Shown here piece by piece: positions 1 to 64,000 of a stretch of 64,000 nucleotides of DNA. This stretch comes from Planctomycetaceae bacterium (GTDB lineage Bacteria; Planctomycetota; Phycisphaerae; Phycisphaerales; UBA1924): NCBI GenBank assembly GCA_044507535.1, contig JBIQJK010000008.1, positions 1,299 to 65,298 on the forward strand, in the 5' to 3' direction. Both the position numbers and the translations under genes were made by a program. Each line of letters opens with the position of its first letter. Position 1 is the first letter of the stretch. The notes beneath the pieces were generated by a model. The model was given only the letters and a program-made list of their open reading frames with translations. It was not told where the DNA came from and searched no databases.

Positions 1-1
1 G

Positions 2-370
2 GTGCTCGGCGCCGTCGGACTCGAGCACGAGCGCGTCGCCGTCGAGCCTGGCCGCGAACGCGAAGGCGTGCCCCTCGCTGGTGAACTCCCCGCGCAGGCC
101 GTCCCCATCTGCCGCGGCCGTCACGGGCAGCACCGCCCCGCCGACCTCGATCGTCCCCTTCAGGCCACCCTCCCCATCCGGCTCCAGTTCCAGCCGCAGC
201 GCCCCGTTCGAATATACCCCGACGAACCGGTCCACCGGCGCCTCCGCCCACGCGCCGGCCGCGGCCCCCGCGTACGCCGGCGCCACCGCCGCCGCGGCCA
301 GGCCCGCGGCACACGAAACGAGCACGGCAGCGCGGGCCACGGGGATCGCCAGGCGGAACGGGTGCAGCAT
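2..370 (-). CDS. putative lipoprotein; the 3' end runs off the left edge of the window
   Basis: Not in the ORF track because it has no stop inside the window. Reading the reverse complement from the ATG (rc of 368-370) gives MLHPFRLAIPVARAAVLVSCAAGLAAAAVAPAYAG..., a signal peptide with a lipobox-like LVSC. An AAGGAGG Shine-Dalgarno (rc of 377-383) lies 6 nt upstream. Confidence 0.4.
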   Translation of the reverse strand, partial: MLHPFRLAIPVARAAVLVSCAAGLAAAAVAPAYAGAAAGAWAEAPVDRFVGVYSNGALRLELEPDGEGGLKGTIEVGGAVLPVTAAADGDGLRGEFTSEGHAFAFAARLDGDALVLESDGAEH

Positions 371-549
371 CACGGACCTCCTTGCTCCGGTGGCCGCCGG
401 CCGAGCGCCCGCGGCCCACTGGGCGCGAGTCTACCGCCACCGCCCGGCATGAGCAACGACGCGGGCGCCCGCTCTGGCTCTCATCTCCGCGCCCGACCCG
501 CCCGCTAGCATGCGCCCGATCCGCGCCGGCAGCGCACGGGGGCCGAGCG

Positions 550-1197
550 ATGGTGCGACAGGCACGAGGCGAGAGCCGCTCCGCCGCCGACTTCCTCCCG
601 CCCAGCCCGCGCCCCACGCTCCCCCAGCTCCGCGCCGCCGCGGCGGCATGCCGAGGGTGCGACCTCTACAAGAACGCCACGCAGACCGTCTTCGGCGCCG
701 GCCCCGATCGCGCCGACGTCATGCTCGTCGGCGAGCAGCCCGGCAGCGCCGAGGACCTCGCCGGCGAGCCCTTCGTCGGCCCCGCCGGCGGCTTCCTCGA
801 CCGCGCGATGGCCGAGGCGGGGATCGACCGCGGCAAGGCCTACATCACCAACGCGGTGAAGCACTTCAAAAATGTTCCCCGCGGCAAGCGCCGCATCCAC
901 GCCAGGCCCAGCGCCACCGAGGTCGCCGCCTGCCGCCCGTGGCTGGAGGCGGAGATCGCCGCGGTGCGCCCGCGGGTGATCGTCTGCCTCGGCGCCACCG
1001 CCGCGCAGTCGCTCCTCGGGCGCGACTTCCGCGTCACCCGCGAACGCGGCCGGCTCATCACCGCCGATCCCTGGCCCGCGCCGGTGCTCGCCACCGTGCA
1101 CCCGTCCGCGATCCTGCGCATGCCCGACGCCCAGACCCGGCACCGGGCGCTGCTAGACCTCGTCGCGGACCTGCGCATCGCGGCCGGGGCCGTGTAG
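550..1197 (+). CDS. udgX: UdgX-like family-4 uracil-DNA glycosylase (KRRIH loop)
   Basis: Motifs CRGCDLY, LVGEQPGSAEDLAGEPFVGPAG, NAVKHFKNVPRGKRRIHARPSATEVAACRPWL and ATVHPSAILR align from memory almost colinearly with M. smegmatis UdgX, including the KRRIH insertion. The start is set at the internal ATG (MVRQARG); the track ORF 382..1197 has an Arg/Pro-rich unlikely N-terminus. Confidence 0.85.
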   Translation: MVRQARGESRSAADFLPPSPRPTLPQLRAAAAACRGCDLYKNATQTVFGAGPDRADVMLVGEQPGSAEDLAGEPFVGPAGGFLDRAMAEAGIDRGKAYITNAVKHFKNVPRGKRRIHARPSATEVAACRPWLEAEIAAVRPRVIVCLGATAAQSLLGRDFRVTRERGRLITADPWPAPVLATVHPSAILRMPDAQTRHRALLDLVADLRIAAGAV

Positions 1198-1509
1198 CCC
1201 GGGGCCACCCGCCCCCGCGCCTCCCCCTCGCCCGCACCCGGGCGGGCACGGCGCGGCGGTCGGAAACCGCTCATGGCCCCCCGCCGGATCCCCCATCGCA
1301 CCCCCCGCGCCCCCGCTCCCGGAACGCCCGGCCCCCTCTCGCAATTGCCCAGATTTGTGCATTCGTGAACATCGGCTCTGGGAAAACTTACGCCGTCGGG
1401 TATCGTGGTGCATCCCCGCCATGATGCCGAGGATCGTCTCCGACGAACGTCTCGGGCACGCGCGCGTGCGCGTCGCCGACGGTGGCCGCACACTCTCTGG
1501 AGCAGGATC

Positions 1510-2697
1510 ATGTCGAAGTACGATCTGCCGACGGGCGTCAAGCCCCCCGTGTCCGACGAGTCCTCGGGCGAGCTCCCCAGCGACGGGAGCCCGAACCACG
1601 GGGCAACCACCATGGTCAACGAGCCGGTGCTGCGCGACGTCGAGAGCCCGGCCGACGGCGCCGACGGCGGCGTGGAGGCGTTCGACGAGGGCGAGGAGTC
1701 CGCCGACGCCATGGGCGTCCTGCCCGGCGTCGAGCCCCTCGCCGGGTACGAGCCCCACCCCTACTCCAGCCTCGGCGCCCCCGGCGCGGCGACCGAGTCC
1801 GCCGACTCCGACGCCCCCTTCGAGGCCGTGGACGCCGACTTCGCCTCCGGCGACCCGGGGCGAGAGGAGTTCTTCGGCGCCATCATGAAGGCCCTCCCCG
1901 CCATCGTCCAGGGCGGCCAGGCCATCGCCAAGATCCCCGCCGTCCGCAAGGCCGGCAAGAAGGTCCTCCGCCAGTTCGGCATCGAGAGCGGCGCCGCCGC
2001 CGGCGACAGCTCCCTCCTCGAGGTCGTCATCGGCGCCGACGACCGCGTGCAGGTGACCAACACCGCCGCCAAGCCGTGGAACGGCATCTGCCAGCTCTCC
2101 ATCACCTCGCGCACCGGCCGGCAGTACATCGGCACCGGCTGGCTCATCGCACCCCGCTGCGTGATCACCGCCGGCCACTGCGTCTACCTCCACGGCGCCG
2201 GCGGATGGGCCAAGAGCATCGAGGTCTCCGCCGGGCGCAACGGCCCCGCCTTCCCCTACGGCCGGATCACCTCCACCACCTTCCGCGCCATCACCCAGTG
2301 GACCCGCGACCAGAACCGCAGCTACGACTACGGCTGCATCATCCTCCCCGAGGCCCCCCGCGGCACCGGCGCCGCCCCCTTCTGCTTCAACTTCGCCGCA
2401 CGCAGCGACGCCGAGCTCCGCAGCCAGACCCTCAACCTCTCCGGCTACCCCGGCGACAAGGGCGGCATCACCCAGTGGTTCCACGCCCGCCAGGCCAAGG
2501 GCGTCTCCGCCTTCACCATCGAGTACGACATCGACACCGCCGGCGGCCAGAGCGGCTCCCCGGTCTGGCAGTACAGCGGCGGCGTCCGCACCGCCGTCGG
2601 CATCCACACCAACGGCTCGCCGCTGGGCAACTCCGCCACGCGGATCACCCCCGCCGTCGCCGCCATGCTCCGGAGCTGGAAGGCCCTGGGCGCGTGA
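1510..2697 (+). CDS. trypsin-like (S1 family, V8/Glu-endopeptidase-like) serine protease with a long acidic N-terminal region
   Basis: Catalytic triad contexts are ITAGHCVY (His), DYGCIIL (Asp) and DTAGGQSGSPVW (Ser). The start is chosen at ATG 1510 (MSKYDLP), preceded by GGAGCAGG. No signal peptide is visible. Confidence 0.8.
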   Translation: MSKYDLPTGVKPPVSDESSGELPSDGSPNHGATTMVNEPVLRDVESPADGADGGVEAFDEGEESADAMGVLPGVEPLAGYEPHPYSSLGAPGAATESADSDAPFEAVDADFASGDPGREEFFGAIMKALPAIVQGGQAIAKIPAVRKAGKKVLRQFGIESGAAAGDSSLLEVVIGADDRVQVTNTAAKPWNGICQLSITSRTGRQYIGTGWLIAPRCVITAGHCVYLHGAGGWAKSIEVSAGRNGPAFPYGRITSTTFRAITQWTRDQNRSYDYGCIILPEAPRGTGAAPFCFNFAARSDAELRSQTLNLSGYPGDKGGITQWFHARQAKGVSAFTIEYDIDTAGGQSGSPVWQYSGGVRTAVGIHTNGSPLGNSATRITPAVAAMLRSWKALGA

Positions 2698-2845
2698 GCC
2701 CCGCGCGCCGGCCCGACGCCGCGGCCTGCTCGATGCGTGGCCGCACCCGCCCCGGGGGTGCGGCCACGCTCGTTCCCATCCGCCCGCCCCCGCCGTCGCC
2801 ATGCGCGTCCGCCCCTATGCTCTCCACCGCCGCGGAGCCCCCCGC

Positions 2846-3115
2846 ATGCCCGCCCAACCATCCCTGAGCATCGAGGGAGTCGTCGTGAGCGCCGCCGGCG
2901 CCCCCGTCCCCGGCGTGACCGTCATGATCACGACCTCCGACCAGCCGCACCCGGACATCGCGGCCATCACCGACGAGCGCGGCGCCTTCGGCTTCGACGG
3001 CCTCGCCGCGGGCCGCTACACCTTCGCGGCCTACCGCGACGGCACGGAGGCGGGCCGCGCCGAGGTTTCGATCCGCCGCGGCGACGCCGGCCCCGTGCGG
3101 ATCCAGATCGACTGA
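2846..3115 (+). CDS. small carboxypeptidase-regulatory-like (CarboxypepD_reg) domain protein
   Basis: The pattern IEGVVVSAAGAPVPGVTVMITT...TDERGAFGFDGLAAGRYTFAAYRDG is typical of the Ig-like CarboxypepD_reg fold. The start is uncertain (2801 or 2846). Confidence 0.5.
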   Translation: MPAQPSLSIEGVVVSAAGAPVPGVTVMITTSDQPHPDIAAITDERGAFGFDGLAAGRYTFAAYRDGTEAGRAEVSIRRGDAGPVRIQID

Positions 3116-3252
3116 TCGCCCCCAATCGCAGCCGCCGAGCGCGGGGCTCGCATCAAGCTCCCCTCACGCCGTGTCGGGTTCGCCGGTGTATGGATCATCC
3201 TGGAGATCCGGGATCGAGCCACGCCGGCCCCAGGCCGCAGAAGGAGCGCCCG

Positions 3253-4401
3253 ATGCACGCACGGACCAAGCCGATCAACCAGCAGACCATCGTCATCACG
3301 GGCGCCAGCAGCGGGATCGGCCTGGCCACCGCGAGGGAGGCCGCGCGGCGTGGCGCTCGCCTGGTCCTCGCCTCGCGCAGCTCGGAGGACCTCGCCGCCG
3401 TCGCCGAGGAGCTCCGCTCGATGGGGGCCCAGGTCGAGACCGTCGAGGCCGACGTCGCCAGCGAGGAGGACGTCCGCCGCATCGCCCACGTCGCCATCAG
3501 CCGCTTCGGCGGCTTCGACACCTGGGTCAACAACGCCGGCGTCTCCATCTACGGCCGCGCCGACGAGGTCTCCACCGCGGAGGCCCGCCGCCTCTTCGAC
3601 ATCAACTTCTGGGGCATCGTCAACGGCTCCCGCGAGGCCCTGAACCACCTGCGCCACAAGGAGGGCGGCGGAACCATCATCAACATGGGCTCGGTCGCCT
3701 CCGACAGCGTCCTCCCGCTCCAGAGCTACTACAGCGCATCGAAGCACGCCGTCAAAGGGTTCACCGACGCGCTGCGGATCGAGTGCGAGAAGGAGAGACT
3801 CCCCATCAACATCACCCTCATCAAGCCCACCACCATCGACACCCCCTTCTTCGAGCACGCCGCCAGCCACCTCCGCGCCGGCGAGGCCCCCAAGGGCCCC
3901 GACCCCGCCTACGCCCCCGAGCTCGTCGCCGACGCGATCCTCTTCGCCGCGGAGCACCCGCGCCGGGACATCGTCGTCGGCGGCGCGGGCCGCCTCCTCT
4001 CCGCCATGGGCAAGTTCGCCCCCCGCGCCATGGACGCCTACGGCCGCGCCGTCGGCTTCCGTCAGCAGCGCACCCGCAAGCGAGCCCGCAACACCGCCCC
4101 GGAGGGCGCGATCTACGAGCCCGGGCGCGGCCACAAGGTCCGCGGCGGCCACCCCGGCTGGGTCCGCGAGACCAGCCTCTACACCAAGATCTCCGAGCAC
4201 CCCGTCGCCGCGGCTCTCATCGGCGCCGCCGCCGGCGTCGCCGTCGCCGCGGCCATCAGCGGAGCGGGCGCGGCCGCCGGCCGCCACACGCCGGCGCGCC
4301 GGCGGGAGCTGATCGGCGCCCGGAAGCGGCCGGAGATCGCCGGCGCCGGGAGCCGGCGGGAATGGGAGGTCGCCCCGCGGCGCTCCTCCTGGTGCCACTG
4401 A
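3253..4401 (+). CDS. short-chain dehydrogenase/reductase (SDR) with a C-terminal membrane/extension segment
   Basis: Motifs TGASSGIG (cofactor binding), NNAG and YSASKHAV (catalytic YxxxK). An AAGGAG lies 6 nt upstream of ATG 3253. The rest of track ORF 2737..4401 upstream is an Arg/Pro-rich shadow. Confidence 0.85.
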   Translation: MHARTKPINQQTIVITGASSGIGLATAREAARRGARLVLASRSSEDLAAVAEELRSMGAQVETVEADVASEEDVRRIAHVAISRFGGFDTWVNNAGVSIYGRADEVSTAEARRLFDINFWGIVNGSREALNHLRHKEGGGTIINMGSVASDSVLPLQSYYSASKHAVKGFTDALRIECEKERLPINITLIKPTTIDTPFFEHAASHLRAGEAPKGPDPAYAPELVADAILFAAEHPRRDIVVGGAGRLLSAMGKFAPRAMDAYGRAVGFRQQRTRKRARNTAPEGAIYEPGRGHKVRGGHPGWVRETSLYTKISEHPVAAALIGAAAGVAVAAAISGAGAAAGRHTPARRRELIGARKRPEIAGAGSRREWEVAPRRSSWCH

Positions 4402-4408
4402 CCGCGGC

Positions 4409-5581
4409 CTACTCCCACGGCTTCAGCACGACCTTGATGCACTCATCCTGCTTGTCCCGGAACATCCGGTACGCCCCCGACGCCTCGTCGATCGACATCC
4501 GGTGCGTCACCACGAAGCTCGGGTCGATCTGCCCGCTGGTGATCCGCTCCAGCAGCGGCCGCATGTAGCGCTGCACGTGCGTCTGCCCCGTCTTGATCGT
4601 CAGCGATCGGTTCATCACCGAGCCGAAGGGGAACTTGTCGATCAGCCCCCCGAACACCCCCGCCACCGAGACGTGCCCGCCGTTGCGGCACGCCTGCAGC
4701 GCCTGCCGCAGCGCCTGCGGCCGGTCCGTCTCCAGCATCATCGACTGCTTCACCCGGTCGTACACCCCCGCCACCCCGTGCACGTGCGCCTCCATCCCCA
4801 CCGCCTCGATGCACCCGTCCGGCCCGCGCCCGCCCGTCATCTCCTTGAGCGCATCCAGGACGTCCACCTCCTCGAAGTTCAGCGTCTCCGCCCCCCCGGC
4901 CCCGGCCATCCGCAGCCGCTCCGGCACCCGGTCGATCCCGATCACCCGCCCCGCCCCGAGCATCAGCGCGCTGCGGATCGCGAACTGCCCCACCGGCCCG
5001 CACCCCCACACCGCCACCGTGTCCCCCGGCCGGATCTCGCAGTTCTCCGCCGCCATGTACCCCGTCGGGAAGATGTCCGACAGGAACAGCGCCTGCTCGT
5101 CCGTCATCCCCTCGGGGACCTTGATCGGCCCAACGTCCGCGAAGGGCACACGCACGTACTGCGCCTGCCCCCCCGCGTACCCCCCGAGCAGGTGCGAGTA
5201 CCCGAAAATCCCCGCCGGCGAGTGCCCCCACAGCTTCTCCGCCATCCACGCGTTGGGGTTCGAGTTCTCGCACAGCGAGAAGAGCCCCTCCTGGCAGTTC
5301 AGGCAGTCGCCGCACGCGATCGGGAACGGGTTGACCACCCGGTCCCCCACCGACAGGTTCGTCACCCCCGGCCCCACCTCCACCACCTCCCCCATGAACT
5401 CGTGCCCGAGGATGTCCCCCCGCTGCATCGCCGGGATGAACCCGTCGTACAGGTGCAGGTCCGACCCGCAGATCGCCGTGGACGTCACCTTGATGATCGC
5501 GTCCCTCGCGTTCACGATCCGCGGCTCCGGCACCTCCTCCACCCGAAGCCGCCCCGTCCCGCACCAGCACACCGCCTTCAT
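4409..5581 (-). CDS. zinc-dependent alcohol dehydrogenase family (formaldehyde dehydrogenase-like)
   Basis: MKAVCW..., the catalytic Zn motif CGSDLH...[12 protein letters not shown], the structural Zn cysteines [15 protein letters not shown], and the Rossmann motif VWGCGPVG. Confidence 0.9.
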
Positions 5582-5618
5582 GGTCCCTCCCTTCTGTGGC
5601 CCCCCTCCCCCCGCCTCG

Positions 5619-6656
5619 CTACCCGATGCACCGCCCCCGCGGCGACTCCGCCGACACCACCTCCCCCGTCTCCAGCACCTGCTTCAGCCGGCGCAGGTCG
5701 TCCGCCACCTGCCGCTCCGGCGTCTCGCCGAAGACCTTCGCCACCGACCACCCCGCCATCCGCCCGAGCGCCCCGCCCGGCGGGCTGTAGCGGATGTCCA
5801 CATCAACCACCGTCGCCCGCTCCGCACCCCCACGGCTCGGCCACGGCCGGAACCGCACCACCCCCGCGTTGTCCACGTCCGACCCCGCCACCGACCGCCA
5901 CGCCAGCAGCTCCCCCGGCCGCTCCTCCGTGATCTCCGCCTCCCATTCCAGACGCCCCACCGCCGGCGCCCCCACCACCCAGTGGCTCCGCCGCTCGTCC
6001 AGCACCGTCACGCTCTCCAGGTGCGCCATGAAACGCGGCAGGTTCTCCAGGTTCCGCCAGAAGTCGTACACCTCCCCGATCGGCCGGTTGATCGTCGCGC
6101 TCGACCGCACGTGCAGCACGCCGCTCCGCTTCCGCCGCCGCTCGGTCGGCATCGCCCGCTCGCCCCGACCTTTGCGCCGGCTCATCAGCTGCTGCGCGCA
6201 CGCCACGTCCAGCGCGGTCACCCCCAGCACCGCCGCGGCCGCCCCCGCCAGACGCCCGTGGTCCACCTCGTCCCCGCCCGCCACCATCGCCGCCCCCAGC
6301 AGCGACAGGTCCAGCGCATCCCCGCCCACGCGCGACATCACCCCCGGCGTAGGGTCCCGGGCCGCCAGGATCGCCACCCCGTGCCCGATCTCGCGCAGCC
6401 CCATCAGCTGCATCAGCCCCGAGCCGTCGCTCAGCCCGATCAGCCGCGACATCGCCCGCGGAGCGAGCACCTGCATCGCCCCGAGCCCGATGCTCAGCCA
6501 CCCCACCCCCCGCGCCAGCTGCTCCGCATCCAGCCCCGCCAGCCCCCCGCGCTCCCCGCGAGCGACGCCGACCCCCATGCGGCTGCCCAGCTCCGCCCCG
6601 CCCCCCTCGAGCCCTGTCACCTCGCTGATCACGCCGCCCTGCTGCTCCGTCACCAT
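5619..6656 (-). CDS. SRPBCC (cyclase/dehydrase) family protein with an N-terminal hydrophobic domain
   Basis: The C-terminal half ([28 protein letters not shown]...[17 protein letters not shown]...) looks like a polyketide cyclase/dehydrase-type START fold. It is co-directional with the ADH. Confidence 0.7.
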
Positions 6657-6881
6657 GGTCGTCCGCCTCCCTGCCCGGCGTGCAGGGGCCGGCGCCCCCG
6701 CGTCCCCTCGGGCGACGCCCCCACCGATACCTCAACATACGCCCAGAAGAACTCGGTGCGACCATCGCGGGCCGCGGACGCCCGGAGAACTATGGGTCGC
6801 CCGCGCCCGAGCGCACCGCCCGTCCATGCGCCCCACAACACCATCGCATCCGCGACGATCGGCCCGCGAACTCACTGGATC

Positions 6882-7784
6882 GTGACACGCGTCGGCTACC
6901 CGTGCCTGAACCTCGCCCTGGACCTGGGCACCAACCGCACGCTGCGCCTCGCCTCCCTCGGCGACCAGGGCAAGCTCCGCGCCGTCGTCGCCGCCAACAT
7001 CGCCAACCTCGAAGCCATCATCCGCTTCAACGCCGAGCACCGCGTCCCCCTCTTCCGCCTCGGCAGCTCCTTCATCCCCTTCGCCAGCCACGAGGCCTTC
7101 CCCTACGACTGGCGCGCCGAGCACGAGGGCGAGCTCCGCCGCGCCGGCGCATCGGCCGCGAAGGCCGGCCAGCGCCTCTCCATCCACCCCGGCCAGTACA
7201 CCGTCCCCGGCTCCCCGGACGAGCGCATCCGCCGCGCCGGCATCGCCGAGCTCCGCTACGCCGCGGACCTCCTCGACCTCCTCGGCCAAGGCGACGCCCC
7301 GGTCGTCCTCCACGTCGGCGGCGCGTACGGCGACAAGCCCGCCGCCGCGGCCCGCTTCATCGCCTCCCTTGAGAACGAATCCGGCATCCTCCGCCACCTC
7401 GCACTCGAGAACGACGAGCGCATCTGGACCGCCGCGGAGGTCGCCGGCATCGCCCGCGCCCTCGGCGTCCCCATGATCCTGGACGCCCTCCACCACCGCC
7501 TCAACCCCGGCGGCATCTCCCTGCCGCGGGCCATCGAGCTGGCGCTGCCGACGTGGGAAGCGCGCCGCCCCAAGCTGCACATCTCGTCGCAGGACCCCAC
7601 CAAGAACCCCGGCGCCCACGCCTACGGCATCGACCCAGCCGACTGGGACGAGCTCCTCGCCGCCCTCGACCGGGCCGGCGCCGCCGGCGTGGACGTCATG
7701 ATCGAGAGCAAGGGCAAGGAGCAGTCGCTCCGCCCCCTCGGCCATCCGGCGATCCCCCGCCCTGCGCGAGCCGGCGCCGCCTGA
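6882..7784 (+). CDS. uvsE: UV damage endonuclease (UvdE/UvsE)
   Basis: VTRVGYPCLNLAL...FRLGSSFIPFASH...SIHPGQYTV...LHVGGAYGDK...LALENDERIW...LDALHH are characteristic UVDE TIM-barrel motifs. This is only the last ~300 codons of track ORF 4593..7784. A GTG start at 6882 is assumed. Confidence 0.85.
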   Translation: MTRVGYPCLNLALDLGTNRTLRLASLGDQGKLRAVVAANIANLEAIIRFNAEHRVPLFRLGSSFIPFASHEAFPYDWRAEHEGELRRAGASAAKAGQRLSIHPGQYTVPGSPDERIRRAGIAELRYAADLLDLLGQGDAPVVLHVGGAYGDKPAAAARFIASLENESGILRHLALENDERIWTAAEVAGIARALGVPMILDALHHRLNPGGISLPRAIELALPTWEARRPKLHISSQDPTKNPGAHAYGIDPADWDELLAALDRAGAAGVDVMIESKGKEQSLRPLGHPAIPRPARAGAA

Positions 7785-9404
7785 CTACGCGCCCGGCCCA
7801 TCGTTGTCCCCGATCGGCAGCAGGTCCTTCGCCCGCCCCTGCACCCACGCGTGCACCCGCGGCCACACCAACTCCCTGATCAGGATCTTGATGCACGCCG
7901 CCACCGGGATCGCCAGCAGCAGCCCGTACACCCCCGCCAGGACGCCGCCCGCCAGCGACGCGAACAGGATCGTCGGCGTGTCCATGTCCGTGCTCTTGCC
8001 CTGGATCACCGGCGTCAGCACCCAGTCGTCCAGCGCCTGCGCCACCAGGTACACCCCGATCGGCGCGAACACGATCCACCACCACTGCCCCATGAACCCG
8101 CCCGGCGGCTCCAGCCACATCAGCAGCATCGCGATCGGCACCCCCACGATGTGCACGAACGGCACGATGAACAGCAATCCGATGATCGGCCCCAGCACCA
8201 GCGGCGCGGGCACCCCGATCAGCCAGTACGCCGCGGTCATGTACACCGCCAGCAGCCCGACGATCGTCAGCCGCCCGCGCACGAACCCCGCGATCACCCG
8301 GTCCATCTTCGTCACCAGGTCCACCACCCGCCCCCGCCGCGCCTGCGGCACCAGGCTCTCCCAGAACCCCACGATCTTCCCCCACCCCGTCGAGAAGAAG
8401 AAAAAGAAGAACGCCGTCAGCACCCCCGCGAACACCATGTACCCGATCCCCGCCAGCGCGTTCAGCGCCGCCCCCACCGCCGTCGCCCCCGTCCCGATCG
8501 CCTGACGCCCCACCGCCTGCCCGATCCCCGCGGCGTTGAGCTCCAGCCACTCCACCACCCGCCGCGCCACGCTCGCCTGCAGCGGCGCGCTCTCATGAGC
8601 CGCGGGGGCCCGCGCCGCGACGGGCTTGCCCTCGACAGCCCCCCCCGCAACCTCCTCGCTCTGGGGTGTCTGCTCCTCCCCCTCCGCCGCCTCGCCCGGC
8701 AGCGCATCCCCCGCCGGCGCAGCCTCTCCGCTCACCCCGTCTCCGGGCTCACCATCCCCCCCCCCCGCATCCCCCGCCGCGGCATCGACCGCCTCCCCCG
8801 CCGGCGCAACCTCCCTGCCCGCCTCATCGCCGGCCTCATCCCCCTCCGGCGCGGGCGACTCCTCCTCCGGCTGTTCGAGCTCGACGAGGTAGTCCCGGAT
8901 CCGCGTCCACGCCCCCTCCGGCACCGCCGCCCGCAGCCTCTGGTTCTCCGGGGCATCCACCGACGCCCGCACCGCGCGGATGTCTCGCGCCAGCTCCGCC
9001 GCGTACTGCGTCCCCTGCACCACCGCGAACCCGACCCCGATCGTCACCGGCGCCACCACCAGCGCCCCCGCGGCCACGATGATCCCCACCGCCGCCCCCT
9101 GCCGGCTGATGATCCCCCGCCGCGTCACCGCCTTGATCAACGGTTCAAACAGATAGGCCAGCATCACCGCCAGCAGCATCGGCACCGTCACCGGCCGCAG
9201 GACGTACCCCATGTACACGATCCCCACCACGATCGCCACGATCAGCAGGTCGCGGACGAACTGGATCTCGTGCAGGTGCAGCCGCCGCCAGTCGGTCCCC
9301 CCATGCCTCGCACCCGCCGGCTCCGCGGCCGGGGCGCGCAGGATCGGGGTGCCTTCGGATGCGTCGGTTCTGGGGGGAGGCGGGGGCTCGGTCGTGCTGG
9401 ACAT
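7785..9404 (-). CDS. AI-2E (PerM/UPF0118) family transporter with an internal acidic low-complexity insert
   Basis: A polytopic membrane protein with the C-terminal conserved stretch GLLFIVPFVHIVGVP...LDDWVLTPVIQGKSTDMDTPTILFASLAGG typical of AI-2E transporters. Roughly 95 residues of E/G/A/P-rich insert fall at aa ~177-272. Confidence 0.8.
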   Translation of the reverse strand: MSSTTEPPPPPRTDASEGTPILRAPAAEPAGARHGGTDWRRLHLHEIQFVRDLLIVAIVVGIVYMGYVLRPVTVPMLLAVMLAYLFEPLIKAVTRRGIISRQGAAVGIIVAAGALVVAPVTIGVGFAVVQGTQYAAELARDIRAVRASVDAPENQRLRAAVPEGAWTRIRDYLVELEQPEEESPAPEGDEAGDEAGREVAPAGEAVDAAAGDAGGGDGEPGDGVSGEAAPAGDALPGEAAEGEEQTPQSEEVAGGAVEGKPVAARAPAAHESAPLQASVARRVVEWLELNAAGIGQAVGRQAIGTGATAVGAALNALAGIGYMVFAGVLTAFFFFFFSTGWGKIVGFWESLVPQARRGRVVDLVTKMDRVIAGFVRGRLTIVGLLAVYMTAAYWLIGVPAPLVLGPIIGLLFIVPFVHIVGVPIAMLLMWLEPPGGFMGQWWWIVFAPIGVYLVAQALDDWVLTPVIQGKSTDMDTPTILFASLAGGVLAGVYGLLLAIPVAACIKILIRELVWPRVHAWVQGRAKDLLPIGDNDGPGA

Positions 9405-9557
9405 GCCGGTAGGCTACCCGACCCGCGCCCCCGCGGCACGGGAAAACACGCGGCACGGGCCTCCAGCCCTTGCGCTCACCCTCTCGGGATTCGTCAAAGC
9501 CTCACCCCGCCGACGGCGAACCACCGCGAGCCGCGGGCCCAAAGCCCGCGCCACGGC

Positions 9558-9956
9558 TCACACCACCAGCGTGTCCGGGAACGCTTCCTCGAACTCGAAG
9601 ACCTGCTTGAAGTCGTCGATCGAGTCCCGCGGGCTGGACCGCAGCTCGCCCCGGTCGATCAGGGCGTACACCAGCGTCCCGAAGTCGTCCGTCGAGCGGA
9701 CGCCCCAGTGGTTCAGCACCGTCTTCGCAAGCATCCCGTACTTCATGATCGCCAGATCGCGCATCCCCGCGCACAACTGCTGGCCGCAAACGTGCCGGCT
9801 GTCGTCGTTGGGGTCAACAGGCCCCTCGGGGAGCTTGCCATGGACCATCTTCACGGTGTGCGCCAGGCCCTCACGCACAAACTGGTACGCCTCTTGCGGG
9901 AACTGACGTGCCCGGAGCCGGACGGCGTCCCAGTCGACCTGGATCTGCTTGCTCAC
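9558..9956 (-). CDS. small conserved hypothetical protein (resembles the Planctomycetes/Verrucomicrobia-restricted TIGR04138 / Minf_1886 family, from memory)
   Basis: GTG start with AAGGAG 10 nt upstream (rc of 9967-9972). Sequence VSKQIQVDWDAVRLRARQFPQEAYQFVREGLAHTV...RHVCGQQLCAGMRDLAIMKYG...RSTDDFGTLVYALID. The longer track ORF to 10304 overlaps mpg and has an Arg/Gly-rich shadow-like N-terminus. Confidence 0.6.
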   Translation of the reverse strand: MSKQIQVDWDAVRLRARQFPQEAYQFVREGLAHTVKMVHGKLPEGPVDPNDDSRHVCGQQLCAGMRDLAIMKYGMLAKTVLNHWGVRSTDDFGTLVYALIDRGELRSSPRDSIDDFKQVFEFEEAFPDTLVV

Positions 9957-10081
9957 GTTCGCTGAACTCCTTGGATCCGCGAATCGAACCAGCCGGGGCG
10001 GACGGCCGCCCCGTGAGAGGTACTTTACCCCATATTCATACGAAAAGCCCGCCGCCAAGGTCCGAGAATATTTGGGAAAAC

Positions 10082-10672
10082 TCACCCGCTCACGTGCGGA
10101 TTTCCCGCGACAAACCACCTCAACCGAGCGTCGGCCCACTCCGCGGCCCCGCCAACGCCGATCCGGGCTGTATTCACCAAGCGCCCCGGCTCCACCGGCC
10201 CCCACCCCTCCTCCAGGTACAAACTGGGGTCCGTCGTCAGGTCGATCCCTGAAAAGTCCCGAGTAATCGCCAGCGCCTGACACAGCTTCCCCGGCCCCCC
10301 GCACAGCTCCCCCGGCCGAATCCCCCGCCCACCCGGACGTTCTCCGATCCGCCGGTTCGCCGCCATCACCCCCTGCCCCTCCTCCGGCTCCAGCGCCCGC
10401 AGCAGCACCGCCACCGGGTCCCCCTCCTCCCCCGCGGCGACGTTCATGCAGTGGTGCATCCCGTAGGTGAAGTAGACGTACGCCGTCCCCGGCGGGCCGA
10501 ACATCGGCTCCGTCCGCGCCGTCCGCCGCCCCCCGTACGAGTGCGCTGCCTTGTCCGGAACCCCCAGGTACGCCTCGGTCTCGACGATGATCCCGGACAG
10601 CCGCGTGCCGTCCGGGAGCACGCGCACCAGCCTCCGCCCGATGAGGGCCCTCGCGAGCTCCTCCGGCCCCAT
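10082..10672 (-). CDS. mpg: DNA-3-methyladenine (alkylpurine) glycosylase, Mpg/AAG family
   Basis: IVETEAYLGVPDKAAHSYGGRRTARTEPMFGPPGTAYVYFTYGMHHCMNV is the hallmark AAG-family core. An alternative upstream ATG at 10735 would overlap the ccsA stop. Confidence 0.85.
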   Translation of the reverse strand: MGPEELARALIGRRLVRVLPDGTRLSGIIVETEAYLGVPDKAAHSYGGRRTARTEPMFGPPGTAYVYFTYGMHHCMNVAAGEEGDPVAVLLRALEPEEGQGVMAANRRIGERPGGRGIRPGELCGGPGKLCQALAITRDFSGIDLTTDPSLYLEEGWGPVEPGRLVNTARIGVGGAAEWADARLRWFVAGNPHVSG

Positions 10673-10727
10673 GGCGTAGTCCGACCGCCTCAGCCGCCGC
10701 CGCCCCGTGCGCCGCCGCGTCCCCGGC

Positions 10728-12551
10728 TCAGGCATACGCGTGCAGGCCCGGCAGCAGCAGGTTCACCCCGAAGTAGCACCACAGCATCACGAAGAACCCC
10801 ACGACGCTCAGCCACGCCGTCACCAGCCCGCGGTTGCGCCCCGTGGTGAACCGCAGATGGATCACGATGAGGTACACGATCCACGTCACCAGCGCCCACA
10901 GCTCCTTGGGGTCGAACGCCCACCAGCGCCCCCAGGAGTGGTCCGCCCACCACGCCCCCAGCAGGATCCCCACCCCCAGCGCCCAGAACGCCAGCTGCAG
11001 CACGATCATCTGCGCTGTGTCCAGGTCCGACAGCACGCGGCTGATCCCCTTGGGCGCATCCTCCTCCAGCCCCAGCGCCGTCGCCGAGACGTCCACCATC
11101 GCCGCCGGCTCGTCCGCGCTCGCGCTCGTCGCGGCCGCAGCGCCGCGGACCCGGTTGGCGTAGTACGTCCCCAGGTAAAACAGGCTCGTGATGAACCCCA
11201 GCGAGATCAGCCCGTAGCTGACCAGCACCGTCGTCACGTGGTACTTCAGCAGCACCGACGTGTTCAGGATCGCCGCCTCACGCTCGATCTGCACGCCGGG
11301 GATCCCCGTCTGCGTCGCGGTGATCAGCACCATGAACCCCACCCCCGCCGCGGCCGCCCCGAAGAGGTACTGCCGCCGGACGAGCATGATCCCCAGCCCC
11401 ACCAGCGTCGCGAACAGGCTTAGCCCCGTCATCGACTCGTACTGGTTCTGGATCGCGAACCGCTCGGCGATGATGCACCTGGCCGCGAACCCCGCCCCGT
11501 GCAGCCCCACCGCCGCCAGCAGCAACCCCACCCCCAGCACCCGCAGCCACTTCCGCCCCGTGCCGAAGGCCAACAGCAGCGACACCAGCGACAGGAAGTA
11601 GAGCCAGTACCCGTACTCGAACGGGCTCGATCGGTTGTACCACGCCTCCAGCCCCCGGCGCGACCCGGGGTACATCTCGGGATTCACCGCCGGCAGCAAC
11701 TCGGCCAGCGTCGCCGCGGCCGCGTTCACGCCCGCCGCGTCCCCCGCACGCCACGCCTCGCCCAGCTCCCGCACCGCCGCGCCGATGGGCGTCTCCGGCC
11801 CCCGCGCCGACAGGTGCAGCCATTCCTGGTGCGTCGCCTCCGGGGCGATCATCATCAGGTTCTGCCACCCCTGCTCCAGGAGCGAGACCCCGGACAGAAC
11901 GTCGTTGACCGCCTTCTGCATCGACGGATCGAACGACCGCTGCTGCGTCGCCGCTCGCAGGTTCCGGGCGATCACCACCGGCTCCAGCCGACCCTGCCGC
12001 TTCCACCATTCCTGCTCGTCCGGGTCCTGGTACTGCTGCTCGATGATCGCCTCGCGCAGCGGCAGGTAGTTCACGTGCACCGCCGCCTTGTCCCGGTAGT
12101 AACCCGGGTCGATCGCCATATCGAGCATCGTGAACAGCGGGTCGTACTGGACCTTCTTCAGCCGCCGCTTCCCCCCCTCCTCGACCGGCTCGAGGTCGTA
12201 GTACGTCTTCCGACCCGCGATCGCACGGACGGTCTCGCGGGCCAGCGTGTCCAGGATCTTCACCCGCCCGTTGTGGAACACCGCCAGGTCCCGCAGCGGG
12301 TCCAGGTTCACCGCCGCGGCCAGGGCCTTCTTCTCCGCCACGCTCATCGCGCTCTCGCGCGGCCCGCCGAAGGGGTTGGCGGCGTGCGCCTCGCTCACGA
12401 GCCGCGACTCCGGGTGCGCGTTGCCCGCGGGCGCCGTCTGCGCCGCCGCGTCACCAGCGCCCACGCCCGCGAGCGCGACCACGCCGACAAGCACCAGCCT
12501 CCACACCCTCGCCAGCACGCCGGCCGCGTCCGCCCTGGTCGTCGTCGTCAT
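10728..12551 (-). CDS. ccsA: cytochrome c biogenesis protein CcsA (System II heme-handling subunit) with a large N-terminal periplasmic domain
   Basis: Tryptophan-rich heme-handling motif WWADHSWGRWWAFDPKELWALVTW. Multiple TM helices and an N-terminal signal-like segment. The start overlaps the resB stop by 4 nt. Confidence 0.85.
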   Translation of the reverse strand: MTTTTRADAAGVLARVWRLVLVGVVALAGVGAGDAAAQTAPAGNAHPESRLVSEAHAANPFGGPRESAMSVAEKKALAAAVNLDPLRDLAVFHNGRVKILDTLARETVRAIAGRKTYYDLEPVEEGGKRRLKKVQYDPLFTMLDMAIDPGYYRDKAAVHVNYLPLREAIIEQQYQDPDEQEWWKRQGRLEPVVIARNLRAATQQRSFDPSMQKAVNDVLSGVSLLEQGWQNLMMIAPEATHQEWLHLSARGPETPIGAAVRELGEAWRAGDAAGVNAAAATLAELLPAVNPEMYPGSRRGLEAWYNRSSPFEYGYWLYFLSLVSLLLAFGTGRKWLRVLGVGLLLAAVGLHGAGFAARCIIAERFAIQNQYESMTGLSLFATLVGLGIMLVRRQYLFGAAAAGVGFMVLITATQTGIPGVQIEREAAILNTSVLLKYHVTTVLVSYGLISLGFITSLFYLGTYYANRVRGAAAATSASADEPAAMVDVSATALGLEEDAPKGISRVLSDLDTAQMIVLQLAFWALGVGILLGAWWADHSWGRWWAFDPKELWALVTWIVYLIVIHLRFTTGRNRGLVTAWLSVVGFFVMLWCYFGVNLLLPGLHAYA

Positions 12552-15283
12552 CGCTCCGCTCCCGCCGGGACTCCGGCCGGCTCCCCGCCCGCGCTGCCGG
12601 CGGACTCGCCGCCGCGCCGCACGGTCTCGAGGTCACGCTTCGCCGCCGCGGCCCGCGCCGCAAGCTCCGCCTGGATCTTCTTCTTCTTCCGCCGCACCAG
12701 CCACGGCTTGAGGTAGAACGCCCACGGGATCCCCACGCACATCATCACCGCCCCCGCCGCGATCACGTAGATCCCCGGGTTGTTCCCCACCCCCAGGATC
12801 GTGAACCGCACGCTCGGATGCTCCAGGCGCCCCGCGTCCACCAGCGCCTTGGTCCGCCGCCACTGCTCCGAGTCCCACCCGCTCTGGCTGAACTTGTACT
12901 GCGTCGGCATCAGCGGCGAGAGCGCCCTGCCCAGGAAGTTCGCCAGCGCCCCGGCGTCGTCCCGCTTCTGGAACGGCACCCGCACCTTCAGCGGCGCGTT
13001 CAGGCTCGTCGGCAGCGTCCGCTGGTTGAACTCCCCGTCCCACGTCGTCAGCACCAGCAGCTCCGACCGGTAGTCCTTCGGCACGTCGCTGTGCGGGTAC
13101 GGGATCATCTCGAAATCGACCAGCTGCAGCGCCAGCCTCGGGAAGTTGTGCCGCCGCCGCCCGAACGCGACCGTGACCTCGCGCCCGTCCGGCACGCGCA
13201 CCGTCCGCACCAGCCCCGGGTCCACCCCGAGGTACTGCGAGAACGGCACCCACACCGTCTCGCTCCACCCCGTCGGGTCCCCCTTGCGGCCCACCCGCAC
13301 CGCGATCGCCGCCCTCTGGTGCACCCCGATGAACTGGTTCTCCCGCTCCCGCTCCGGCACGACCCGCGGCGCCTCCACGCTCGTCGCGTGCGCCCACCGC
13401 TCCCCCAGCCGCAGCCCCACCATCGGCGCGATCGCCAGCCTCTCCCCGCGGTCCAGCCGCTCCGTCACCACCGCGTCGCGCCCCGGCAGCCGCACGATCG
13501 CCCGCACCCCCGGCTCGCCCTCGGCCGATGCGCCCGCCTCCGGCGGCAGCTCGTCCAGATACACCTGCACCATCGACGCGTCGAGGTACCCGATGCGGAT
13601 CGCCGGGTCCGCATCCTTCCGCGTCGGCATCCCCTGCGGGGTCAGCCGCTCCAGCAGCATGTCCTGGTTGATCTCGGGGAAGCGGTGGTAGACGTACCGC
13701 GTGAACGGCCCGTCCCCCACGCCCTCCGGCGGCGTCACCCGCACCACCGCCACGCTCGATTCCGCCCCCCGGTACCCCGCGGTGATGATCGGCAGCGGCG
13801 GCCGCGGCAGCAGATCCTCCACCTCGATGATGTACCCCGTCTCCCCGACCTCGATCCGCGTCCCGCTGCCGGCCGCGAAGACCCCCCGGTACCCGGCTCC
13901 CCCATTGGCGTCCGGCACCTCGACCACCAGCCCGTGCAGGGCGTTCCCCGGCAGCCGCTCCGTCAGGTCGCGCCAGCGCGACTCGGGCATCGCCCGCGTG
14001 TACTCGATCGCGATGGCGTCCTCGATCAGCCGCAGCCGCTCCGCCGGCATCTCCGGCAGGAACCGCGACGCCGCGATAACGCTCTCCGCCGCCGGCTCCC
14101 CCGGCCCGGCGTCCGGACCCGGCAGCGAGCTCAGCAGCTCGACCCGGCGCATCGGGTTGGGCCGCTCCCCCGTCGGGACGGCCTCGCTCGCCACCCACCG
14201 CCGCTCAAGATCCGCGTAGCTCGCGTAGCCGACGACCGTGAACTCCAGGTCGTCGTCCACCACGGCCCCCGGCGGCCGGGTCTTCGCCGCGTCGGCGTCG
14301 GACTCGCCCAGCGCGCGCCGCACCATTCGACCGATCCACGACGGGCCCGCGGACCCCGGCCTCTCGACCGGGATCTCCAGCGTCCGCCCCCGGTCGTGCG
14401 CCGCGGCCTCATCGGCCATCTCCGCCACCCCCAGCACGTTCAGCCCGTAGTCGTTGTACCGCGGCAGATGCCGGATCGGCCGCTGCTCCAGCCCTCGCGC
14501 CCCGCTCCCCTGCCCCAGCCACAGCACCACGTCCGTGTTGTCGTAGAACCCCGTCTCCGTCGGCCCCGGCGTGATCCGCCCCGTTGCGTCCGGCGGGCCC
14601 GCCCGCAGCAGCACGTCCCCCTCCTGCTTCCCCGCCGCGTAGTAGATGCTGCCCAGTGCGATCACCACGATCCCCGAGTGCACCGTCAGCACCCCGATGT
14701 TCGGAAACGTGAACTCGATCCGCCGCAGCGTCGCCACCACCATGTTCAGCACGAACGTCAGCAGGATCACCCGCAGCGGCCACCACGAGTAGAACTCCAG
14801 CTCGCTCATCTCCAGCCCCGGCATCCGCCGCAGCGTCGTCGTGCTGTACCGCTCGACGAACGAGGAGAAGAGCATCACCCCCGACCCGGTCCCCGCGTCG
14901 TACCGCAGCCGCGGCCAGGCCAGCTCGTACCACCCGTACACCGACGCCGCCGCCAGGGCCCCCATCAGCAGGAACCCCGCCGCGAACCGCCCGGCGCGCC
15001 CCACCCCCGCCCCGCGCATCACCCGGGTCACCAGGACCGTCGGGATCACCGCCCCCACCATCAATGCGCCCAGCGCCGTCAGCGCATAAAGAAGGATCGT
15101 CGGCACCTTCGCCAGCAGCCCGATCGGCACGCTCGCCAGCGTCCCGTAGATACACACCAGCACCAGCAGGACCACCGCCAGCCAGATCGAGCTCAGCGCA
15201 CGGAGCACGAACTTCGCCGGCCACGCCCACTCCGGGAAGTGCTCATCATCCCACCGCTGGCTGCGGATCCACTTCTGGCTCAT
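12548..15283 (-). CDS. resB: cytochrome c biogenesis protein ResB/Ccs1 (System II)
   Basis: N-terminal TM helices, a very large soluble domain and a C-terminal TM (IYVIAAGAVMMCVGIPWAFYLKPW). Translationally coupled to ccsA (ATGA overlap). The start is taken at ATG 15283 (MSQKWIR), preceded by AAGGGG. Confidence 0.75.
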   Translation of the reverse strand: MSQKWIRSQRWDDEHFPEWAWPAKFVLRALSSIWLAVVLLVLVCIYGTLASVPIGLLAKVPTILLYALTALGALMVGAVIPTVLVTRVMRGAGVGRAGRFAAGFLLMGALAAASVYGWYELAWPRLRYDAGTGSGVMLFSSFVERYSTTTLRRMPGLEMSELEFYSWWPLRVILLTFVLNMVVATLRRIEFTFPNIGVLTVHSGIVVIALGSIYYAAGKQEGDVLLRAGPPDATGRITPGPTETGFYDNTDVVLWLGQGSGARGLEQRPIRHLPRYNDYGLNVLGVAEMADEAAAHDRGRTLEIPVERPGSAGPSWIGRMVRRALGESDADAAKTRPPGAVVDDDLEFTVVGYASYADLERRWVASEAVPTGERPNPMRRVELLSSLPGPDAGPGEPAAESVIAASRFLPEMPAERLRLIEDAIAIEYTRAMPESRWRDLTERLPGNALHGLVVEVPDANGGAGYRGVFAAGSGTRIEVGETGYIIEVEDLLPRPPLPIITAGYRGAESSVAVVRVTPPEGVGDGPFTRYVYHRFPEINQDMLLERLTPQGMPTRKDADPAIRIGYLDASMVQVYLDELPPEAGASAEGEPGVRAIVRLPGRDAVVTERLDRGERLAIAPMVGLRLGERWAHATSVEAPRVVPERERENQFIGVHQRAAIAVRVGRKGDPTGWSETVWVPFSQYLGVDPGLVRTVRVPDGREVTVAFGRRRHNFPRLALQLVDFEMIPYPHSDVPKDYRSELLVLTTWDGEFNQRTLPTSLNAPLKVRVPFQKRDDAGALANFLGRALSPLMPTQYKFSQSGWDSEQWRRTKALVDAGRLEHPSVRFTILGVGNNPGIYVIAAGAVMMCVGIPWAFYLKPWLVRRKKKKIQAELAARAAAAKRDLETVRRGGESAGSAGGEPAGVPAGAER

Positions 15284-15362
15284 CAACACCCCTTGGGATC
15301 GAGAGGCCACCGCGGCGGGCCGGCCGCACGCCAGACCCGGTGAATATTAGTCAACCCCCCAT

Positions 15363-16721
15363 TCAGGCCCCTCTTTCTTCGGCCATATCAGAAAAAATCT
15401 CGCCAGACAAGAGGCTTGGTCGCCCGGTGCCCCGCATCAACGCCCCCAGCGCATCACCCCCGCCGCTCGCCGCCGCGGCCCCCAAGTCCACCCGCACGAT
15501 ACCCGCCACCCACCCCCCGGACCGCCCTTTGAAGATGAACTCGTCCGCCGGAAGCCCGAGCGCGACGGCCCCGTGCACCGTCCCCATGCGCAGCAGCACC
15601 TCGGCCGGCGTCCCGTCCCGCGCATGGAGCAGCCGCATCTCCTCCAGCACCCCGAGCGACGGCCGCGGCCCCGGAAGGTTCACCACCGAATCCGTCCCGA
15701 GCGCCACCGGGATCCCCGCGTCGAGCATCTCCCGGTATCGGTGCGGCCCGAAATGCCCCGGCGCCCCGAAGTACGCCGACGCCCGCGGGCAGTAGACCAC
15801 GGACGTTCTCGTCCGCGCCAGCGTCTCGATCGCCGCATCGTCCGCGTCGTTCACGTGCGCCACAGTGAACCGCCGGGCCGCGAGGACCTCCGCCAAGTGC
15901 GCCACCGGGTGCAGCCCCCGCCCGATCTCCTCCAAAATCCCATCCTCCCACACCCCGACCCGCTCCAGCAGCGCCCGCTGCGGCCCCTCCGCCGCGCCGA
16001 TGAACCGCCGCTCCTCCGGGGTCTCCGCGAGGTGCGTGCACAGCGGCAGGTCGTGCCTCGCCGCGGCCTCCACCGCCCATCGGAACGCGCGCAGCCCAAC
16101 GGAGTACGACGCGTGCGGCTGTAGCCCCAACCTCGCCCGCCCCGCCTCCCCCTCCCCCGCGGCCTCGGCGAGCACCCGCCCCACCGCCTCCGTCCGGCTC
16201 TCGATCGTCTTCCCGATCGCGAAGAACTCCAGGAAGCTCACCCCCAGAAGAGGGGATTCCCTGAGCGTGCGCCACGGCGTCAGCGTCAGGCGACCCGGCG
16301 GCATCACCCCGCCGATGTCCCCCACCGCGACGACCCCGCCCGCGAGGCTCAGCTCGATCCCCTGCCGCACCGACGCGGCGACCCCCTCGTCGCCGGCCGC
16401 GCGGCGGGCGCGGATGAGGTCCACCCACGTCACGAACCCCGCCGCGGCGTCGTGCGGCTGCGGGCCGATGTGCGTCAGGTCCAGGTGCGTATGAGCGTTG
16501 ACCAGCCCGGGGATGAGGATGGAGTTCGGCAGCGAAACGATGCGCGCTGCGCCCGCCGCGGGGTGGTGCGCGACCTCGCCCGTCGCCCCCGCCGCCAGCA
16601 GCGTGGCGCGGTGAGCGATCCGCGGGTGATCGAACCGCACAAGCAGCGACCCCGGGGATGCGCACAGCCCGGCCCCGTCGGCGACGGCGCGGGCGTCAAA
16701 GCGAATCGGGGGAGGATTCAT
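15363..16721 (-). CDS. amidohydrolase-superfamily deaminase/chlorohydrolase-like protein
   Basis: The metal-binding motif LIPGLVNAHTHLDL plus ...CTHLAE... and ...LGTDS... are typical of the cytosine deaminase/chlorohydrolase subgroup. Substrate cannot be assigned. Confidence 0.8.
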   Translation of the reverse strand: MNPPPIRFDARAVADGAGLCASPGSLLVRFDHPRIAHRATLLAAGATGEVAHHPAAGAARIVSLPNSILIPGLVNAHTHLDLTHIGPQPHDAAAGFVTWVDLIRARRAAGDEGVAASVRQGIELSLAGGVVAVGDIGGVMPPGRLTLTPWRTLRESPLLGVSFLEFFAIGKTIESRTEAVGRVLAEAAGEGEAGRARLGLQPHASYSVGLRAFRWAVEAAARHDLPLCTHLAETPEERRFIGAAEGPQRALLERVGVWEDGILEEIGRGLHPVAHLAEVLAARRFTVAHVNDADDAAIETLARTRTSVVYCPRASAYFGAPGHFGPHRYREMLDAGIPVALGTDSVVNLPGPRPSLGVLEEMRLLHARDGTPAEVLLRMGTVHGAVALGLPADEFIFKGRSGGWVAGIVRVDLGAAAASGGGDALGALMRGTGRPSLLSGEIFSDMAEERGA

Positions 16722-16885
16722 GGAAGAATCGGGGCGGTTCCGATACTGTGAGGGACCGTTCACCGGTTGGCACGGTCAGGGTATGCCCCCGCCCGCCCGC
16801 CGCTTCTCTGCCCGGTCGCGCCCGTGCGGGCGACGCGGGGCCGCACGGATCACGAGCACGAGCTGAAATAGATAGGGAGTCTGCG

Positions 16886-17773
16886 ATGAGGATCAACGCG
16901 ATGAACACGGCGGGCCGTCGCAGCTGGGCCGCGCTGGCCGGTGTGGCGGCGCTGGCCGCGGCGATGGGCCTGGGCGGCTGCGACCGCCGCTCCGGCGAGC
17001 TGGTCGAGACCACCCGCGCCCTGCAGGACCGCAACGTGGCCCTCCAGCAGGAGGTCGAGTCGCTCCAGGCGGCCAACGCCTCCCTGCAGGCCTCCGTCCA
17101 GAACCGCGACCGCACCATCAGCCAGATGCAGAGCGACCGCGAGCAGCTCGCCAGCGCCAACGCCCAGCTCATGGCCCGGCTCCAGCAGCTCGACGAGGGC
17201 ATGCGGAACCTCAAGTTCGGCCAGCTCGACCCGGCCACCGACGCCGCGCTGCGCCAGCTCGCCGCCCAGTACCCGGATCTGGTGGTCTACGACTCCGACC
17301 GCGGCATGATCCGCTTCACCAGCGACCTGACCTTCGCCTCCGGCTCCGCCGACGTCACCGCCGCCGGCAAGCAGAGCCTCCAGGCCTTGGCCCGCATCCT
17401 CCAGGCCCCCGAGGCGATGGGGTACGACATCCGCATCGTCGGCCACACCGACTCGCAGCCGATCAGCTCGGGCACCGCGCAGCGCCACCCGACGAACATG
17501 CACCTCTCGGCGCACCGCGCCATCTCGGTCTTCAACGAGCTCCGCGGCATGGGCGTCGCGCCCCAGCGCGTCGAGGTCGCCGGCCGCGGCGAGTACATGC
17601 CCGCCGTCCCCAACACCGCCACCGGGAATACCCCGCAGAACCGGCGTGTGGAGATCTTCGTCGTCCGTTCCACCCGCCCGGCCGCCGGCGCGGCCGCGGC
17701 CCCGGCGACGGCTCCCGCCCCCGCCGCGGCGCCCGCCCCGGCGACCCGGCGGCAGGACGACATCATCAAGTGA
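16886..17773 (+). CDS. OmpA-family lipoprotein with an N-terminal coiled coil
   Basis: Lipobox AAMGLGGC, a heptad-like Q/L-rich segment, and an OmpA_C-like domain (FTSDLTFASGSADV...IVGHTDSQP...LSAHRAISV...NRRVEIFV). Confidence 0.85.
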   Translation: MRINAMNTAGRRSWAALAGVAALAAAMGLGGCDRRSGELVETTRALQDRNVALQQEVESLQAANASLQASVQNRDRTISQMQSDREQLASANAQLMARLQQLDEGMRNLKFGQLDPATDAALRQLAAQYPDLVVYDSDRGMIRFTSDLTFASGSADVTAAGKQSLQALARILQAPEAMGYDIRIVGHTDSQPISSGTAQRHPTNMHLSAHRAISVFNELRGMGVAPQRVEVAGRGEYMPAVPNTATGNTPQNRRVEIFVVRSTRPAAGAAAAPATAPAPAAAPAPATRRQDDIIK

Positions 17774-17811
17774 GCTTTGTACCCCGCGCGGGGGCGCGCG
17801 GAGCGACAACG

Positions 17812-17850
17812 AACGGGCCTCGGCCGAGACGCCGGGGTCCGTTTTTCATT
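17812..17850 (+). terminator. intrinsic terminator downstream of the OmpA-family gene
   Basis: A 10-bp stem (17812-17821 with 17834-17843, including two G-U pairs) followed by TTTTTCATTTT. Confidence 0.5.
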
Positions 17851-18040
17851 TTGCATGATGATCGCGAGAGCGCCGCGGGAACCTCCACGGGATCACGAGG
17901 GCGCCACGGGTGGCGGTCCTCCGCCGCCCGTGTTCCGTTCAGGAGTTTGATACGAGGAGTGCCGTCGGCGCTTCGGGAGAATGACACGGCCGGGCGAAGC
18001 GCCCAGCCGTGGCGCCCGACTCATCGCATTTCCCACTTGA

Positions 18041-18865
18041 TCAGGCCGCCACGGTGCGCCCCGGCGCGAGGGCCAGCCCGAGCCCGAGCAGCACGCCCAG
18101 GGCCGCGAACCCCGCCCCGGGGAGGTACCACCCCATCGTCCGGAAGCTGAACGCATCATCCTCGAAGCGGTACTTGGGCACCTGCAGCTTCGGGATCACG
18201 TGGAGCGCCGCCTGGTACTGCCAGGTCCGCTCCTGAAGCGGGGGGATCGCGGCGAGCTCGACCTCGTGCGGCTTGGCGTCGGCCGCGGCCGCCCGCTTGA
18301 CGAGCGACTCCTCGCCCCGGCGCGAGCGCGGGAAGCGGTACACATCGTGCGAGATCGCGCCGTCGGGCCGGAGCTCGTAGAAGCTGAACGTCCAGTCCGC
18401 CCGGCGCACCGAGCCCCAGGACTCCGGGTCGAACCCCTCGGCGGTGTGCCGGGTGACGATGATGTAGCGGGAGGGGACGGGCGCGCCGGACTCATCGACC
18501 TCGGGGGACCCGTCGCGCCGCACCGGCGTGATCGCCTGGACGGAGACCCACTCCATGTACCCGACCAGCTCGGGGACGTCGCGCGCCGGCGGGTCCTTGA
18601 CGGGGACCGCCTGCACGGCGTCGCCGTAGGTCAGCATCAGCAGCGACCGGCCCCGGTCGTCCAGGGCGTCGGTGAGCGTCACCGGGCGGCCGTGGACCTC
18701 GAGGGTGCGGGCGAGCGTCGGCTCGATCCGGTATCGCTGGAAGTCCGCCTCGCGGTTGAACCGGGCGGCGCGGACCCCCATGCCCAGCGCGCAGCCGATG
18801 AACGCGGCCAGCGAGACGACGGTGAGGATCCAGGCGAGCGTGCGGGGTGGACGTGTCGGGGTCAT
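18041..18865 (-). CDS. hypothetical protein with N- and C-terminal TM helices; last gene of the respiratory array
   Basis: N-terminal TM LAWILTVVSLAAFIGCALG and C-terminal TM GWYLPGAGFAALGVLLGLGLALA. I recognise no family. It lies 82 nt downstream of oxidase subunit IV on the same strand. Confidence 0.55.
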   Translation of the reverse strand: MTPTRPPRTLAWILTVVSLAAFIGCALGMGVRAARFNREADFQRYRIEPTLARTLEVHGRPVTLTDALDDRGRSLLMLTYGDAVQAVPVKDPPARDVPELVGYMEWVSVQAITPVRRDGSPEVDESGAPVPSRYIIVTRHTAEGFDPESWGSVRRADWTFSFYELRPDGAISHDVYRFPRSRRGEESLVKRAAAADAKPHEVELAAIPPLQERTWQYQAALHVIPKLQVPKYRFEDDAFSFRTMGWYLPGAGFAALGVLLGLGLALAPGRTVAA

Positions 18866-18947
18866 CGGGTGGTGCTTCCGCCCTCTCTCTCCCGCGTCTT
18901 CGTCGCGGCCGCGCTGTTGGGTTCACCCGGCCCGCGGGCCGGGCTGA

Positions 18948-19673
18948 TCAGTGGCCGTGGCCGTGATCGTCGTGGCCCCCCTCGGGCGCGAAGCCCGGGA
19001 GCGTCAGGCCCGTCACCGGGCGCGACTGCCAAGCGGTGGACCCCTCGAGCGCCCCCGCCGGCAGGGGGAAGCCGACGTTGCGCTTCTCGCCGTGGTCGTG
19101 CGAGCCGTGGCCGTGGGCCTTGAGCCAGGCCTCGTGCAGCGGGTGCTCGGGGTCGGAGGCGGCGGCCGCGGCCTTCGAGGTGATCGGGTTGCCCGTCCCG
19201 TCCAGCCCCGGCCCGCCGGGGATGATGTACTCCCCCTCGATGCGGTCGATGCTCCGCCGGCCCCCCAGGTCGGTCATCGTGAAGCCGAGGAAGAAGCAGA
19301 CGGTGATCAGCGTGAAGATGAACACCAGCGCGTTGAGCGGGTTGTCGTAGCGGAGCTGCATGAAGTAGAGCACCACCAGGGTCGTCTTGACCGCCGCGAT
19401 GGAGAGGGCGACGAAGACGTTGACCCACTGCGGCAGCACGACGTTGAACGACTGCATCAGCAGCGTCTCGAGCTGCGCCAGGCCGACGGTCAGCCCCGTC
19501 AGGGCCAGCAGCGCCACCAGCACGCCCAGCAGCGTGCTGGGCGCGATGATGACGTGGCCGTGGTGGTGGTGCGAGTCGGCCGCGCCCGCGGGGTAGACGT
19601 CGAGCTCGTCGCCGTTGAGCTTGGCGGGCTCGGACGGGCGGCCGGGGGCGTTCTGGTCGTGGTGGTTGGCCAT
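18948..19673 (-). CDS. caa3-type cytochrome c oxidase subunit IV-like protein with His-rich extensions
   Basis: The start ATG at 19673 (MANHHDQ) lies within track ORF 18948..20195. TM core LLGVLVALLALTGLTVGLA...VNVFVALSIAAVKTTLVVLYFMQL...ALVFIFTLITVCFFLGF. It sits directly after subunit III. His-rich segments are HHHHGH, HGHGSHDHG and a C-terminal GGHDDHGHGH. Confidence 0.7.
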   Translation of the reverse strand: MANHHDQNAPGRPSEPAKLNGDELDVYPAGAADSHHHHGHVIIAPSTLLGVLVALLALTGLTVGLAQLETLLMQSFNVVLPQWVNVFVALSIAAVKTTLVVLYFMQLRYDNPLNALVFIFTLITVCFFLGFTMTDLGGRRSIDRIEGEYIIPGGPGLDGTGNPITSKAAAAASDPEHPLHEAWLKAHGHGSHDHGEKRNVGFPLPAGALEGSTAWQSRPVTGLTLPGFAPEGGHDDHGHGH

Positions 19674-19747
19674 GGGTTCTTCTCGTGCGAGCGGGCGGGG
19701 GTGGGCGAGTGCGGGAGAGGGCCGGGAGGGGGACGGAGGAAGGGGGG

Positions 19748-20443
<696 letters not shown>

Positions 20444-20558
20444 AAGGGTTCTCGTCTGAGGCGTTCGGCGTTGGTCGGGGTCGGGGTGGGGGAGGAGGAA
20501 GGCCCGGAGGAGAGCGGGAAGGGGCGGCGCGGGCCGGGCGCCCGCGCCCCCGGCGGGG

Positions 20559-22340
<1,782 letters not shown>

Positions 22341-22400
22341 GGTTCTACTCCGGACAAACGGGCGGGGGCTGACTCGGTTGGGGTCGCGGGGGTGCGGCGG

Positions 22401-23552
22401 TTACTCCGCGCCCTCCGCGGGGGCCTCGGCGGGGGTCTCGGACGGTTCGCCGCCCGTGGCCGGCTCAGCGGCGCCGGCCGGGGTGGGGGAGGCCGGGGCG
22501 GCGCGGCCGCTGACCTCCGGGGACATCATGAAGGCGATGATCGCGCTGAGCTGCTCCTCGTTGAGCAGGCCGACGTAGGAGTTCATCTGGTCCGGGTAGC
22601 CGGCGACGATCCTCGCCTTGGGGTCGAATACCGATTCGCGGACGTAGTTGGAGAAGAACTCCACGTCGCTCATCTGCTCGGCGGTGTACGTCTGGCCGTT
22701 GGTGAACCGGGTCTCGCGTCCGAACAGGCCCTTCCAGGTCGGCCCGGTGCTCGCCGAGCCGTCGATGGAGTGGCACGCCGCGCAGCCGCGCCCGCGCTGC
22801 CAGAGGTAGCGGCCGAACTCGACCGGGTCCTCGATCTGCAGCTCCTTGCTCTTGTGCGCCCGGTACTCGTCCTCGGTGACGACGCGGATCACCGCGTTCA
22901 TCTCCGAGTGGTCCTGCCCGCAGTACTCGGCGCAGAAGACCTTGTGGTCCTTCCCCGCCTCCAGCGCCTCGAACCAGAAGCTCGTGTACCGGTTCGGGAA
23001 CACGTCGATCTTCATCCGCATGTCCGGGATGAAGAAGCTGTGGATCACGTCCTTGCTCGTCAGCAGCAGCTTCACCGGCCGCCCCTCCGGGACGACGATG
23101 ATCGGCGATGCCTTGCCGCCGACGACCTCGAACTCGTCCGGCAGCACCTCGCGCCCGTTGTCGTACACCGCCGACCAGCTCCACTGCTGCCCCGTCACGC
23201 GGATGATCTCCGCGTTCCCCGGGGCCGCCTGCTTCTCGATGTAGTCCCGGAAGCCCCAGAAGAAGATGATGACCATGATGATCAGCGGGATGATCGACCA
23301 CGCCAGCTCCAGCGGCGTGTTGTGCGACGGGCTCCGCTGGATCGGCACCCCCGGGCGCCGGCGGTACTTCCACGCGAAGTAGTACGCCAGCCCGATCGTG
23401 ATCGTGAAGCTGATCACGCACGTCCACACGATGAACAGGTAGAGGTTGTCGGTGCTCCGGGCGAGCTCCGTCGCCGCCTGGTCCTGGAACCACAGGCGGT
23501 GCATGAAGCTCTGCTGGGCGAGGCTCGGGATGGCGTGGAGAGTGGTCGGCAT
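22401..23552 (-). CDS. ctaC: cytochrome c oxidase subunit II fused to a C-terminal cytochrome c domain (caa3 type)
   Basis: CuA site DVIHSFFIP...CAEYCGQDHSEM, with a C-terminal heme c motif CAACHSIDG. Confidence 0.9.
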   Translation of the reverse strand: MPTTLHAIPSLAQQSFMHRLWFQDQAATELARSTDNLYLFIVWTCVISFTITIGLAYYFAWKYRRRPGVPIQRSPSHNTPLELAWSIIPLIIMVIIFFWGFRDYIEKQAAPGNAEIIRVTGQQWSWSAVYDNGREVLPDEFEVVGGKASPIIVVPEGRPVKLLLTSKDVIHSFFIPDMRMKIDVFPNRYTSFWFEALEAGKDHKVFCAEYCGQDHSEMNAVIRVVTEDEYRAHKSKELQIEDPVEFGRYLWQRGRGCAACHSIDGSASTGPTWKGLFGRETRFTNGQTYTAEQMSDVEFFSNYVRESVFDPKARIVAGYPDQMNSYVGLLNEEQLSAIIAFMMSPEVSGRAAPASPTPAGAAEPATGGEPSETPAEAPAEGAE

Positions 23553-23575
23553 GGTTGGTCATCACCCCGGACGGG

Positions 23576-24556
23576 CTATCGGGTCTCGGTCCCCCGCCGG
23601 TCCTGTGTCAGCGTCGTCGTGGTCTGGTTCGTCTCGCCCCCCTCCGCCGCCGCGGCCCGCAGGCGCCGCCGCCGCCGCTCCCCCAGGAACATCACCCCCA
23701 CCAGCCCCCCCAGCAGCAGCACCGTCAGCGCCCCGCCCACCCGCATCACCCGCATCGCCTGGAGCACGTAGCTCCCCTCGCGCGGGTCGAAGTGGTAGCA
23801 CCACAGCGTGAACAGGTCCGTCAGCGAGCCGATCTTCCCGTCCGCCGCCTCCACCAGCGCCAGCCGCAGGTCCCGCACCGGGAACTGCAGGCCCGACAGC
23901 GCCCGCGAGACCGTCCCGTCCGGCGTGATCACGAAGATCGCCGACCCGTGGGCGTACTCCCCCGAGTCCGGCAGGTACCGGTAGGCGTACCCCAGCGCAT
24001 CGGCCAGCGCCCGCGAGTTCGCCCCCGGGCCGGTCAGGAACGTCATCCCCGCCCTGATCGACTCCGTCGTGCTCCGGTTGTACTCCAGCAGCGCATCGGT
24101 CTTCTGCCTCGCCGCGTCCACCGCCGTGTCCCGCGGGTCGAAGCTCACGAAGACGATGTCGTACTCGCTCCCGATCGTGAAGCCGTCGAGCTGGTTGAGC
24201 GACCGCATCACCTCCTGCGTGATCTTCGGGCACAGCAGCGGGCAGCGGAAGTACTGCATCACCACGATCACCGGCCGCCCCTGAACCGCGACCCCCTCCC
24301 CGGGGCGGTTGAACAGGTCCCCCAGCCGCACCGGCTCGCCCGTGGAGTCCGTGAAGACCAGGTCCAGCGGGAGCTTCCGCCCCGCCTGGTCCTTCAGCTC
24401 CAGGCCGCGGATCTGCTCCGGCACCTCGTCCGGGATCAGCTGCGCCCCCGCCGGCGCGGCCGGCAGCGCCGCCAGCGCCAGCGCGAGCGCGGCCGCGGCG
24501 GCGCGCCAACGGGCGGGCGCGGGCGTCGGGTCGGGCTGGATCTGGCGTCGGTCCAC
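23576..24556 (-). CDS. SCO1/SenC family copper chaperone
   Basis: Signal/TM segment followed by a thioredoxin fold with YFRCPLLCP, plus a C-terminal TM helix. Confidence 0.85.
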   Translation of the reverse strand: MDRRQIQPDPTPAPARWRAAAAALALALAALPAAPAGAQLIPDEVPEQIRGLELKDQAGRKLPLDLVFTDSTGEPVRLGDLFNRPGEGVAVQGRPVIVVMQYFRCPLLCPKITQEVMRSLNQLDGFTIGSEYDIVFVSFDPRDTAVDAARQKTDALLEYNRSTTESIRAGMTFLTGPGANSRALADALGYAYRYLPDSGEYAHGSAIFVITPDGTVSRALSGLQFPVRDLRLALVEAADGKIGSLTDLFTLWCYHFDPREGSYVLQAMRVMRVGGALTVLLLGGLVGVMFLGERRRRRLRAAAAEGGETNQTTTTLTQDRRGTETR

Positions 24557-24587
24557 GGTGCTCCGGTCCTCCTTCGGGGTGAGGGGG

Positions 24588-25010
24588 TCAGTCGGCGGGT
24601 CGGTCCTGGCTCAGGCGCGGCGCGTACTCGGCGATCACGCGACGGCTCGCCTCGCTGTAGGGCAGCAGCACGACGCCCTGCTCGGCGTCGGCCCAGACGT
24701 AGCCGCGGTTGAACCGCTCCGTCGCGTCGCGTCGGGCGGCCCAGGCCTGGTCGCCCATCCCCATCGACTCGCGCTCGGCGAGCAGCCGCGTGGTGTACGA
24801 CGTGTAGTAAAAGTAGACCGAAACCGCCGAGACGACGACGATCAGGAACGCCGTGAGGCCGGCGGCGAACACCACCGGGACGTTGGCGACCTCGGCGTGG
24901 GCCTGCTGCGGCCGCCCCTCGTCGGCGGTGTGCCGGTGCCACTCATCGGGGGCGTCGTGCATGCCCGGCGCGTGGCCGGCGTGGTGCGGGTTGTGGGAAG
25001 CGTGAGCCAT
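24588..25010 (-). CDS. small single-TM protein with a His-rich N-terminus, between actF and SCO (possible ACIII/oxidase accessory subunit)
   Basis: MAHASHNPHHAGHAPGMHDAPDEWHRH..., then TM VPVVFAAGLTAFLIVVVSAVSVYFYY. Its position inside the respiratory array is the only functional hint. Confidence 0.5.
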   Translation of the reverse strand: MAHASHNPHHAGHAPGMHDAPDEWHRHTADEGRPQQAHAEVANVPVVFAAGLTAFLIVVVSAVSVYFYYTSYTTRLLAERESMGMGDQAWAARRDATERFNRGYVWADAEQGVVLLPYSEASRRVIAEYAPRLSQDRPAD

Positions 25011-25046
25011 ATCGGGTGTCCTCTTGCGAGGGAATCGCTCCAGGGA

Positions 25047-26351
25047 TTAGACGTAGTTCTTGTGCTCGAGGGCCTCGGACAGCCGCGGGTCCTTCAGCGG
25101 GATCAGCGGGGCGGCGACGACCCTGCGGACCACCAGCCCCAGGAAGAGCGCCACGGGGCCGACGAAGCCCGTGGCGTCGAACCACCACCGCTCCAGCCCC
25201 GTGCTCGCCCCGTACGTCTCGGGCGCGACCATCGACAGGCCCGGGCGGATGATGAAGAACAGGTCCACCGCGTGCATCGCCAGCAGCCACGCCGCCATGG
25301 CCCCCAGGATCAGCGGCACCCGCTTGGAGGCCCGCCACAGCAGCACCAGGAACGGCACCGCAAAGTGCCCCACCACCAGCAGCTTCGCGATGTTCTGCCA
25401 CCCGCTGGAGTTGCGGAGCACGAACCAGGCCGTCTCCTCCGGGATGTTCGAGTACCAGATCAGGAAGTACTGGCTGAAGCCGATGTACGCCCAGAAGACC
25501 GTGAAGGCCAGCAGCAGCTTGCCCAGGTCGTGGTCGTGCTCGGCGGTGACCATCCCCTGGAGCTTGCCCGCCCGGCGGAGCCCCATCAGGATCAGGATCA
25601 GCAGCGCGGTCGCCGCGACGTTGTTGCCGGCGAAGAAGTACACGCCCCACATGGTGCTGAACCAGTGGAAGTCCTGCGACATCAGCCAGTCGAACCCGGC
25701 GAAGGCCGTCGTCAGCGCGAACAGCGGCAGCCCGTAGGCGGACATGAACCGGGCCCTGGCCGTCAGCCAGCGGTCGCCCGTCTCGTCCTGCGTCCGGCTG
25801 AAGCTGTTCAGCCGCGTCGCCAGGAAGGTCCAGACGCCGAAGTACACCACCGCCCGGGCGATGAAGAACGGCTCGTTGAGGTACCCGGCCTTGTGCTGGA
25901 GGATGTGGTCGCCGGCGCGGATCGAGTCGTTCATCCACTTGAACAGCAGCCCGTCGTGGACCAGCTCGATCGCGAGCACCGGCAGCCCCATCGCCGCGAC
26001 CACCGGCATCAGGCTCGCCACGTTCTCCAGCTGCCGCCGCACCGTCGCCGTCCAGCCGGCGTTGAACTGGTGCAGGATCATCACCAGCCCCAGCGACCCC
26101 AGCGAGAGGCCCAGGGCATACAGGAACCCGATGTGGTACGCCGCGACGGCGTGCTTGAGCGCATCCTTGTCCCCGCCGAAGCCGAGGATGATCGTCAGGA
26201 CCAGCCCGAGGACGCCGACGAGCATCAGCCCGGCCGAGAGCTTGCGCCCCGCGCCCGGCGCGAAGGTCACCTTCGCGGCGTCGACGCGGGCCGGCGGGAT
26301 CGGGTACCCGCCCTGGACGTCGTGCGGGATGGCGGAGTGGGCGTGGCTCAT
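25047..26351 (-). CDS. actF: alternative complex III subunit ActF (second NrfD-like membrane subunit)
   Basis: A polytopic membrane protein directly following actE, with a 4-nt overlap to actE. The gene order matches known actABCDEF operons. Confidence 0.75.
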   Translation of the reverse strand: MSHAHSAIPHDVQGGYPIPPARVDAAKVTFAPGAGRKLSAGLMLVGVLGLVLTIILGFGGDKDALKHAVAAYHIGFLYALGLSLGSLGLVMILHQFNAGWTATVRRQLENVASLMPVVAAMGLPVLAIELVHDGLLFKWMNDSIRAGDHILQHKAGYLNEPFFIARAVVYFGVWTFLATRLNSFSRTQDETGDRWLTARARFMSAYGLPLFALTTAFAGFDWLMSQDFHWFSTMWGVYFFAGNNVAATALLILILMGLRRAGKLQGMVTAEHDHDLGKLLLAFTVFWAYIGFSQYFLIWYSNIPEETAWFVLRNSSGWQNIAKLLVVGHFAVPFLVLLWRASKRVPLILGAMAAWLLAMHAVDLFFIIRPGLSMVAPETYGASTGLERWWFDATGFVGPVALFLGLVVRRVVAAPLIPLKDPRLSEALEHKNYV

Positions 26352-27136
26352 GGGTTGCCCTCCTGGGGGGCGCTAGCGGGAGCGGGCCGGGCGGCGCGGG
26401 AGCGCTCCAGCTCCTGCTTCTTCGCCGCGGGGATCGACTCCAGGTCCGTGGTCCGCGACGCCTGCATCGTCCGCAGGTACGCGACGATCGCCCACGAGTC
26501 CGCCTCGCTCATCGCGTGGCCGTAGGCGGGCATCTTCTCCGCCCCGGTCTGGTCGACCAGCCCGTGGCGGATCACGTCGAACAGGTGCCCGTCCTTGCCC
26601 GTGGGCAGGGACCGGTCGGAGTACTTCGGGTCGTAGTAACTCGGCAGCGGGTACGACCAGCGGGACCCGGCCGTCCCCTTGCCCTCCCCGTCGTACCCGT
26701 GGCAGACCGAGCAGGTGATGTTGTACCGCTCGCGCCCGCGCTCGATCATCGCCGCCATCGCGGCGCCGGTGTCCTGCCCGGGGCGGCGGAACGCCTCCAC
26801 CGCGCTGGCGGGCATGTAGTCCAGCGGCTCGCCGTTCTCGTCCACCCCCCGGTAGAACGCCGCGTCCTCCTTCAGCAGCGACGCCCGCGACGCGTCCGAC
26901 GGGTCCGGCGCCCGGCCGAAGGCCACCGCCCCCTCCACCCGCGGCCGCATCGTCCGGCCGTCGGCGAAGAACGGGCTCTGCGACTGCGGGTTCCACCGCT
27001 GCTGGTCGTCCATGTCCGGGAAGAACTGGCGCGGCGGGTGGTCGCTCCGCTCGCCGCGGCAGCCCCCGGCGCCCAGCACGGCCGCGAGCCCGGCCAGGGC
27101 GGCGATCCCGGTGGAGATGGTTCTCTTCAGGTCCAC
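26348..27136 (-). CDS. actE: alternative complex III monoheme cytochrome c lipoprotein ActE
   Basis: Lipobox LGAGGC and a single heme motif CSVCHGYDG with distal Met (KMPAYGHAMS). Confidence 0.8.
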   Translation of the reverse strand: MDLKRTISTGIAALAGLAAVLGAGGCRGERSDHPPRQFFPDMDDQQRWNPQSQSPFFADGRTMRPRVEGAVAFGRAPDPSDASRASLLKEDAAFYRGVDENGEPLDYMPASAVEAFRRPGQDTGAAMAAMIERGRERYNITCSVCHGYDGEGKGTAGSRWSYPLPSYYDPKYSDRSLPTGKDGHLFDVIRHGLVDQTGAEKMPAYGHAMSEADSWAIVAYLRTMQASRTTDLESIPAAKKQELERSRAARPAPASAPQEGNP

Positions 27137-27140
27137 GGGC

Positions 27141-27707
27141 TTACTCCTCCACCAGGTCGATGCCGGTCGCCCCCGCCTTCTCCAGCAGGGCGCGGGTCGC
27201 CGCGGGGTCGAACTTCGGGTCGCGCGCCTCCACGCAGATCACGAAGCGGTCGTCGCTCACGCGCAGGAACCGCTCCTTCTTCATCAGCGGGTGGTGCCAC
27301 ATCGGGAGCTTGTTGAACGCCAGCATCCCCAGCAGCGTCGTGAACGCCGTGAACAGCACCCCCACCTCGAACGTGATCGGCACGAACTGCTGCCACGCCG
27401 TGAACGGCTTGCCCTGGGTCACCATCTGGTAGTCCTGATTCATCCACCACTGCATCAGGTACCCCAGCCCCGCCCCGCTGAGACCCATGAACCCCACCAG
27501 CAGCGGCAGCTTCGTCGGCGGGTTGCCCATCGCCTCGTCCATCCCGTGCACCGGGAACGGGCTGTAGACGTCCCAGTGGCGGTACCCCGCGTCGCGGACC
27601 TTCTCCGCCGCGTGGTACAGGTCCGCCGGCGTCGCGAACTCGGCCATCATGCCGTGCACGCGCTCCCCGGTCTCGGTCTTGTAGATCTTCTTCTGTGCTC
27701 GGGCCAT
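27141..27707 (-). CDS. actD: alternative complex III subunit ActD (DUF3341-type)
   Basis: HGMMAEFATPADLYHAAEKVRDAGYRHWDVYSPFPVHGMDEAMG followed by two TM helices, a typical ActD pattern. Confidence 0.8.
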   Translation of the reverse strand: MARAQKKIYKTETGERVHGMMAEFATPADLYHAAEKVRDAGYRHWDVYSPFPVHGMDEAMGNPPTKLPLLVGFMGLSGAGLGYLMQWWMNQDYQMVTQGKPFTAWQQFVPITFEVGVLFTAFTTLLGMLAFNKLPMWHHPLMKKERFLRVSDDRFVICVEARDPKFDPAATRALLEKAGATGIDLVEE

Positions 27708-27789
27708 GCCAGGCTCCGCGGAGGACTAAGTGCTGTGTGCTGAGTGCCGCGTCTGTCTTCGCGCTGCGCTTCCCGCTTCGCGCCTTCTC

Positions 27790-29340
27790 CTACTCCCCGT
27801 GCCCGTGGTGCGGGCTCGCCTGCGGCAGGACGTTCTTGATCTCGCTCATCGCGAACACCGGCAGGAACCGCAGGAACAGCAGGAACAGCGTCGTGAAGAT
27901 CCCGATGGTGCCCACGAAGGTCAGGATGTCCACCGGCGTCGGGTAGAACATCCCCCACTCGCCCGGCAGGTACGCCCGGTGCAGCGAGGTCACGATGATC
28001 ACGAACCGCTCGAACCACATCCCCACCGTCACCGCTAGGCAGACGAACCAGATCACCAGCGGGTTGGTCCGGCACGCCTTGATCCAGAAGACCTGCGGGC
28101 TGACCACGTTGCACAGGATCATCGTCCAGTACGCCCACCAGTAGGGCGCCTTGGCCGGGTTGGCCCGGTTGTTGATGAAGACCCACCACTCGTACGGGTT
28201 GCCCCCGTACCAGGCGATGAAGAACTCCATCGCGTACGCGAAGCCCACCATCATCCCCGTCACCAGGAGGATCTTGGACATGTTCTCCAGGTGCCGCAGC
28301 GTGATCAGGTCCTTCATGTTCGCGAACAGCTCGCGCGCCGGGATCATCAGCAGCATCACCATCGCGAAGCCGCCGAAGATCGCCCCCGCCACGAAGTACG
28401 GCGGGAAGATCGTCGTGTGCCACCCCGGCAGCACGCTGGTCGCGAAGTCGAACGACACGATCGAGTGCACGCTGAGCACCAGCGGCGTCGAGATCCCCGC
28501 CAGGATCAGGTACGCCTTCTCGTAGTTCTGCCAGTGCCGCTGGCTGAACCGCCACCCCGCCGCCAGCAGCCCGTACACGAACGCCCGGAGCTGGTCCGCC
28601 CGCAGCGACAGGAACGGCGCCACCCGCTGCCCCCCGCCGGGGTTCTTCATCAGCCGCAGCGCCGCCCGGTCGCGCAGCGTCGCGAAGTCCGGGATCATCC
28701 CCATGTACCAGAACAGCAGCGACACCAGGCCGTACGTGCTCACCGCGAACAGGTCCCACAGCAGCGGCGAGCGGAAGTTCGGCCAGATCGCGTTGGAGTT
28801 CGGCAGCGGGAACATCATCCACGCGAACCACGCCCGCCCCACGTGGATCCCCGGGTACGTCGCGGCGCAGATGACCGCGAAGATCGTCATCGCCTCCGCC
28901 GCCCGGTTGATGCTCGTCCGCCACTTCTGCTTCAGCAGGCACAGGATCGCCGAGATCAGCGTCCCCGCGTGGCCGATGCCGATCCAGAACACGAAGTTCG
29001 TGATGTCCCACGCCCAGCCGACCTGGTTGTTCAGGCCCCACGTGCCCACGCCGGTGATGATCAGGTACAGGATCATCACCGTCGCCAGACCCGCCAGGCC
29101 CGAGGTCAGCCCGAACACCGGCAGCCACCACTTCCCCGGCTTGTTCTCGGCGTACCCGCAGACGATGTTCGTCACGTCGTGGAACGACCGGCCCCCCAGC
29201 ACCAGCGGCGCCCGCGCGCCCGGATCGTCCACGAGCGACCCGTCGCCCGTCACCGGGTCCCACGCCCGGGCCGACTCCGGCGGCTGCCCCATGCCCATCA
29301 GCCGGGCCGCGGCGAGTTGATCGGGGTGGATACTCGTCAT
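27790..29340 (-). CDS. actC: alternative complex III quinol-interacting membrane subunit ActC (NrfD/PsrC family)
   Basis: A ~10-TM NrfD-like protein, with ATGA overlap to the actB stop. Confidence 0.85.
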
Positions 29341-32300
29341 GCGATGCCTCCGAGAACGTTCAGGCGGACCTTGAGGCCGCGGTCAGGCGTGCCGTTGAGA
29401 AGGTTGCTGTGAGCCCCGCCCCCGCCGTGGCCGTGCCCGTCGTGCCCGCCCTCCCCGTCATCCCCGCCGTGGTGGCCCCCGCCGTGGTGCTCGAACGGGT
29501 CCTCCACCGGCGCCCGCAGCCGCGGGTTCGGGTTCTTCACCCCCGCCATGTAGGTCGTCCGCGGCCGCGTGTTGAGGTACCCCAGCAGCATGTACGTCCG
29601 CTGGTGCTCCCGCGCCTGCCGCACCTTGCTCCCCTTCCCGTCGTTGCTCGTCGTGTCCAGGATGTCCCCGAAGACGATCGACTCGCTCGGGCACGCCTGC
29701 TGGCACGCCGCCTGCACCATCCCGTCGGGGATCCCCTTCAGGTCGCTGAGCTTCGCCTCGATCCGCGCCTCGTTGATCCGCTGGATGCAGTACGAGCACT
29801 TCTCCATCACGCCGCGCGAGCGGATCGTCACGTCCGGGTTCTGCCCCATCCGCTTGATCTCGCTCATCCGCTCGCGCAGCCGCGGCGGCACCAGGTTGGG
29901 GTTCTGCACGATCCCACCCAGCTTGTCCTTGCCGAGGTACTCCCCGTTGAACTGCGCCGGCCCGTAGTCGAAGAAGTTGAACCGACGCACCTTGTACGGG
30001 CAGTTGTTGGCGCAGTACCGCGTGCCGATGCACCGGTTGTACGCCATGTAGTTGATCCCCTCCGGCCCGTGCACCGTCGCGTTCACCGGGCACACCGTCT
30101 CGCACGGCGCGTTCTCGCAGTGCTGGCACGGCACCGGCTGGAACGCCAGCGCCTCCACGTGGTCCTCGTCCGGGCCGCCGAAGTAGCGGTCCACGCGGAT
30201 CCACGTCATCTCCCGCCCCTTGGCCACCTCGATCTTCCCGACCACCGGGATGTTGTTCTCGGCGTTGCACGCCACCGTGCACACCCCGCACCCCGTGCAC
30301 GTCGCCAGGTCGATCGACATCCCCCACTGCGGCCCCTTGGAGTACACCGACCCCTCCGCCGGACCCGCCTGCGAGTTGTTGTACGGGTTCTTGTAGATCG
30401 ACACGTTCGCCGGCATGTGCGTCATCTCGGAGCCGTCCAGCCGCTCGGCCAGCGTCAGCTCCTTCTCACGCCCGTACGCGTCCTTCTCCCGCACCGACGC
30501 CCCGCCCCCGTGCTTGCGCCACGCCGCCAGGTCCATCCCGCGGATCAGCGCGCGCCCCTCCATCGACCCGTGCGTCTGCGTCGTCGAGATCGGGTACCAC
30601 CGCGCCCCGCTCGAGGCCGCCTTCAGCGTCGCCCCCGCCGCCATCCCCAGCGCGCCCGTCGCCCGCAGCGCGAAGGTGTTGAACCCCGCCCCCTCGCCGA
30701 CGCGCCCCACCACGCTCCGCCCGTACCCCAGCGGCAGCACCACCGTGTGGTCCGCCATCCCCGGCACCACCCACACCGCGATCGGGAGCGTCCGCCCGCC
30801 GACGCTCAGCTCGGCCATCGCCCCACCAGCGAACTTCTTCGTCTCCGGCTGCGGCATCAGCCCCAGGGCCTTGGCCGTCGCCGGGCTCACCAGCGCGGCG
30901 TTGTCCCACACCATCCGCGTCGCCGTCTCGGGCAGCTCCTGCAGCCACGCGTTGTTCGCGAACCGCCCGTCCCCCATCAGGCTGTCGTGGAAGACCACCT
31001 CCAGCGACTGCGCCGTCGGCGCCGCCGGCAGCGTCATCTCCCCCGCCGCCCGCGCCACCGCGTCGAACCGCACGCCCCCGCGCGCCGCCGCCGCCCGCGG
31101 CGAATCCGCCAGCACGCCGTCGTGCAGCGCCCGCCGCCAGCGGCGCTCGAAGTCCCCGCCCCCGATCATCGCCCTCCACGTCTCGCGCACCAGGGCGTAC
31201 CCGTCCGCCCCCTCCAGCGAGCCGCCCAGGATGATCGCCAGAACCTCGATCTCGCTCCTGCCGCCGTAGATCGGCGCGATCATCGGCTGCACCGGCGCCA
31301 CCACCCCGTCCGCCGTCCGCGTGTCCCCCCACGACTCCAGCGCGTGCGCCGCCCCAAGCCGCCAGTCGCTCGCCGCGATCGTCTCGTTGGGGTCCAGGCT
31401 CAGCGTGATCTTGTTCGCCACGCTCGCCATCGCCTCGGCGAAGCCCAGGTCCGCCGGGGCGTTGTACACCGGGTTGGCCCCCAGCGTCACCAGCGTGCTC
31501 ACCGCGCCGGCGCGCATCGCCCCGCACAGCTCCGACAGCGCCGCGGCGCTGGAAGCCGCGTCGTCCTCGTCCATCTCCGTGTAGGTGACGGTCGTGCCGA
31601 CGCTCCCCAGCGCCTCGTTCATCGCGTGCACCATCGCGTGCACGGCCGCGGGCTGCGACTTGCCCGCCACGATCAGGCTCGCCCCGAGGTTGCTCTCCAG
31701 GTCCTCGGCGATGGCGTCCAGCCAGTCGTTCCACTCCGCCGGGACCTCCGGCGCCGCGCCCGCCGCCCCCTTGCCGGTGATCGACATCACCCGCCGGTGC
31801 AGCGCCCGCGCGAACGCGCTCACCTGCGACGGCGCCAGCCGCAGCCGGTGGTCCGCCATCCCTCCGGTCGCCGACAGGTACGACTCCACCGCGTACACGC
31901 GGCTCATCTCGTCGCCGACGCTCATCACCCGGCGCGTCGCCGCGAACTCGCGGTGGTGCGCCACCCCCCGCGGCTCGCTGCCCAGGAAGTCCCGGTCCAG
32001 CGACACGACGACTTTCGCCTTGCCCAGGTGCAGCAGCTCGTGCCGCGGGGCGCCGAAGGCGATCTCCGCGCCCCGGCGCGCCTCGACGCTCTCCAGCGCG
32101 TCGTACCACACCCACCGGGCCCTCGGCCAGCGCTCCATCACCTTCCGGCGCATCGCCTTGAGCGTCGGGCTCGGCTTGCGGTCCACGATGAACGCCAGCC
32201 CCTCGCCCCGGTTCTGGTTGTAGGTCTCGAAGTGCTGCTTCGACCAGGCCGCGAAGTCCTCCCACGACCGCGGCGTCTGGTCCTTGAACGTCGGGTCCTT

Positions 32301-32813
32301 CAGACGGTCCGGGTCGTACACGTCCAGCACCGCCGCCTGCGCCCACGCGCTGGTCCGCCCCAGGTTCACCGGGTGCAGCGGGTTCCCCTCGATCTTCGTC
32401 GGCCGATTCTCGTGCGTCTCGACCAGCAGCCCCTCCACCACCCCGCCCGGGAACGCCATGCTCGTCGCGTAGTACAGCGCCTTGCCCGGGATCACCTCCT
32501 CGGGGACGGTGCGCGAGTACGGCATGATCTTGTGGTCCGGCCGCCGGCACCCCGGGATCGCCGCCGCACCCGCCAGCGCCACCGACGCCCCCATCAGCTT
32601 CAGGAAGCTCCGGCGCGACCCCTCCAGCAGCTCGGAGGCCCCCGCCGGGAACTCCCGCTCCAGCCAGTCACGGAACTCCGGCGTGTCCGCCAGGTCGTCC
32701 AGGCTCCGCCAGTACGCCTTGCCAGTCGGCGAGGCGCCCACGGTCTCGAGGGCGAACTTCCGCGGCGTCTTCTCGAACTTGCCCTTCGAAGGGCACTGAT
32801 CAGGCTGGCCCAT
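29337..32813 (-). CDS. actB: alternative complex III subunit ActB (molybdopterin-oxidoreductase-like domain fused to a 4Fe-4S ferredoxin domain)
   Basis: Tat-like signal [20 protein letters not shown]. Fe-S cysteine clusters [37 protein letters not shown] and CSYC...CQQACP. The C-terminus is a His/Gly-rich tail. ATG 32813 is preferred over the TTG at 32828 used in the track. Confidence 0.9.
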
Positions 32814-32896
32814 GCTGCTCTCTTTCAATCGGTCGCAACCGGCAAAGTCTCGTCAGCCCCTCCCCGCGCTCAGCGCTCGGCGCTCGGCGCCGAGTC

Positions 32897-33592
32897 CTAG
32901 TAGTGGCACGCCCCGCAGTTGTCCGGCAGCAGGTGCAGCGGCTCGCTCGCCAGCGCCCGCAGCAGCTCCGGCCCCGCCTGGGCCTGCGCCTGCGTGTCCT
33001 TCAGCCGCCGCTCCACCTCGAGCAGGTCCGTCACCATGCTCGGCGGCACCAGGTGCGGCGTCGGGTCCCGGTGGCAGTCCAGGCACCACGCCATGCTCAG
33101 CGGCTCCACCTGGTGCACCACCGCCTGGTTCACGATCGCCCCGTGGCACGAGTAGCAGCTCACCCCCGCGCTGACGTGCACGTCGTGCGGGAAGTTCCGC
33201 ACGTAGTCCGGCAGCTTGTGCACCCGCCGCCACTCGATCGACGCGTCCGCCTCGTACGCGTCGCGCACGAACTGCGACTTCGCGTGCTGGTCCGGCGGCA
33301 GCTGCAGCCGCCCCTCCGCGTGGCACCCGTAGCACGTCGCCACGTTCGGGATGTTCGCCTCCGGCGACTCCTCCACGTGCGTGTGGCAGTACCGGCAGTC
33401 CATCCCCAGCTTCCCCGCGTGCAGCTGGTGGCTGAACCCGCCCCCGGGCTGCGTCGGCATGTACCCGACTTCCCAGAACTTGGGCGTGAAGTAGTACCAC
33501 ACGAAGCCGACGGCGCTGGACCCGCCCCCCAGAACCACCAGCAGGAGGATCGCGGGAAGCCGATTGGTCCACCTGGGGAAAATCGTTGACAC
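32897..33592 (-). CDS. actA: alternative complex III pentaheme cytochrome c ActA
   Basis: Five CxxCH motifs (CRYCH, CYGCH, CYSCH, CLDCH, CGACH) after an N-terminal TM anchor. GTG start. Confidence 0.9.
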   Translation of the reverse strand: MSTIFPRWTNRLPAILLLVVLGGGSSAVGFVWYYFTPKFWEVGYMPTQPGGGFSHQLHAGKLGMDCRYCHTHVEESPEANIPNVATCYGCHAEGRLQLPPDQHAKSQFVRDAYEADASIEWRRVHKLPDYVRNFPHDVHVSAGVSCYSCHGAIVNQAVVHQVEPLSMAWCLDCHRDPTPHLVPPSMVTDLLEVERRLKDTQAQAQAGPELLRALASEPLHLLPDNCGACHY

Positions 33593-33949
33593 GTGGAGGC
33601 CCCTTCAACCGCCGGACCGCCGGGAGGGCACCCGACAGCCCGCGAACCTGCTCGTTCCAACCCCTCCCCGCGCCCGCCCACCGGTCCGATTCACCATGTG
33701 GGGCGAGTACCCTAGCAGCCCGTCGCTCCGTTCGCTACTTCCACCGGAATCGTTGCGGCTGGACAGAATAGTTGCTGTCAAACAGCAATCTCTCCACTCT
33801 GAGCGTATCCTGTCAAGGTAGGGACCGTACCAGAACCCAAGTGAGACTCAGTCTCAGACGAGTTCCACCCTGTAACCTCCCCACCCGGCCCTCGCCTCAA
33901 TCCAGGCCGGCATAAGTTCGGTTATCCACCCGGAACAAGGGGTACTCTC

Positions 33950-35383
33950 GTGACCCACCCAGAATCCGGCCCAGCCGTCCCGTCCACCACCCAACCCATC
34001 CCCCGGCCCCACCGCCGCCTCGGCCCGATGCTCTCCGCGGGCCTCGCCGCGGCCGTCGGCCTCTGGTCCGCCTGGTTCATCACCCACCTCCCCTGGCTCG
34101 GCATCGCCGAGCAGATCAGCCTCCCCATCCTCCTCGCCGTCTGGCTCGCCATGGCCATCCTCGGCCCGCGCATCGCCGGCGTGGACCCCCGCCGCACCAG
34201 CCCCCTCTTCGGCGCGGGCGCTGGCGTCGTCGCCGCGGTCCTCGGCCTGCTCATCCTCGGCTCCAAGCTCGACGAGCACGCCCCCGGCTTCGAGGCACTC
34301 CGCCCCTCCGCCGCGCTGATGGCCCTCGGCTTCATCGGCCTGGGCGCCGTCATCGGCGCCGTCGGCTCCGGGCTGGCGAGCTTCCTGCCCCGCCCCCTCA
34401 CCGCCCCCCGCGACGAGGGCCACTGGCTCTCGCGCCTCGCCATCGTCGCCGTTGTCGCCGTCGCCCCCCTCCTCTTCGTCGGCGGGCTGGTCACCAGCAC
34501 CGACTCGGGCATGGCCGTCCCCGACTGGCCCAACACCTTCGGCTCCAACATGTTCCTCTACCCCCTCGGCCCCCGCGCCCAGCCCAACGTCTACCTCGAG
34601 CACTCCCACCGCCTCTTCGGCACCCTCGTCGGCCTCGCCACCCTCGCCCTCATGGTCGGCGTCTACCGCAACGACGACCGCCGCTGGGTCCGCCGCTGGG
34701 CGATCGTGGTCTTCGCGCTCGTCTGCGTCCAGGGCTTCCTCGGCGGCATCCGCGTCACCGAGAACAGCCGCCTGCTGGCCATGTTCCACGGCGTTCTCGC
34801 CCAGATCCTCTTCGCCGGCCTCGTCGCGCTCGCCGTCTTCCTCGCCCCCGCCTACCGCGCCCTGATCGCCCGCCTCGCGGCCTCCGACACCCCCGAGATC
34901 GCCCCCGACCTCCAGCCCACCCTCCGCCGCCTCCGCTTCCTCGCCACCGGCGCCGCCCACGTCACCATGATGCAGCTCGTCTTCGGCGCGATGTACCGAC
35001 ACTTCCGCTCCGACCACGCCCTGTGGACCCACGCCGTCTTCTCGGTCTTCGTGGTGATCCTCGCCGTCGCCGCGGGCTTCGCGACCATGAACATCCCGCA
35101 GGCCATGGGCCGCGTCGGCCGGATCATCCGCGCCGCCGGCATGGGCGTGCTCGTGGCCGTCGGCATGCAGTTCGTCCTCGGCTGGATCGCCTTCGGCGCG
35201 GGCGGGCGCGAGCACGAGGCGGCGACCATCCCCCAGGCCCTCATCCGCACCGTCCACCAGGCCAACGGCGCCCTCCTCCTCGCCCTGGCCACCATGCTCT
35301 ACATGTGGGCCCGCCCCCTCGCCCCCCGCACCCTCGTCGCGCCAGACCACCCCGCCGCCGCCGCTGCGCCCGCGCAGACCTGA
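33950..35383 (+). CDS. ctaA: heme A synthase (CtaA/COX15 family) with an extended N-terminal membrane region
   Basis: Conserved His-containing helices EHSHRLFGTLVGL, MFHGVLAQILF, MMQLVFGAMYRHF and VHQANGALLLA. The exact start is uncertain. Confidence 0.8.
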   Translation: MTHPESGPAVPSTTQPIPRPHRRLGPMLSAGLAAAVGLWSAWFITHLPWLGIAEQISLPILLAVWLAMAILGPRIAGVDPRRTSPLFGAGAGVVAAVLGLLILGSKLDEHAPGFEALRPSAALMALGFIGLGAVIGAVGSGLASFLPRPLTAPRDEGHWLSRLAIVAVVAVAPLLFVGGLVTSTDSGMAVPDWPNTFGSNMFLYPLGPRAQPNVYLEHSHRLFGTLVGLATLALMVGVYRNDDRRWVRRWAIVVFALVCVQGFLGGIRVTENSRLLAMFHGVLAQILFAGLVALAVFLAPAYRALIARLAASDTPEIAPDLQPTLRRLRFLATGAAHVTMMQLVFGAMYRHFRSDHALWTHAVFSVFVVILAVAAGFATMNIPQAMGRVGRIIRAAGMGVLVAVGMQFVLGWIAFGAGGREHEAATIPQALIRTVHQANGALLLALATMLYMWARPLAPRTLVAPDHPAAAAAPAQT

Positions 35384-35612
35384 CCGGCGACGTCAACCCG
35401 GGATCATCCCTGGCCCCGCGTTCGGCCCCGCGCGCCGATAGAGCAGGAAACCCGCCCAGCCGGGGCGGAAGATGCCCCACGGGCCCGGTTCTCAGGCATA
35501 ATCACCCTGTAGGCCCGGCGCCGCGAGCCCAGCCGCGGCGACCATGCCCGCAATGGCCCCGCCCCGACGTCCGTTCTCTGACGGGGGGCGCGGCCGATGG
35601 GGCAGCGGCCCC

Positions 35613-35684
35613 GGGGGTATGGCCCTGGGGGTGTGGCTCTGGGGGGTGTGGCTCTGGGGGGTGTGGCTCTGGGGGGTGTGGCTC
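35613..35684. repeat. about 5 tandem copies of a 14-15 bp G-run repeat (GGGGG(G)TGTGGCTCT) abutting the DUF1800 ribosome-binding site
   Basis: Read directly. Copies lie at 35613-26 (variant gggggtatggccct), 35627-40, 35641-55, 35656-70 and 35671-84 (truncated), immediately followed by AAGGAG (35685-90) and ATG 35699. Confidence 0.9.
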
Positions 35685-35698
35685 AAGGAGCCCCGGCG

Positions 35699-37249
35699 AT
35701 GACCTCCACGCTCCAGCCTTCAACCCCTCCCCAGAGGCGCCCCGCCATCACCGCCTCCATGAAGCCCATCGCCCCCCACCGCTTCGGCTTCGACCAGGCC
35801 CGCCACCTCCTCTGGCGCGCCGGCTTCGGCGGCACCGCCGAGCAGGTCCAGACCCTCGCCTCCTGGGGCCCCGAGAAGTCGGTGGACCATCTCCTCGACT
35901 ACGCCGACATCCCCTTCGAGCCCGTCGCCCTCGACGAGTTCGACTCCACCCTCATGCGCTCCCCCACCGCCCAGGAGCGCGAGGCCGCCCGGCGCGCCCG
36001 CCGCGCCGGCGACGAGGAGACCCTCGCCCGCCTCCAGGCCCGCCGCCAGGAGGCCGAGCGCAACGACCGCCGCCAGATGGCCCGCATCCAGCGCTGGTGG
36101 CTCCGCCGCATGATCGAGACCCCGCGCCCCCTCGAAGAGAAGATGACCCTCTTCTGGCACGGCCACTTCGCCACCAGCTACCGCACCATCGAGCACAGCT
36201 ACAACATGCTCCAGCAGAACGCCCTCTTCCGCCGCCACGCCGCGGGGAACTTCGGCGAGCTCCTCTTCGCGATCATCCGCGACCCCGCCATGATCGCCTA
36301 CCTCGACAACAACGACTCCCGCAAGGGCCGCCCCAACGAGAACCTCGCCCGCGAGCTCATGGAGCTGTTCAGCCTCGGCGTCGGCAACTACTCCGAGAAC
36401 GACATCAAGGAGGGCGCCCGCGCCCTCACCGGCTACACCTTCCGCGACACCGAGTTCCTCTTCGAGGAAAGCAACCACGACGACGGCCCCAAGACCATCC
36501 TCGGCCGCCGCGGGCGCCTCGACGGCGACGCCTTCGTCAAGGCCATCCTCGAGCACCGCGCCTGCGCTCCCTTCATCGCCGGCAAGCTCTACCGCTGCTT
36601 CGTCGCCGACGTCCCCACCGGCCGCCCCGACCTCGACGCCGCCGCGGCCGCCGCCGTCCGCGAGCTCTCCAAGTCCCTGCTCGCCTCCCGCTACAGCCTG
36701 AAGCCCGTCCTCCGCAAGCTCTTCCTCAGCGAGCACTTCTACGACCCCGCCGTCATCGGCGAGCAAATCAAGTCCCCCGTCGAGCTCGTCGTCGGCGCCG
36801 TCCGCTCGCTGAACACCCCCGTCCGCGACCTGGGCGTCCTCACCGACGCCCTCGCCCTCATGGGCCAGAACCTCTTCTTCCCCCCCTCCGTCGCCGGCTG
36901 GGCCGGCGGCCGATCGTGGATCAACACCTCCACCCTCTTCGTCCGCCAGAACATCCTCTGCTTCCTCCTGACCGGCAAGAAGCCCGTCGGCTACGACGCC
37001 CTCGCCAACGCCGAGAAGTACGACCCATCCCCCCTCCTCGCCGGCCTCACCCGCGCCGACCCCGCGGCCGCGAGCGACCCCGCCCGCGTCATCGACTACA
37101 TCCTCCGCCTCACCCTCCCCTCCCCCTCCCAGGCCCGGCGCGACGAGCTCCTCGCCTTCGTGGACTCCCTCGGCGGCCGCATCACCCCCGACGTCATCAC
37201 CGCCGCCCTGCTGCTCATCACCGCCATGCCCGAGTACCAGCTCTGCTAG
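35699..37249 (+). CDS. DUF1800 domain-containing protein
   Basis: HLLWRAGFGGT..., ...LFWHGHFATS..., ...NENLARELMELFSLGVGNYSENDIKE.AR.LTG are typical DUF1800 blocks. AAGGAG lies 8 nt upstream of the ATG. Confidence 0.85.
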   Translation: MTSTLQPSTPPQRRPAITASMKPIAPHRFGFDQARHLLWRAGFGGTAEQVQTLASWGPEKSVDHLLDYADIPFEPVALDEFDSTLMRSPTAQEREAARRARRAGDEETLARLQARRQEAERNDRRQMARIQRWWLRRMIETPRPLEEKMTLFWHGHFATSYRTIEHSYNMLQQNALFRRHAAGNFGELLFAIIRDPAMIAYLDNNDSRKGRPNENLARELMELFSLGVGNYSENDIKEGARALTGYTFRDTEFLFEESNHDDGPKTILGRRGRLDGDAFVKAILEHRACAPFIAGKLYRCFVADVPTGRPDLDAAAAAAVRELSKSLLASRYSLKPVLRKLFLSEHFYDPAVIGEQIKSPVELVVGAVRSLNTPVRDLGVLTDALALMGQNLFFPPSVAGWAGGRSWINTSTLFVRQNILCFLLTGKKPVGYDALANAEKYDPSPLLAGLTRADPAAASDPARVIDYILRLTLPSPSQARRDELLAFVDSLGGRITPDVITAALLLITAMPEYQLC

Positions 37250-37289
37250 CCCCCTTCCCTCAACCCCCCCACTCCCCCGGGAACCCGCC

Positions 37290-38624
37290 ATGTCCACCCA
37301 CGATCCCATGTCCACCGCCTTCACCCGGCGCGAGTTCCTCTCCCGCGGCCTGACCCTCGCCTCCGCCGCCGCGACCCTCCCGCTGTTCATCCAGCGCTCC
37401 GCGCTCGCCATTCCGCACGCCGCGCCCGGCATGTCGTCCATCCCCGGCGTCAACGAGGGAAACATCCTCGTCGTCGTCCAGCTCGGCGGCGGCAACGACG
37501 GGCTCAACTCCCTTATCCCCTTCGGCGACCCCGCCTACTACAAGGCCCGCCCCACCATCGGCGTCCCCGAAGGGCGCATCCTCAAGTTCGGGTCCAGCGG
37601 TTTCGGCCTCCACCCCGCCCTCCGCGGCCTCATGCAGCTCCACGACCGCGGCCTGCTCGGCATCGTCCAGGGCGCCGGCTACCCCAACCCCAACCGCTCC
37701 CACTTCAAGTCCATGGACATCTGGCACACCGCCGACACCAGCGCCACCGGCCTCGGCTGGATCGGACGCTACCTCGACGCCCAGTGCTGCGGCTACGGCA
37801 AGGGCGAGGGGGGCAGGCCCGAGGGCGCCCGCCCCGCCGACCCCGATCCCCAGGCCGCCATCGCCATCGGCCGCGACGCCCCGCTCGCCATGCAGGGCGC
37901 CGTCGCCAAGCCCATCGCCTTCGAGAACACCGACCTCTTCCGCTGGATGGGCGAGGGCGTCCACCGGTCCCTTGTCGAGCCCTACGAGCAGATCACCCGC
38001 CGCGGCGTCGCCGACCCCGCCGACGAGGGGACCAACGCCGGCTTCCTCATGCGCACCGCGCTCGACGCCCAGGTCTCCAGCGACCGCATCCGCAAGGCCG
38101 TCGCCCAGCGCCCCCTCGTGCAGTACCCCGGCGGCGAGCTCGCCCGCCAGCTCCAGATGGTCGCCAGCATGATCCGCGCCGGCCTCTCCACCCGCGTCTA
38201 CTACGTCACCATGGGCGGCTTCGACACCCACGCCGGCCAGGGGGGCGAAAGCGGCCGCCACGCCCAGCTCCTCACCCAGTTCGCCAGCTCCCTCCGCGCC
38301 TTCTACGACGACCTGAAAGAGCAGGGCAACGACGCCCGCGTCCTGACCATGTCCTTCAGCGAGTTCGGCCGCCGCGTCGGCCAGAACGCCAGCGGCGGCA
38401 CCGACCACGGCACCGCCGCCCCCATGTTCCTCGCCGGCCCCATGGTCCGCCCCGGCCTCCTCGGCAAGCACCCCTCCCTCACCGACCTCGACGACGGCGA
38501 CCTCAAGTTCACCACCGACTTCCGCGCCGTCTACGCCGGCATCCTCCAGCACTGGCTCAGCGCCGACCCCAGGCAGATCCTCCCCGCCTCCGTGCGGCCG
38601 ATGGAGATCCTCAGGAAGGCGTAG
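37290..38624 (+). CDS. DUF1501 domain-containing protein (Tat-exported, sulfatase-like fold)
   Basis: Twin-arginine signal FTRREFLSRGLTLASAAA, with GGNDGLN...SHF.S...GGFDTH...EFGR...GTDHG blocks typical of DUF1501. Confidence 0.85.
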   Translation: MSTHDPMSTAFTRREFLSRGLTLASAAATLPLFIQRSALAIPHAAPGMSSIPGVNEGNILVVVQLGGGNDGLNSLIPFGDPAYYKARPTIGVPEGRILKFGSSGFGLHPALRGLMQLHDRGLLGIVQGAGYPNPNRSHFKSMDIWHTADTSATGLGWIGRYLDAQCCGYGKGEGGRPEGARPADPDPQAAIAIGRDAPLAMQGAVAKPIAFENTDLFRWMGEGVHRSLVEPYEQITRRGVADPADEGTNAGFLMRTALDAQVSSDRIRKAVAQRPLVQYPGGELARQLQMVASMIRAGLSTRVYYVTMGGFDTHAGQGGESGRHAQLLTQFASSLRAFYDDLKEQGNDARVLTMSFSEFGRRVGQNASGGTDHGTAAPMFLAGPMVRPGLLGKHPSLTDLDDGDLKFTTDFRAVYAGILQHWLSADPRQILPASVRPMEILRKA

Positions 38625-39108
38625 CCGCCCCCGGCCGCAGCTGCTCCTCCGTGATGCCCAGCTCGCCCAGCGAGCTGCGCCGACCGCACTCCGGACACTG
38701 CACGCACCCCGCCTCCACCGGCAGACCCAGCAGGCTGTACTCGCACTTCGGGCACCGCGCGAGGTCGATGTGCCGCTGGATCGCCCGGCGCAGCCACGCA
38801 TCCCGGATCAGCAGCGCGGCCATCGGCCCGCTCAGCAGGCTCAGCGTCCCCAGCACGACCAGCGCCGCCGGCGTCCCCCAGATCCACGCCCGCCACCGGC
38901 CCGGCAGCAGCGCCTCCGCGGCCCGCCACACGTTCAGCACCAGCAGGTACACCCCGACCATCGCCGCCAGCGCGACCACCGCCATCACCCCGTGCCACAG
39001 CCACTCGCGCCGCTTCGCCAGTTCGACGAACCGCTCGCACTCCTGATCGGAGAACCGGTCGAGCTCCGGGAACGCGCGGTAGATCCGGCTCCAGGGAATC
39101 CTCACCAT
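38611..39108 (-). CDS. hypothetical membrane protein with a C-terminal CxxC...CxxC zinc ribbon
   Basis: MVRIPWSRIYRAFPELDRFSDQECERF..., two TM helices, then CPKCEYSLLGL...CVQCPECG. The 3' end overlaps the DUF1501 gene convergently by 14 nt. Confidence 0.55.
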   Translation of the reverse strand: MVRIPWSRIYRAFPELDRFSDQECERFVELAKRREWLWHGVMAVVALAAMVGVYLLVLNVWRAAEALLPGRWRAWIWGTPAALVVLGTLSLLSGPMAALLIRDAWLRRAIQRHIDLARCPKCEYSLLGLPVEAGCVQCPECGRRSSLGELGITEEQLRPGAATPS

Positions 39109-39299
39109 CACCTTCCGGCGAGCAACGGCGCCCAAGCCGCCGCCCATCCCCATGCCGGAACCATAACCGAAACGAAAAGACGCCGCGGCCGACACGCCCC
39201 CGCGCTCGGCCTGCCTCCGTCCCCCCAAAAACAACGCCGCCCGCGCTGAGCGCGGGCGGCGCGATACTCACGAGGAAGCCCGAACCCCCACTCCCCGAA

Positions 39300-39782
39300 T
39301 CACATCCGCCGACGACGCGTTGCGCCCGCGACGCACAGCAGCCCCGCCATTCCCATCATCCCGGCCCCGGGGAGCGGCGTCACGATGGTGTTGCTGCCGC
39401 CGCCGTCGCTCTTCGAGGGGTCCGACGGCACGGGCGTGTTCATCGGGGGCCTCGGCGCGACGGCGCCGGTATCCAGATCACCCAGGCCGCCCAGGCCAGG
39501 GGAGGCGGGGAAGTACCCGCCGCCGTTCCACTCCCCATCCTCGATGATGTCCCCGCCCATCCCCCCCGCCAGGACGACGTTCCCCGTCGTCAGCAGGCAC
39601 CCGATCTCGCCCATCGCCGCGATCGCCACCCCGCCGGCGGCCCCGCCACCGGACGCGGCCTCGAGCGCGCCGATCGAGATCCCCACCGACAGCGACGGCG
39701 CCTCAACCTGCACCGGCACCGTCGAGGCCATCGACGCGCCAGCGCTGAAGAGCACCACGAGAATGGACGTTGTCTTTGTCAT
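39300..39782 (-). CDS. small Gly-rich secreted protein with a PEP-CTERM-like sorting tail
   Basis: Signal peptide MTKTTSILVVLFSAGASMA. C-terminus TPLPGAGMMGMAGLLCVAGATRRRRM (a P-x-P motif, a hydrophobic helix and an Arg cluster). Confidence 0.6.
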   Translation of the reverse strand: MTKTTSILVVLFSAGASMASTVPVQVEAPSLSVGISIGALEAASGGGAAGGVAIAAMGEIGCLLTTGNVVLAGGMGGDIIEDGEWNGGGYFPASPGLGGLGDLDTGAVAPRPPMNTPVPSDPSKSDGGGSNTIVTPLPGAGMMGMAGLLCVAGATRRRRM

Positions 39783-40057
39783 TGCCGCTCACCGCCCCGG
39801 TCTGTTCGCACGACCATGTTCCCCACATGGCCGGCGACAGATCGTGTTTGTTTGGTTATCAGTCCAGGCAGCCGCGCCTATTGCACTTGGTGATGAATGT
39901 ATCACCGAGCGGCGGCTCCGGCAAGTCTTGCACAAAATCTTCGCGGTTCCGCCCAGTTTCACCCCATATCCGGTGCCGCTCGACCACGGCATTGTGCGAA
40001 ACCGGATCCCCCCTGCCGCGTTGCGACACCCGAACAGGCGAGTAGCCGAGGGGACGG

Positions 40058-40264
40058 TTAGTGATCGGGACTCCCCGGCAACCCCACCCCTTCGTCCCCC
40101 TCCCCGATCCCCGGCCCTGCCGGCACCCGCCGCCACCGCTCCGGATCCGCCCGCCCCTGCGACCGGTCGATCGACAGCCACAGCAGCACCACGATCACCA
40201 GCGGCAGCAGCAGCCACACGATCAGCCCGATGCGGCTCAGTTTTCGGGTCGGGCGCTGGTCCAC
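40058..40264 (-). CDS. possible small single-TM protein (68 aa)
   Basis: TM segment IGLIVWLLLPLVIVVLLWLSI. All 25 codons I inspected across this segment end in G or C, as expected for genuine coding in this genome. The GTG start at 40264 is assumed because the longer track ORF would run through a 16-bp hairpin. Confidence 0.35.
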   Translation of the reverse strand: MDQRPTRKLSRIGLIVWLLLPLVIVVLLWLSIDRSQGRADPERWRRVPAGPGIGEGDEGVGLPGSPDH

Positions 40265-40278
40265 GCCACAGCATAGCC

Positions 40279-40313
40279 GGGCTGGGTCGGGCCGCACCGG
40301 CCCGACCCAGCCC
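40279..40313 (-). terminator. strong GC-rich hairpin downstream of the SOD gene (possible terminator without a U-tract)
   Basis: GGGCTGGGTCGGGCCG cac CGGCCCGACCCAGCCC, a 16-bp perfect stem with a 3-nt loop, read directly. Confidence 0.4.
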
Positions 40314-40318
40314 AAGCC

Positions 40319-40346
40319 AATGTCCGATAACAAATGTCCGATAACA
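40319..40346. repeat. perfect tandem duplication of the 14-bp unit AATGTCCGATAACA
   Basis: Read directly: 40319-40332 and 40333-40346 are identical. The unit is relatively AT-rich for this genome and sits between the SOD stop and the hairpin. Confidence 0.9.
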
Positions 40347-40387
40347 GATTCAGTCCGGCTTGCCGGCCCCCTCTCCCCCGGCCGACC

Positions 40388-41029
40388 TCACCCGGCCTTC
40401 GCCGCCGCGAACCGCCGAGCGACCTCCGGCCAGTTCACCACGTTCCACCACGCGGCGATGTAGTCCGGCCGCCGGTTCTGGTAGCTCAGGTAATACGCGT
40501 GCTCCCAGACGTCCAGGCCCAGGATCGGCGTCCCCCCGCACCCAGCGACCCCCTCCCCCATCAGCGGGGTGTCCTGGTTGGCCGTCGAGCAGACCGCCAG
40601 CTTCCCGTCCTTCCCGACGCACAGCCAGGCCCACCCCGACCCGAACCGCCCGGCCGCAGCCGCGGCGAACTTCTCCTTGAAGGCGTCGAACGACCCGAAC
40701 GCCTGGTTGATCGCCTCGGCCAGCTCCCCCGTCGGGGCACCGCCGCCCCCGCTGCCGGCCGGGGCCATGATCGTCCAGAACAGGGAGTGGTTGACGTGCC
40801 CGCCGACGTTGTTCCGGGCGGCGGTTCGGCGATCCTCCGGCACCTCGTTCAGCCGGGCGACCACCTGTTCGGGGGGGAGATCAGCCAGAGGGGTCCCCTC
40901 CAGGGCCTTGTTGGCGTTGGTCACGTAGGCGTTGTGGTGCTTGGAGTGATGGATCTCCATCGTCCGGGCATCAATGTGGGGCTCGAGGGCGTTGGTTGGG
41001 TACGGGAGAGGGGGCAGGGTGAAGGGCAT
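40388..41029 (-). CDS. Fe/Mn superoxide dismutase
   Basis: [32 protein letters not shown]...[27 protein letters not shown] lies 7 nt upstream of ATG 41029. Confidence 0.95.
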
Positions 41030-41619
41030 GGCTCGGCTCCTTGTTGGTGGTGGACCGGGAGAGGCTCCCGGCCGCGGATGGGACACTCAGCAGTAGCCTG
41101 GGAAAATCACGGGCATGGGGAGGACTTCATGACCCTCCCGAGGGATCTGTTCGTATGGAAAGCAGGGGCCGCGGAGCGTGGCGGCTTTTCGGCCTTGCCA
41201 GCAGGGACGACCCGATGTATCTTGGCGTCTCGTTGAGGACATTTTCTGCACTCGCGGAGCGGGTGCAGAGCAACGTGCGAGCCTACCCCGGACCTCGCAG
41301 CGCGTCAACGCGGCAGATTACCGGGCCTGACATGGATGGGTTGGAAGGGGGGGCGGGTGTGTCGATGTGTCGGACGGCTTTGGGCCCCCGGGGCCTGGTG
41401 TCTGAGCGGGGTATTCTCGCTTGGAATCGTTCTAAAAAACGGAACAAACGTGGGGCTGTTCCGTATATGAAATGATGCGCCACGGCCAGCCGGCCGGGCC
41501 GCCCGGGAGGGTGTGGAAGAGATGACCAAAGGGGCCTGATTGTGGATCGACCGGGTGTGAATCCAGAGGTCCACGCCACCGGCCCCAAGCAGCGCGAGCT
41601 CCACGATCGAGACGAAAGG

Positions 41620-42711
41620 ATGGCAGAACCCATGATCATTACACCGAGCCCTCTTGAACAGCACCGGCGGCGGAGCCGGGTGCAGTTCTCGCCCGGTGCC
41701 GAGTCGGCGGGAACCACCCGCCGCACCAAGCGGACCCTCAGCCGCGAGGATGAGAAGCTCCTCGCCCAGCTCCTCTCAGCCGAGCAGGACTTCATCGACA
41801 GCCCCGTCTTCCGCGAGGAGGGGGCCGAGCAGGCGATCTACGACGAAGCCCCGGAGATCCAGAAGCCGGACACCAGCTGGTACCACCCGGTGATGGACGA
41901 CCTCTCCCCGGGCAAGAGCCGCACCGTCAAGAGCGCCCAGCAGGTCATCCTCACCGGCGCCGAGGAGCGGGTCCTCTTCCACCAGTTCAACTACGCCCGC
42001 TACCGCGTCTGGAAGCTCCAGCAGGAGATCTGGTCCAGCCCCGACCGCAAGCCCACCCCCGAGCAGGCCGAGGAGATGCTCTCCTGGTACCGCCGGGCCG
42101 AGGTCATCCGCGAGCAGATCGCCGAGACCAACCTCGCCCTGGTCCTGGCCATGGCCAAGCGCACCCGCATGAGCGAGGTGGACTTCGCCGACCTGGTCAG
42201 CGAGGGGAACATGGCCCTGCTCCGCGCGGTGGACAAGTTCGACGCCGGCCGCGGCTACAAGTTCTCCACCTACGCCTGCCGGGCCATCCTCAAGGCCTTC
42301 AGCCGCCAGGGGATGAAGCTCAGCAAGTACCGCCAGCGCTTCCCGACCGACTTCGACCCCAAGCTCGAGAAGTCCAACTACCTCGAGACCAAGCGGGCCG
42401 GGTTCGAGAAGGAGGCCGCCGACGAGGTCAAGCGGATCGTCCTGGACAACCGCGCCGACCTCACCGACGTCGAGCGGACGGTCATCGAGCACCGCTTCGG
42501 CCTGGAGTCCGGCGAGGCGGACAAGCCCATGACCCTCGAGCAGGTCGGCCAGATCATCGGCGTCACCAAGGAGCGCGTCCGCCAGATCCAGAACAAGGCC
42601 ATGGAGAAGATCCGCCTGGCCCTGGAGTCCAGCTTCCTCGGCGTCAAGCGCGACGAGGATGGTCGCGAGGACGGCCCCGCCGGCGGCGGCATGTCCTCCC
42701 TGAGCTTCTGA
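41620..42711 (+). CDS. sigma-70 family RNA polymerase sigma factor (group 1/2-like)
   Basis: Region 2 DLVSEGNMALLRAVDKFDAGRGYKFSTYACRAILKAF. Region 4.2 MTLEQVGQIIGVTKERVRQIQNKAMEKIR. The start is uncertain (41542 or 41620). Confidence 0.85.
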   Translation: MAEPMIITPSPLEQHRRRSRVQFSPGAESAGTTRRTKRTLSREDEKLLAQLLSAEQDFIDSPVFREEGAEQAIYDEAPEIQKPDTSWYHPVMDDLSPGKSRTVKSAQQVILTGAEERVLFHQFNYARYRVWKLQQEIWSSPDRKPTPEQAEEMLSWYRRAEVIREQIAETNLALVLAMAKRTRMSEVDFADLVSEGNMALLRAVDKFDAGRGYKFSTYACRAILKAFSRQGMKLSKYRQRFPTDFDPKLEKSNYLETKRAGFEKEAADEVKRIVLDNRADLTDVERTVIEHRFGLESGEADKPMTLEQVGQIIGVTKERVRQIQNKAMEKIRLALESSFLGVKRDEDGREDGPAGGGMSSLSF

Positions 42712-42756
42712 CCGCCCCGCCGCCCGTCGGAGGCGGCCCGGATGCAAGCCCAGAGC

Positions 42757-42790
42757 GGGCCCGGAACCCTCCGGGCCCTTTCTTCTTTTT
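42757..42790 (+). terminator. intrinsic terminator of the sigma factor gene
   Basis: GGGCCCGGA accc TCCGGGCCC followed by TTTCTTCTTTTT. Confidence 0.75.
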
Positions 42791-43066
42791 GGCCCCCCTT
42801 CTCCGACCGCTACCGCCGCCGGCAGCTCGCCGTCGTCTGCCCCCGACGGCTCCGCCGCCTCCAGCGCCGGCCCCGTGGAAGGCTCGGCCCGACCGCGGCG
42901 GCATCCGGGCCTCTCGCCCGCGGGCCGCCGCGGAAAGCCCCCGGTTTGCGCTGCGAACGAAGGGCGGCCGCCGCAACCTCGCCGCCCGCGCCTGCGAACC
43001 TCTGGGCGGGCCCGGGGTTCGCCCGCCGGGCCGCAGGTCTTGCTGGAGGCAGGTGCTCACCGGCCC

Positions 43067-43099
43067 CCGCCGCGGCGTCCCGCGGTGGCCTGTTTTTTT
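43067..43099 (+). terminator. second, orphan intrinsic terminator inside the sigma-pilT spacer
   Basis: CCGCCGCGG cgtc CCGCGGTGG (9-bp stem, one G-U pair), then CCTG and a run of 7 T. Confidence 0.55.
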
Positions 43100-43197
43100 A
43101 TCGGCCGCGGCCATCCGGAAGGGCGGCGGGGAGAGGGAGAGGGGTTCGGGAGGGCCGCGCGGGGCGGCGCGTTTCCACGCTCCGATTTTCGTGTACC

Positions 43198-44490
43198 ATG
43201 GAAAGGGGACAGCACGTGTCCATGAACAATCAGACCGCCGCGCCCGGCGCGGCCGACGGCGAAGTGGTCGCGACGACGGGCGTCGGCGGCGCTCCGGCCG
43301 CGACCGCTCCGGGAACCAAGAGGGAACCGGGTGCCATGAGCCTCACCGCCGAGCCCGCCAGCCAACCGATCGCCTCCCACGTCACCCTGGACCCCGACAG
43401 GAAGCACGACCCGCACGCGACGCGGTTCGGCAAGTTCCTCGCCGCGGCCATCAAGCTCAGCGCCTCGGACCTCATCATGAAGTCCGGGCAGCCCCCCAAG
43501 CTCCGCCTCCGCGGCGCGCTCAAGCCCCTGGACACCCCCCCGGTCACCGCCGAGGAGTTCCTCCAGATCGCGAAGCACATCCTGACCGACGAGCAGTTCA
43601 AGGACCTGCGCCACTTCGGCTCGGTGGACTTCGCCTACGACTACGACGAGAACAACCGCTTCCGCGTCAACCTCTTCCAGGCCCGCGGCAAGCTCTCCAT
43701 CGCCGCCCGTCTGATCACCAGCAACATCAAGAAGTTCGAGGAGCTCTACCTCCCCCCCGTCATGGCCGAGATCGCCATGCAGCCCCAGGGGATCGTGCTC
43801 CTCTGCGGCGTGACGGGCTCGGGCAAGTCCACCACCATCGCCTCGATGCTCGACTACGTCAACGAGCGCAAGCCCGTGCACATCGTCACCATCGAGGACC
43901 CGATCGAGTACATCTTCACGGACAAGAAGGCCACCATCAACCAGCGCGAGATCGGCATCGACTGCCTCGACTTCAAGATCGCGCTCCGCGCCCTGGTCCG
44001 CGAGAACCCCGACATCGTGCTCGTCGGGGAGATGCGCGACAAGGAGACCTTCGAGGCCGCCCTCCACGCCGCCGAGACCGGCCACCTGGTCTACGGCACC
44101 ATCCACGCCTCCAGCACCACCCAGACCTTCAGCCGCATCTACGGCCTCTTCGAGCAGGAGGAGGTCGAGCAGGTCCGCCGCATCCTCGCCTACCAGATGC
44201 GTGCCTTCGTCTACCAGAAGCTCCTCCCCACCCTCCACGAGAACATCCAGCGCATCCCCGCCTGCGAGATCCTCATCAACAACAGCGTCGTCCGCAAGCA
44301 CATCCTCGAGGGACGCGAGGGCGAGCTCCGCGAGTACCTCAACAGCATCGAGGCGATCCAGTCCGGCATGAAGGACTTCAACCTCTCCCTCGTCGAGCTC
44401 GTCGAGGGCGAGTACATCCACATGCGCGTCGCCCTCGAGGCCACCCCCAACGCCGACGAGCTGATGATGCGCCTCAAGAAGCTCGGCTGA
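43198..44490 (+). CDS. pilT: type IV pilus retraction ATPase PilT family, with a ~65-residue Ala/Gly/Pro-rich N-terminal extension
   Basis: Canonical Walker A LLCGVTGSGKSTT, Asp box/Walker B DIVLVGEMRD, His box TGHLVYGTIHA, and the N-domain block ASDLIMKSGQPPKLRLRG. An alternative start is at ATG 43222. Confidence 0.9.
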   Translation: MERGQHVSMNNQTAAPGAADGEVVATTGVGGAPAATAPGTKREPGAMSLTAEPASQPIASHVTLDPDRKHDPHATRFGKFLAAAIKLSASDLIMKSGQPPKLRLRGALKPLDTPPVTAEEFLQIAKHILTDEQFKDLRHFGSVDFAYDYDENNRFRVNLFQARGKLSIAARLITSNIKKFEELYLPPVMAEIAMQPQGIVLLCGVTGSGKSTTIASMLDYVNERKPVHIVTIEDPIEYIFTDKKATINQREIGIDCLDFKIALRALVRENPDIVLVGEMRDKETFEAALHAAETGHLVYGTIHASSTTQTFSRIYGLFEQEEVEQVRRILAYQMRAFVYQKLLPTLHENIQRIPACEILINNSVVRKHILEGREGELREYLNSIEAIQSGMKDFNLSLVELVEGEYIHMRVALEATPNADELMMRLKKLG

Positions 44491-44546
44491 ACAGCCCCGG
44501 CCCGGGCCGCGCCCGGCGCACGCCCCACGCCGCCGACGACCCCATC

Positions 44547-44590
44547 GACCGGCCGCCGCCCCCACCCGGCGCGGCCGGTCTTTTCTTTTC
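44547..44590 (+). terminator. intrinsic terminator of pilT
   Basis: GACCGGCCGC ...14 nt... GCGGCCGGTC followed by TTTTCTTTTC. Confidence 0.7.
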
Positions 44591-44677
44591 GCGCCCCCCG
44601 CGGGGCACGCGCAGGACCCCGCCCCCTGCCACCCGAACCACGGGCGAACCGGCACGGCCGCGGCCGCCCTCCCCGGT

Positions 44678-44706
44678 TTGTAAACCATCACCATTTCGGC
44701 TAGTGT
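44678..44706 (+). promoter_or_regulatory. candidate sigma-70-type promoter for the PilB/GspE-like gene
   Basis: TTGTAA (44678-83), a 17-nt spacer, then TAGTGT (44701-06). This is an AT-rich pair of hexamers in an otherwise GC-rich spacer, ~140 nt upstream of ATG 44844. Confidence 0.3.
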
Positions 44707-44843
44707 GTACGCCCCGCTGCCACCGCCCCCTCCCGTCGTGCGTATAGACCGGCCAGGGGCGTTGCAGCGCCCCGCGTTGCTTGTTTTTGACTCGGTCCCT
44801 GCCCCCGAATCCGCCGGGCCGCGAACCGTCCGGAGCACCTCCG

Positions 44844-46628
44844 ATGTCGATCCCCACCTCCGCTCTGCTGGCCCAAGCGAGCGGCATGATGCTCGTTTCG
44901 GCCTGGAAGCCCTTCCTCATCCTCCTGTTCTGGGTCCCGTGGGCCTGGGTCATCACCAAGGTCTACGACAAGCACGCCGCCCGCTTCTTCCTCCCCCGCC
45001 GCCGGTGGAACATCATCCACCTCGTCGCCGGGACCATCGCGCTGATGGCCGCGCTGCTCATGCCCATCCCCGGCGAGGCGGCCTTCTGGGTCGGCCTGCT
45101 CGCCATGCTCGCCATCCTCGGGGCCGATCTCTTCGCCTACGCCTACGCCGCGAACAAGGATGAGCGAGTCCCCGACCGCTTCAAGATCCGCCTGAACCTC
45201 GACTCCCTCCGCCAGGGCAAGGCCGAGAAGGAGGCCGCCAAGCTCCAGGCCAAGGTCGCCCTCACGATCAAGTCCCCCGACGAGAAGGGCAAGCCCGCCG
45301 TCACCATCCCCCCGCCCCAGCCCGAGACCCCCGAGTACGAGGTCCGGGTCGCCGCCGAGGCGGTGTACAACAAGGCCATGCTCGCCCGCGCCTCCCAGGT
45401 GGACATCGGCCCCGCCGGCGCCCCGGGCAAGGAGGGCGTCTACGGCGTCTCCTTCCTGGTGGACGGCGTCCGCCAGGCCGGCGAGACCATGCCCCCCGCC
45501 GCCGCGGTCAAGATCATGGACTTCTGGAAGGCCGCGGCCAAGCTCGACGTCTCCGACCGCCGCCGCAGGCTACAGGGCATGTGCTCCGTCGAGCACGACG
45601 GCGCCAAGCACCTGGTCCGCGTCACCAGCGTCGGCGTCCAGGGCGGCGGCATGCGGCTGACCATGCTCTTCGACCCCGAGCAGGCGGTCCTCCGCCGGCC
45701 CGAGGAGCTCGGCCTGCTCGACATGCAGATGGCCGCCCTCAAGGACATCACCTCCGAGACCAAGGGCATCGTCCTGCTCGCCGCCCCCCCGGACGGCGGG
45801 CGCACCACCCTCACCTACTCCGTCGCCCAGCTCCACGACGCCTACACCAGCAACGTCCAGACCGTCGAGGTCGACCCGCAGGCCTCCCTCGAGGGCATCC
45901 GCGTCAACAAGTTCGAGCCCGAGAAGGAGGGGGCGGAGTTCAGCACCCTCGTCCGCTCCGTCCTGCGGCGCGACCCGCAGGTCGTCTTCGTCGGCGAGCT
46001 CCCCGACGCCAACACCGCCAAGGAGATCGTCAAGGGCGACCTGGACCGCACACGCGTCTACGTCTCCCTCCGCGCCGACAGCGCCCTGGGCGCCATCGAC
46101 CTGTGGCTCAAGACCATCGGCGACCCCGCCGCGGGCGCCAAGCGCCTCGAGGGAGTCCTCGCCGGCCGGCTGCTCCGCAAGCTCTGCACCAACTGCCGCG
46201 TCGGCTACCCGCCGTCGCCGGACATGCTCAAGAAGCTCGGCCTGCCCGCGGACAAGATCCCGCAGCTGTTCAAGAAGGGCGGCCAGGTGCTCATCAAGAA
46301 CAAGCCCGAGGTCTGCCCCATGTGCAACGGCGTGGGGTACATCGGCCAGGAGGGCATCTTCGAGATCTACAAGCTCGACGACGAGGACCGCGCCATGCTC
46401 GCCTCGGGCAACCTCGCCGGCGTCAAGGCCGCCCTCCGCAAGAAGCAGCAGCCCACGATCCAGCAGTCGGCGATCCGCAAGGCCGTGGACGGCACCACCA
46501 GCGTCGAGGAGGTGATGCGCGTCACCGCCCCCGCCGCGGCCGCCCCGCGCCCCGCCGCCGCCGGGGGGGGCGGGGGCGGCGCCCAGGCCCAGCGCCCCGC
46601 CCCCGAGCCCCAGCCCAGCAAGACCTGA
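44844..46628 (+). CDS. membrane-anchored PilB/GspE (T2SS/T4P assembly ATPase) family protein with degenerate nucleotide-binding motifs
   Basis: N-terminal hydrophobic helices (MMLVSAWKPFLILLFWVPWAWVI; IIHLVAGTIALMAALLMPI; AFWVGLLAMLAILGADLFAYAYA). N2-like block VYGVSFLVDGV...DRRRRLQGMCSV...VRVTSV. In place of Walker A: VLLAAPPDGGRTTLTYS. In place of Walker B: RRDPQVVFVGELPD. In place of the His box: RVYVSLRA. The tetracysteine CTNC...CPMCNGVGY is retained. Confidence 0.8.
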   Translation: MSIPTSALLAQASGMMLVSAWKPFLILLFWVPWAWVITKVYDKHAARFFLPRRRWNIIHLVAGTIALMAALLMPIPGEAAFWVGLLAMLAILGADLFAYAYAANKDERVPDRFKIRLNLDSLRQGKAEKEAAKLQAKVALTIKSPDEKGKPAVTIPPPQPETPEYEVRVAAEAVYNKAMLARASQVDIGPAGAPGKEGVYGVSFLVDGVRQAGETMPPAAAVKIMDFWKAAAKLDVSDRRRRLQGMCSVEHDGAKHLVRVTSVGVQGGGMRLTMLFDPEQAVLRRPEELGLLDMQMAALKDITSETKGIVLLAAPPDGGRTTLTYSVAQLHDAYTSNVQTVEVDPQASLEGIRVNKFEPEKEGAEFSTLVRSVLRRDPQVVFVGELPDANTAKEIVKGDLDRTRVYVSLRADSALGAIDLWLKTIGDPAAGAKRLEGVLAGRLLRKLCTNCRVGYPPSPDMLKKLGLPADKIPQLFKKGGQVLIKNKPEVCPMCNGVGYIGQEGIFEIYKLDDEDRAMLASGNLAGVKAALRKKQQPTIQQSAIRKAVDGTTSVEEVMRVTAPAAAAPRPAAAGGGGGGAQAQRPAPEPQPSKT

Positions 46629-46785
46629 CCGTACCGACCCGGCCGCCGCAGGGGCCGCCCCCGGGCGCCCGCGGCCGCTGAACCACGCACGCACCCCCGC
46701 GCGGCCCCGGCGCCGCGCCGCAGACCTGACAAGCCCGAGCCGGCCGGCCCCCCGCGGCCCGGCCCCCCTCGGCGGAGAGCGGACC

Positions 46786-48564
46786 ATGATCCTCAGCCTG
46801 GTGGTGATCCTCCTCATCGGCATCATCGCGTACGTGTGGGCGTCGCGAGGCTTCTTCTCCTCCCTCGTGCACATGCTCTGCGTGCTCGTGGCCGGCGCCG
46901 TCGCCTTCGGCCTCTGGGAGCCCATCGCCTACGCCATCCTCGGCGCCGACCCCAAGGGGTGGATCGTGGACATGGCCTGGGGCGTCTCGCTCGCCGTCCC
47001 CTTCGCCGTCACCCTCGCCGGCCTCCGGCTGGGAATCGACAGCCTCCTGCCCGCCAACACCGACCTCGACACCGCCAGCAACCTCATCGGCGGCGGCATC
47101 TGCGGGGCCGTCTCCGGCACCATCTCCGTCGGCATCCTCGTCCTGGCGATCAGCTTCCTCCGCCTCCCCTCCTCGGTGGCGGGCCACGAGGCGATCGGCT
47201 TCGACCCCGGCGGCTCCGTCAAGCGAGAGAGCAGCCTGCTCCTCCCCGCCGACCGCATCACCGCCGGCCTCTACTCCGCCCTCTCCCGCTCCACCCTCCG
47301 CACCCCCACGCCGATGGACCTCTGGCGCCCCCGCCTCGCCGAGGAGGGGCACATGCTCCGCACCAACTTCAACAACGGCGGCGCCAAGCACACCCTCACC
47401 CCCGCCTCCTTCGAGCTGCTGGGCCGCTACACCGTCGGCATGGACAACGCCATCCCCCTGCGAGAGCTGACCACCGACTCCTTCTCCGAGGCCGTCCAGA
47501 ACGTCAAGACCCTCACCGGCGAGCCCGCCTCGCAGAACTCCTACATCGAGGGCCTCGTCGTCCAGTTCAAGGCCGGTGCCCGCGAGAAGGAGGGCCGCGT
47601 CGTCATCGGCAACGCCCAGATCCGCCTGGTCTGCACCCCCGCCAACGACCCCTACGGCGAGTCCATCGCCATCCACCCCTTCGCCATGGTCTCCCAGGCC
47701 GGCGGCGACAAGCTCGACCTCGGCCGCTGGCGCTTCGAGCGTCCCAAGATCTTCATCGCCTCCGTCGGCGGCGCGGCCGACTCCACCATGGCCTTCGAGT
47801 TCCTCGTCCCCCGCGACTACCGGCCCCTGGCCCTGTACGTCAAGGGCGTCCGCGTCAACCTCCTGAGCACCCAGCCCTTCCAGAAGTACACCGACGTCGC
47901 GAGCCGCGACGCCGCCGTCCGCGCCGGCTCCATCCTCTCCGCCCTCGTCGGCGGCTCCGGCCCCATCGACAACTCCCGCGTCACCACCATCGACCCCACC
48001 TCGACCCCGGAGGGCGGCTTCGAGAGCGAGGTCATGACGATCGGCGCCCTCGCCGGCCGCCTGATCCTCAACAAGGACAACCTTCCCGGCATCGAGATCG
48101 ACGAGAACAACCGCATCCTCGTCGCCGACGCCAAGTACCGCTCCAGCGACCTGACCGAGAACCGCAGCCTCAACCGCTCCCTCCAGGTCCGCGAGTTCGC
48201 CACCACCGACGACACCCAGATCGTCCAGCTCAGCGTCGGCTCCCAGTCCCGCGTCGGCCTGCTCACCTCCGCGGCCCTCAACGCCGACCTCAGCAAGCCG
48301 ATGTTCCTGGTGGACCAGAACGGCCAGCGCTACCAGGCCATCGGCTACGTCTACCAGGACGCCGGCGAGGTCCACATCCGCATGACCCCCGGCCGCCCTC
48401 TCCGCGCCGTCACCGAGCTGCCTAACAGCGGCCCGACCACCAGCCGCCCCGATCAGAAGTTCTACCTCGTCTTCCGCGTCAGCAAGGGCGTGGACATCCG
48501 CTTCTTCACCGTCGGCGATATCGCCATCGGGGAGTTCAGCCCGCCGCTGAAGATCGGCGGCTGA
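46786..48564 (+). CDS. CvpA-family membrane domain fused to a ~450-residue domain of unknown function
   Basis: N-terminus MILSLVVILLIGIIAYVWASRGFFSSLVHMLCVLVAGAVAFGLWEP... with 4 predicted TM helices resembles CvpA (colicin V production protein family). I do not recognise the remainder. GGAGAG lies upstream of the ATG. Confidence 0.65.
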   Translation: MILSLVVILLIGIIAYVWASRGFFSSLVHMLCVLVAGAVAFGLWEPIAYAILGADPKGWIVDMAWGVSLAVPFAVTLAGLRLGIDSLLPANTDLDTASNLIGGGICGAVSGTISVGILVLAISFLRLPSSVAGHEAIGFDPGGSVKRESSLLLPADRITAGLYSALSRSTLRTPTPMDLWRPRLAEEGHMLRTNFNNGGAKHTLTPASFELLGRYTVGMDNAIPLRELTTDSFSEAVQNVKTLTGEPASQNSYIEGLVVQFKAGAREKEGRVVIGNAQIRLVCTPANDPYGESIAIHPFAMVSQAGGDKLDLGRWRFERPKIFIASVGGAADSTMAFEFLVPRDYRPLALYVKGVRVNLLSTQPFQKYTDVASRDAAVRAGSILSALVGGSGPIDNSRVTTIDPTSTPEGGFESEVMTIGALAGRLILNKDNLPGIEIDENNRILVADAKYRSSDLTENRSLNRSLQVREFATTDDTQIVQLSVGSQSRVGLLTSAALNADLSKPMFLVDQNGQRYQAIGYVYQDAGEVHIRMTPGRPLRAVTELPNSGPTTSRPDQKFYLVFRVSKGVDIRFFTVGDIAIGEFSPPLKIGG

Positions 48565-48615
48565 TCCCCGCCGCGGCCGGCGCAGCGCCGCCACGGCAAA
48601 GCCCATCAAAGGAAA

Positions 48616-48646
48616 GAAGGCCCGGGCGAGCCCGGGCCTTCTTTTC
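48616..48646. terminator. bidirectional intrinsic terminator between the convergent cvpA-like and rplI genes
   Basis: GAAGGCCCGGG cgag CCCGGGCCTTC, flanked by AAAG on the left and TTTTCGTT on the right. Confidence 0.7.
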
Positions 48647-48690
48647 GTTCCGAGTTCTCCCCCTCCCTCCCGACCTCCCCCGCCGCCGCA

Positions 48691-49257
48691 TCACTGCGGC
48701 TTGGAAGCCCCGGGGGCCTCGGCCGCGGCCGGGACCGCACCCTCGACCACCGCGCCCTCGGGCGCCTCCTCCTCTTCCTCCTCCTCGTCGAGGTCGAGCT
48801 TGCGGTCGGGCTTGACGACGAGCTTCAGCGTCGCCTCCAGGTCCGCCTCGAACTTGATCATCACCTCGAAGTCGCCGATCCGCTTGATCGTCTGCGCCAG
48901 GCGGACGTCCCGCGGCCGGACCTCGAAGCCCTTCTCCGCCAGCGCCGCGACGATGTCCTGCTGCGTCACCGACGCGTACAGGATGCCCATGTCGTTGCAC
49001 GAGCGGACCAGCTCCAGCTCCAGGCCGGACATCTTCTCGACCATCTGCTCGCGCTGCTTGCGGAGCTCGGCCAGCTGCCGCTCCACCTCGGCCCGCTTGG
49101 CCGCGAGCGCCTTGATCATCTCCTCCGTCGGCGTGGTCGCCAGGCCGCGGGGCAGCAGGTAGTTGCGGGCGTAGCCGCTGCGGACCTTCACCACGTCCCC
49201 GACGATCCCCAGGGCCTCGACGTTCTCGGTCAGCAGCAGTTCAACGTTCTTCGCCAT
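48691..49257 (-). CDS. rplI: 50S ribosomal protein L9
   Basis: MAKNVELLLTENVEALGIVGDVVKVRSGYARNYLLPRGLA. Acidic C-terminal tail. Confidence 0.95.
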   Translation of the reverse strand: MAKNVELLLTENVEALGIVGDVVKVRSGYARNYLLPRGLATTPTEEMIKALAAKRAEVERQLAELRKQREQMVEKMSGLELELVRSCNDMGILYASVTQQDIVAALAEKGFEVRPRDVRLAQTIKRIGDFEVMIKFEADLEATLKLVVKPDRKLDLDEEEEEEEAPEGAVVEGAVPAAAEAPGASKPQ

Positions 49258-49370
49258 CGTTCGCTGTCCTTTCCTCAGGAAAGTTCAGGAGCGGCTCCCC
49301 GGGCCCACGCCCGGACCGCCCCAACGGGTGGTGAGGGGGGGATGGTAGGCAGGGGGAGGGGGGGAGGGAG

Positions 49371-49455
49371 AGGCACAGAGGCACAAAGGGAAAGACCCCC
49401 GCGGACGGCACCCGTCCGGGAGTCTCCCACTTTGTGCCTTTGTGCCTCTGTGCCT
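49371..49455. repeat. 19-bp perfect inverted repeat enclosing a second hairpin, in the ssb-rplI spacer
   Basis: AGGCACAGAGGCACAAAGG (49371-89) pairs with CCTTTGTGCCTCTGTGCCT (49437-55). An inner hairpin is CGGACGG/CCGTCCG (49402-08/49412-18). The right arm is part of a TTTGTGCC-like octamer run. Purine-rich G-runs at 49331-70 face a CT-rich tract at 49456-70. Confidence 0.9.
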
Positions 49456-49469
49456 TTGTCCCTTCCCCC

Positions 49470-49943
49470 TCAGAACGGGATATCGTCATCCGCGATCGGC
49501 TCGTACCCGTCGTTGGACGCCGGGCGCGAGGCGGTGGAGGCCGGTCGCGGCCGCGACGGGGCCGAGGCGTACCCGCCTCCCCCCCCGCCGCCGCCGCCCC
49601 CGCCGTCGCCCTTGGAGTCCACGAACTGGAAGCTCTCGACCACCACCCGCAGCTTGGACTGCTTGTTCCCCTCCTTGTCCTGCCACTGGTCGAGCTTCAG
49701 CCGCCCTTCGATGAAGACCGGCCGCCCCTTCCCCAGGTACTGGGCCATCACCTCCGCCGTCCGCCCCCACGCCTCGCAGTCCACGAAGGTGACCTCCTCG
49801 CGGTTCTCCCCGTCGGCGGTCTTGAACCGCCGGTTCACCGCGATCCCCAGGTTCGCCACCGCCTGGTTCGACTGCGTGTGCCGAAGCTCCACATCCCGGG
49901 TGAGGTTGCCCATCAGGAACACTTTGTTCACGCTGCCAGCCAT
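49470..49943 (-). CDS. ssb: single-stranded DNA-binding protein
   Basis: VNKVFLMGNLTRDVELR..., an OB fold, a Gly-rich linker (G x13) and the acidic tip DDDIPF. AAGGAG lies 8 nt upstream of ATG 49943. Confidence 0.95.
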   Translation of the reverse strand: MAGSVNKVFLMGNLTRDVELRHTQSNQAVANLGIAVNRRFKTADGENREEVTFVDCEAWGRTAEVMAQYLGKGRPVFIEGRLKLDQWQDKEGNKQSKLRVVVESFQFVDSKGDGGGGGGGGGGGYASAPSRPRPASTASRPASNDGYEPIADDDIPF

Positions 49944-50096
49944 TGACGCACTCCTTGAAGGGGTCGAGGGCGACGGACCATCAACACACGCCGTCACGGC
50001 CCCTTGATTGGCAAATGTTAGCAAATCGCCCGGGGCGGAGCAAGAGCCCCCGCCGGGCGTTCTTCACCCGCCGGGCGGCCCTTCAAGATACCCGCT

Positions 50097-51116
50097 CTAC
50101 TTCACCCCCACCACCATCGAGTCCGGACCGCACAGGTGCTCCACCCGGGTCTCGCGGAACCCCGCCTCCCGCATCCACCCCTGGCAGTCCGCCCCGGTGT
50201 AGTCGAACCCGCCGGGGGTCTCGATGAGCATGTTCAGGCTCATCAGCAGCCCGAAGGCGTTCTCCCGCCGGCCGTCGTCGATCAGCGCCTCGTACACGAT
50301 CAGCGAGCCCCCCTCCGGCAGCGCGTCGTACGCCTTGGCCAGCAGCATCTTCTTCTGCTCCAGGTCCCAGTCGTGCAGGATGTGCCCCATGATCAGCACA
50401 TCCGCCCGCGGCAGGGGGTCGCTGAAGAAGCTCCCCGGGTAGAACTTCAGCCGGTCGGAGAGCCCGAATGATGCGACGTATTCCTCGAAGACCGGCCCCA
50501 CCGGCGGCAGGTCGAAGTTCCCGCCGCTCAGGTGCGGGTGCGCCAGCGCGACCTGCACGGGCACGGCCCCCTGCGCCCCGCCGACGTCGCAGAAGGTCGT
50601 GTACCGCTCCCAGGGGAACTTCAGCGCGATGGCCCTGGCCGCGCCGAGGCTGATCCCCGTCATCCCCGCCAGGAACTGCCGCAGCCGCGCCGGGTCGCTG
50701 TAGAGCTCGGCGAAGAAGTCGCGGGCGTCCTTGACCTCGTTCTGCGGCCGGCCCGTCCGCAGCGCCTCGGTCAGCGAGCCCCAGAACCCGTACAGGCGCG
50801 CGTTGGCCATCTCCAGGATGCCGCCGGCGTACGACGGCTTGGCCCGGTCCAGGTACAGGTCCGTCGCCGGCGTGTTGCGGTACACGCCGGCGGCGTCGTC
50901 GCGCTCCAGCATCCGCAGCGCGACCAGCGCATCGAAGAAGTCGCGTGCGCCGCGCTCGTGCAGCCCCAGGCGCGAGGTCAGCTCCCGGGCGGTCAGCGGC
51001 CCCCCGGCCAGCTCCGTGAACACCCCGAGCTCGATCGCGCTCAGGAGCGTCTTCGAGCCCCAGAACCCCAGCCCCAGCTGCAAGATCGCGTCGGGCGTCG
51101 GTTGTTGATCGCTCAC
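50097..51116 (-). CDS. class I SAM-dependent O-methyltransferase (family 2, with an N-terminal dimerisation/winged-helix domain)
   Basis: [26 protein letters not shown]...[10 protein letters not shown]... (dimerisation domain) and FCDVGGAQG (SAM motif I). GTG start 51116 with AAGGAGG 6 nt upstream. Confidence 0.8.
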
Positions 51117-51284
51117 CGCCGGCCTCCTTTGCGCCAGGACGCACGAACGAACGACGGTGCGCAGCCCGCGGCGCACGCGGCACGAAACCTCACCGGGCCC
51201 GGCGCGGGCGAGGCGAGAGCGCGAGGGGGCGCAGCGCCGCCGCATCGGCGGCGGCGGACGCCCCCGGCCCGCCCGGGCGGGCCA

Positions 51285-51734
51285 TCAGGCCTCGCCCGAC
51301 TCCCCCTCGGCGCCGGCGGCGGCGGGCTGCTCCTCGGCGCCCTTGGCCGCCGGGGCGGGGGCGCGCTCGGAGCGGAGCCGGGCCTCGGTCTCGAGCTCCT
51401 TCTGGGCGTCCGCCGCCTGCATCTCCTCGAGGGTCATGTGGTCGGCGCGGAGGATCAGGTGCCGCATGATCCGCTCCGACAGGTTGCTGGAGCGCTCGAT
51501 CTGCGCGATGTTGCGGGCGTTGCAGGAGAAGTACACCAGGATGTACACGCCCCGCTTCTGCTTGTCGATCTCGTAGGCGAGGCGGCGCTCGTCCCACTTC
51601 TTCATCGCGATGATCTGGGCGCCGGCCTTGTCCAGGATCTCCCGGATGTGGGCCACGGCCCCGGCCAGGTCCGCCGCGACGGCCTGGCTCAGGAGGAACA
51701 TTGCTTCGTAGTTGTTGGTGCGGATCTCGGCCAT
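51285..51734 (-). CDS. rpsF: 30S ribosomal protein S6
   Basis: NNYEAMFLLSQ...WDERRLAYEIDKQKRGVYILVYF, with a long Ala/Glu-rich C-terminal tail. Confidence 0.9.
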   Translation of the reverse strand: MAEIRTNNYEAMFLLSQAVAADLAGAVAHIREILDKAGAQIIAMKKWDERRLAYEIDKQKRGVYILVYFSCNARNIAQIERSSNLSERIMRHLILRADHMTLEEMQAADAQKELETEARLRSERAPAPAAKGAEEQPAAAGAEGESGEA

Positions 51735-51816
51735 ATCGTGCACTGCCTTTCGGTCTGGGGTTCTCGTCGTGGTGTCGGTGTGTGCGGCGCCCGCGCCCGG
51801 CTGGCGCGGGCCGCCC

Positions 51817-52458
51817 TCAGGCGTCCCCGCCGGGGGGCTCTCCCTCCGGCGGGACGGGGCCGCGGGGCTTCTCCGCCCGCGCCGGCTGGGGCTTCGCGTT
51901 GAACTTGTTCATCGCCGCCGCGAGCCCCTCGGCGACGAAGCACTCCGCGGCGTCGGCCGCCCGCTCCAGCGCGGGCTCCACCAGCGCCTCCTGCTCGGGC
52001 GTGAACCGCCCGAGCACGTAGTCCGCCTGATCCATGTACGGCGGGCAGGCGTCCACCCCGATCCGCAGGCGCGGGTACGCCTGCGTCCCCAGGGCGCGCT
52101 GGACGTCGCTCAGCCCGTTGTGCCCGCCCGCGCCCCCCTCCCCGCGGAGCCGGATCGCCCCGCACGGCAGCGCCACGTCGTCCACGATCACCAGCAGGTC
52201 GGACGCGGGGTTGAGCTTGTAGAAGCCCACCGCCGCGGCGACCGCCCTGCCGGAGAGGTTCATGTACGTCGTCGGCTTCATGAGCAGGCACCGCTCCCCG
52301 CGGATGGGCGCCTCGACCGTCAGCGCGTCGAACCGCGCCTTGGCGACCGCCCCGCCGGCGTGCCGGCGCGCCAGGCGGTCCACCACGGCGAACCCGACGT
52401 TGTGCCGGGTCCGGTCGTATTTCGCGCCAGGGTTGCCGAGGCCGACGATGAGCTTCAT
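51817..52458 (-). CDS. pth: peptidyl-tRNA hydrolase
   Basis: MKLIVGLGNPGAKYDRTRHNVGF...GGHNGL. Confidence 0.95.
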   Translation of the reverse strand: MKLIVGLGNPGAKYDRTRHNVGFAVVDRLARRHAGGAVAKARFDALTVEAPIRGERCLLMKPTTYMNLSGRAVAAAVGFYKLNPASDLLVIVDDVALPCGAIRLRGEGGAGGHNGLSDVQRALGTQAYPRLRIGVDACPPYMDQADYVLGRFTPEQEALVEPALERAADAAECFVAEGLAAAMNKFNAKPQPARAEKPRGPVPPEGEPPGGDA

Positions 52459-52463
52459 GGTGC

Positions 52464-52534
52464 GGGGGACAGGGTTCTGGGGTCAGGGGACAGGGGACAG
52501 GGGACAGGGGTGAGTGTTGGCGGGGGAGTGGGGG
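52464..52534 (+). repeat. G-run cluster including four tandem GGGGACA heptamers (canonical G-quadruplex motif) in the ctc-pth spacer
   Basis: Read directly. G-runs lie at 52464-68, 52472-74, 52479-82, 52486-89, 52493-96, 52500-03, 52507-10, 52522-26 and 52530-34. The stretch 52486-52510 reads GGGGACAGGGGACAGGGGACAGGGG. Confidence 0.85.
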
Positions 52535-53218
52535 TTACTTCTTCTTCTCGCCCGCCTTGGCGGCGCCCTCCTCGGGCTTCTTGGCGGTGAGGACCTCGGG
52601 GGCCGCGGCCTCGGCGGTGACCTCCGCGGCCTCGCCGGCGGCGACCTCCTTCTGCACCACGATCTGCGCGACGATCGCGTGCGGGTCCGTCAGCAGCTTC
52701 ATGTCCGGCGACGGGAGCTTCACGTCCGCCGCGGTGATCATCTGCCCGACCTCCAGGTCCGTGATCGACACGTCGATCTGGTCCGGCAGCTCCGTCACGC
52801 GGCACTCGATCTCCAGCTCCGCGGTCGGGTGCATCAGGATCGCCCCGGCGGTCTTGAGGCCCACCGCGTCGCCGACCAGGTTCACCGCCACCTTCGAGTG
52901 CACCCGCTGGTTCAGGTCCACCCGCGCGAAGTCCGCGTGGACGATGTTGGTCCCGAGGTAGTCGAACTGCAGGTCGGTCAGCAGCACGATCTGCCCCTCG
53001 TCGGAGTCGCTCGTGCCGGGCATGTCGATCTTGAAGACCTTCTCGCCCTTGTTGATCAGGGTGAGGGCCTCCTTGGCGTCCACCGCGATCGGGACCGGGT
53101 CGCGCCCGTGCCCGTAGATGATGGCGGGGAGCTTGCCGGCGGCGCGGACGCGCTGGGCGTACCGCGTGCCCACACGGTCGCGCTTGACGGCGGCGAGGAC
53201 TGGCTGATTCTCGTGCAT
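52535..53218 (-). CDS. rplY: 50S ribosomal protein L25 / general stress protein Ctc
   Basis: RVRAAGKLPAIIYGHG...; two-domain Ctc form with an Ala/Glu/Lys-rich tail. ATG 53218 (MHENQP). Confidence 0.9.
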   Translation of the reverse strand: MHENQPVLAAVKRDRVGTRYAQRVRAAGKLPAIIYGHGRDPVPIAVDAKEALTLINKGEKVFKIDMPGTSDSDEGQIVLLTDLQFDYLGTNIVHADFARVDLNQRVHSKVAVNLVGDAVGLKTAGAILMHPTAELEIECRVTELPDQIDVSITDLEVGQMITAADVKLPSPDMKLLTDPHAIVAQIVVQKEVAAGEAAEVTAEAAAPEVLTAKKPEEGAAKAGEKKK

Positions 53219-53350
53219 CGTTGAAACTCCGGAAAACAGTGTGCGTCGTCTGCTGTCTGATGTCTGCTGTGTGCTGCGTGCTGCGTCACCGGCGACCCGC
53301 AGCACCCCTGGTCCTGATGTGCGCCTTGCGCTGTTCGCCCTGCGCTTTGC

Positions 53351-54334
53351 TTACCTCTTCGCCCCCGCCGTCTTCCTGAACAGCGCGCTGATCGACATGT
53401 TGTGGTGGATCCGGTGGATCGCCTCCGCCAGCAGCCGGCTGATGCACAGCTCCACCAGCTTGTCCCGGATCGGCTCCACCCGCGGCCCGTCCGGGATCGT
53501 GTTGGTCGTCACGATCTTGCTGATCGGGCTCTCGCTCAGCCGCTGCAGCGCCGGGCCGACGAGCACCGGGTGCGTCGCCGCGACGATGACCTTCTGAGCC
53601 CCGTGGTTCATCACCACCCGGGCGGCCTCCGTCACCGTCCCCGCCGTCGTGATCATGTCGTCCACCATCAGCACGGTCTTCCCCTTGACCGAGCCGATCA
53701 GGTTCTCGGTGGTCACGTCCGACCCGCTCACCCGCCGCTTGTTGATGATCGCCAGGTCGCCCCCCAGCAGGTTCGCGAAGCTCTCGGCGACCTTCACGTT
53801 CCCCACGTCCGGGCTCACCAGGCACAGGTCCCCCAGCTCGTCCCGGTGCGACTGGAAGTAGTCGTAGAACACCGGCGTCGCCGACAGGTGGTCCACCGGG
53901 ATGTCGAAGAACCCCTGGATCTGCGCCGCGTGCAGGTCGATCGCCAGCACCCGGTCCGCGTGCGCCGCGGTGATCAGGTTCGCCACCAGCTTCGCCGTGA
54001 TCGGAACCCGCCCCTCGTCCTTGCGGTCCTGCCGGGCGTAGCCGAAGTACGGCGTCACCACCGTGATCCGCCGGGCGCTCGCCCGCTTCAGGCAGTCCAG
54101 GAAGATCAGCAGCTCCATCAGGTTGTCGTTGATCGGGTGGCACGTGGAGAGGACCACGAAGCAGTCCCGACCGCGGACGTCCTCGTTGAGCCGCACGATC
54201 AGCTCCCCGTCCGGGAAGACGTCCGTCCGCGCCGCGCCCAGCGGCAGGTCCAGGTGCCCGCAGATCCGCTGCGCCAGGTCGATGTTGTTCCGCCCCGCGA
54301 AGATCTTCAGGCTGTCCACGTCGCTGCGGCTCAT
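53351..54334 (-). CDS. prs: ribose-phosphate pyrophosphokinase
   Basis: ITVVTPYFGYARQDRK, LHAAQIQGFFDIPVDHL, VLMVDDMITTAGT. The start overlaps the upstream gene's stop (ATGA). Confidence 0.95.
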   Translation of the reverse strand: MSRSDVDSLKIFAGRNNIDLAQRICGHLDLPLGAARTDVFPDGELIVRLNEDVRGRDCFVVLSTCHPINDNLMELLIFLDCLKRASARRITVVTPYFGYARQDRKDEGRVPITAKLVANLITAAHADRVLAIDLHAAQIQGFFDIPVDHLSATPVFYDYFQSHRDELGDLCLVSPDVGNVKVAESFANLLGGDLAIINKRRVSGSDVTTENLIGSVKGKTVLMVDDMITTAGTVTEAARVVMNHGAQKVIVAATHPVLVGPALQRLSESPISKIVTTNTIPDGPRVEPIRDKLVELCISRLLAEAIHRIHHNMSISALFRKTAGAKR

Positions 54335-55164
54335 GCTCCGGCTCCCTGGCCCTGCGTCGCCATCCCACCGCCCGCCCCGTCGCTGCCGTCGTCCGTCCCC
54401 GCTGCGCGCGACCGGTAGATCGCGTCCACCGCCGCCAGCTGCTCCGGCGTGTTGATCGACAGCACGTCCTCCGGCGGCACCGCGTCGATCACCTCCACCC
54501 GCTCCCCCGCCGCGAGCAGCAGCCCCGGCACGTCCGTGATGTAGTACTCGCCGCTGGCCGCGTTGGGCGCGACGCGCGCCAGCGTCTCGAACAGCGCCGA
54601 CCCGTCGAAACAGTAGTAGCTGGGGTTGACCTCGCGGATCCGCCTCTGCTCGTCCGTCGCGTCCTTCTCCTCGACGATCCCCGCGAAGCGTCCATCCGCC
54701 GACCGCACGATCCGCCCGTACCCGCTCGGGTCCTCGATCACCGACGTCGCCAGCGTCGCCAGCGCCCCGCTCTCCACGTGGCGCGACAGCAGCGCCCGCA
54801 GCGTCGCCGCCCGGATCAGCGGCCCGTCCCCCGCCAGCACGAAGACCGGGTGGCCGGGCGCCGCGGCCTCGCGCTCCAGGAGCTCCCGGGCGCACATCAC
54901 CGCGTGCCCCGTCCCCAGCTGCTCGACCTGCACCGCGAACTCCACCGAGGGGTCGTCCGCCAGCGCATCGCGCACCAGCTCCTGCTTGTACCCCACCACC
55001 AGCACCACCCGCCCGCACCCCGCCGCCCGGCACGCATCCACCACCGCGCGCACCATCGGCCTCCCCCCCACCGGGTGCAGCACCTTGGGCAGGTCCGACC
55101 TCATCCGCGTGCCCTTGCCCGCGGCGAGGATGATGGCGGTCGGAGATGTGGGGGCGGCGCTCAT
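54331..55164 (-). CDS. GlmU-like sugar-1-phosphate nucleotidyltransferase (N-terminal uridyltransferase domain only)
   Basis: AIILAAGKGTRMRSDLPKVLHPVGGRPM...QLGTGHAV...YYITDV match the GlmU N-domain. The 277-aa protein ends in a Gly/Asp-rich tail with no left-handed beta-helix hexapeptide repeats. The order glmU-prs-ctc-pth matches the order I recall for the classical Bacillus subtilis gcaD-prs-ctc-pth cluster. Confidence 0.8.
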   Translation of the reverse strand: MSAAPTSPTAIILAAGKGTRMRSDLPKVLHPVGGRPMVRAVVDACRAAGCGRVVLVVGYKQELVRDALADDPSVEFAVQVEQLGTGHAVMCARELLEREAAAPGHPVFVLAGDGPLIRAATLRALLSRHVESGALATLATSVIEDPSGYGRIVRSADGRFAGIVEEKDATDEQRRIREVNPSYYCFDGSALFETLARVAPNAASGEYYITDVPGLLLAAGERVEVIDAVPPEDVLSINTPEQLAAVDAIYRSRAAGTDDGSDGAGGGMATQGQGAGA

Positions 55165-55247
55165 GTCTCAAGAGCGGCGGCGAAGCGACCGGCCCCCCTC
55201 CCCCTCCGCACGGGAGAGGGATGGGCGTGTTCGGCTTCAGACAGATA

Positions 55248-55318
55248 CTGGCCGACCAGGATTCGAACCTGGACAAACAGAACCAAAATCTGTCGTGCTA
55301 CCGTTACACCATCGGCCA
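55248..55318 (-). tRNA. tRNA-Gln (anticodon UUG)
   Basis: Reverse complement TGGCCGATGGTGTAACGGTAGCACGACAGATTTTGGTTCTGTTTGTCCAGGTTCGAATCCTGGTCGGCCAG. Acceptor stem TGGCCGA/TCGGCCA, anticodon loop TTTTGGT, T-loop GGTTCGAATCC. No encoded CCA. Confidence 0.9.
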
Positions 55319-55638
55319 GTGATGTTCGACCGCGACGCTGACTCCCGTTGCTGGGGCTCGGGCGAGGCTCGCCGGAACCAGGGCCACCGGACCGCAAAGA
55401 ACCCGCGGTCCGCGGCCCCGCCGCGGTGCACGGCTGGGAGAGCGGAGTCCGCGGCACGTGTGCCCGCCGCACCCGGCATCGGGCGTGGTGAGGGCCGGAG
55501 CTGGACGTCCGTCGGCCGCGCCCCCTCCCCGGAAAGGACGCCCCTGTCCGCGCCTCGGCCACGGGAATCCCGTGGCGTCCGTCGCGGTCGGCTCCGAAAC
55601 TTCGAACCGCCGAGAGTGTAGGGGAGGGGCGGGGTGAG

Positions 55639-56790
55639 TCAATCGGCGTCGCCGGCCGACCCGTCGCCTCCCTCCCCCTCCCCGCCCGGATCGCCCTGCC
55701 CCTGCCCCTCGATCGCCGCGGTGCTGATCACGTCGTAGCACGTCGCCATCAGCCCCACCAGCGGGAACTTCGCCCCCGTCGCCGGGTCGAACGGGCTCGG
55801 CCCCAGCCGGCGCAGCAGCGGGTGCGCCACCTCCGGCGCCTCGATCGGCATCTCCACCTGCTCCAGCGTAGGACCCACCGTCCAGAACCGGTCCAGCTCC
55901 GACTCCAGCGGCTCGGGCGCCATGTCGCTGATCCCCGGCAGGTGCGGCAGGTAGATCGGCGAGGCCCCGGTGGACGCCCCGGCCGCCCCCGCCACCGACC
56001 GCCGCTGCGACAGCCGCTCCAGCAGCTCCGCCCCCGGCATCCCGCGCAGCGTGAAGATCAGGAACGGGTCCGCGCCGAATCGGTCCGCCAGCAGCGTCAT
56101 CACGCAGCAGACGTGCTTGCACCACCCCCCCGCCCCCCCCACATCCCCCGTCTCCCCCACATCCCCCGTCTCCCCCGCGCCCGCCGCCGGCTCCGCAGGC
56201 GAGGTCGCCGGAGCCGCCGCCGCGCCCTCGCCCCCCGACGCCGGCGCATACGCCGCGGCCAGCGCCCGCGCCACCTGCCGGCAGTTGCACGACACCGCCA
56301 CCTCCGACGGCTCCGACGGGAACAGCTTCAGCCCCAGCGGCACGAAGATGTCCTCGATGTTCGCCGGCAGGTCGCCCGCCAGCAGCGTCGCGGCGTACCG
56401 CGCCTGCGCCGTCATCGCCGCGAGCACCTGCTCCCAGTGCTCCGGCTGGAACTTCGGCAGGCGGATGGTCGTCACGTAGGCGTCCGGCATTCGCCCCTGC
56501 ACCCGCGCCGTCACCGTCCCCGGCTGCACCTCCAGCGTCCGCGTCTGCCCCAGCTTGGCGTACTGGATCCCCTCGGCGAGCTGGTCGCCGGGGGCGCAGT
56601 TCTCCGCCAGCCGCATCCACCGCTGCGCCGCCCACGACGACAGGTCCGGCCCCTCGCGCGAGCGGAGCTTCACCCCCGCCGAGACCCGGCGCGGGCGCAG
56701 CGTCGGCTTCGGCGGGCGCGGCTCGAACCGCCGCGCCTCGCCCCCCGGCCAGGCCCCCTGCCTCGGGTCGCGCGGGTTCTGCATCGTCAC
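55639..56790 (-). CDS. SWIM zinc-finger domain protein (partner of the SNF2 helicase)
   Basis: CxC...CxH signature SCNC(168-170)...WCKH(224-226) in the context typical of SWIM proteins, followed by ADPFLIFTLRG. The GTG start overlaps the helicase stop (GTGA). Confidence 0.8.
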   Translation of the reverse strand: MTMQNPRDPRQGAWPGGEARRFEPRPPKPTLRPRRVSAGVKLRSREGPDLSSWAAQRWMRLAENCAPGDQLAEGIQYAKLGQTRTLEVQPGTVTARVQGRMPDAYVTTIRLPKFQPEHWEQVLAAMTAQARYAATLLAGDLPANIEDIFVPLGLKLFPSEPSEVAVSCNCRQVARALAAAYAPASGGEGAAAAPATSPAEPAAGAGETGDVGETGDVGGAGGWCKHVCCVMTLLADRFGADPFLIFTLRGMPGAELLERLSQRRSVAGAAGASTGASPIYLPHLPGISDMAPEPLESELDRFWTVGPTLEQVEMPIEAPEVAHPLLRRLGPSPFDPATGAKFPLVGLMATCYDVISTAAIEGQGQGDPGGEGEGGDGSAGDAD

Positions 56791-59700
56791 GTCGCGTCCT
56801 CCAGCAGGCCCGTCGCCACCGTCGCCGCCGCGCCCCCGCCCGGCCCAGCGTCCGCCACCGCCTCCGGCCGCAGGATCAGCAGGTCACGCAGCTGCGCCGT
56901 GCTCAGCTCCGTCAGCCACCGCTCGCCGGCGCCGATCACCTGCTCGGCCAGCTCCGTCTTCTGCTCGATCATCGCGTCGATCCGCTCCTCCAGCGTCCCC
57001 GACACGATGAACTTGTGCACCTGCACCGACCGCGTCTGTCCGATCCGGTACGCGCGGTCCGTCGCCTGCGCCTCCACCGCCGGGTTCCACCACCGGTCGA
57101 AGTGGAACACGTGGTTCGCCGCCGTCAGGTTCAGCCCCAGCCCGCCGGCCTTCAGCGACAGGATGAACACCGGCGCATCCCCCCCGCCCCCGCCGCTCCC
57201 CTCCCCCTCCTGGAACCGCCTGATCATCGCCTGCCGCTGCGCCGCCGGCGTCCCGCCGTGCAGGAACAGCACCTCCCGGTCCAGGTGGTGCCGCAGCATC
57301 GCCGCCAGCAGCGTCCCCATCTGCCGGAACTGCGTGAACACCAGCGCCCGGTCCCCGTTGTCCACCACCTCCCGCAGCATCTCCGCCAGCCGCAGGCACT
57401 TGCCCGACCGCTCCACGCTCGGCGGCCCCGCCCCCTCCGCCGCCCCCGCGAACTCCTTGAAGAACTGCGCGGGGTGGTTGCAGATCTGCTTGAGTTTGAT
57501 CAGCCCCGCCAGCACCACGCCGCGGCGCTGGATCCCCTCCGACTTCTCCGCGGCGCTGAGCATGTCCGACACGCACGTGCGGTACAGCTGCGCCTGCTCC
57601 GGCGTCAGGAAGCAGTACTCCTTGCTCTCGATCTTCTCCGGCAGGTCCGCGATCACCGACCGGTCGCTCTTGAGCCGCCGCAGCACGAACGGCTGGATCA
57701 GCCCGCGGAGCTGCGTCGAGCGGTGCTGGTCGTGGAACCGCTCAATCGGCATCGCGAACTTCGAGCGGAACTCCCCCGCCGGGCCCAGGTACCCCCGGTT
57801 CAGGAAGTCCATGATCGACCACAGCTCCCCGAGGCGGTTCTCCACCGGCGTGCCGGTGAGCGCGATCCGCCTCGGCGCCGGGATGTTCCGGATCGCCTGC
57901 GTCTGCTTCGCCGACGGGTTCTTGATGTTCTGCGCCTCGTCCAGGCACACCCGCCACCACTCCACCGCCGCGAGCTCGTCCCGGTCCCGGTGCGCCAGCG
58001 CGTAGGTCGTGATCACCAGGTCCGCCTCCGACGCCGCGCGCGTCAGCGCCGCCCCCTGCAGCCGGTCCAGCCCGTGGTGCACAAGCACCCGCAGCCGCGG
58101 CGTGAACCGCCGCGTCTCGTGGATCCAGTTCCCCACCACCGACATCGGCACCACCAGCAGCGTCGGCCCCGGCGGCGCGGCGTGGTCCCGCTCGTACGCC
58201 AGCAGCGCCAGGAGCTGGATCGTCTTGCCCAGCCCCATGTCGTCCGCCAGGCACGCCCCCAGCCCGAAGCGGTCCAGGAACGCCAGCCAGCTCATCCCCT
58301 TGATCTGGTACGGCCGCAGCGCGCCGACGAACCCCTCCGGCGGGTTCAGGATCGGCATCTTCTCGCTCGCGCCCGCCTCGCCGAAGACCTGCCCCACCCA
58401 CCCCGTCGCATCCATCCCCAGGATCGGCAGCCCCGTCTGCTTCGTGTCCGACGCGTACGCCAGGCGCAGCAGCTGCCCCACCTCCATCTCCCCCCCGGGG
58501 TTCCTCTTGAGGAACTCCATCGCCGCCTTCACGTCCTCGGGGCGCACCTCCACCCACTTGCCGTTGAGCCGCACCAGCGGCGAGTGCTGCGCCGCCAGCT
58601 TCTGGAACTGCTCCAGCGTCAGCGACACGTCCCCGATCGCCAGCTGCCAGTGGTAGTTCACCAGGCTCCGCAGCCCCAGCCGCGCCGGGTCCGCGCGCGA
58701 CGGCCCCGCCCCGGGCATCGCCTCGAAGTCGATCTCCTCGCTCTCGACCTGCAGGCGCGCCCCCAGCCGCACGGTGGGCATGTCCCACCACTTGGGCGCC
58801 TCAACGTCCACCCCCTGCTCCCGCAGGATCGGGCGGACCTGCCGCAGGAACCGGTACGCCTCCGACGTGCTCAGCGCCAGCTCCGTCGGCTGCGCCTGCT
58901 CCAGCGCCCCCTCCAGGGGCTTGTACAGCCGCGCCGCCCGCCCCAGCTCGCCCAGCAGCACATCGTGCGGCGACTCGATCCGGTGCCCCTCCACCGTCGC
59001 CGCCCCCGCCGGCAGCAGCCAGATGTCCGCCGCGTCGATCACCACCCCCGGCGTCTGCACCGATTGCAGGTGGAAGCTCAGCGTCCAGCGGACCTGCTCG
59101 TCCGGCGGCTGCAGGTCCCCCAGCCCGCCGAGGTCAAGCGGCTCCAGCAGCCGCAGCAGCAGCCGCCACTGCGAGCTCGCCCCCCGGTCCTCCAGCACGC
59201 TGATCCACCGGTACACCCGCTTGAGCAGCTCCCCCCGCATCGCCGGCCCCGCCGGCACCTCGTCCTCCCCTCCCAGCAGCCCCGTCAGCCACGCCACGTG
59301 CGGGTCCGTCCCCGGCTCCCGCCCCGCCACCGCGTCGCTCATCTCTTCCTTCACCAGCACGCCGCGGCACATCGCGTCCCCCAGCCGCACCACGAAGTCC
59401 TGCAGCACGCCCCACGGATGGTGCCCCAGTTCATCCTCCACCGCCCGCGCCGCCCCCGGCATCGCCTCCAGCAGCCTCCGCACCCGCTCGACGGTCTGCT
59501 CGTCCGCCAGCCACGGCTGCCACAGCCCCCGCACCTGCCCGCTGTTCTCCTGCCGCAGCGACGGCACGAACCGCTGCTGCGCCAGCAGGTGCCGGGTCAG
59601 CCGCGCCGCCGCGGCGAAGAACCGCACCGTCGGCCCCGGCGCAAGCTCCTCATCACCCCGGTTCGCGGCCCTCCCCGCAACCTCCCCGTCCCCCAGCGCC

Positions 59701-60197
59701 CCGCCCGCCTCTTCCTCCTCCCCCAGCAGCGCATCGTCCCGCTCCAGCCCCTCCAGCCGCTCCAGCACCGCCGCCGCGGCCGCCGGACCCACCCGCACCG
59801 TCTCCACCGTTACCCGCCCCAGCTCCGTCGCCCCCGAGCCGTTGCCGGCCGTGTGCCCCAGCGCGTGCGCCAGCCGCGGGCTCGGCACCGGCACACCGTC
59901 GCGCACCGGCAGCCGCAGCGTCAGCCCCGCAGCCTCGCCATCATCACCGTGGTGAACATCCCCGCCCAGCGCGACCCGGTCGAGCACGGGGGCGAGCATC
60001 GCCCGCAGCTCCGCGCTGTTCGCCGCGAACGGGTGCGGAGGCGCGGGAGCCTTCCGCTCGGCCTGCTCTCCATCCCCGCCCGGCGCACGGCCTCCAACCG
60101 CCGGCGTCGCGGGCGGCGACGCCTGGCTCCAGGACCGCGCGACTTCCGCCCAGATGTGCAGCGCCCCCTCTGACCAGTTCACATGGACGAGTCGCAT
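56787..60197 (-). CDS. SNF2-family DEAD/DEAH-box helicase with a long N-terminal SNF2-associated region
   Basis: Motif I [12 protein letters not shown], motif II [9 protein letters not shown], C-terminal helicase motifs LVFTQF...[44 protein letters not shown]. Confidence 0.9.
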   Translation of the reverse strand: [1136 protein letters not shown]

Positions 60198-60256
60198 CGC
60201 GCCGTTGCTTCCCCTTCACCGCCCCTGCCAGGCCCGCACGATGGGGCCTTCGTCAA

Positions 60257-60329
60257 TGAGGGCGCCGAGACTCGAACTCGGGACCAGCGGATTAAAAGTC
60301 CGATGCTCTACCAACTGAGCTACGCCCTC
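60257..60329 (-). tRNA. tRNA-Lys (anticodon UUU)
   Basis: Reverse complement GAGGGCGTAGCTCAGTTGGTAGAGCATCGGACTTTTAATCCGCTGGTCCCGAGTTCGAGTCTCGGCGCCCTCA. Anticodon loop CTTTTAA, acceptor stem GAGGGCG/CGCCCTC. Confidence 0.9.
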
Positions 60330-60432
60330 TCGCAGCCCCCGCCCGCCCGCTCCGGGCAGGGCGTGGGCCAGAGGTGATCATAGGGCCGCACCCCGCCCGC
60401 ATCGCCCCCCTCCACCCCTGGAACGCCCGCAA

Positions 60433-60467
60433 GCGAAAACGGGCGGGCCCGCAGGGGCCCGCCCGTT
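60433..60467 (-). terminator. intrinsic terminator of the large secreted-protein gene
   Basis: 13-bp stem AACGGGCGGGCCC gcag GGGCCCGCCCGTT. On the minus strand it is followed by TTTCGCTT. Confidence 0.65.
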
Positions 60468-60525
60468 GTGCTCTGCTCCCGCAGCGGCCGGATCACGCCC
60501 GGCCGGGGTTTTCCATGGCCGTCGA

Positions 60526-63500
60526 TCAGATCGACGGCAGGATCAGCCCCAGCGGCGTCCCGAGCGTCCCGAGCCCGCCCTGGAGGAAGGCGTCGTACCG
60601 GCCGGCGTACGCCGTGATCGGCGAGGGCGCCTTGACCGTCACGCTGTAGAACGTATCGCGCTCCGCCCGGGCGCCGCCGATGAACTCGTGGATGTCGAAG
60701 TCGTTGGCCGCCCGCGGCGTCAGCACGCGGAGGAACGTCTCCCGCCCGCCCAGGTCGCCGAACTCCGGCGCCGGCGCGAAGTCGATGCTGATCTCCACCG
60801 TCACCGGCTCCAGGCTGCTGCTGAACAGCCGCAGGTACTCCGTCACCGCCGTCCCCTGGCCGGGCCGGAAGCCCTCGGAGAAGAGCCAGTACGAGTGCGC
60901 CTCGTCCGTGAACCGCGTCGCCGCGCCGGCGCCGAAGGCGAAGCTCGACAGCGTCACCGACACGGGCGCGCTCGCCTCGTAGCTCACCGAGTACGGCTGG
61001 TTCAGCTTCGGGAATCCGGGCAGCTCGCCCACGCTGAACCCGCTGCGCCGGCCCGGCTGGACCAGGATCCGCTGCCGGAACGCGCTCTGGTTCGCGAACA
61101 TGAACGTGAAGGTCACCTCCGACGCCTGGGTCCCGGAGTTGAGCACCGTCACGAACTCCGTCTGCGAGTTCAGCCCGAGCTGCCCCTCCGGCGAGACGCC
61201 CCGCGTTGCGCCCGCGCCGGGGAGCCCCAGCACCGCGAACCCGCCGCCGAGGTTCATGTCGAAGTGCGTCAGCGCCGCCACGATCGGCGCCTCCGCGTCA
61301 AGCCGCATGGCGAACGGCCCGTCGGGGATGAAGGACGTGCTGCTCAGATCCCATCCGCCGCGGCGCCGCGGCCCGACCTCCTGCGTCAGCTGCGGGATGA
61401 ACGGGCTGCCCACCTCCGGGTAGATCGTCAGCGTCACCTTCACCGGCTGGTCCGAGGTGTTGTAGAACACCAGGAAGTCGCTCACGCCCGCGCCCTTGAA
61501 CCCCTCGCTGAACGTCCACGTCGTGCTCGTCTCGCTCGTGAACGCCTGGCCGGTGGAGATCCCGAAGTCGAAGTGGCTCAGCGTCGCCCCGACCGGCAGC
61601 GACGAGAGCACCTCCACCGCGAACGGCGTGTCCTTGTGCACCAGCTGCTGGTCCGCCGCGTACAGCTCCGGCGTGGTGATCGTCACCCCGCCGCGCGACG
61701 CCGCCGGCACGTTGCCGTCGAACAGCACCGTCGGCGCCAGGTCCGGGTTCTCGTACCGCGCGATCACCACCACCCGCGCCGGGATGTGGTGCGGGTTGTT
61801 CAGCGGCAGGAACGTGCTCGCCCGGCTGTTGGCGAACCCCTCCGGGTAGTACGTCGCGTACGGCAGGCCCTCCGGCGCCAGCGACGGGTCCGACGGGTTG
61901 GCCACCAGGTGCTTCGTCCCGGCCCCGTCCTCCATCGCCTCGAACTGCTCCCTCACCTCCGCCGGGGTGTCGCCCGTGAAGATGAAGTACCGCACCGTCA
62001 CCGTCGCCCCCGGCGAGATCGCGCCGATGTCGAAGCCGACGGTCAGCAGCCCGTCCCCCTCCACGCCCGAGTCGAACTGGCCCGGGTCCGGGTCCACCGG
62101 CGAGTTCACCACCTGGAACGCGTCGCGCACGCTGTCGGGCTGCTCCACCGACACCACAACGCTCGCGCCCCCGCCGGGCATCGGCGCGCCGATGCCGAAG
62201 GTCGCCCCGCCCGGGGCGTCCTCCCCGAAGAACGTCGAGGTCACCAGCCGGCCCGTGGAGTTGTCCACGTTGTTGAACGTCCGCGTGAACGGGCTCCCCA
62301 GGTTCACCGCCTGCGTCGGCCGGAAGCCCTCCACCCACCCCACGTTGTCCATCGTGAGGAACGTCGTGTTCGTCAGCGACACGTCCACCGCCACGAACCC
62401 GTCGCCGTTGGCGAACGACAGGGCGCGGCGGACCAGCAGCCCGCCGTTGGCGTCCGGCTGCGGCACGCTCGCCCGGAACAGCCCCTCGACCACCAGCCGC
62501 TGGTTCGAGTGGTCAGACTGGTTCGCCAGCGACACCGGCAGGTCGCTCTGGCGCGACCCCGCGTTGCGGAAGACGAACCCGTTGAACGTCGCCCCGTAGA
62601 ACGACTCCACGATCGGCGAGTCGCCGGAGGCGACGAACTCGACGTCGCCGCGGCGCAGACCCACACCGTCCGACGCGCCGCCGATCGTCCCGTCCTGGCC
62701 GATCCCCACCTGGAGATTGTCGCCTTCGAGCACCACCGGCTTGTCGGTCACCCCGCCGACGACCTGCAGCGTCAGCGTGTAGTCGCCGGTCGCGTCCGAG
62801 TTCTCCCCCGAGCCGCCCACCGTCGGGTTGTACTTCTGGTTCGCCCCGCCGGAGACCGCCAGGTAGTACGTCCCGGCGAACTGCACCGGGAACGAGATCG
62901 TCGCGTTGGGCGAGTCCAGCCGCGCGTCCAGCTGCAGCTCGTTCCCCTGCGAGTCGAACAGCCGCAGCACCGAGTCCAGCAGGTTCGGCGCCGAGTTCGG
63001 CCCCGTCGGCCGCACCGTCACCGTCGCCGTCACCGTCGTCCCGGCGTGCGCCGTGAAGCGGAACACGTCCACGTCACGCCGCCCGAAGGCGCCGTCCCCC
63101 ACCCGCGCCTCGAACGCCGCCGAGCCCGTCCCGTTCACCTGCGTGTCCGTCGCCGTCGCGAGCGTGTCGTTGAACTCGAACGGCCCGGCGATCGCGTTGT
63201 CCAGCGTCAGCTCCAGCGCCCACCCCAGCAGCGTCCCGCTGTTGAGCGCCGTCGAGTCCGTGACCGTCAGCGTCCACCACCCCTCGGCCGAGTCCCGGTC
63301 CACCGCGTCCAGCTCCCCCTCCGGCCGGAACGACCCGGTGAACGGCGCCGTCCCCTGCGAGATCGCGAGCGGGGCCTCGTCGTCGAAGACCGTGTCGATG
63401 AAGTCGTCCCCCGCCCCGCCCCGGTTGAGCACCAGCGGGATCGTCACGCCCGTCGGCGAGGTCAGGTAGATCCGCAGGTCCCCCACGTACGAGTGCTGGA

Positions 63501-64000
63501 TATTCACCCGCACATTCAGGTCCTGCACCGCCCGCACGTCCGGCACGAAGATCCGGCTCGTGATCGTCCCCTGCTCGGGGATGTTGAGCGGCCCGTCCCC
63601 CGAGGCGTAGGTGATCCCCTCGCTCGCCGCCTCGTCCACCTGGAACGTGATGTTGTACGTCCCCGTCGAGCCCCCCGGCGTCCCCGTCGCGATCTGCGCC
63701 GGGTTGTACCCGCTGTTGCCGAACCCCGACACCCCGACGTAGTACCGCCCGCCGGCGGGCACGAAGAACTGCACGCGGCTGTCCAGCCCGTTGAAGTTGT
63801 CGTTGATCGCCAGCTCGCGCCCCGAGGCGTCGAACAGCCGCAGCACCGAGTCCAGCGTGGACGGGATCGGCAGGTTCCTCGCGTCCACCCGCACCGTGAT
63901 CAGCCCAGGCCCGCCCAGCGTCAGCCGGTAGATGTCCACGTCCTGCGTCGAGTTGGCCCCGTCGCCGATCACGATCCCGTTGAACGACGCCGCGCCCTGC
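60526..64000 (-). CDS. very large secreted protein (5' end outside the window) with pre-peptidase C-terminal (PPC) domains and a proprotein-convertase P domain
   Basis: The frame stays open to the window edge (upstream codons read ...QGAASFNGIVIGDG). PPC-like blocks DVDIYRLTL.../DVDVFRFTA.... The P-domain block is VQDLNVRVNIQHSYVGDLRIYLTSPTGVTIPL...GWWTLTVTDSTALNSGTLLGWALEL. I do not recognise the C-terminal ~600 residues. Confidence 0.75.
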   Translation of the reverse strand, partial: QGAASFNGIVIGDGANSTQDVDIYRLTLGGPGLITVRVDARNLPIPSTLDSVLRLFDASGRELAINDNFNGLDSRVQFFVPAGGRYYVGVSGFGNSGYNPAQIATGTPGGSTGTYNITFQVDEAASEGITYASGDGPLNIPEQGTITSRIFVPDVRAVQDLNVRVNIQHSYVGDLRIYLTSPTGVTIPLVLNRGGAGDDFIDTVFDDEAPLAISQGTAPFTGSFRPEGELDAVDRDSAEGWWTLTVTDSTALNSGTLLGWALELTLDNAIAGPFEFNDTLATATDTQVNGTGSAAFEARVGDGAFGRRDVDVFRFTAHAGTTVTATVTVRPTGPNSAPNLLDSVLRLFDSQGNELQLDARLDSPNATISFPVQFAGTYYLAVSGGANQKYNPTVGGSGENSDATGDYTLTLQVVGGVTDKPVVLEGDNLQVGIGQDGTIGGASDGVGLRRGDVEFVASGDSPIVESFYGATFNGFVFRNAGSRQSDLPVSLANQSDHSNQRLVVEGLFRASVPQPDANGGLLVRRALSFANGDGFVAVDVSLTNTTFLTMDNVGWVEGFRPTQAVNLGSPFTRTFNNVDNSTGRLVTSTFFGEDAPGGATFGIGAPMPGGGASVVVSVEQPDSVRDAFQVVNSPVDPDPGQFDSGVEGDGLLTVGFDIGAISPGATVTVRYFIFTGDTPAEVREQFEAMEDGAGTKHLVANPSDPSLAPEGLPYATYYPEGFANSRASTFLPLNNPHHIPARVVVIARYENPDLAPTVLFDGNVPAASRGGVTITTPELYAADQQLVHKDTPFAVEVLSSLPVGATLSHFDFGISTGQAFTSETSTTWTFSEGFKGAGVSDFLVFYNTSDQPVKVTLTIYPEVGSPFIPQLTQEVGPRRRGGWDLSSTSFIPDGPFAMRLDAEAPIVAALTHFDMNLGGGFAVLGLPGAGATRGVSPEGQLGLNSQTEFVTVLNSGTQASEVTFTFMFANQSAFRQRILVQPGRRSGFSVGELPGFPKLNQPYSVSYEASAPVSVTLSSFAFGAGAATRFTDEAHSYWLFSEGFRPGQGTAVTEYLRLFSSSLEPVTVEISIDFAPAPEFGDLGGRETFLRVLTPRAANDFDIHEFIGGARAERDTFYSVTVKAPSPITAYAGRYDAFLQGGLGTLGTPLGLILPSI

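Follow-up and report, generated by a model that had tools for sequence, protein, structure and literature searches.

A membrane-anchored PilB/GspE-like protein of Planctomycetota with a degenerate, conserved active site and a CvpA-like neighbor

A gene at positions 44844–46628 of the 64-kb window (the whole stretch of DNA analyzed here; all features below lie on the forward strand) encodes a 594-aa, membrane-anchored, PilB/GspE-like protein, here called the pseudo-ATPase, in which the residues needed for ATP hydrolysis are replaced by a different and conserved set. We infer from the sequence that catalysis has been lost. The family to which the protein belongs is a large, ancient Planctomycetota clade, with more than 1000 homologs found and matches in 344 GTDB species genomes, and on present alignments it fits the definition of a pseudoenzyme, its catalytic residues being lost and the site conserved across species. 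We consider it about an even bet (probability roughly 0.5) that the pseudo-ATPase serves as a non-catalytic, membrane-tethered adaptor joining a CvpA-type protein, encoded immediately downstream, to PilT.

Fold, membrane anchor and active site

The open reading frame is real, as a preliminary description of this DNA had it, and the positions given there for the AAPPDGGRTT, CTNC...CPMC and DRRRRLQG motifs are all correct. The frame begins with ATG; an alternative upstream TTG start is possible at 44781, and the 594-aa form is the one found in gene calls on identical contigs. The Pfam profile PF00437 (T2SSE) matches aa 173–559 (E = 2e-37; 129 bits, cutoff 24.9), a phmmer search of the PDB retrieves PilF (6ejf, E = 2e-38), and Foldseek matches the AF2 model (pLDDT 90) to PilF 5oiu_B (E = 5e-32, TM 0.87), with E~1e-31 and target-normalized TM scores of 0.84–0.87 for PilF, PilB and EpsE. 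At the level of sequence profile and predicted structure, these comparisons confirm a full N2 plus ATPase-domain fold of the PilB/GspE superfamily. That fold and a tetracysteine zinc motif are shared with the canonical PilF, PilB and EpsE ATPases, and identity to canonical secretion ATPases is ~25% across ~400 residues. The zinc motif, CTNC...CPMC (46185–46325), is intact; none of its cysteines (C448, C451, C491 and C494) varies among 118 orthologs, and all four align with those of PilF. This motif is the tetracysteine signature of the GspE/PilB subclass. In the N2 domain, the Arg-rich motif DRRRRLQG (aa 238–245; 45555–45578) occupies the position of the canonical ExRxPQDG in the PilF alignment and is kept among orthologs as DRRR[KR], with R240 invariant in the 118 sequences. 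Scores against the equivalog models for GspE (TIGR02533; 167.2 bits versus a cutoff of 630.25) and PilB (TIGR02538; 141.1 versus 675.65) reach only about one quarter of the family cutoffs, and the protein is not a member of the PilT/PilU family (TIGR01420; 28.9 bits, cutoff 319.1), whose short proteins of ~350 aa lack a zinc motif. PADLOC defense-system models match neither the pseudo-ATPase nor its CvpA-like partner.

Canonical GspE and PilB have a soluble N1/GSPII domain for docking on GspL/PilM or for c-di-GMP binding, whereas the pseudo-ATPase begins with three TM helices (aa 21–47, 52–71 and 78–105; 44904–45158). Pfam gives no match N-terminal of aa 173, and an N1/GSPII domain is not found there; the helices replace it. 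The preliminary description had noted about three hydrophobic N-terminal helices, and AF2 (pLDDT >93), hydropathy and charge bias all agree. Lys plus Arg counts in the successive non-membrane segments are 0.18, 3.69, 0.33 and 3.69 over the 118 orthologs, a positive-inside bias that gives a predicted N-out/C-in topology. The conserved TM1–TM2 loop, with the motif VYDKHAARFFLPRxxWNxxHL (44961–45023), would be cytoplasmic and is a candidate interaction surface. Seven residues of the anchor (K22, W33, D42, H44, W55, N56 and H59) are invariant in the 118 sequences, and the loop core DKDAxxFxLxRxxWN is still present in deep clades. A search with the anchor alone (aa 1–140) returned only six short proteins of 122–234 aa, which are probably split gene calls.

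The PF00437 match, the PilF alignment and the AF2/Foldseek comparison place the degenerate residues where the preliminary description had put them, in the positions of the P-loop, the Walker B motif and the His box. What sets the pseudo-ATPase apart from canonical PilB/GspE is the absence of Lys and the glycines at Walker A, of Arg in EIRD and of both histidines in the His box. At Walker A, AAPPDGGRTT (aa 313–322; 45780–45809) replaces GPTGSGK[ST]T; in the PilF alignment, llaAPPDGGRTtl lies beneath litGPTGSGKSft, with Gly changed to Ala, Gly to Asp and Lys to Arg, the Asp standing at the second Walker A glycine in the pseudo-ATPase clade. The pattern [AS]PxDxGRT[TS] is found in 120/120 top orthologs, and D317, G319 and R320 are invariant in the 118 orthologs, which are 55–93% identical. 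In place of DPDxxxVGEIRD, the Walker B region reads LRRDPQVVFVGELPD (45963–46007), within which DPQVVFVGELPD retains the Glu but has Pro for the EIRD Arg when aligned with PilF (vfvGELPD beneath imvGEIRD). The His-box equivalent, DRTRVYVSLRA (46044–46076), has DRT for TGH and LR for LH and contains no remaining His (lDRTrvyvsLRa beneath lTGHlviatLHt), and this replacement is itself conserved among orthologs as [DE]RTR.Y..[LM][RK]. The Asp-box region, VQTVEVDPQA (45855–45884), replaces TIEDPVEY and retains E342, which is invariant in the 118 orthologs, as are R375, R376, D377, P378, D388 and R402 elsewhere in the active site. Few stretches of the protein are as conserved in these sequences as the active-site region, and the invariance of its residues favors a repurposed site over a decaying one.

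A canonical P-loop was also sought elsewhere in the protein, and the pattern [AG]xxxxGK[ST] is absent there; it occurs in just 2 of the 118 orthologs, within an unconserved N-terminal tail. The conserved G195-K196 pair was rejected as a hidden P-loop because it lies in an N2 beta-hairpin loop, with Glu or Asp as the next residue.

Conservation and relatives of the anchored family

In every one of the 118 aligned orthologs the TM anchor accompanies the degenerate site, which answers the question of ortholog conservation raised in the preliminary description. Its account of the Lys-to-Arg change holds for this protein but does not extend to the wider anchored family, in which the Walker A Lys is missing from 102 of 106 cluster representatives and L, R, V, Q, M or I stands in its place. 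The residue at the catalytic Glu position also varies across the 106 representatives (E22, D20, R19, K11). In a neighbor-joining tree, which is rough and indicative only, all members without the Lys form one clade, and the motif-intact anchored members fall outside it with the canonical ATPases.

These motif-intact relatives (UniRef A0A7C4LNK5, attributed to Schlesneria paludicola, together with P0360, P0386 and P0376) have the same three-TM anchor, WN loop and architecture but, unlike the pseudo-ATPase, keep GxxGxGK[ST], VGEIRD and TGH...H. A short, true CvpA accompanies one of them, and an N-terminal FHA/YscD-like extension is present in one. The basal family member P0333 likewise adjoins a short CvpA-like protein. 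PilT was not found at either of the two scorable loci of the catalytically intact anchored relatives, and the contrast between dead proteins with PilT and intact ones without it spans only ~5 versus 2 deep loci.

The CvpA-like partner and PilT

The gene immediately 3′ of the pseudo-ATPase (46786–48564) encodes a 592-aa protein with a four-TM, CvpA-like N-terminus (aa 2–123) and a beta-rich domain of ~470 aa. In a GTDB scan with a Phycisphaerales-level alignment, which yielded 80 loci and samples that clade only, the partner follows on the same strand in 74/74 scorable species loci with gaps of 7–292 bp; it was found in deep clades as well. Nearly all of the retrieved loci carry MAG labels. The match of this partner to Pfam Colicin_V (PF02674) is weak (22.2 bits, E = 1.5e-4; cutoff 29.3), many of its orthologs carry a precomputed PF02674 match, and a partner profile matches bona fide short CvpA (PF02674) at E = 1.4e-17. 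The AF2 model (pLDDT 94.8, pTM 0.90) has four long TM helices, and Foldseek against the PDB gives no usable fold match for it (best E 3e-3, TM <0.12). The ~470-aa domain is, on the model, a confidently predicted fold without a solved relative. Charge bias places this domain on neither side of the membrane; it is probably periplasmic by analogy with the published prediction for E. coli CvpA, a four-pass protein whose variable periplasmic C-terminus has been put forward as a partner-binding region (bioRxiv 10.1101/2020.09.25.314492). The N-terminal four-TM domain is probably homologous to CvpA (PF02674), and the additional beta-rich domain distinguishes the partner from it.

Upstream of the pseudo-ATPase lies a canonical PilT-family ATPase (43222–44490), 422 aa long in the gene call on the identical contig, with intact GVTGSGKST, VGEMRD and ETGH motifs and a score of 381.6 bits against TIGR01420 (pilT_fam; cutoff 319). 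The preliminary description had cast the degenerate protein as a possible scaffold or regulator for this adjacent PilT. Synteny supports the association: of 66 scorable species loci, 53 (~80%) have PilT (mean 79% identity) no more than 8 kb away, 34 of them directly upstream (<600 bp) and 19 at another position in that range. The obligate neighbor, however, is the CvpA-like gene. PilT is missing within 8 kb from 13 loci with full flanks and was not found at the deep locus L094, which makes its linkage weaker than that of the partner. In four deep-branching members PilT nevertheless stands directly upstream at a spacing of 39–151 bp (~40 bp at L091 and L095, 116 bp at L093 and 151 bp at L089).

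The wider neighborhood consists of core housekeeping genes, including those for ribosomal proteins S6, L9 and L25, Pth and SOD, and recurs at locus L002. A sigma-70 family factor (41620–42711; Pfam Sigma70_r2/r4) lies 5′ of PilT here and upstream of it at many loci, with 74–88% identity; it probably stands outside the module, though often syntenic. Because PilT is accompanied by the sigma factor and by genes for ribosomal proteins, the PilT linkage could reflect conserved core-genome synteny. A consensus scan found two terminator-like hairpins in the interval between PilT and the pseudo-ATPase (44566–44578 and 44764–44780) and no such site between the pseudo-ATPase and its partner, a placement that suggests co-transcription of the latter two, with PilT possibly forming its own transcription unit in this genome. 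Unlike T2SS and T4P clusters, the locus has no GspF/PilC, GspL/PilM, pilin or secretin genes near the pseudo-ATPase: the main ORFs of the window include no GspF/PilC, pilin, prepilin peptidase or secretin, and no T2SS/T4P platform, pilin, peptidase or secretin gene was found in the flanks of nine loci (L001, L002 and L089–L095).

Possible roles of the pseudo-ATPase

In the adaptor model, the pseudo-ATPase would descend from a hexameric PilB/GspE-type ATPase whose catalytic set was swapped for another conserved set, and its three TM helices would hold the N2 and ATPase-like domains at the cytoplasmic face of the inner membrane. It and the downstream CvpA-like four-TM protein would work as a fixed pair, with the dead module acting as a docking adaptor or stator that links the CvpA-type protein to the PilT hexamer, and PilT would supply ATP hydrolysis. 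For the pseudo-ATPase we infer the oligomeric state, the contacts with the partner and PilT, the direction of energy flow and the cellular process served. There is a partial precedent in Vibrio cholerae, in which a Walker A/B-dead PilT supports retraction while its paralog PilU is active (PMC6821130), indicating that a dead ring of this motor family can be an adaptor. As in the dead PilT/PilU systems of Vibrio cholerae and Acinetobacter baylyi (PMC6821130), an inactive ring would allow a paralogous motor to work, as we propose here. Those cases involve engineered mutation of a soluble PilT, whereas the degeneration of the pseudo-ATPase is natural and ancient, the protein is anchored and derived from PilB/GspE, and its contact with PilT is proposed.

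How much of this involves PilT is the point on which the most serious competing explanation turns. The pseudo-ATPase could instead be a structural or regulatory subunit of a two-protein CvpA housekeeping module that acts independently of PilT, for example in envelope homeostasis or solute/ion transport, with PilT nearby through gene order; we think this unlikely, although it has a real chance of being correct. Linkage to the partner is universal (74/74) and linkage to PilT is not, given the 13 full-flank loci and L094; one motif-intact anchored relative pairs with CvpA in the absence of PilT; the locus sits amid core housekeeping genes, a context repeated in L002; the terminator-like sites come after PilT; and the function of E. 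coli CvpA has been linked with envelope stress rather than pili (bioRxiv 10.1101/2020.09.25.314492). Against a PilT-independent role stand the co-localization of PilT in 80% of species representatives and its close spacing of 39–151 bp in four deep lineages whose flanks otherwise differ, where pseudo-ATPase identity is only ~28–35% and passive synteny is therefore hard to credit.

The remaining explanations concern the active site itself. The protein could be a switch that binds ATP, ADP or another phosphorylated ligand without hydrolysis, its occupancy regulating the partner or PilT. In favor of this, the remodeled site, with its [AS]PxDxGRTT motif and Arg at His-box positions, has stayed invariant instead of relaxing, with Thr321/Thr322, the Asp-box Glu342 and the Arg-rich N2 motif also kept. 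Among P-loop NTPases, Walker A Lys-to-Arg variants often bind nucleotide without hydrolyzing it, which leaves room for a sensor role. We nonetheless judge a switch improbable: where the Lys would stand, most of the wider family has a hydrophobic residue (L, V, M or I) or Gln, and the Glu position is often taken by Arg or Lys, residues poorly suited to phosphate or Mg binding, so nucleotide binding is not general to the anchored family, and in the pseudo-ATPase clade itself Asp occupies the place of the second glycine of Walker A. That the protein still hydrolyzes ATP at an unconventional site, its Arg doing the job of the Walker A Lys, could be argued from the residues kept in the pseudo-ATPase clade, namely the Glu of GE(L)PD, Thr in Walker A and Glu in the Asp box. 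This is highly implausible, though, when Walker A has lost its Lys and two glycines, EIRD its Arg and the His box both histidines, all together, when sister clades in which L, V, M or Q replaces the Lys join the same clade, and when scores against the GspE and PilB NCBIfam models are so low. Only the degenerate motifs themselves would suggest a pseudogene in decay or an artifact of sequencing or assembly, an explanation with next to no chance in view of the intact reading frame (GC3 0.97), the identical or near-identical copies on independent contigs, the same substitutions kept over hundreds of species and the high-confidence predicted fold; strain-specific decay or an assembly artifact is ruled out by the conservation data.

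We know of no report linking CvpA to a secretion-type ATPase. In the full-text literature covered, which leaves subscription journals outside, we found no description of a link between CvpA and an ATPase, nor of an anchored or naturally dead PilB/GspE paralog.

The usual picture of PilB, GspE and PilT ATPases is one of soluble, catalytically active motors docking on platforms of the PilC/GspF type. Members of the pseudo-ATPase clade are anchored and, by the look of their active sites, have lost catalysis, yet are encoded by a core gene in hundreds of species, invariably next to a CvpA-like protein at the scorable loci. The labels that these genes now carry, ‘GspE/PulE’, ‘PilB’ and ‘TadA ATPase’, are wrong for the family, and the mislabeling makes secretion and pilus systems look more numerous in Planctomycetota genomes than they are. 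As a putative natural example of a dead ring, the pseudo-ATPase is also relevant to the cooperation of paired motors such as PilT and PilU, and it offers a testable clue to the widespread CvpA family as a membrane partner of a hexameric ATPase-like protein. More tentatively, and with the odds leaning against it, the three genes could encode an unrecognized, ancient inner-membrane, possibly envelope-spanning, machine of Planctomycetota, in which an active PilT ring sits on a permanently dead, tethered ring that grips a CvpA-family protein with a novel periplasmic domain as a substitute for the PilC/GspF platform. If so, the family would record a series from motor to stator, running from an intact ATPase with CvpA, through a degenerate protein with PilT and CvpA, to a dead protein with PilT and an enlarged CvpA, and the decades-old puzzle of what CvpA-family proteins do would have an answer: they would serve hexameric ATPases of the secretion type as platforms in the membrane.

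Fold and catalytic site of the pseudo-ATPase

The pseudo-ATPase is encoded at 44844–46628 (+) by a 594-aa ORF with an ATG start and a GC3 of 0.97, in a window of ~71% G+C, and the same 594-aa gene call is repeated on independent metagenome contigs with identical neighbours. Pfam detects a T2SSE domain (PF00437) at aa 173–559 (E=2e-37), and the GspE, PilB, TfpB and ComGA models of NCBIfam all match far under their curated cutoffs (167 bits vs 630 for GspE; 141 vs 675 for PilB). Among solved structures, those of Thermus PilF, Vibrio GspE/EpsE and Geobacter PilB come closest (E 1e-38 to 1e-28), and an AlphaFold2 model built with 118 orthologues as input (mean pLDDT 90) matches PilF, PilB and EpsE with Foldseek E~1e-31 and target-normalised TM scores of 0.84–0.87. 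The T2SSE and Foldseek matches bear out the PilB/GspE-family assignment of the preliminary description, which had also correctly given the N2-type block DRRRRLQG (aa 238–245) and the Zn-site cysteines (C448 to C494, nt 46185–46325).

In the HMMER alignment, APPDGGRT of the pseudo-ATPase falls exactly on the Walker A sequence GPTGSGKS of PilF, VGELPD falls on VGEIRD in the Walker B/Arg-finger region, and DRT...LR replaces the His box TGH...LH. All three changes had been claimed in advance, the first as AAPPDGGRTT at aa 313–322 (nt 45780–45809), and profile search and structure prediction together place the degenerate residues on the catalytic motifs; a motif scan found no canonical P-loop elsewhere in the protein. 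The protein does keep E342, the Glu of the Asp box, as well as the threonines of Walker A, the Glu of Walker B and the tetracysteine site. Judged from these alignments, the pseudo-ATPase has the fold-level features of PilB/GspE and lacks the catalytic features that define functional members.

A search of 5.8 billion proteins returned more than 1000 relatives, of which the best 120 are without exception full length, at 54–93% identity; those with a named organism come from Phycisphaerae, Phycisphaerales or Phycisphaeraceae MAGs. Every one of the 120 keeps the degenerate P-loop, as [AS]PxDxGRT[TS], together with an ELPD-type Walker B, a [DE]RT...[RK] replacement of the His box and the four cysteines. 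The remodelled site ranks among the most conserved regions of the 118-sequence alignment, in which D317, G319, R320, E342, R375, R376, D377, P378, D388 and R402 are invariant. Scanning one genome per GTDB species identified 344 encoded relatives, the best 80 of which are nearly all labelled Phycisphaerae, Phycisphaerales or Phycisphaeraceae, the remainder being a few labelled Planctomycetota only and one Planctomycetaceae. On this comparative evidence, the degenerate site is a conserved feature and not decay.

Membrane anchor and the wider anchored family

The N1/GSPII domain of canonical ATPases is absent from the pseudo-ATPase. Instead, three long helices are modelled at aa 21–47, 52–71 and 78–105 (AlphaFold2 pLDDT >93), all hydrophobic, in keeping with the roughly three N-terminal membrane helices originally proposed. 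Lys+Arg counts for the four successive non-membrane segments in the 118 orthologues are 0.18, 3.69, 0.33 and 3.69, a clear positive-inside pattern that predicts an outside N-terminus and cytoplasmic ATPase-like domains. The cytoplasmic TM1–TM2 loop contains an invariant motif in the 118-sequence alignment, VYDKHAARFFLPR..WN..HL, the core of which is kept in distant relatives, suggesting that this loop is a candidate interaction surface. Short proteins corresponding to the anchor region only (P0345 and P0415–P0419; 122–234 aa, 47–57% identity) are possibly products of split or frameshifted gene calls, or else free-standing anchors.

When a family profile was searched against 1.84 billion cluster representatives, almost all of the best 150 matches were full-length, anchor included. 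The Walker A lysine is kept in only 4 of the 106 anchored representatives with an aligned P-loop; elsewhere its position is occupied by L (31), R (20), V (17), Q (14), M (7), I (7) or by G, S or T, and the positions of the catalytic Glu and the EIRD Arg are likewise variable. A few anchored members, among them P0360, P0376, P0386 and P0389, retain GxxGxGK[ST], VGEIRD and TGH...H; the P0360 cluster contains UniRef A0A7C4LNK5, attributed to Schlesneria paludicola. In a rough neighbour-joining tree, the intact anchored members cluster with canonical ATPases, the lysine-less members all form one clade, and P0333, which keeps the lysine and has lost the other motifs, lies at the base of that clade. 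The simplest reading of this crude tree is that the anchor was gained first and catalysis was later lost once. Other architectures also occur among the matches: P0376 (969 aa, intact motifs) has N-terminal FHA and YscD-like cytoplasmic domains, and P0317, P0325, P0332, P0336 and other matches of ~1000 aa have two tandem canonical T2SSE domains.

The CvpA-like partner and the PilT neighbourhood

The partner gene at 46786–48564 (+) encodes 592 aa; in the predicted structure (pLDDT 94.8, pTM 0.90), four long TM helices at the N-terminus precede a beta-rich portion that makes up the rest. Foldseek found no meaningful PDB match (best E 3e-3, TM <0.12), and residues ~124–592 may form a new beta-rich fold on a CvpA-type membrane domain. 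The window protein matches PF02674 weakly, many orthologues carry a precomputed PF02674 match, and the partner profile aligns with short CvpA proteins at E=1.4e-17 and 1e-12; by these matches, the TM domain is CvpA-like. Escherichia coli CvpA has been described as an inner-membrane protein whose function is mostly unclear; it is predicted to cross the membrane four times and to end in a variable periplasmic tail, a possible binding site for partners (bioRxiv 10.1101/2020.09.25.314492). By homology, the large partner domain would be periplasmic; charge bias favoured neither side of the membrane.

Upstream of the pseudo-ATPase, the gene at 43222–44490 (+) encodes a bona fide PilT, in line with the fully canonical PilT of the preliminary description; it scores 381.6 bits against the TIGR01420 cutoff of 319, with GVTGSGKST, VGEMRD and ETGH intact. 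An ORF extended 5′ of it (582 aa from 42742) begins with a stretch rich in Arg, Pro and Ala, as is typical when high-GC DNA is translated out of context, and the gene call on an identical contig starts at 43222 (MNNQ...). A sigma-70 factor gene lies at 41620–42711 (+) and accompanies PilT in many Phycisphaerales loci (74–88% identity to the window copy), reflecting either a conserved arrangement of housekeeping genes or a regulatory association. On the opposite strand, genes for superoxide dismutase and ribosomal protein L9 flank the stretch from the sigma factor gene to the partner gene. By consensus scan only, terminator-like hairpins lie 3′ of PilT (44566–44578, 44764–44780) and of the sigma factor gene (42757–42778, 43067–43088), with none between pseudo-ATPase and partner; 10 GC hairpins with T-tracts occur in 41000–49000, vs 3.6 expected.

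Among 80 species-representative loci (the best 80 of the 344 GTDB relatives), a partner homologue lies directly downstream of the pseudo-ATPase on the same strand in 74 of 74 scorable cases. PilT lies no more than 8 kb away in 53 of the 66 loci that could be scored for it: upstream on the same strand at <600 bp (34) or at 0.9–6.3 kb (16), downstream (2), or on the opposite strand (1). It is missing from 13 loci whose flanking sequence spans 6 kb or more, and 14 of the 80 could not be scored. Compared with the window proteins, the PilT homologues average 79% identity, the pseudo-ATPases 56% and the partners 39%. The order PilT, pseudo-ATPase, CvpA-like partner recurs in the deep lysine-less loci L089, L091 and L093 (PilT-to-pseudo-ATPase gap 151 bp in L089 and 116 bp in L093; gaps of 40 and 32 bp in L091); a fourth, L094, has the partner and no PilT. 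At L095, the locus of basal P0333, a PilT-like gene, the anchored protein and a 191-aa CvpA-like protein are separated by 40 and 23 bp. Of the intact anchored relatives, that at L090 is followed by a 244-aa true CvpA and lacks PilT, L092 lacks both, and L096, the locus of P0376 with its FHA/YscD-like extension, lies on a contig too short to show its gene neighbours. On the same strand 3′ of the partner, murD, encoding a peptidoglycan precursor ligase, occurs in L089 (12105–13391) and L094 (12186–13619), which may point to a function in the envelope or be coincidental.

The remainder of the window is housekeeping, including ribosomal proteins S6, L9 and L25, peptidyl-tRNA hydrolase, an SNF2 helicase (1142 aa, with DUF3670; 56787–60215, −) and genes for alternative complex III, cytochrome c oxidase and cytochrome c biogenesis. 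A large respiratory cluster at ~19748–33604 (−) comprises genes for cytochrome c oxidase (subunits I, II and III), SCO1, cytochromes c and alternative complex III (ActD, NrfD-like, 4Fe-4S and multihaem c7-like proteins), followed by CtaA (33845–35383, +) and a DUF1800/DUF1501 pair (35582–38624, +), a pairing common in Planctomycetota. Encoded beside the helicase, a protein of >1150 aa that runs past the window end (60526–63999, −) has P-proprotein-convertase, PPC and ASRT-like domains; L001, a relative's locus, has a comparable large protein (S8/P_proprotein/PPC/ASRT) close to the module. Searching the 64-kb window revealed no gene for a pilin, PilC/GspF, PilM/N/O or a secretin, and the module matches no known defence system. 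It behaves like a core-genome feature, not an accessory pilus island.

Possible roles of the module

We favour, with a probability of about 0.5, a model in which the pseudo-ATPase would be held at the membrane as a non-catalytic adaptor or stator, would be bound in a fixed complex to the CvpA-like membrane protein and would recruit a PilT hexamer, with PilT supplying ATP hydrolysis. We do so because pairing with the partner is universal, because PilT frequently and anciently adjoins the degenerate members, because the two scorable intact anchored relatives, a small number, lack PilT, and because there is a precedent: in experiments, a PilT with dead Walker A and B motifs still lets its paralogue, the ATPase PilU, do its work (PMC6821130).

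A CvpA-containing complex that operates independently of PilT, which is missing from some loci and close by in most, is less likely, though the most probable of the alternatives. The protein might also be a switch that binds a nucleotide or another ligand without hydrolysing it, a role compatible with that of an adaptor; we consider such a switch rather improbable. With the Walker A lysine, EIRD arginine and His box all replaced and the Walker B Glu retained, an unconventional but still active ATPase is very doubtful, and an artefact or pseudogene, given a site kept in every close orthologue, is scarcely credible.

Source annotations label these proteins GspE/PulE, PilB or TadA ATPases, and no curated Pfam or NCBIfam model captures the family. 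In agreement with the novelty originally suggested, searches of openly available full-text literature turned up no account of a PilB/GspE paralogue that is anchored in the membrane or inactive by nature, nor of a link between CvpA and secretion ATPases. As read from sequence, the adaptor or stator that we propose belongs to a pseudoenzyme clade within the PilB/GspE superfamily whose architecture and partner are both new.
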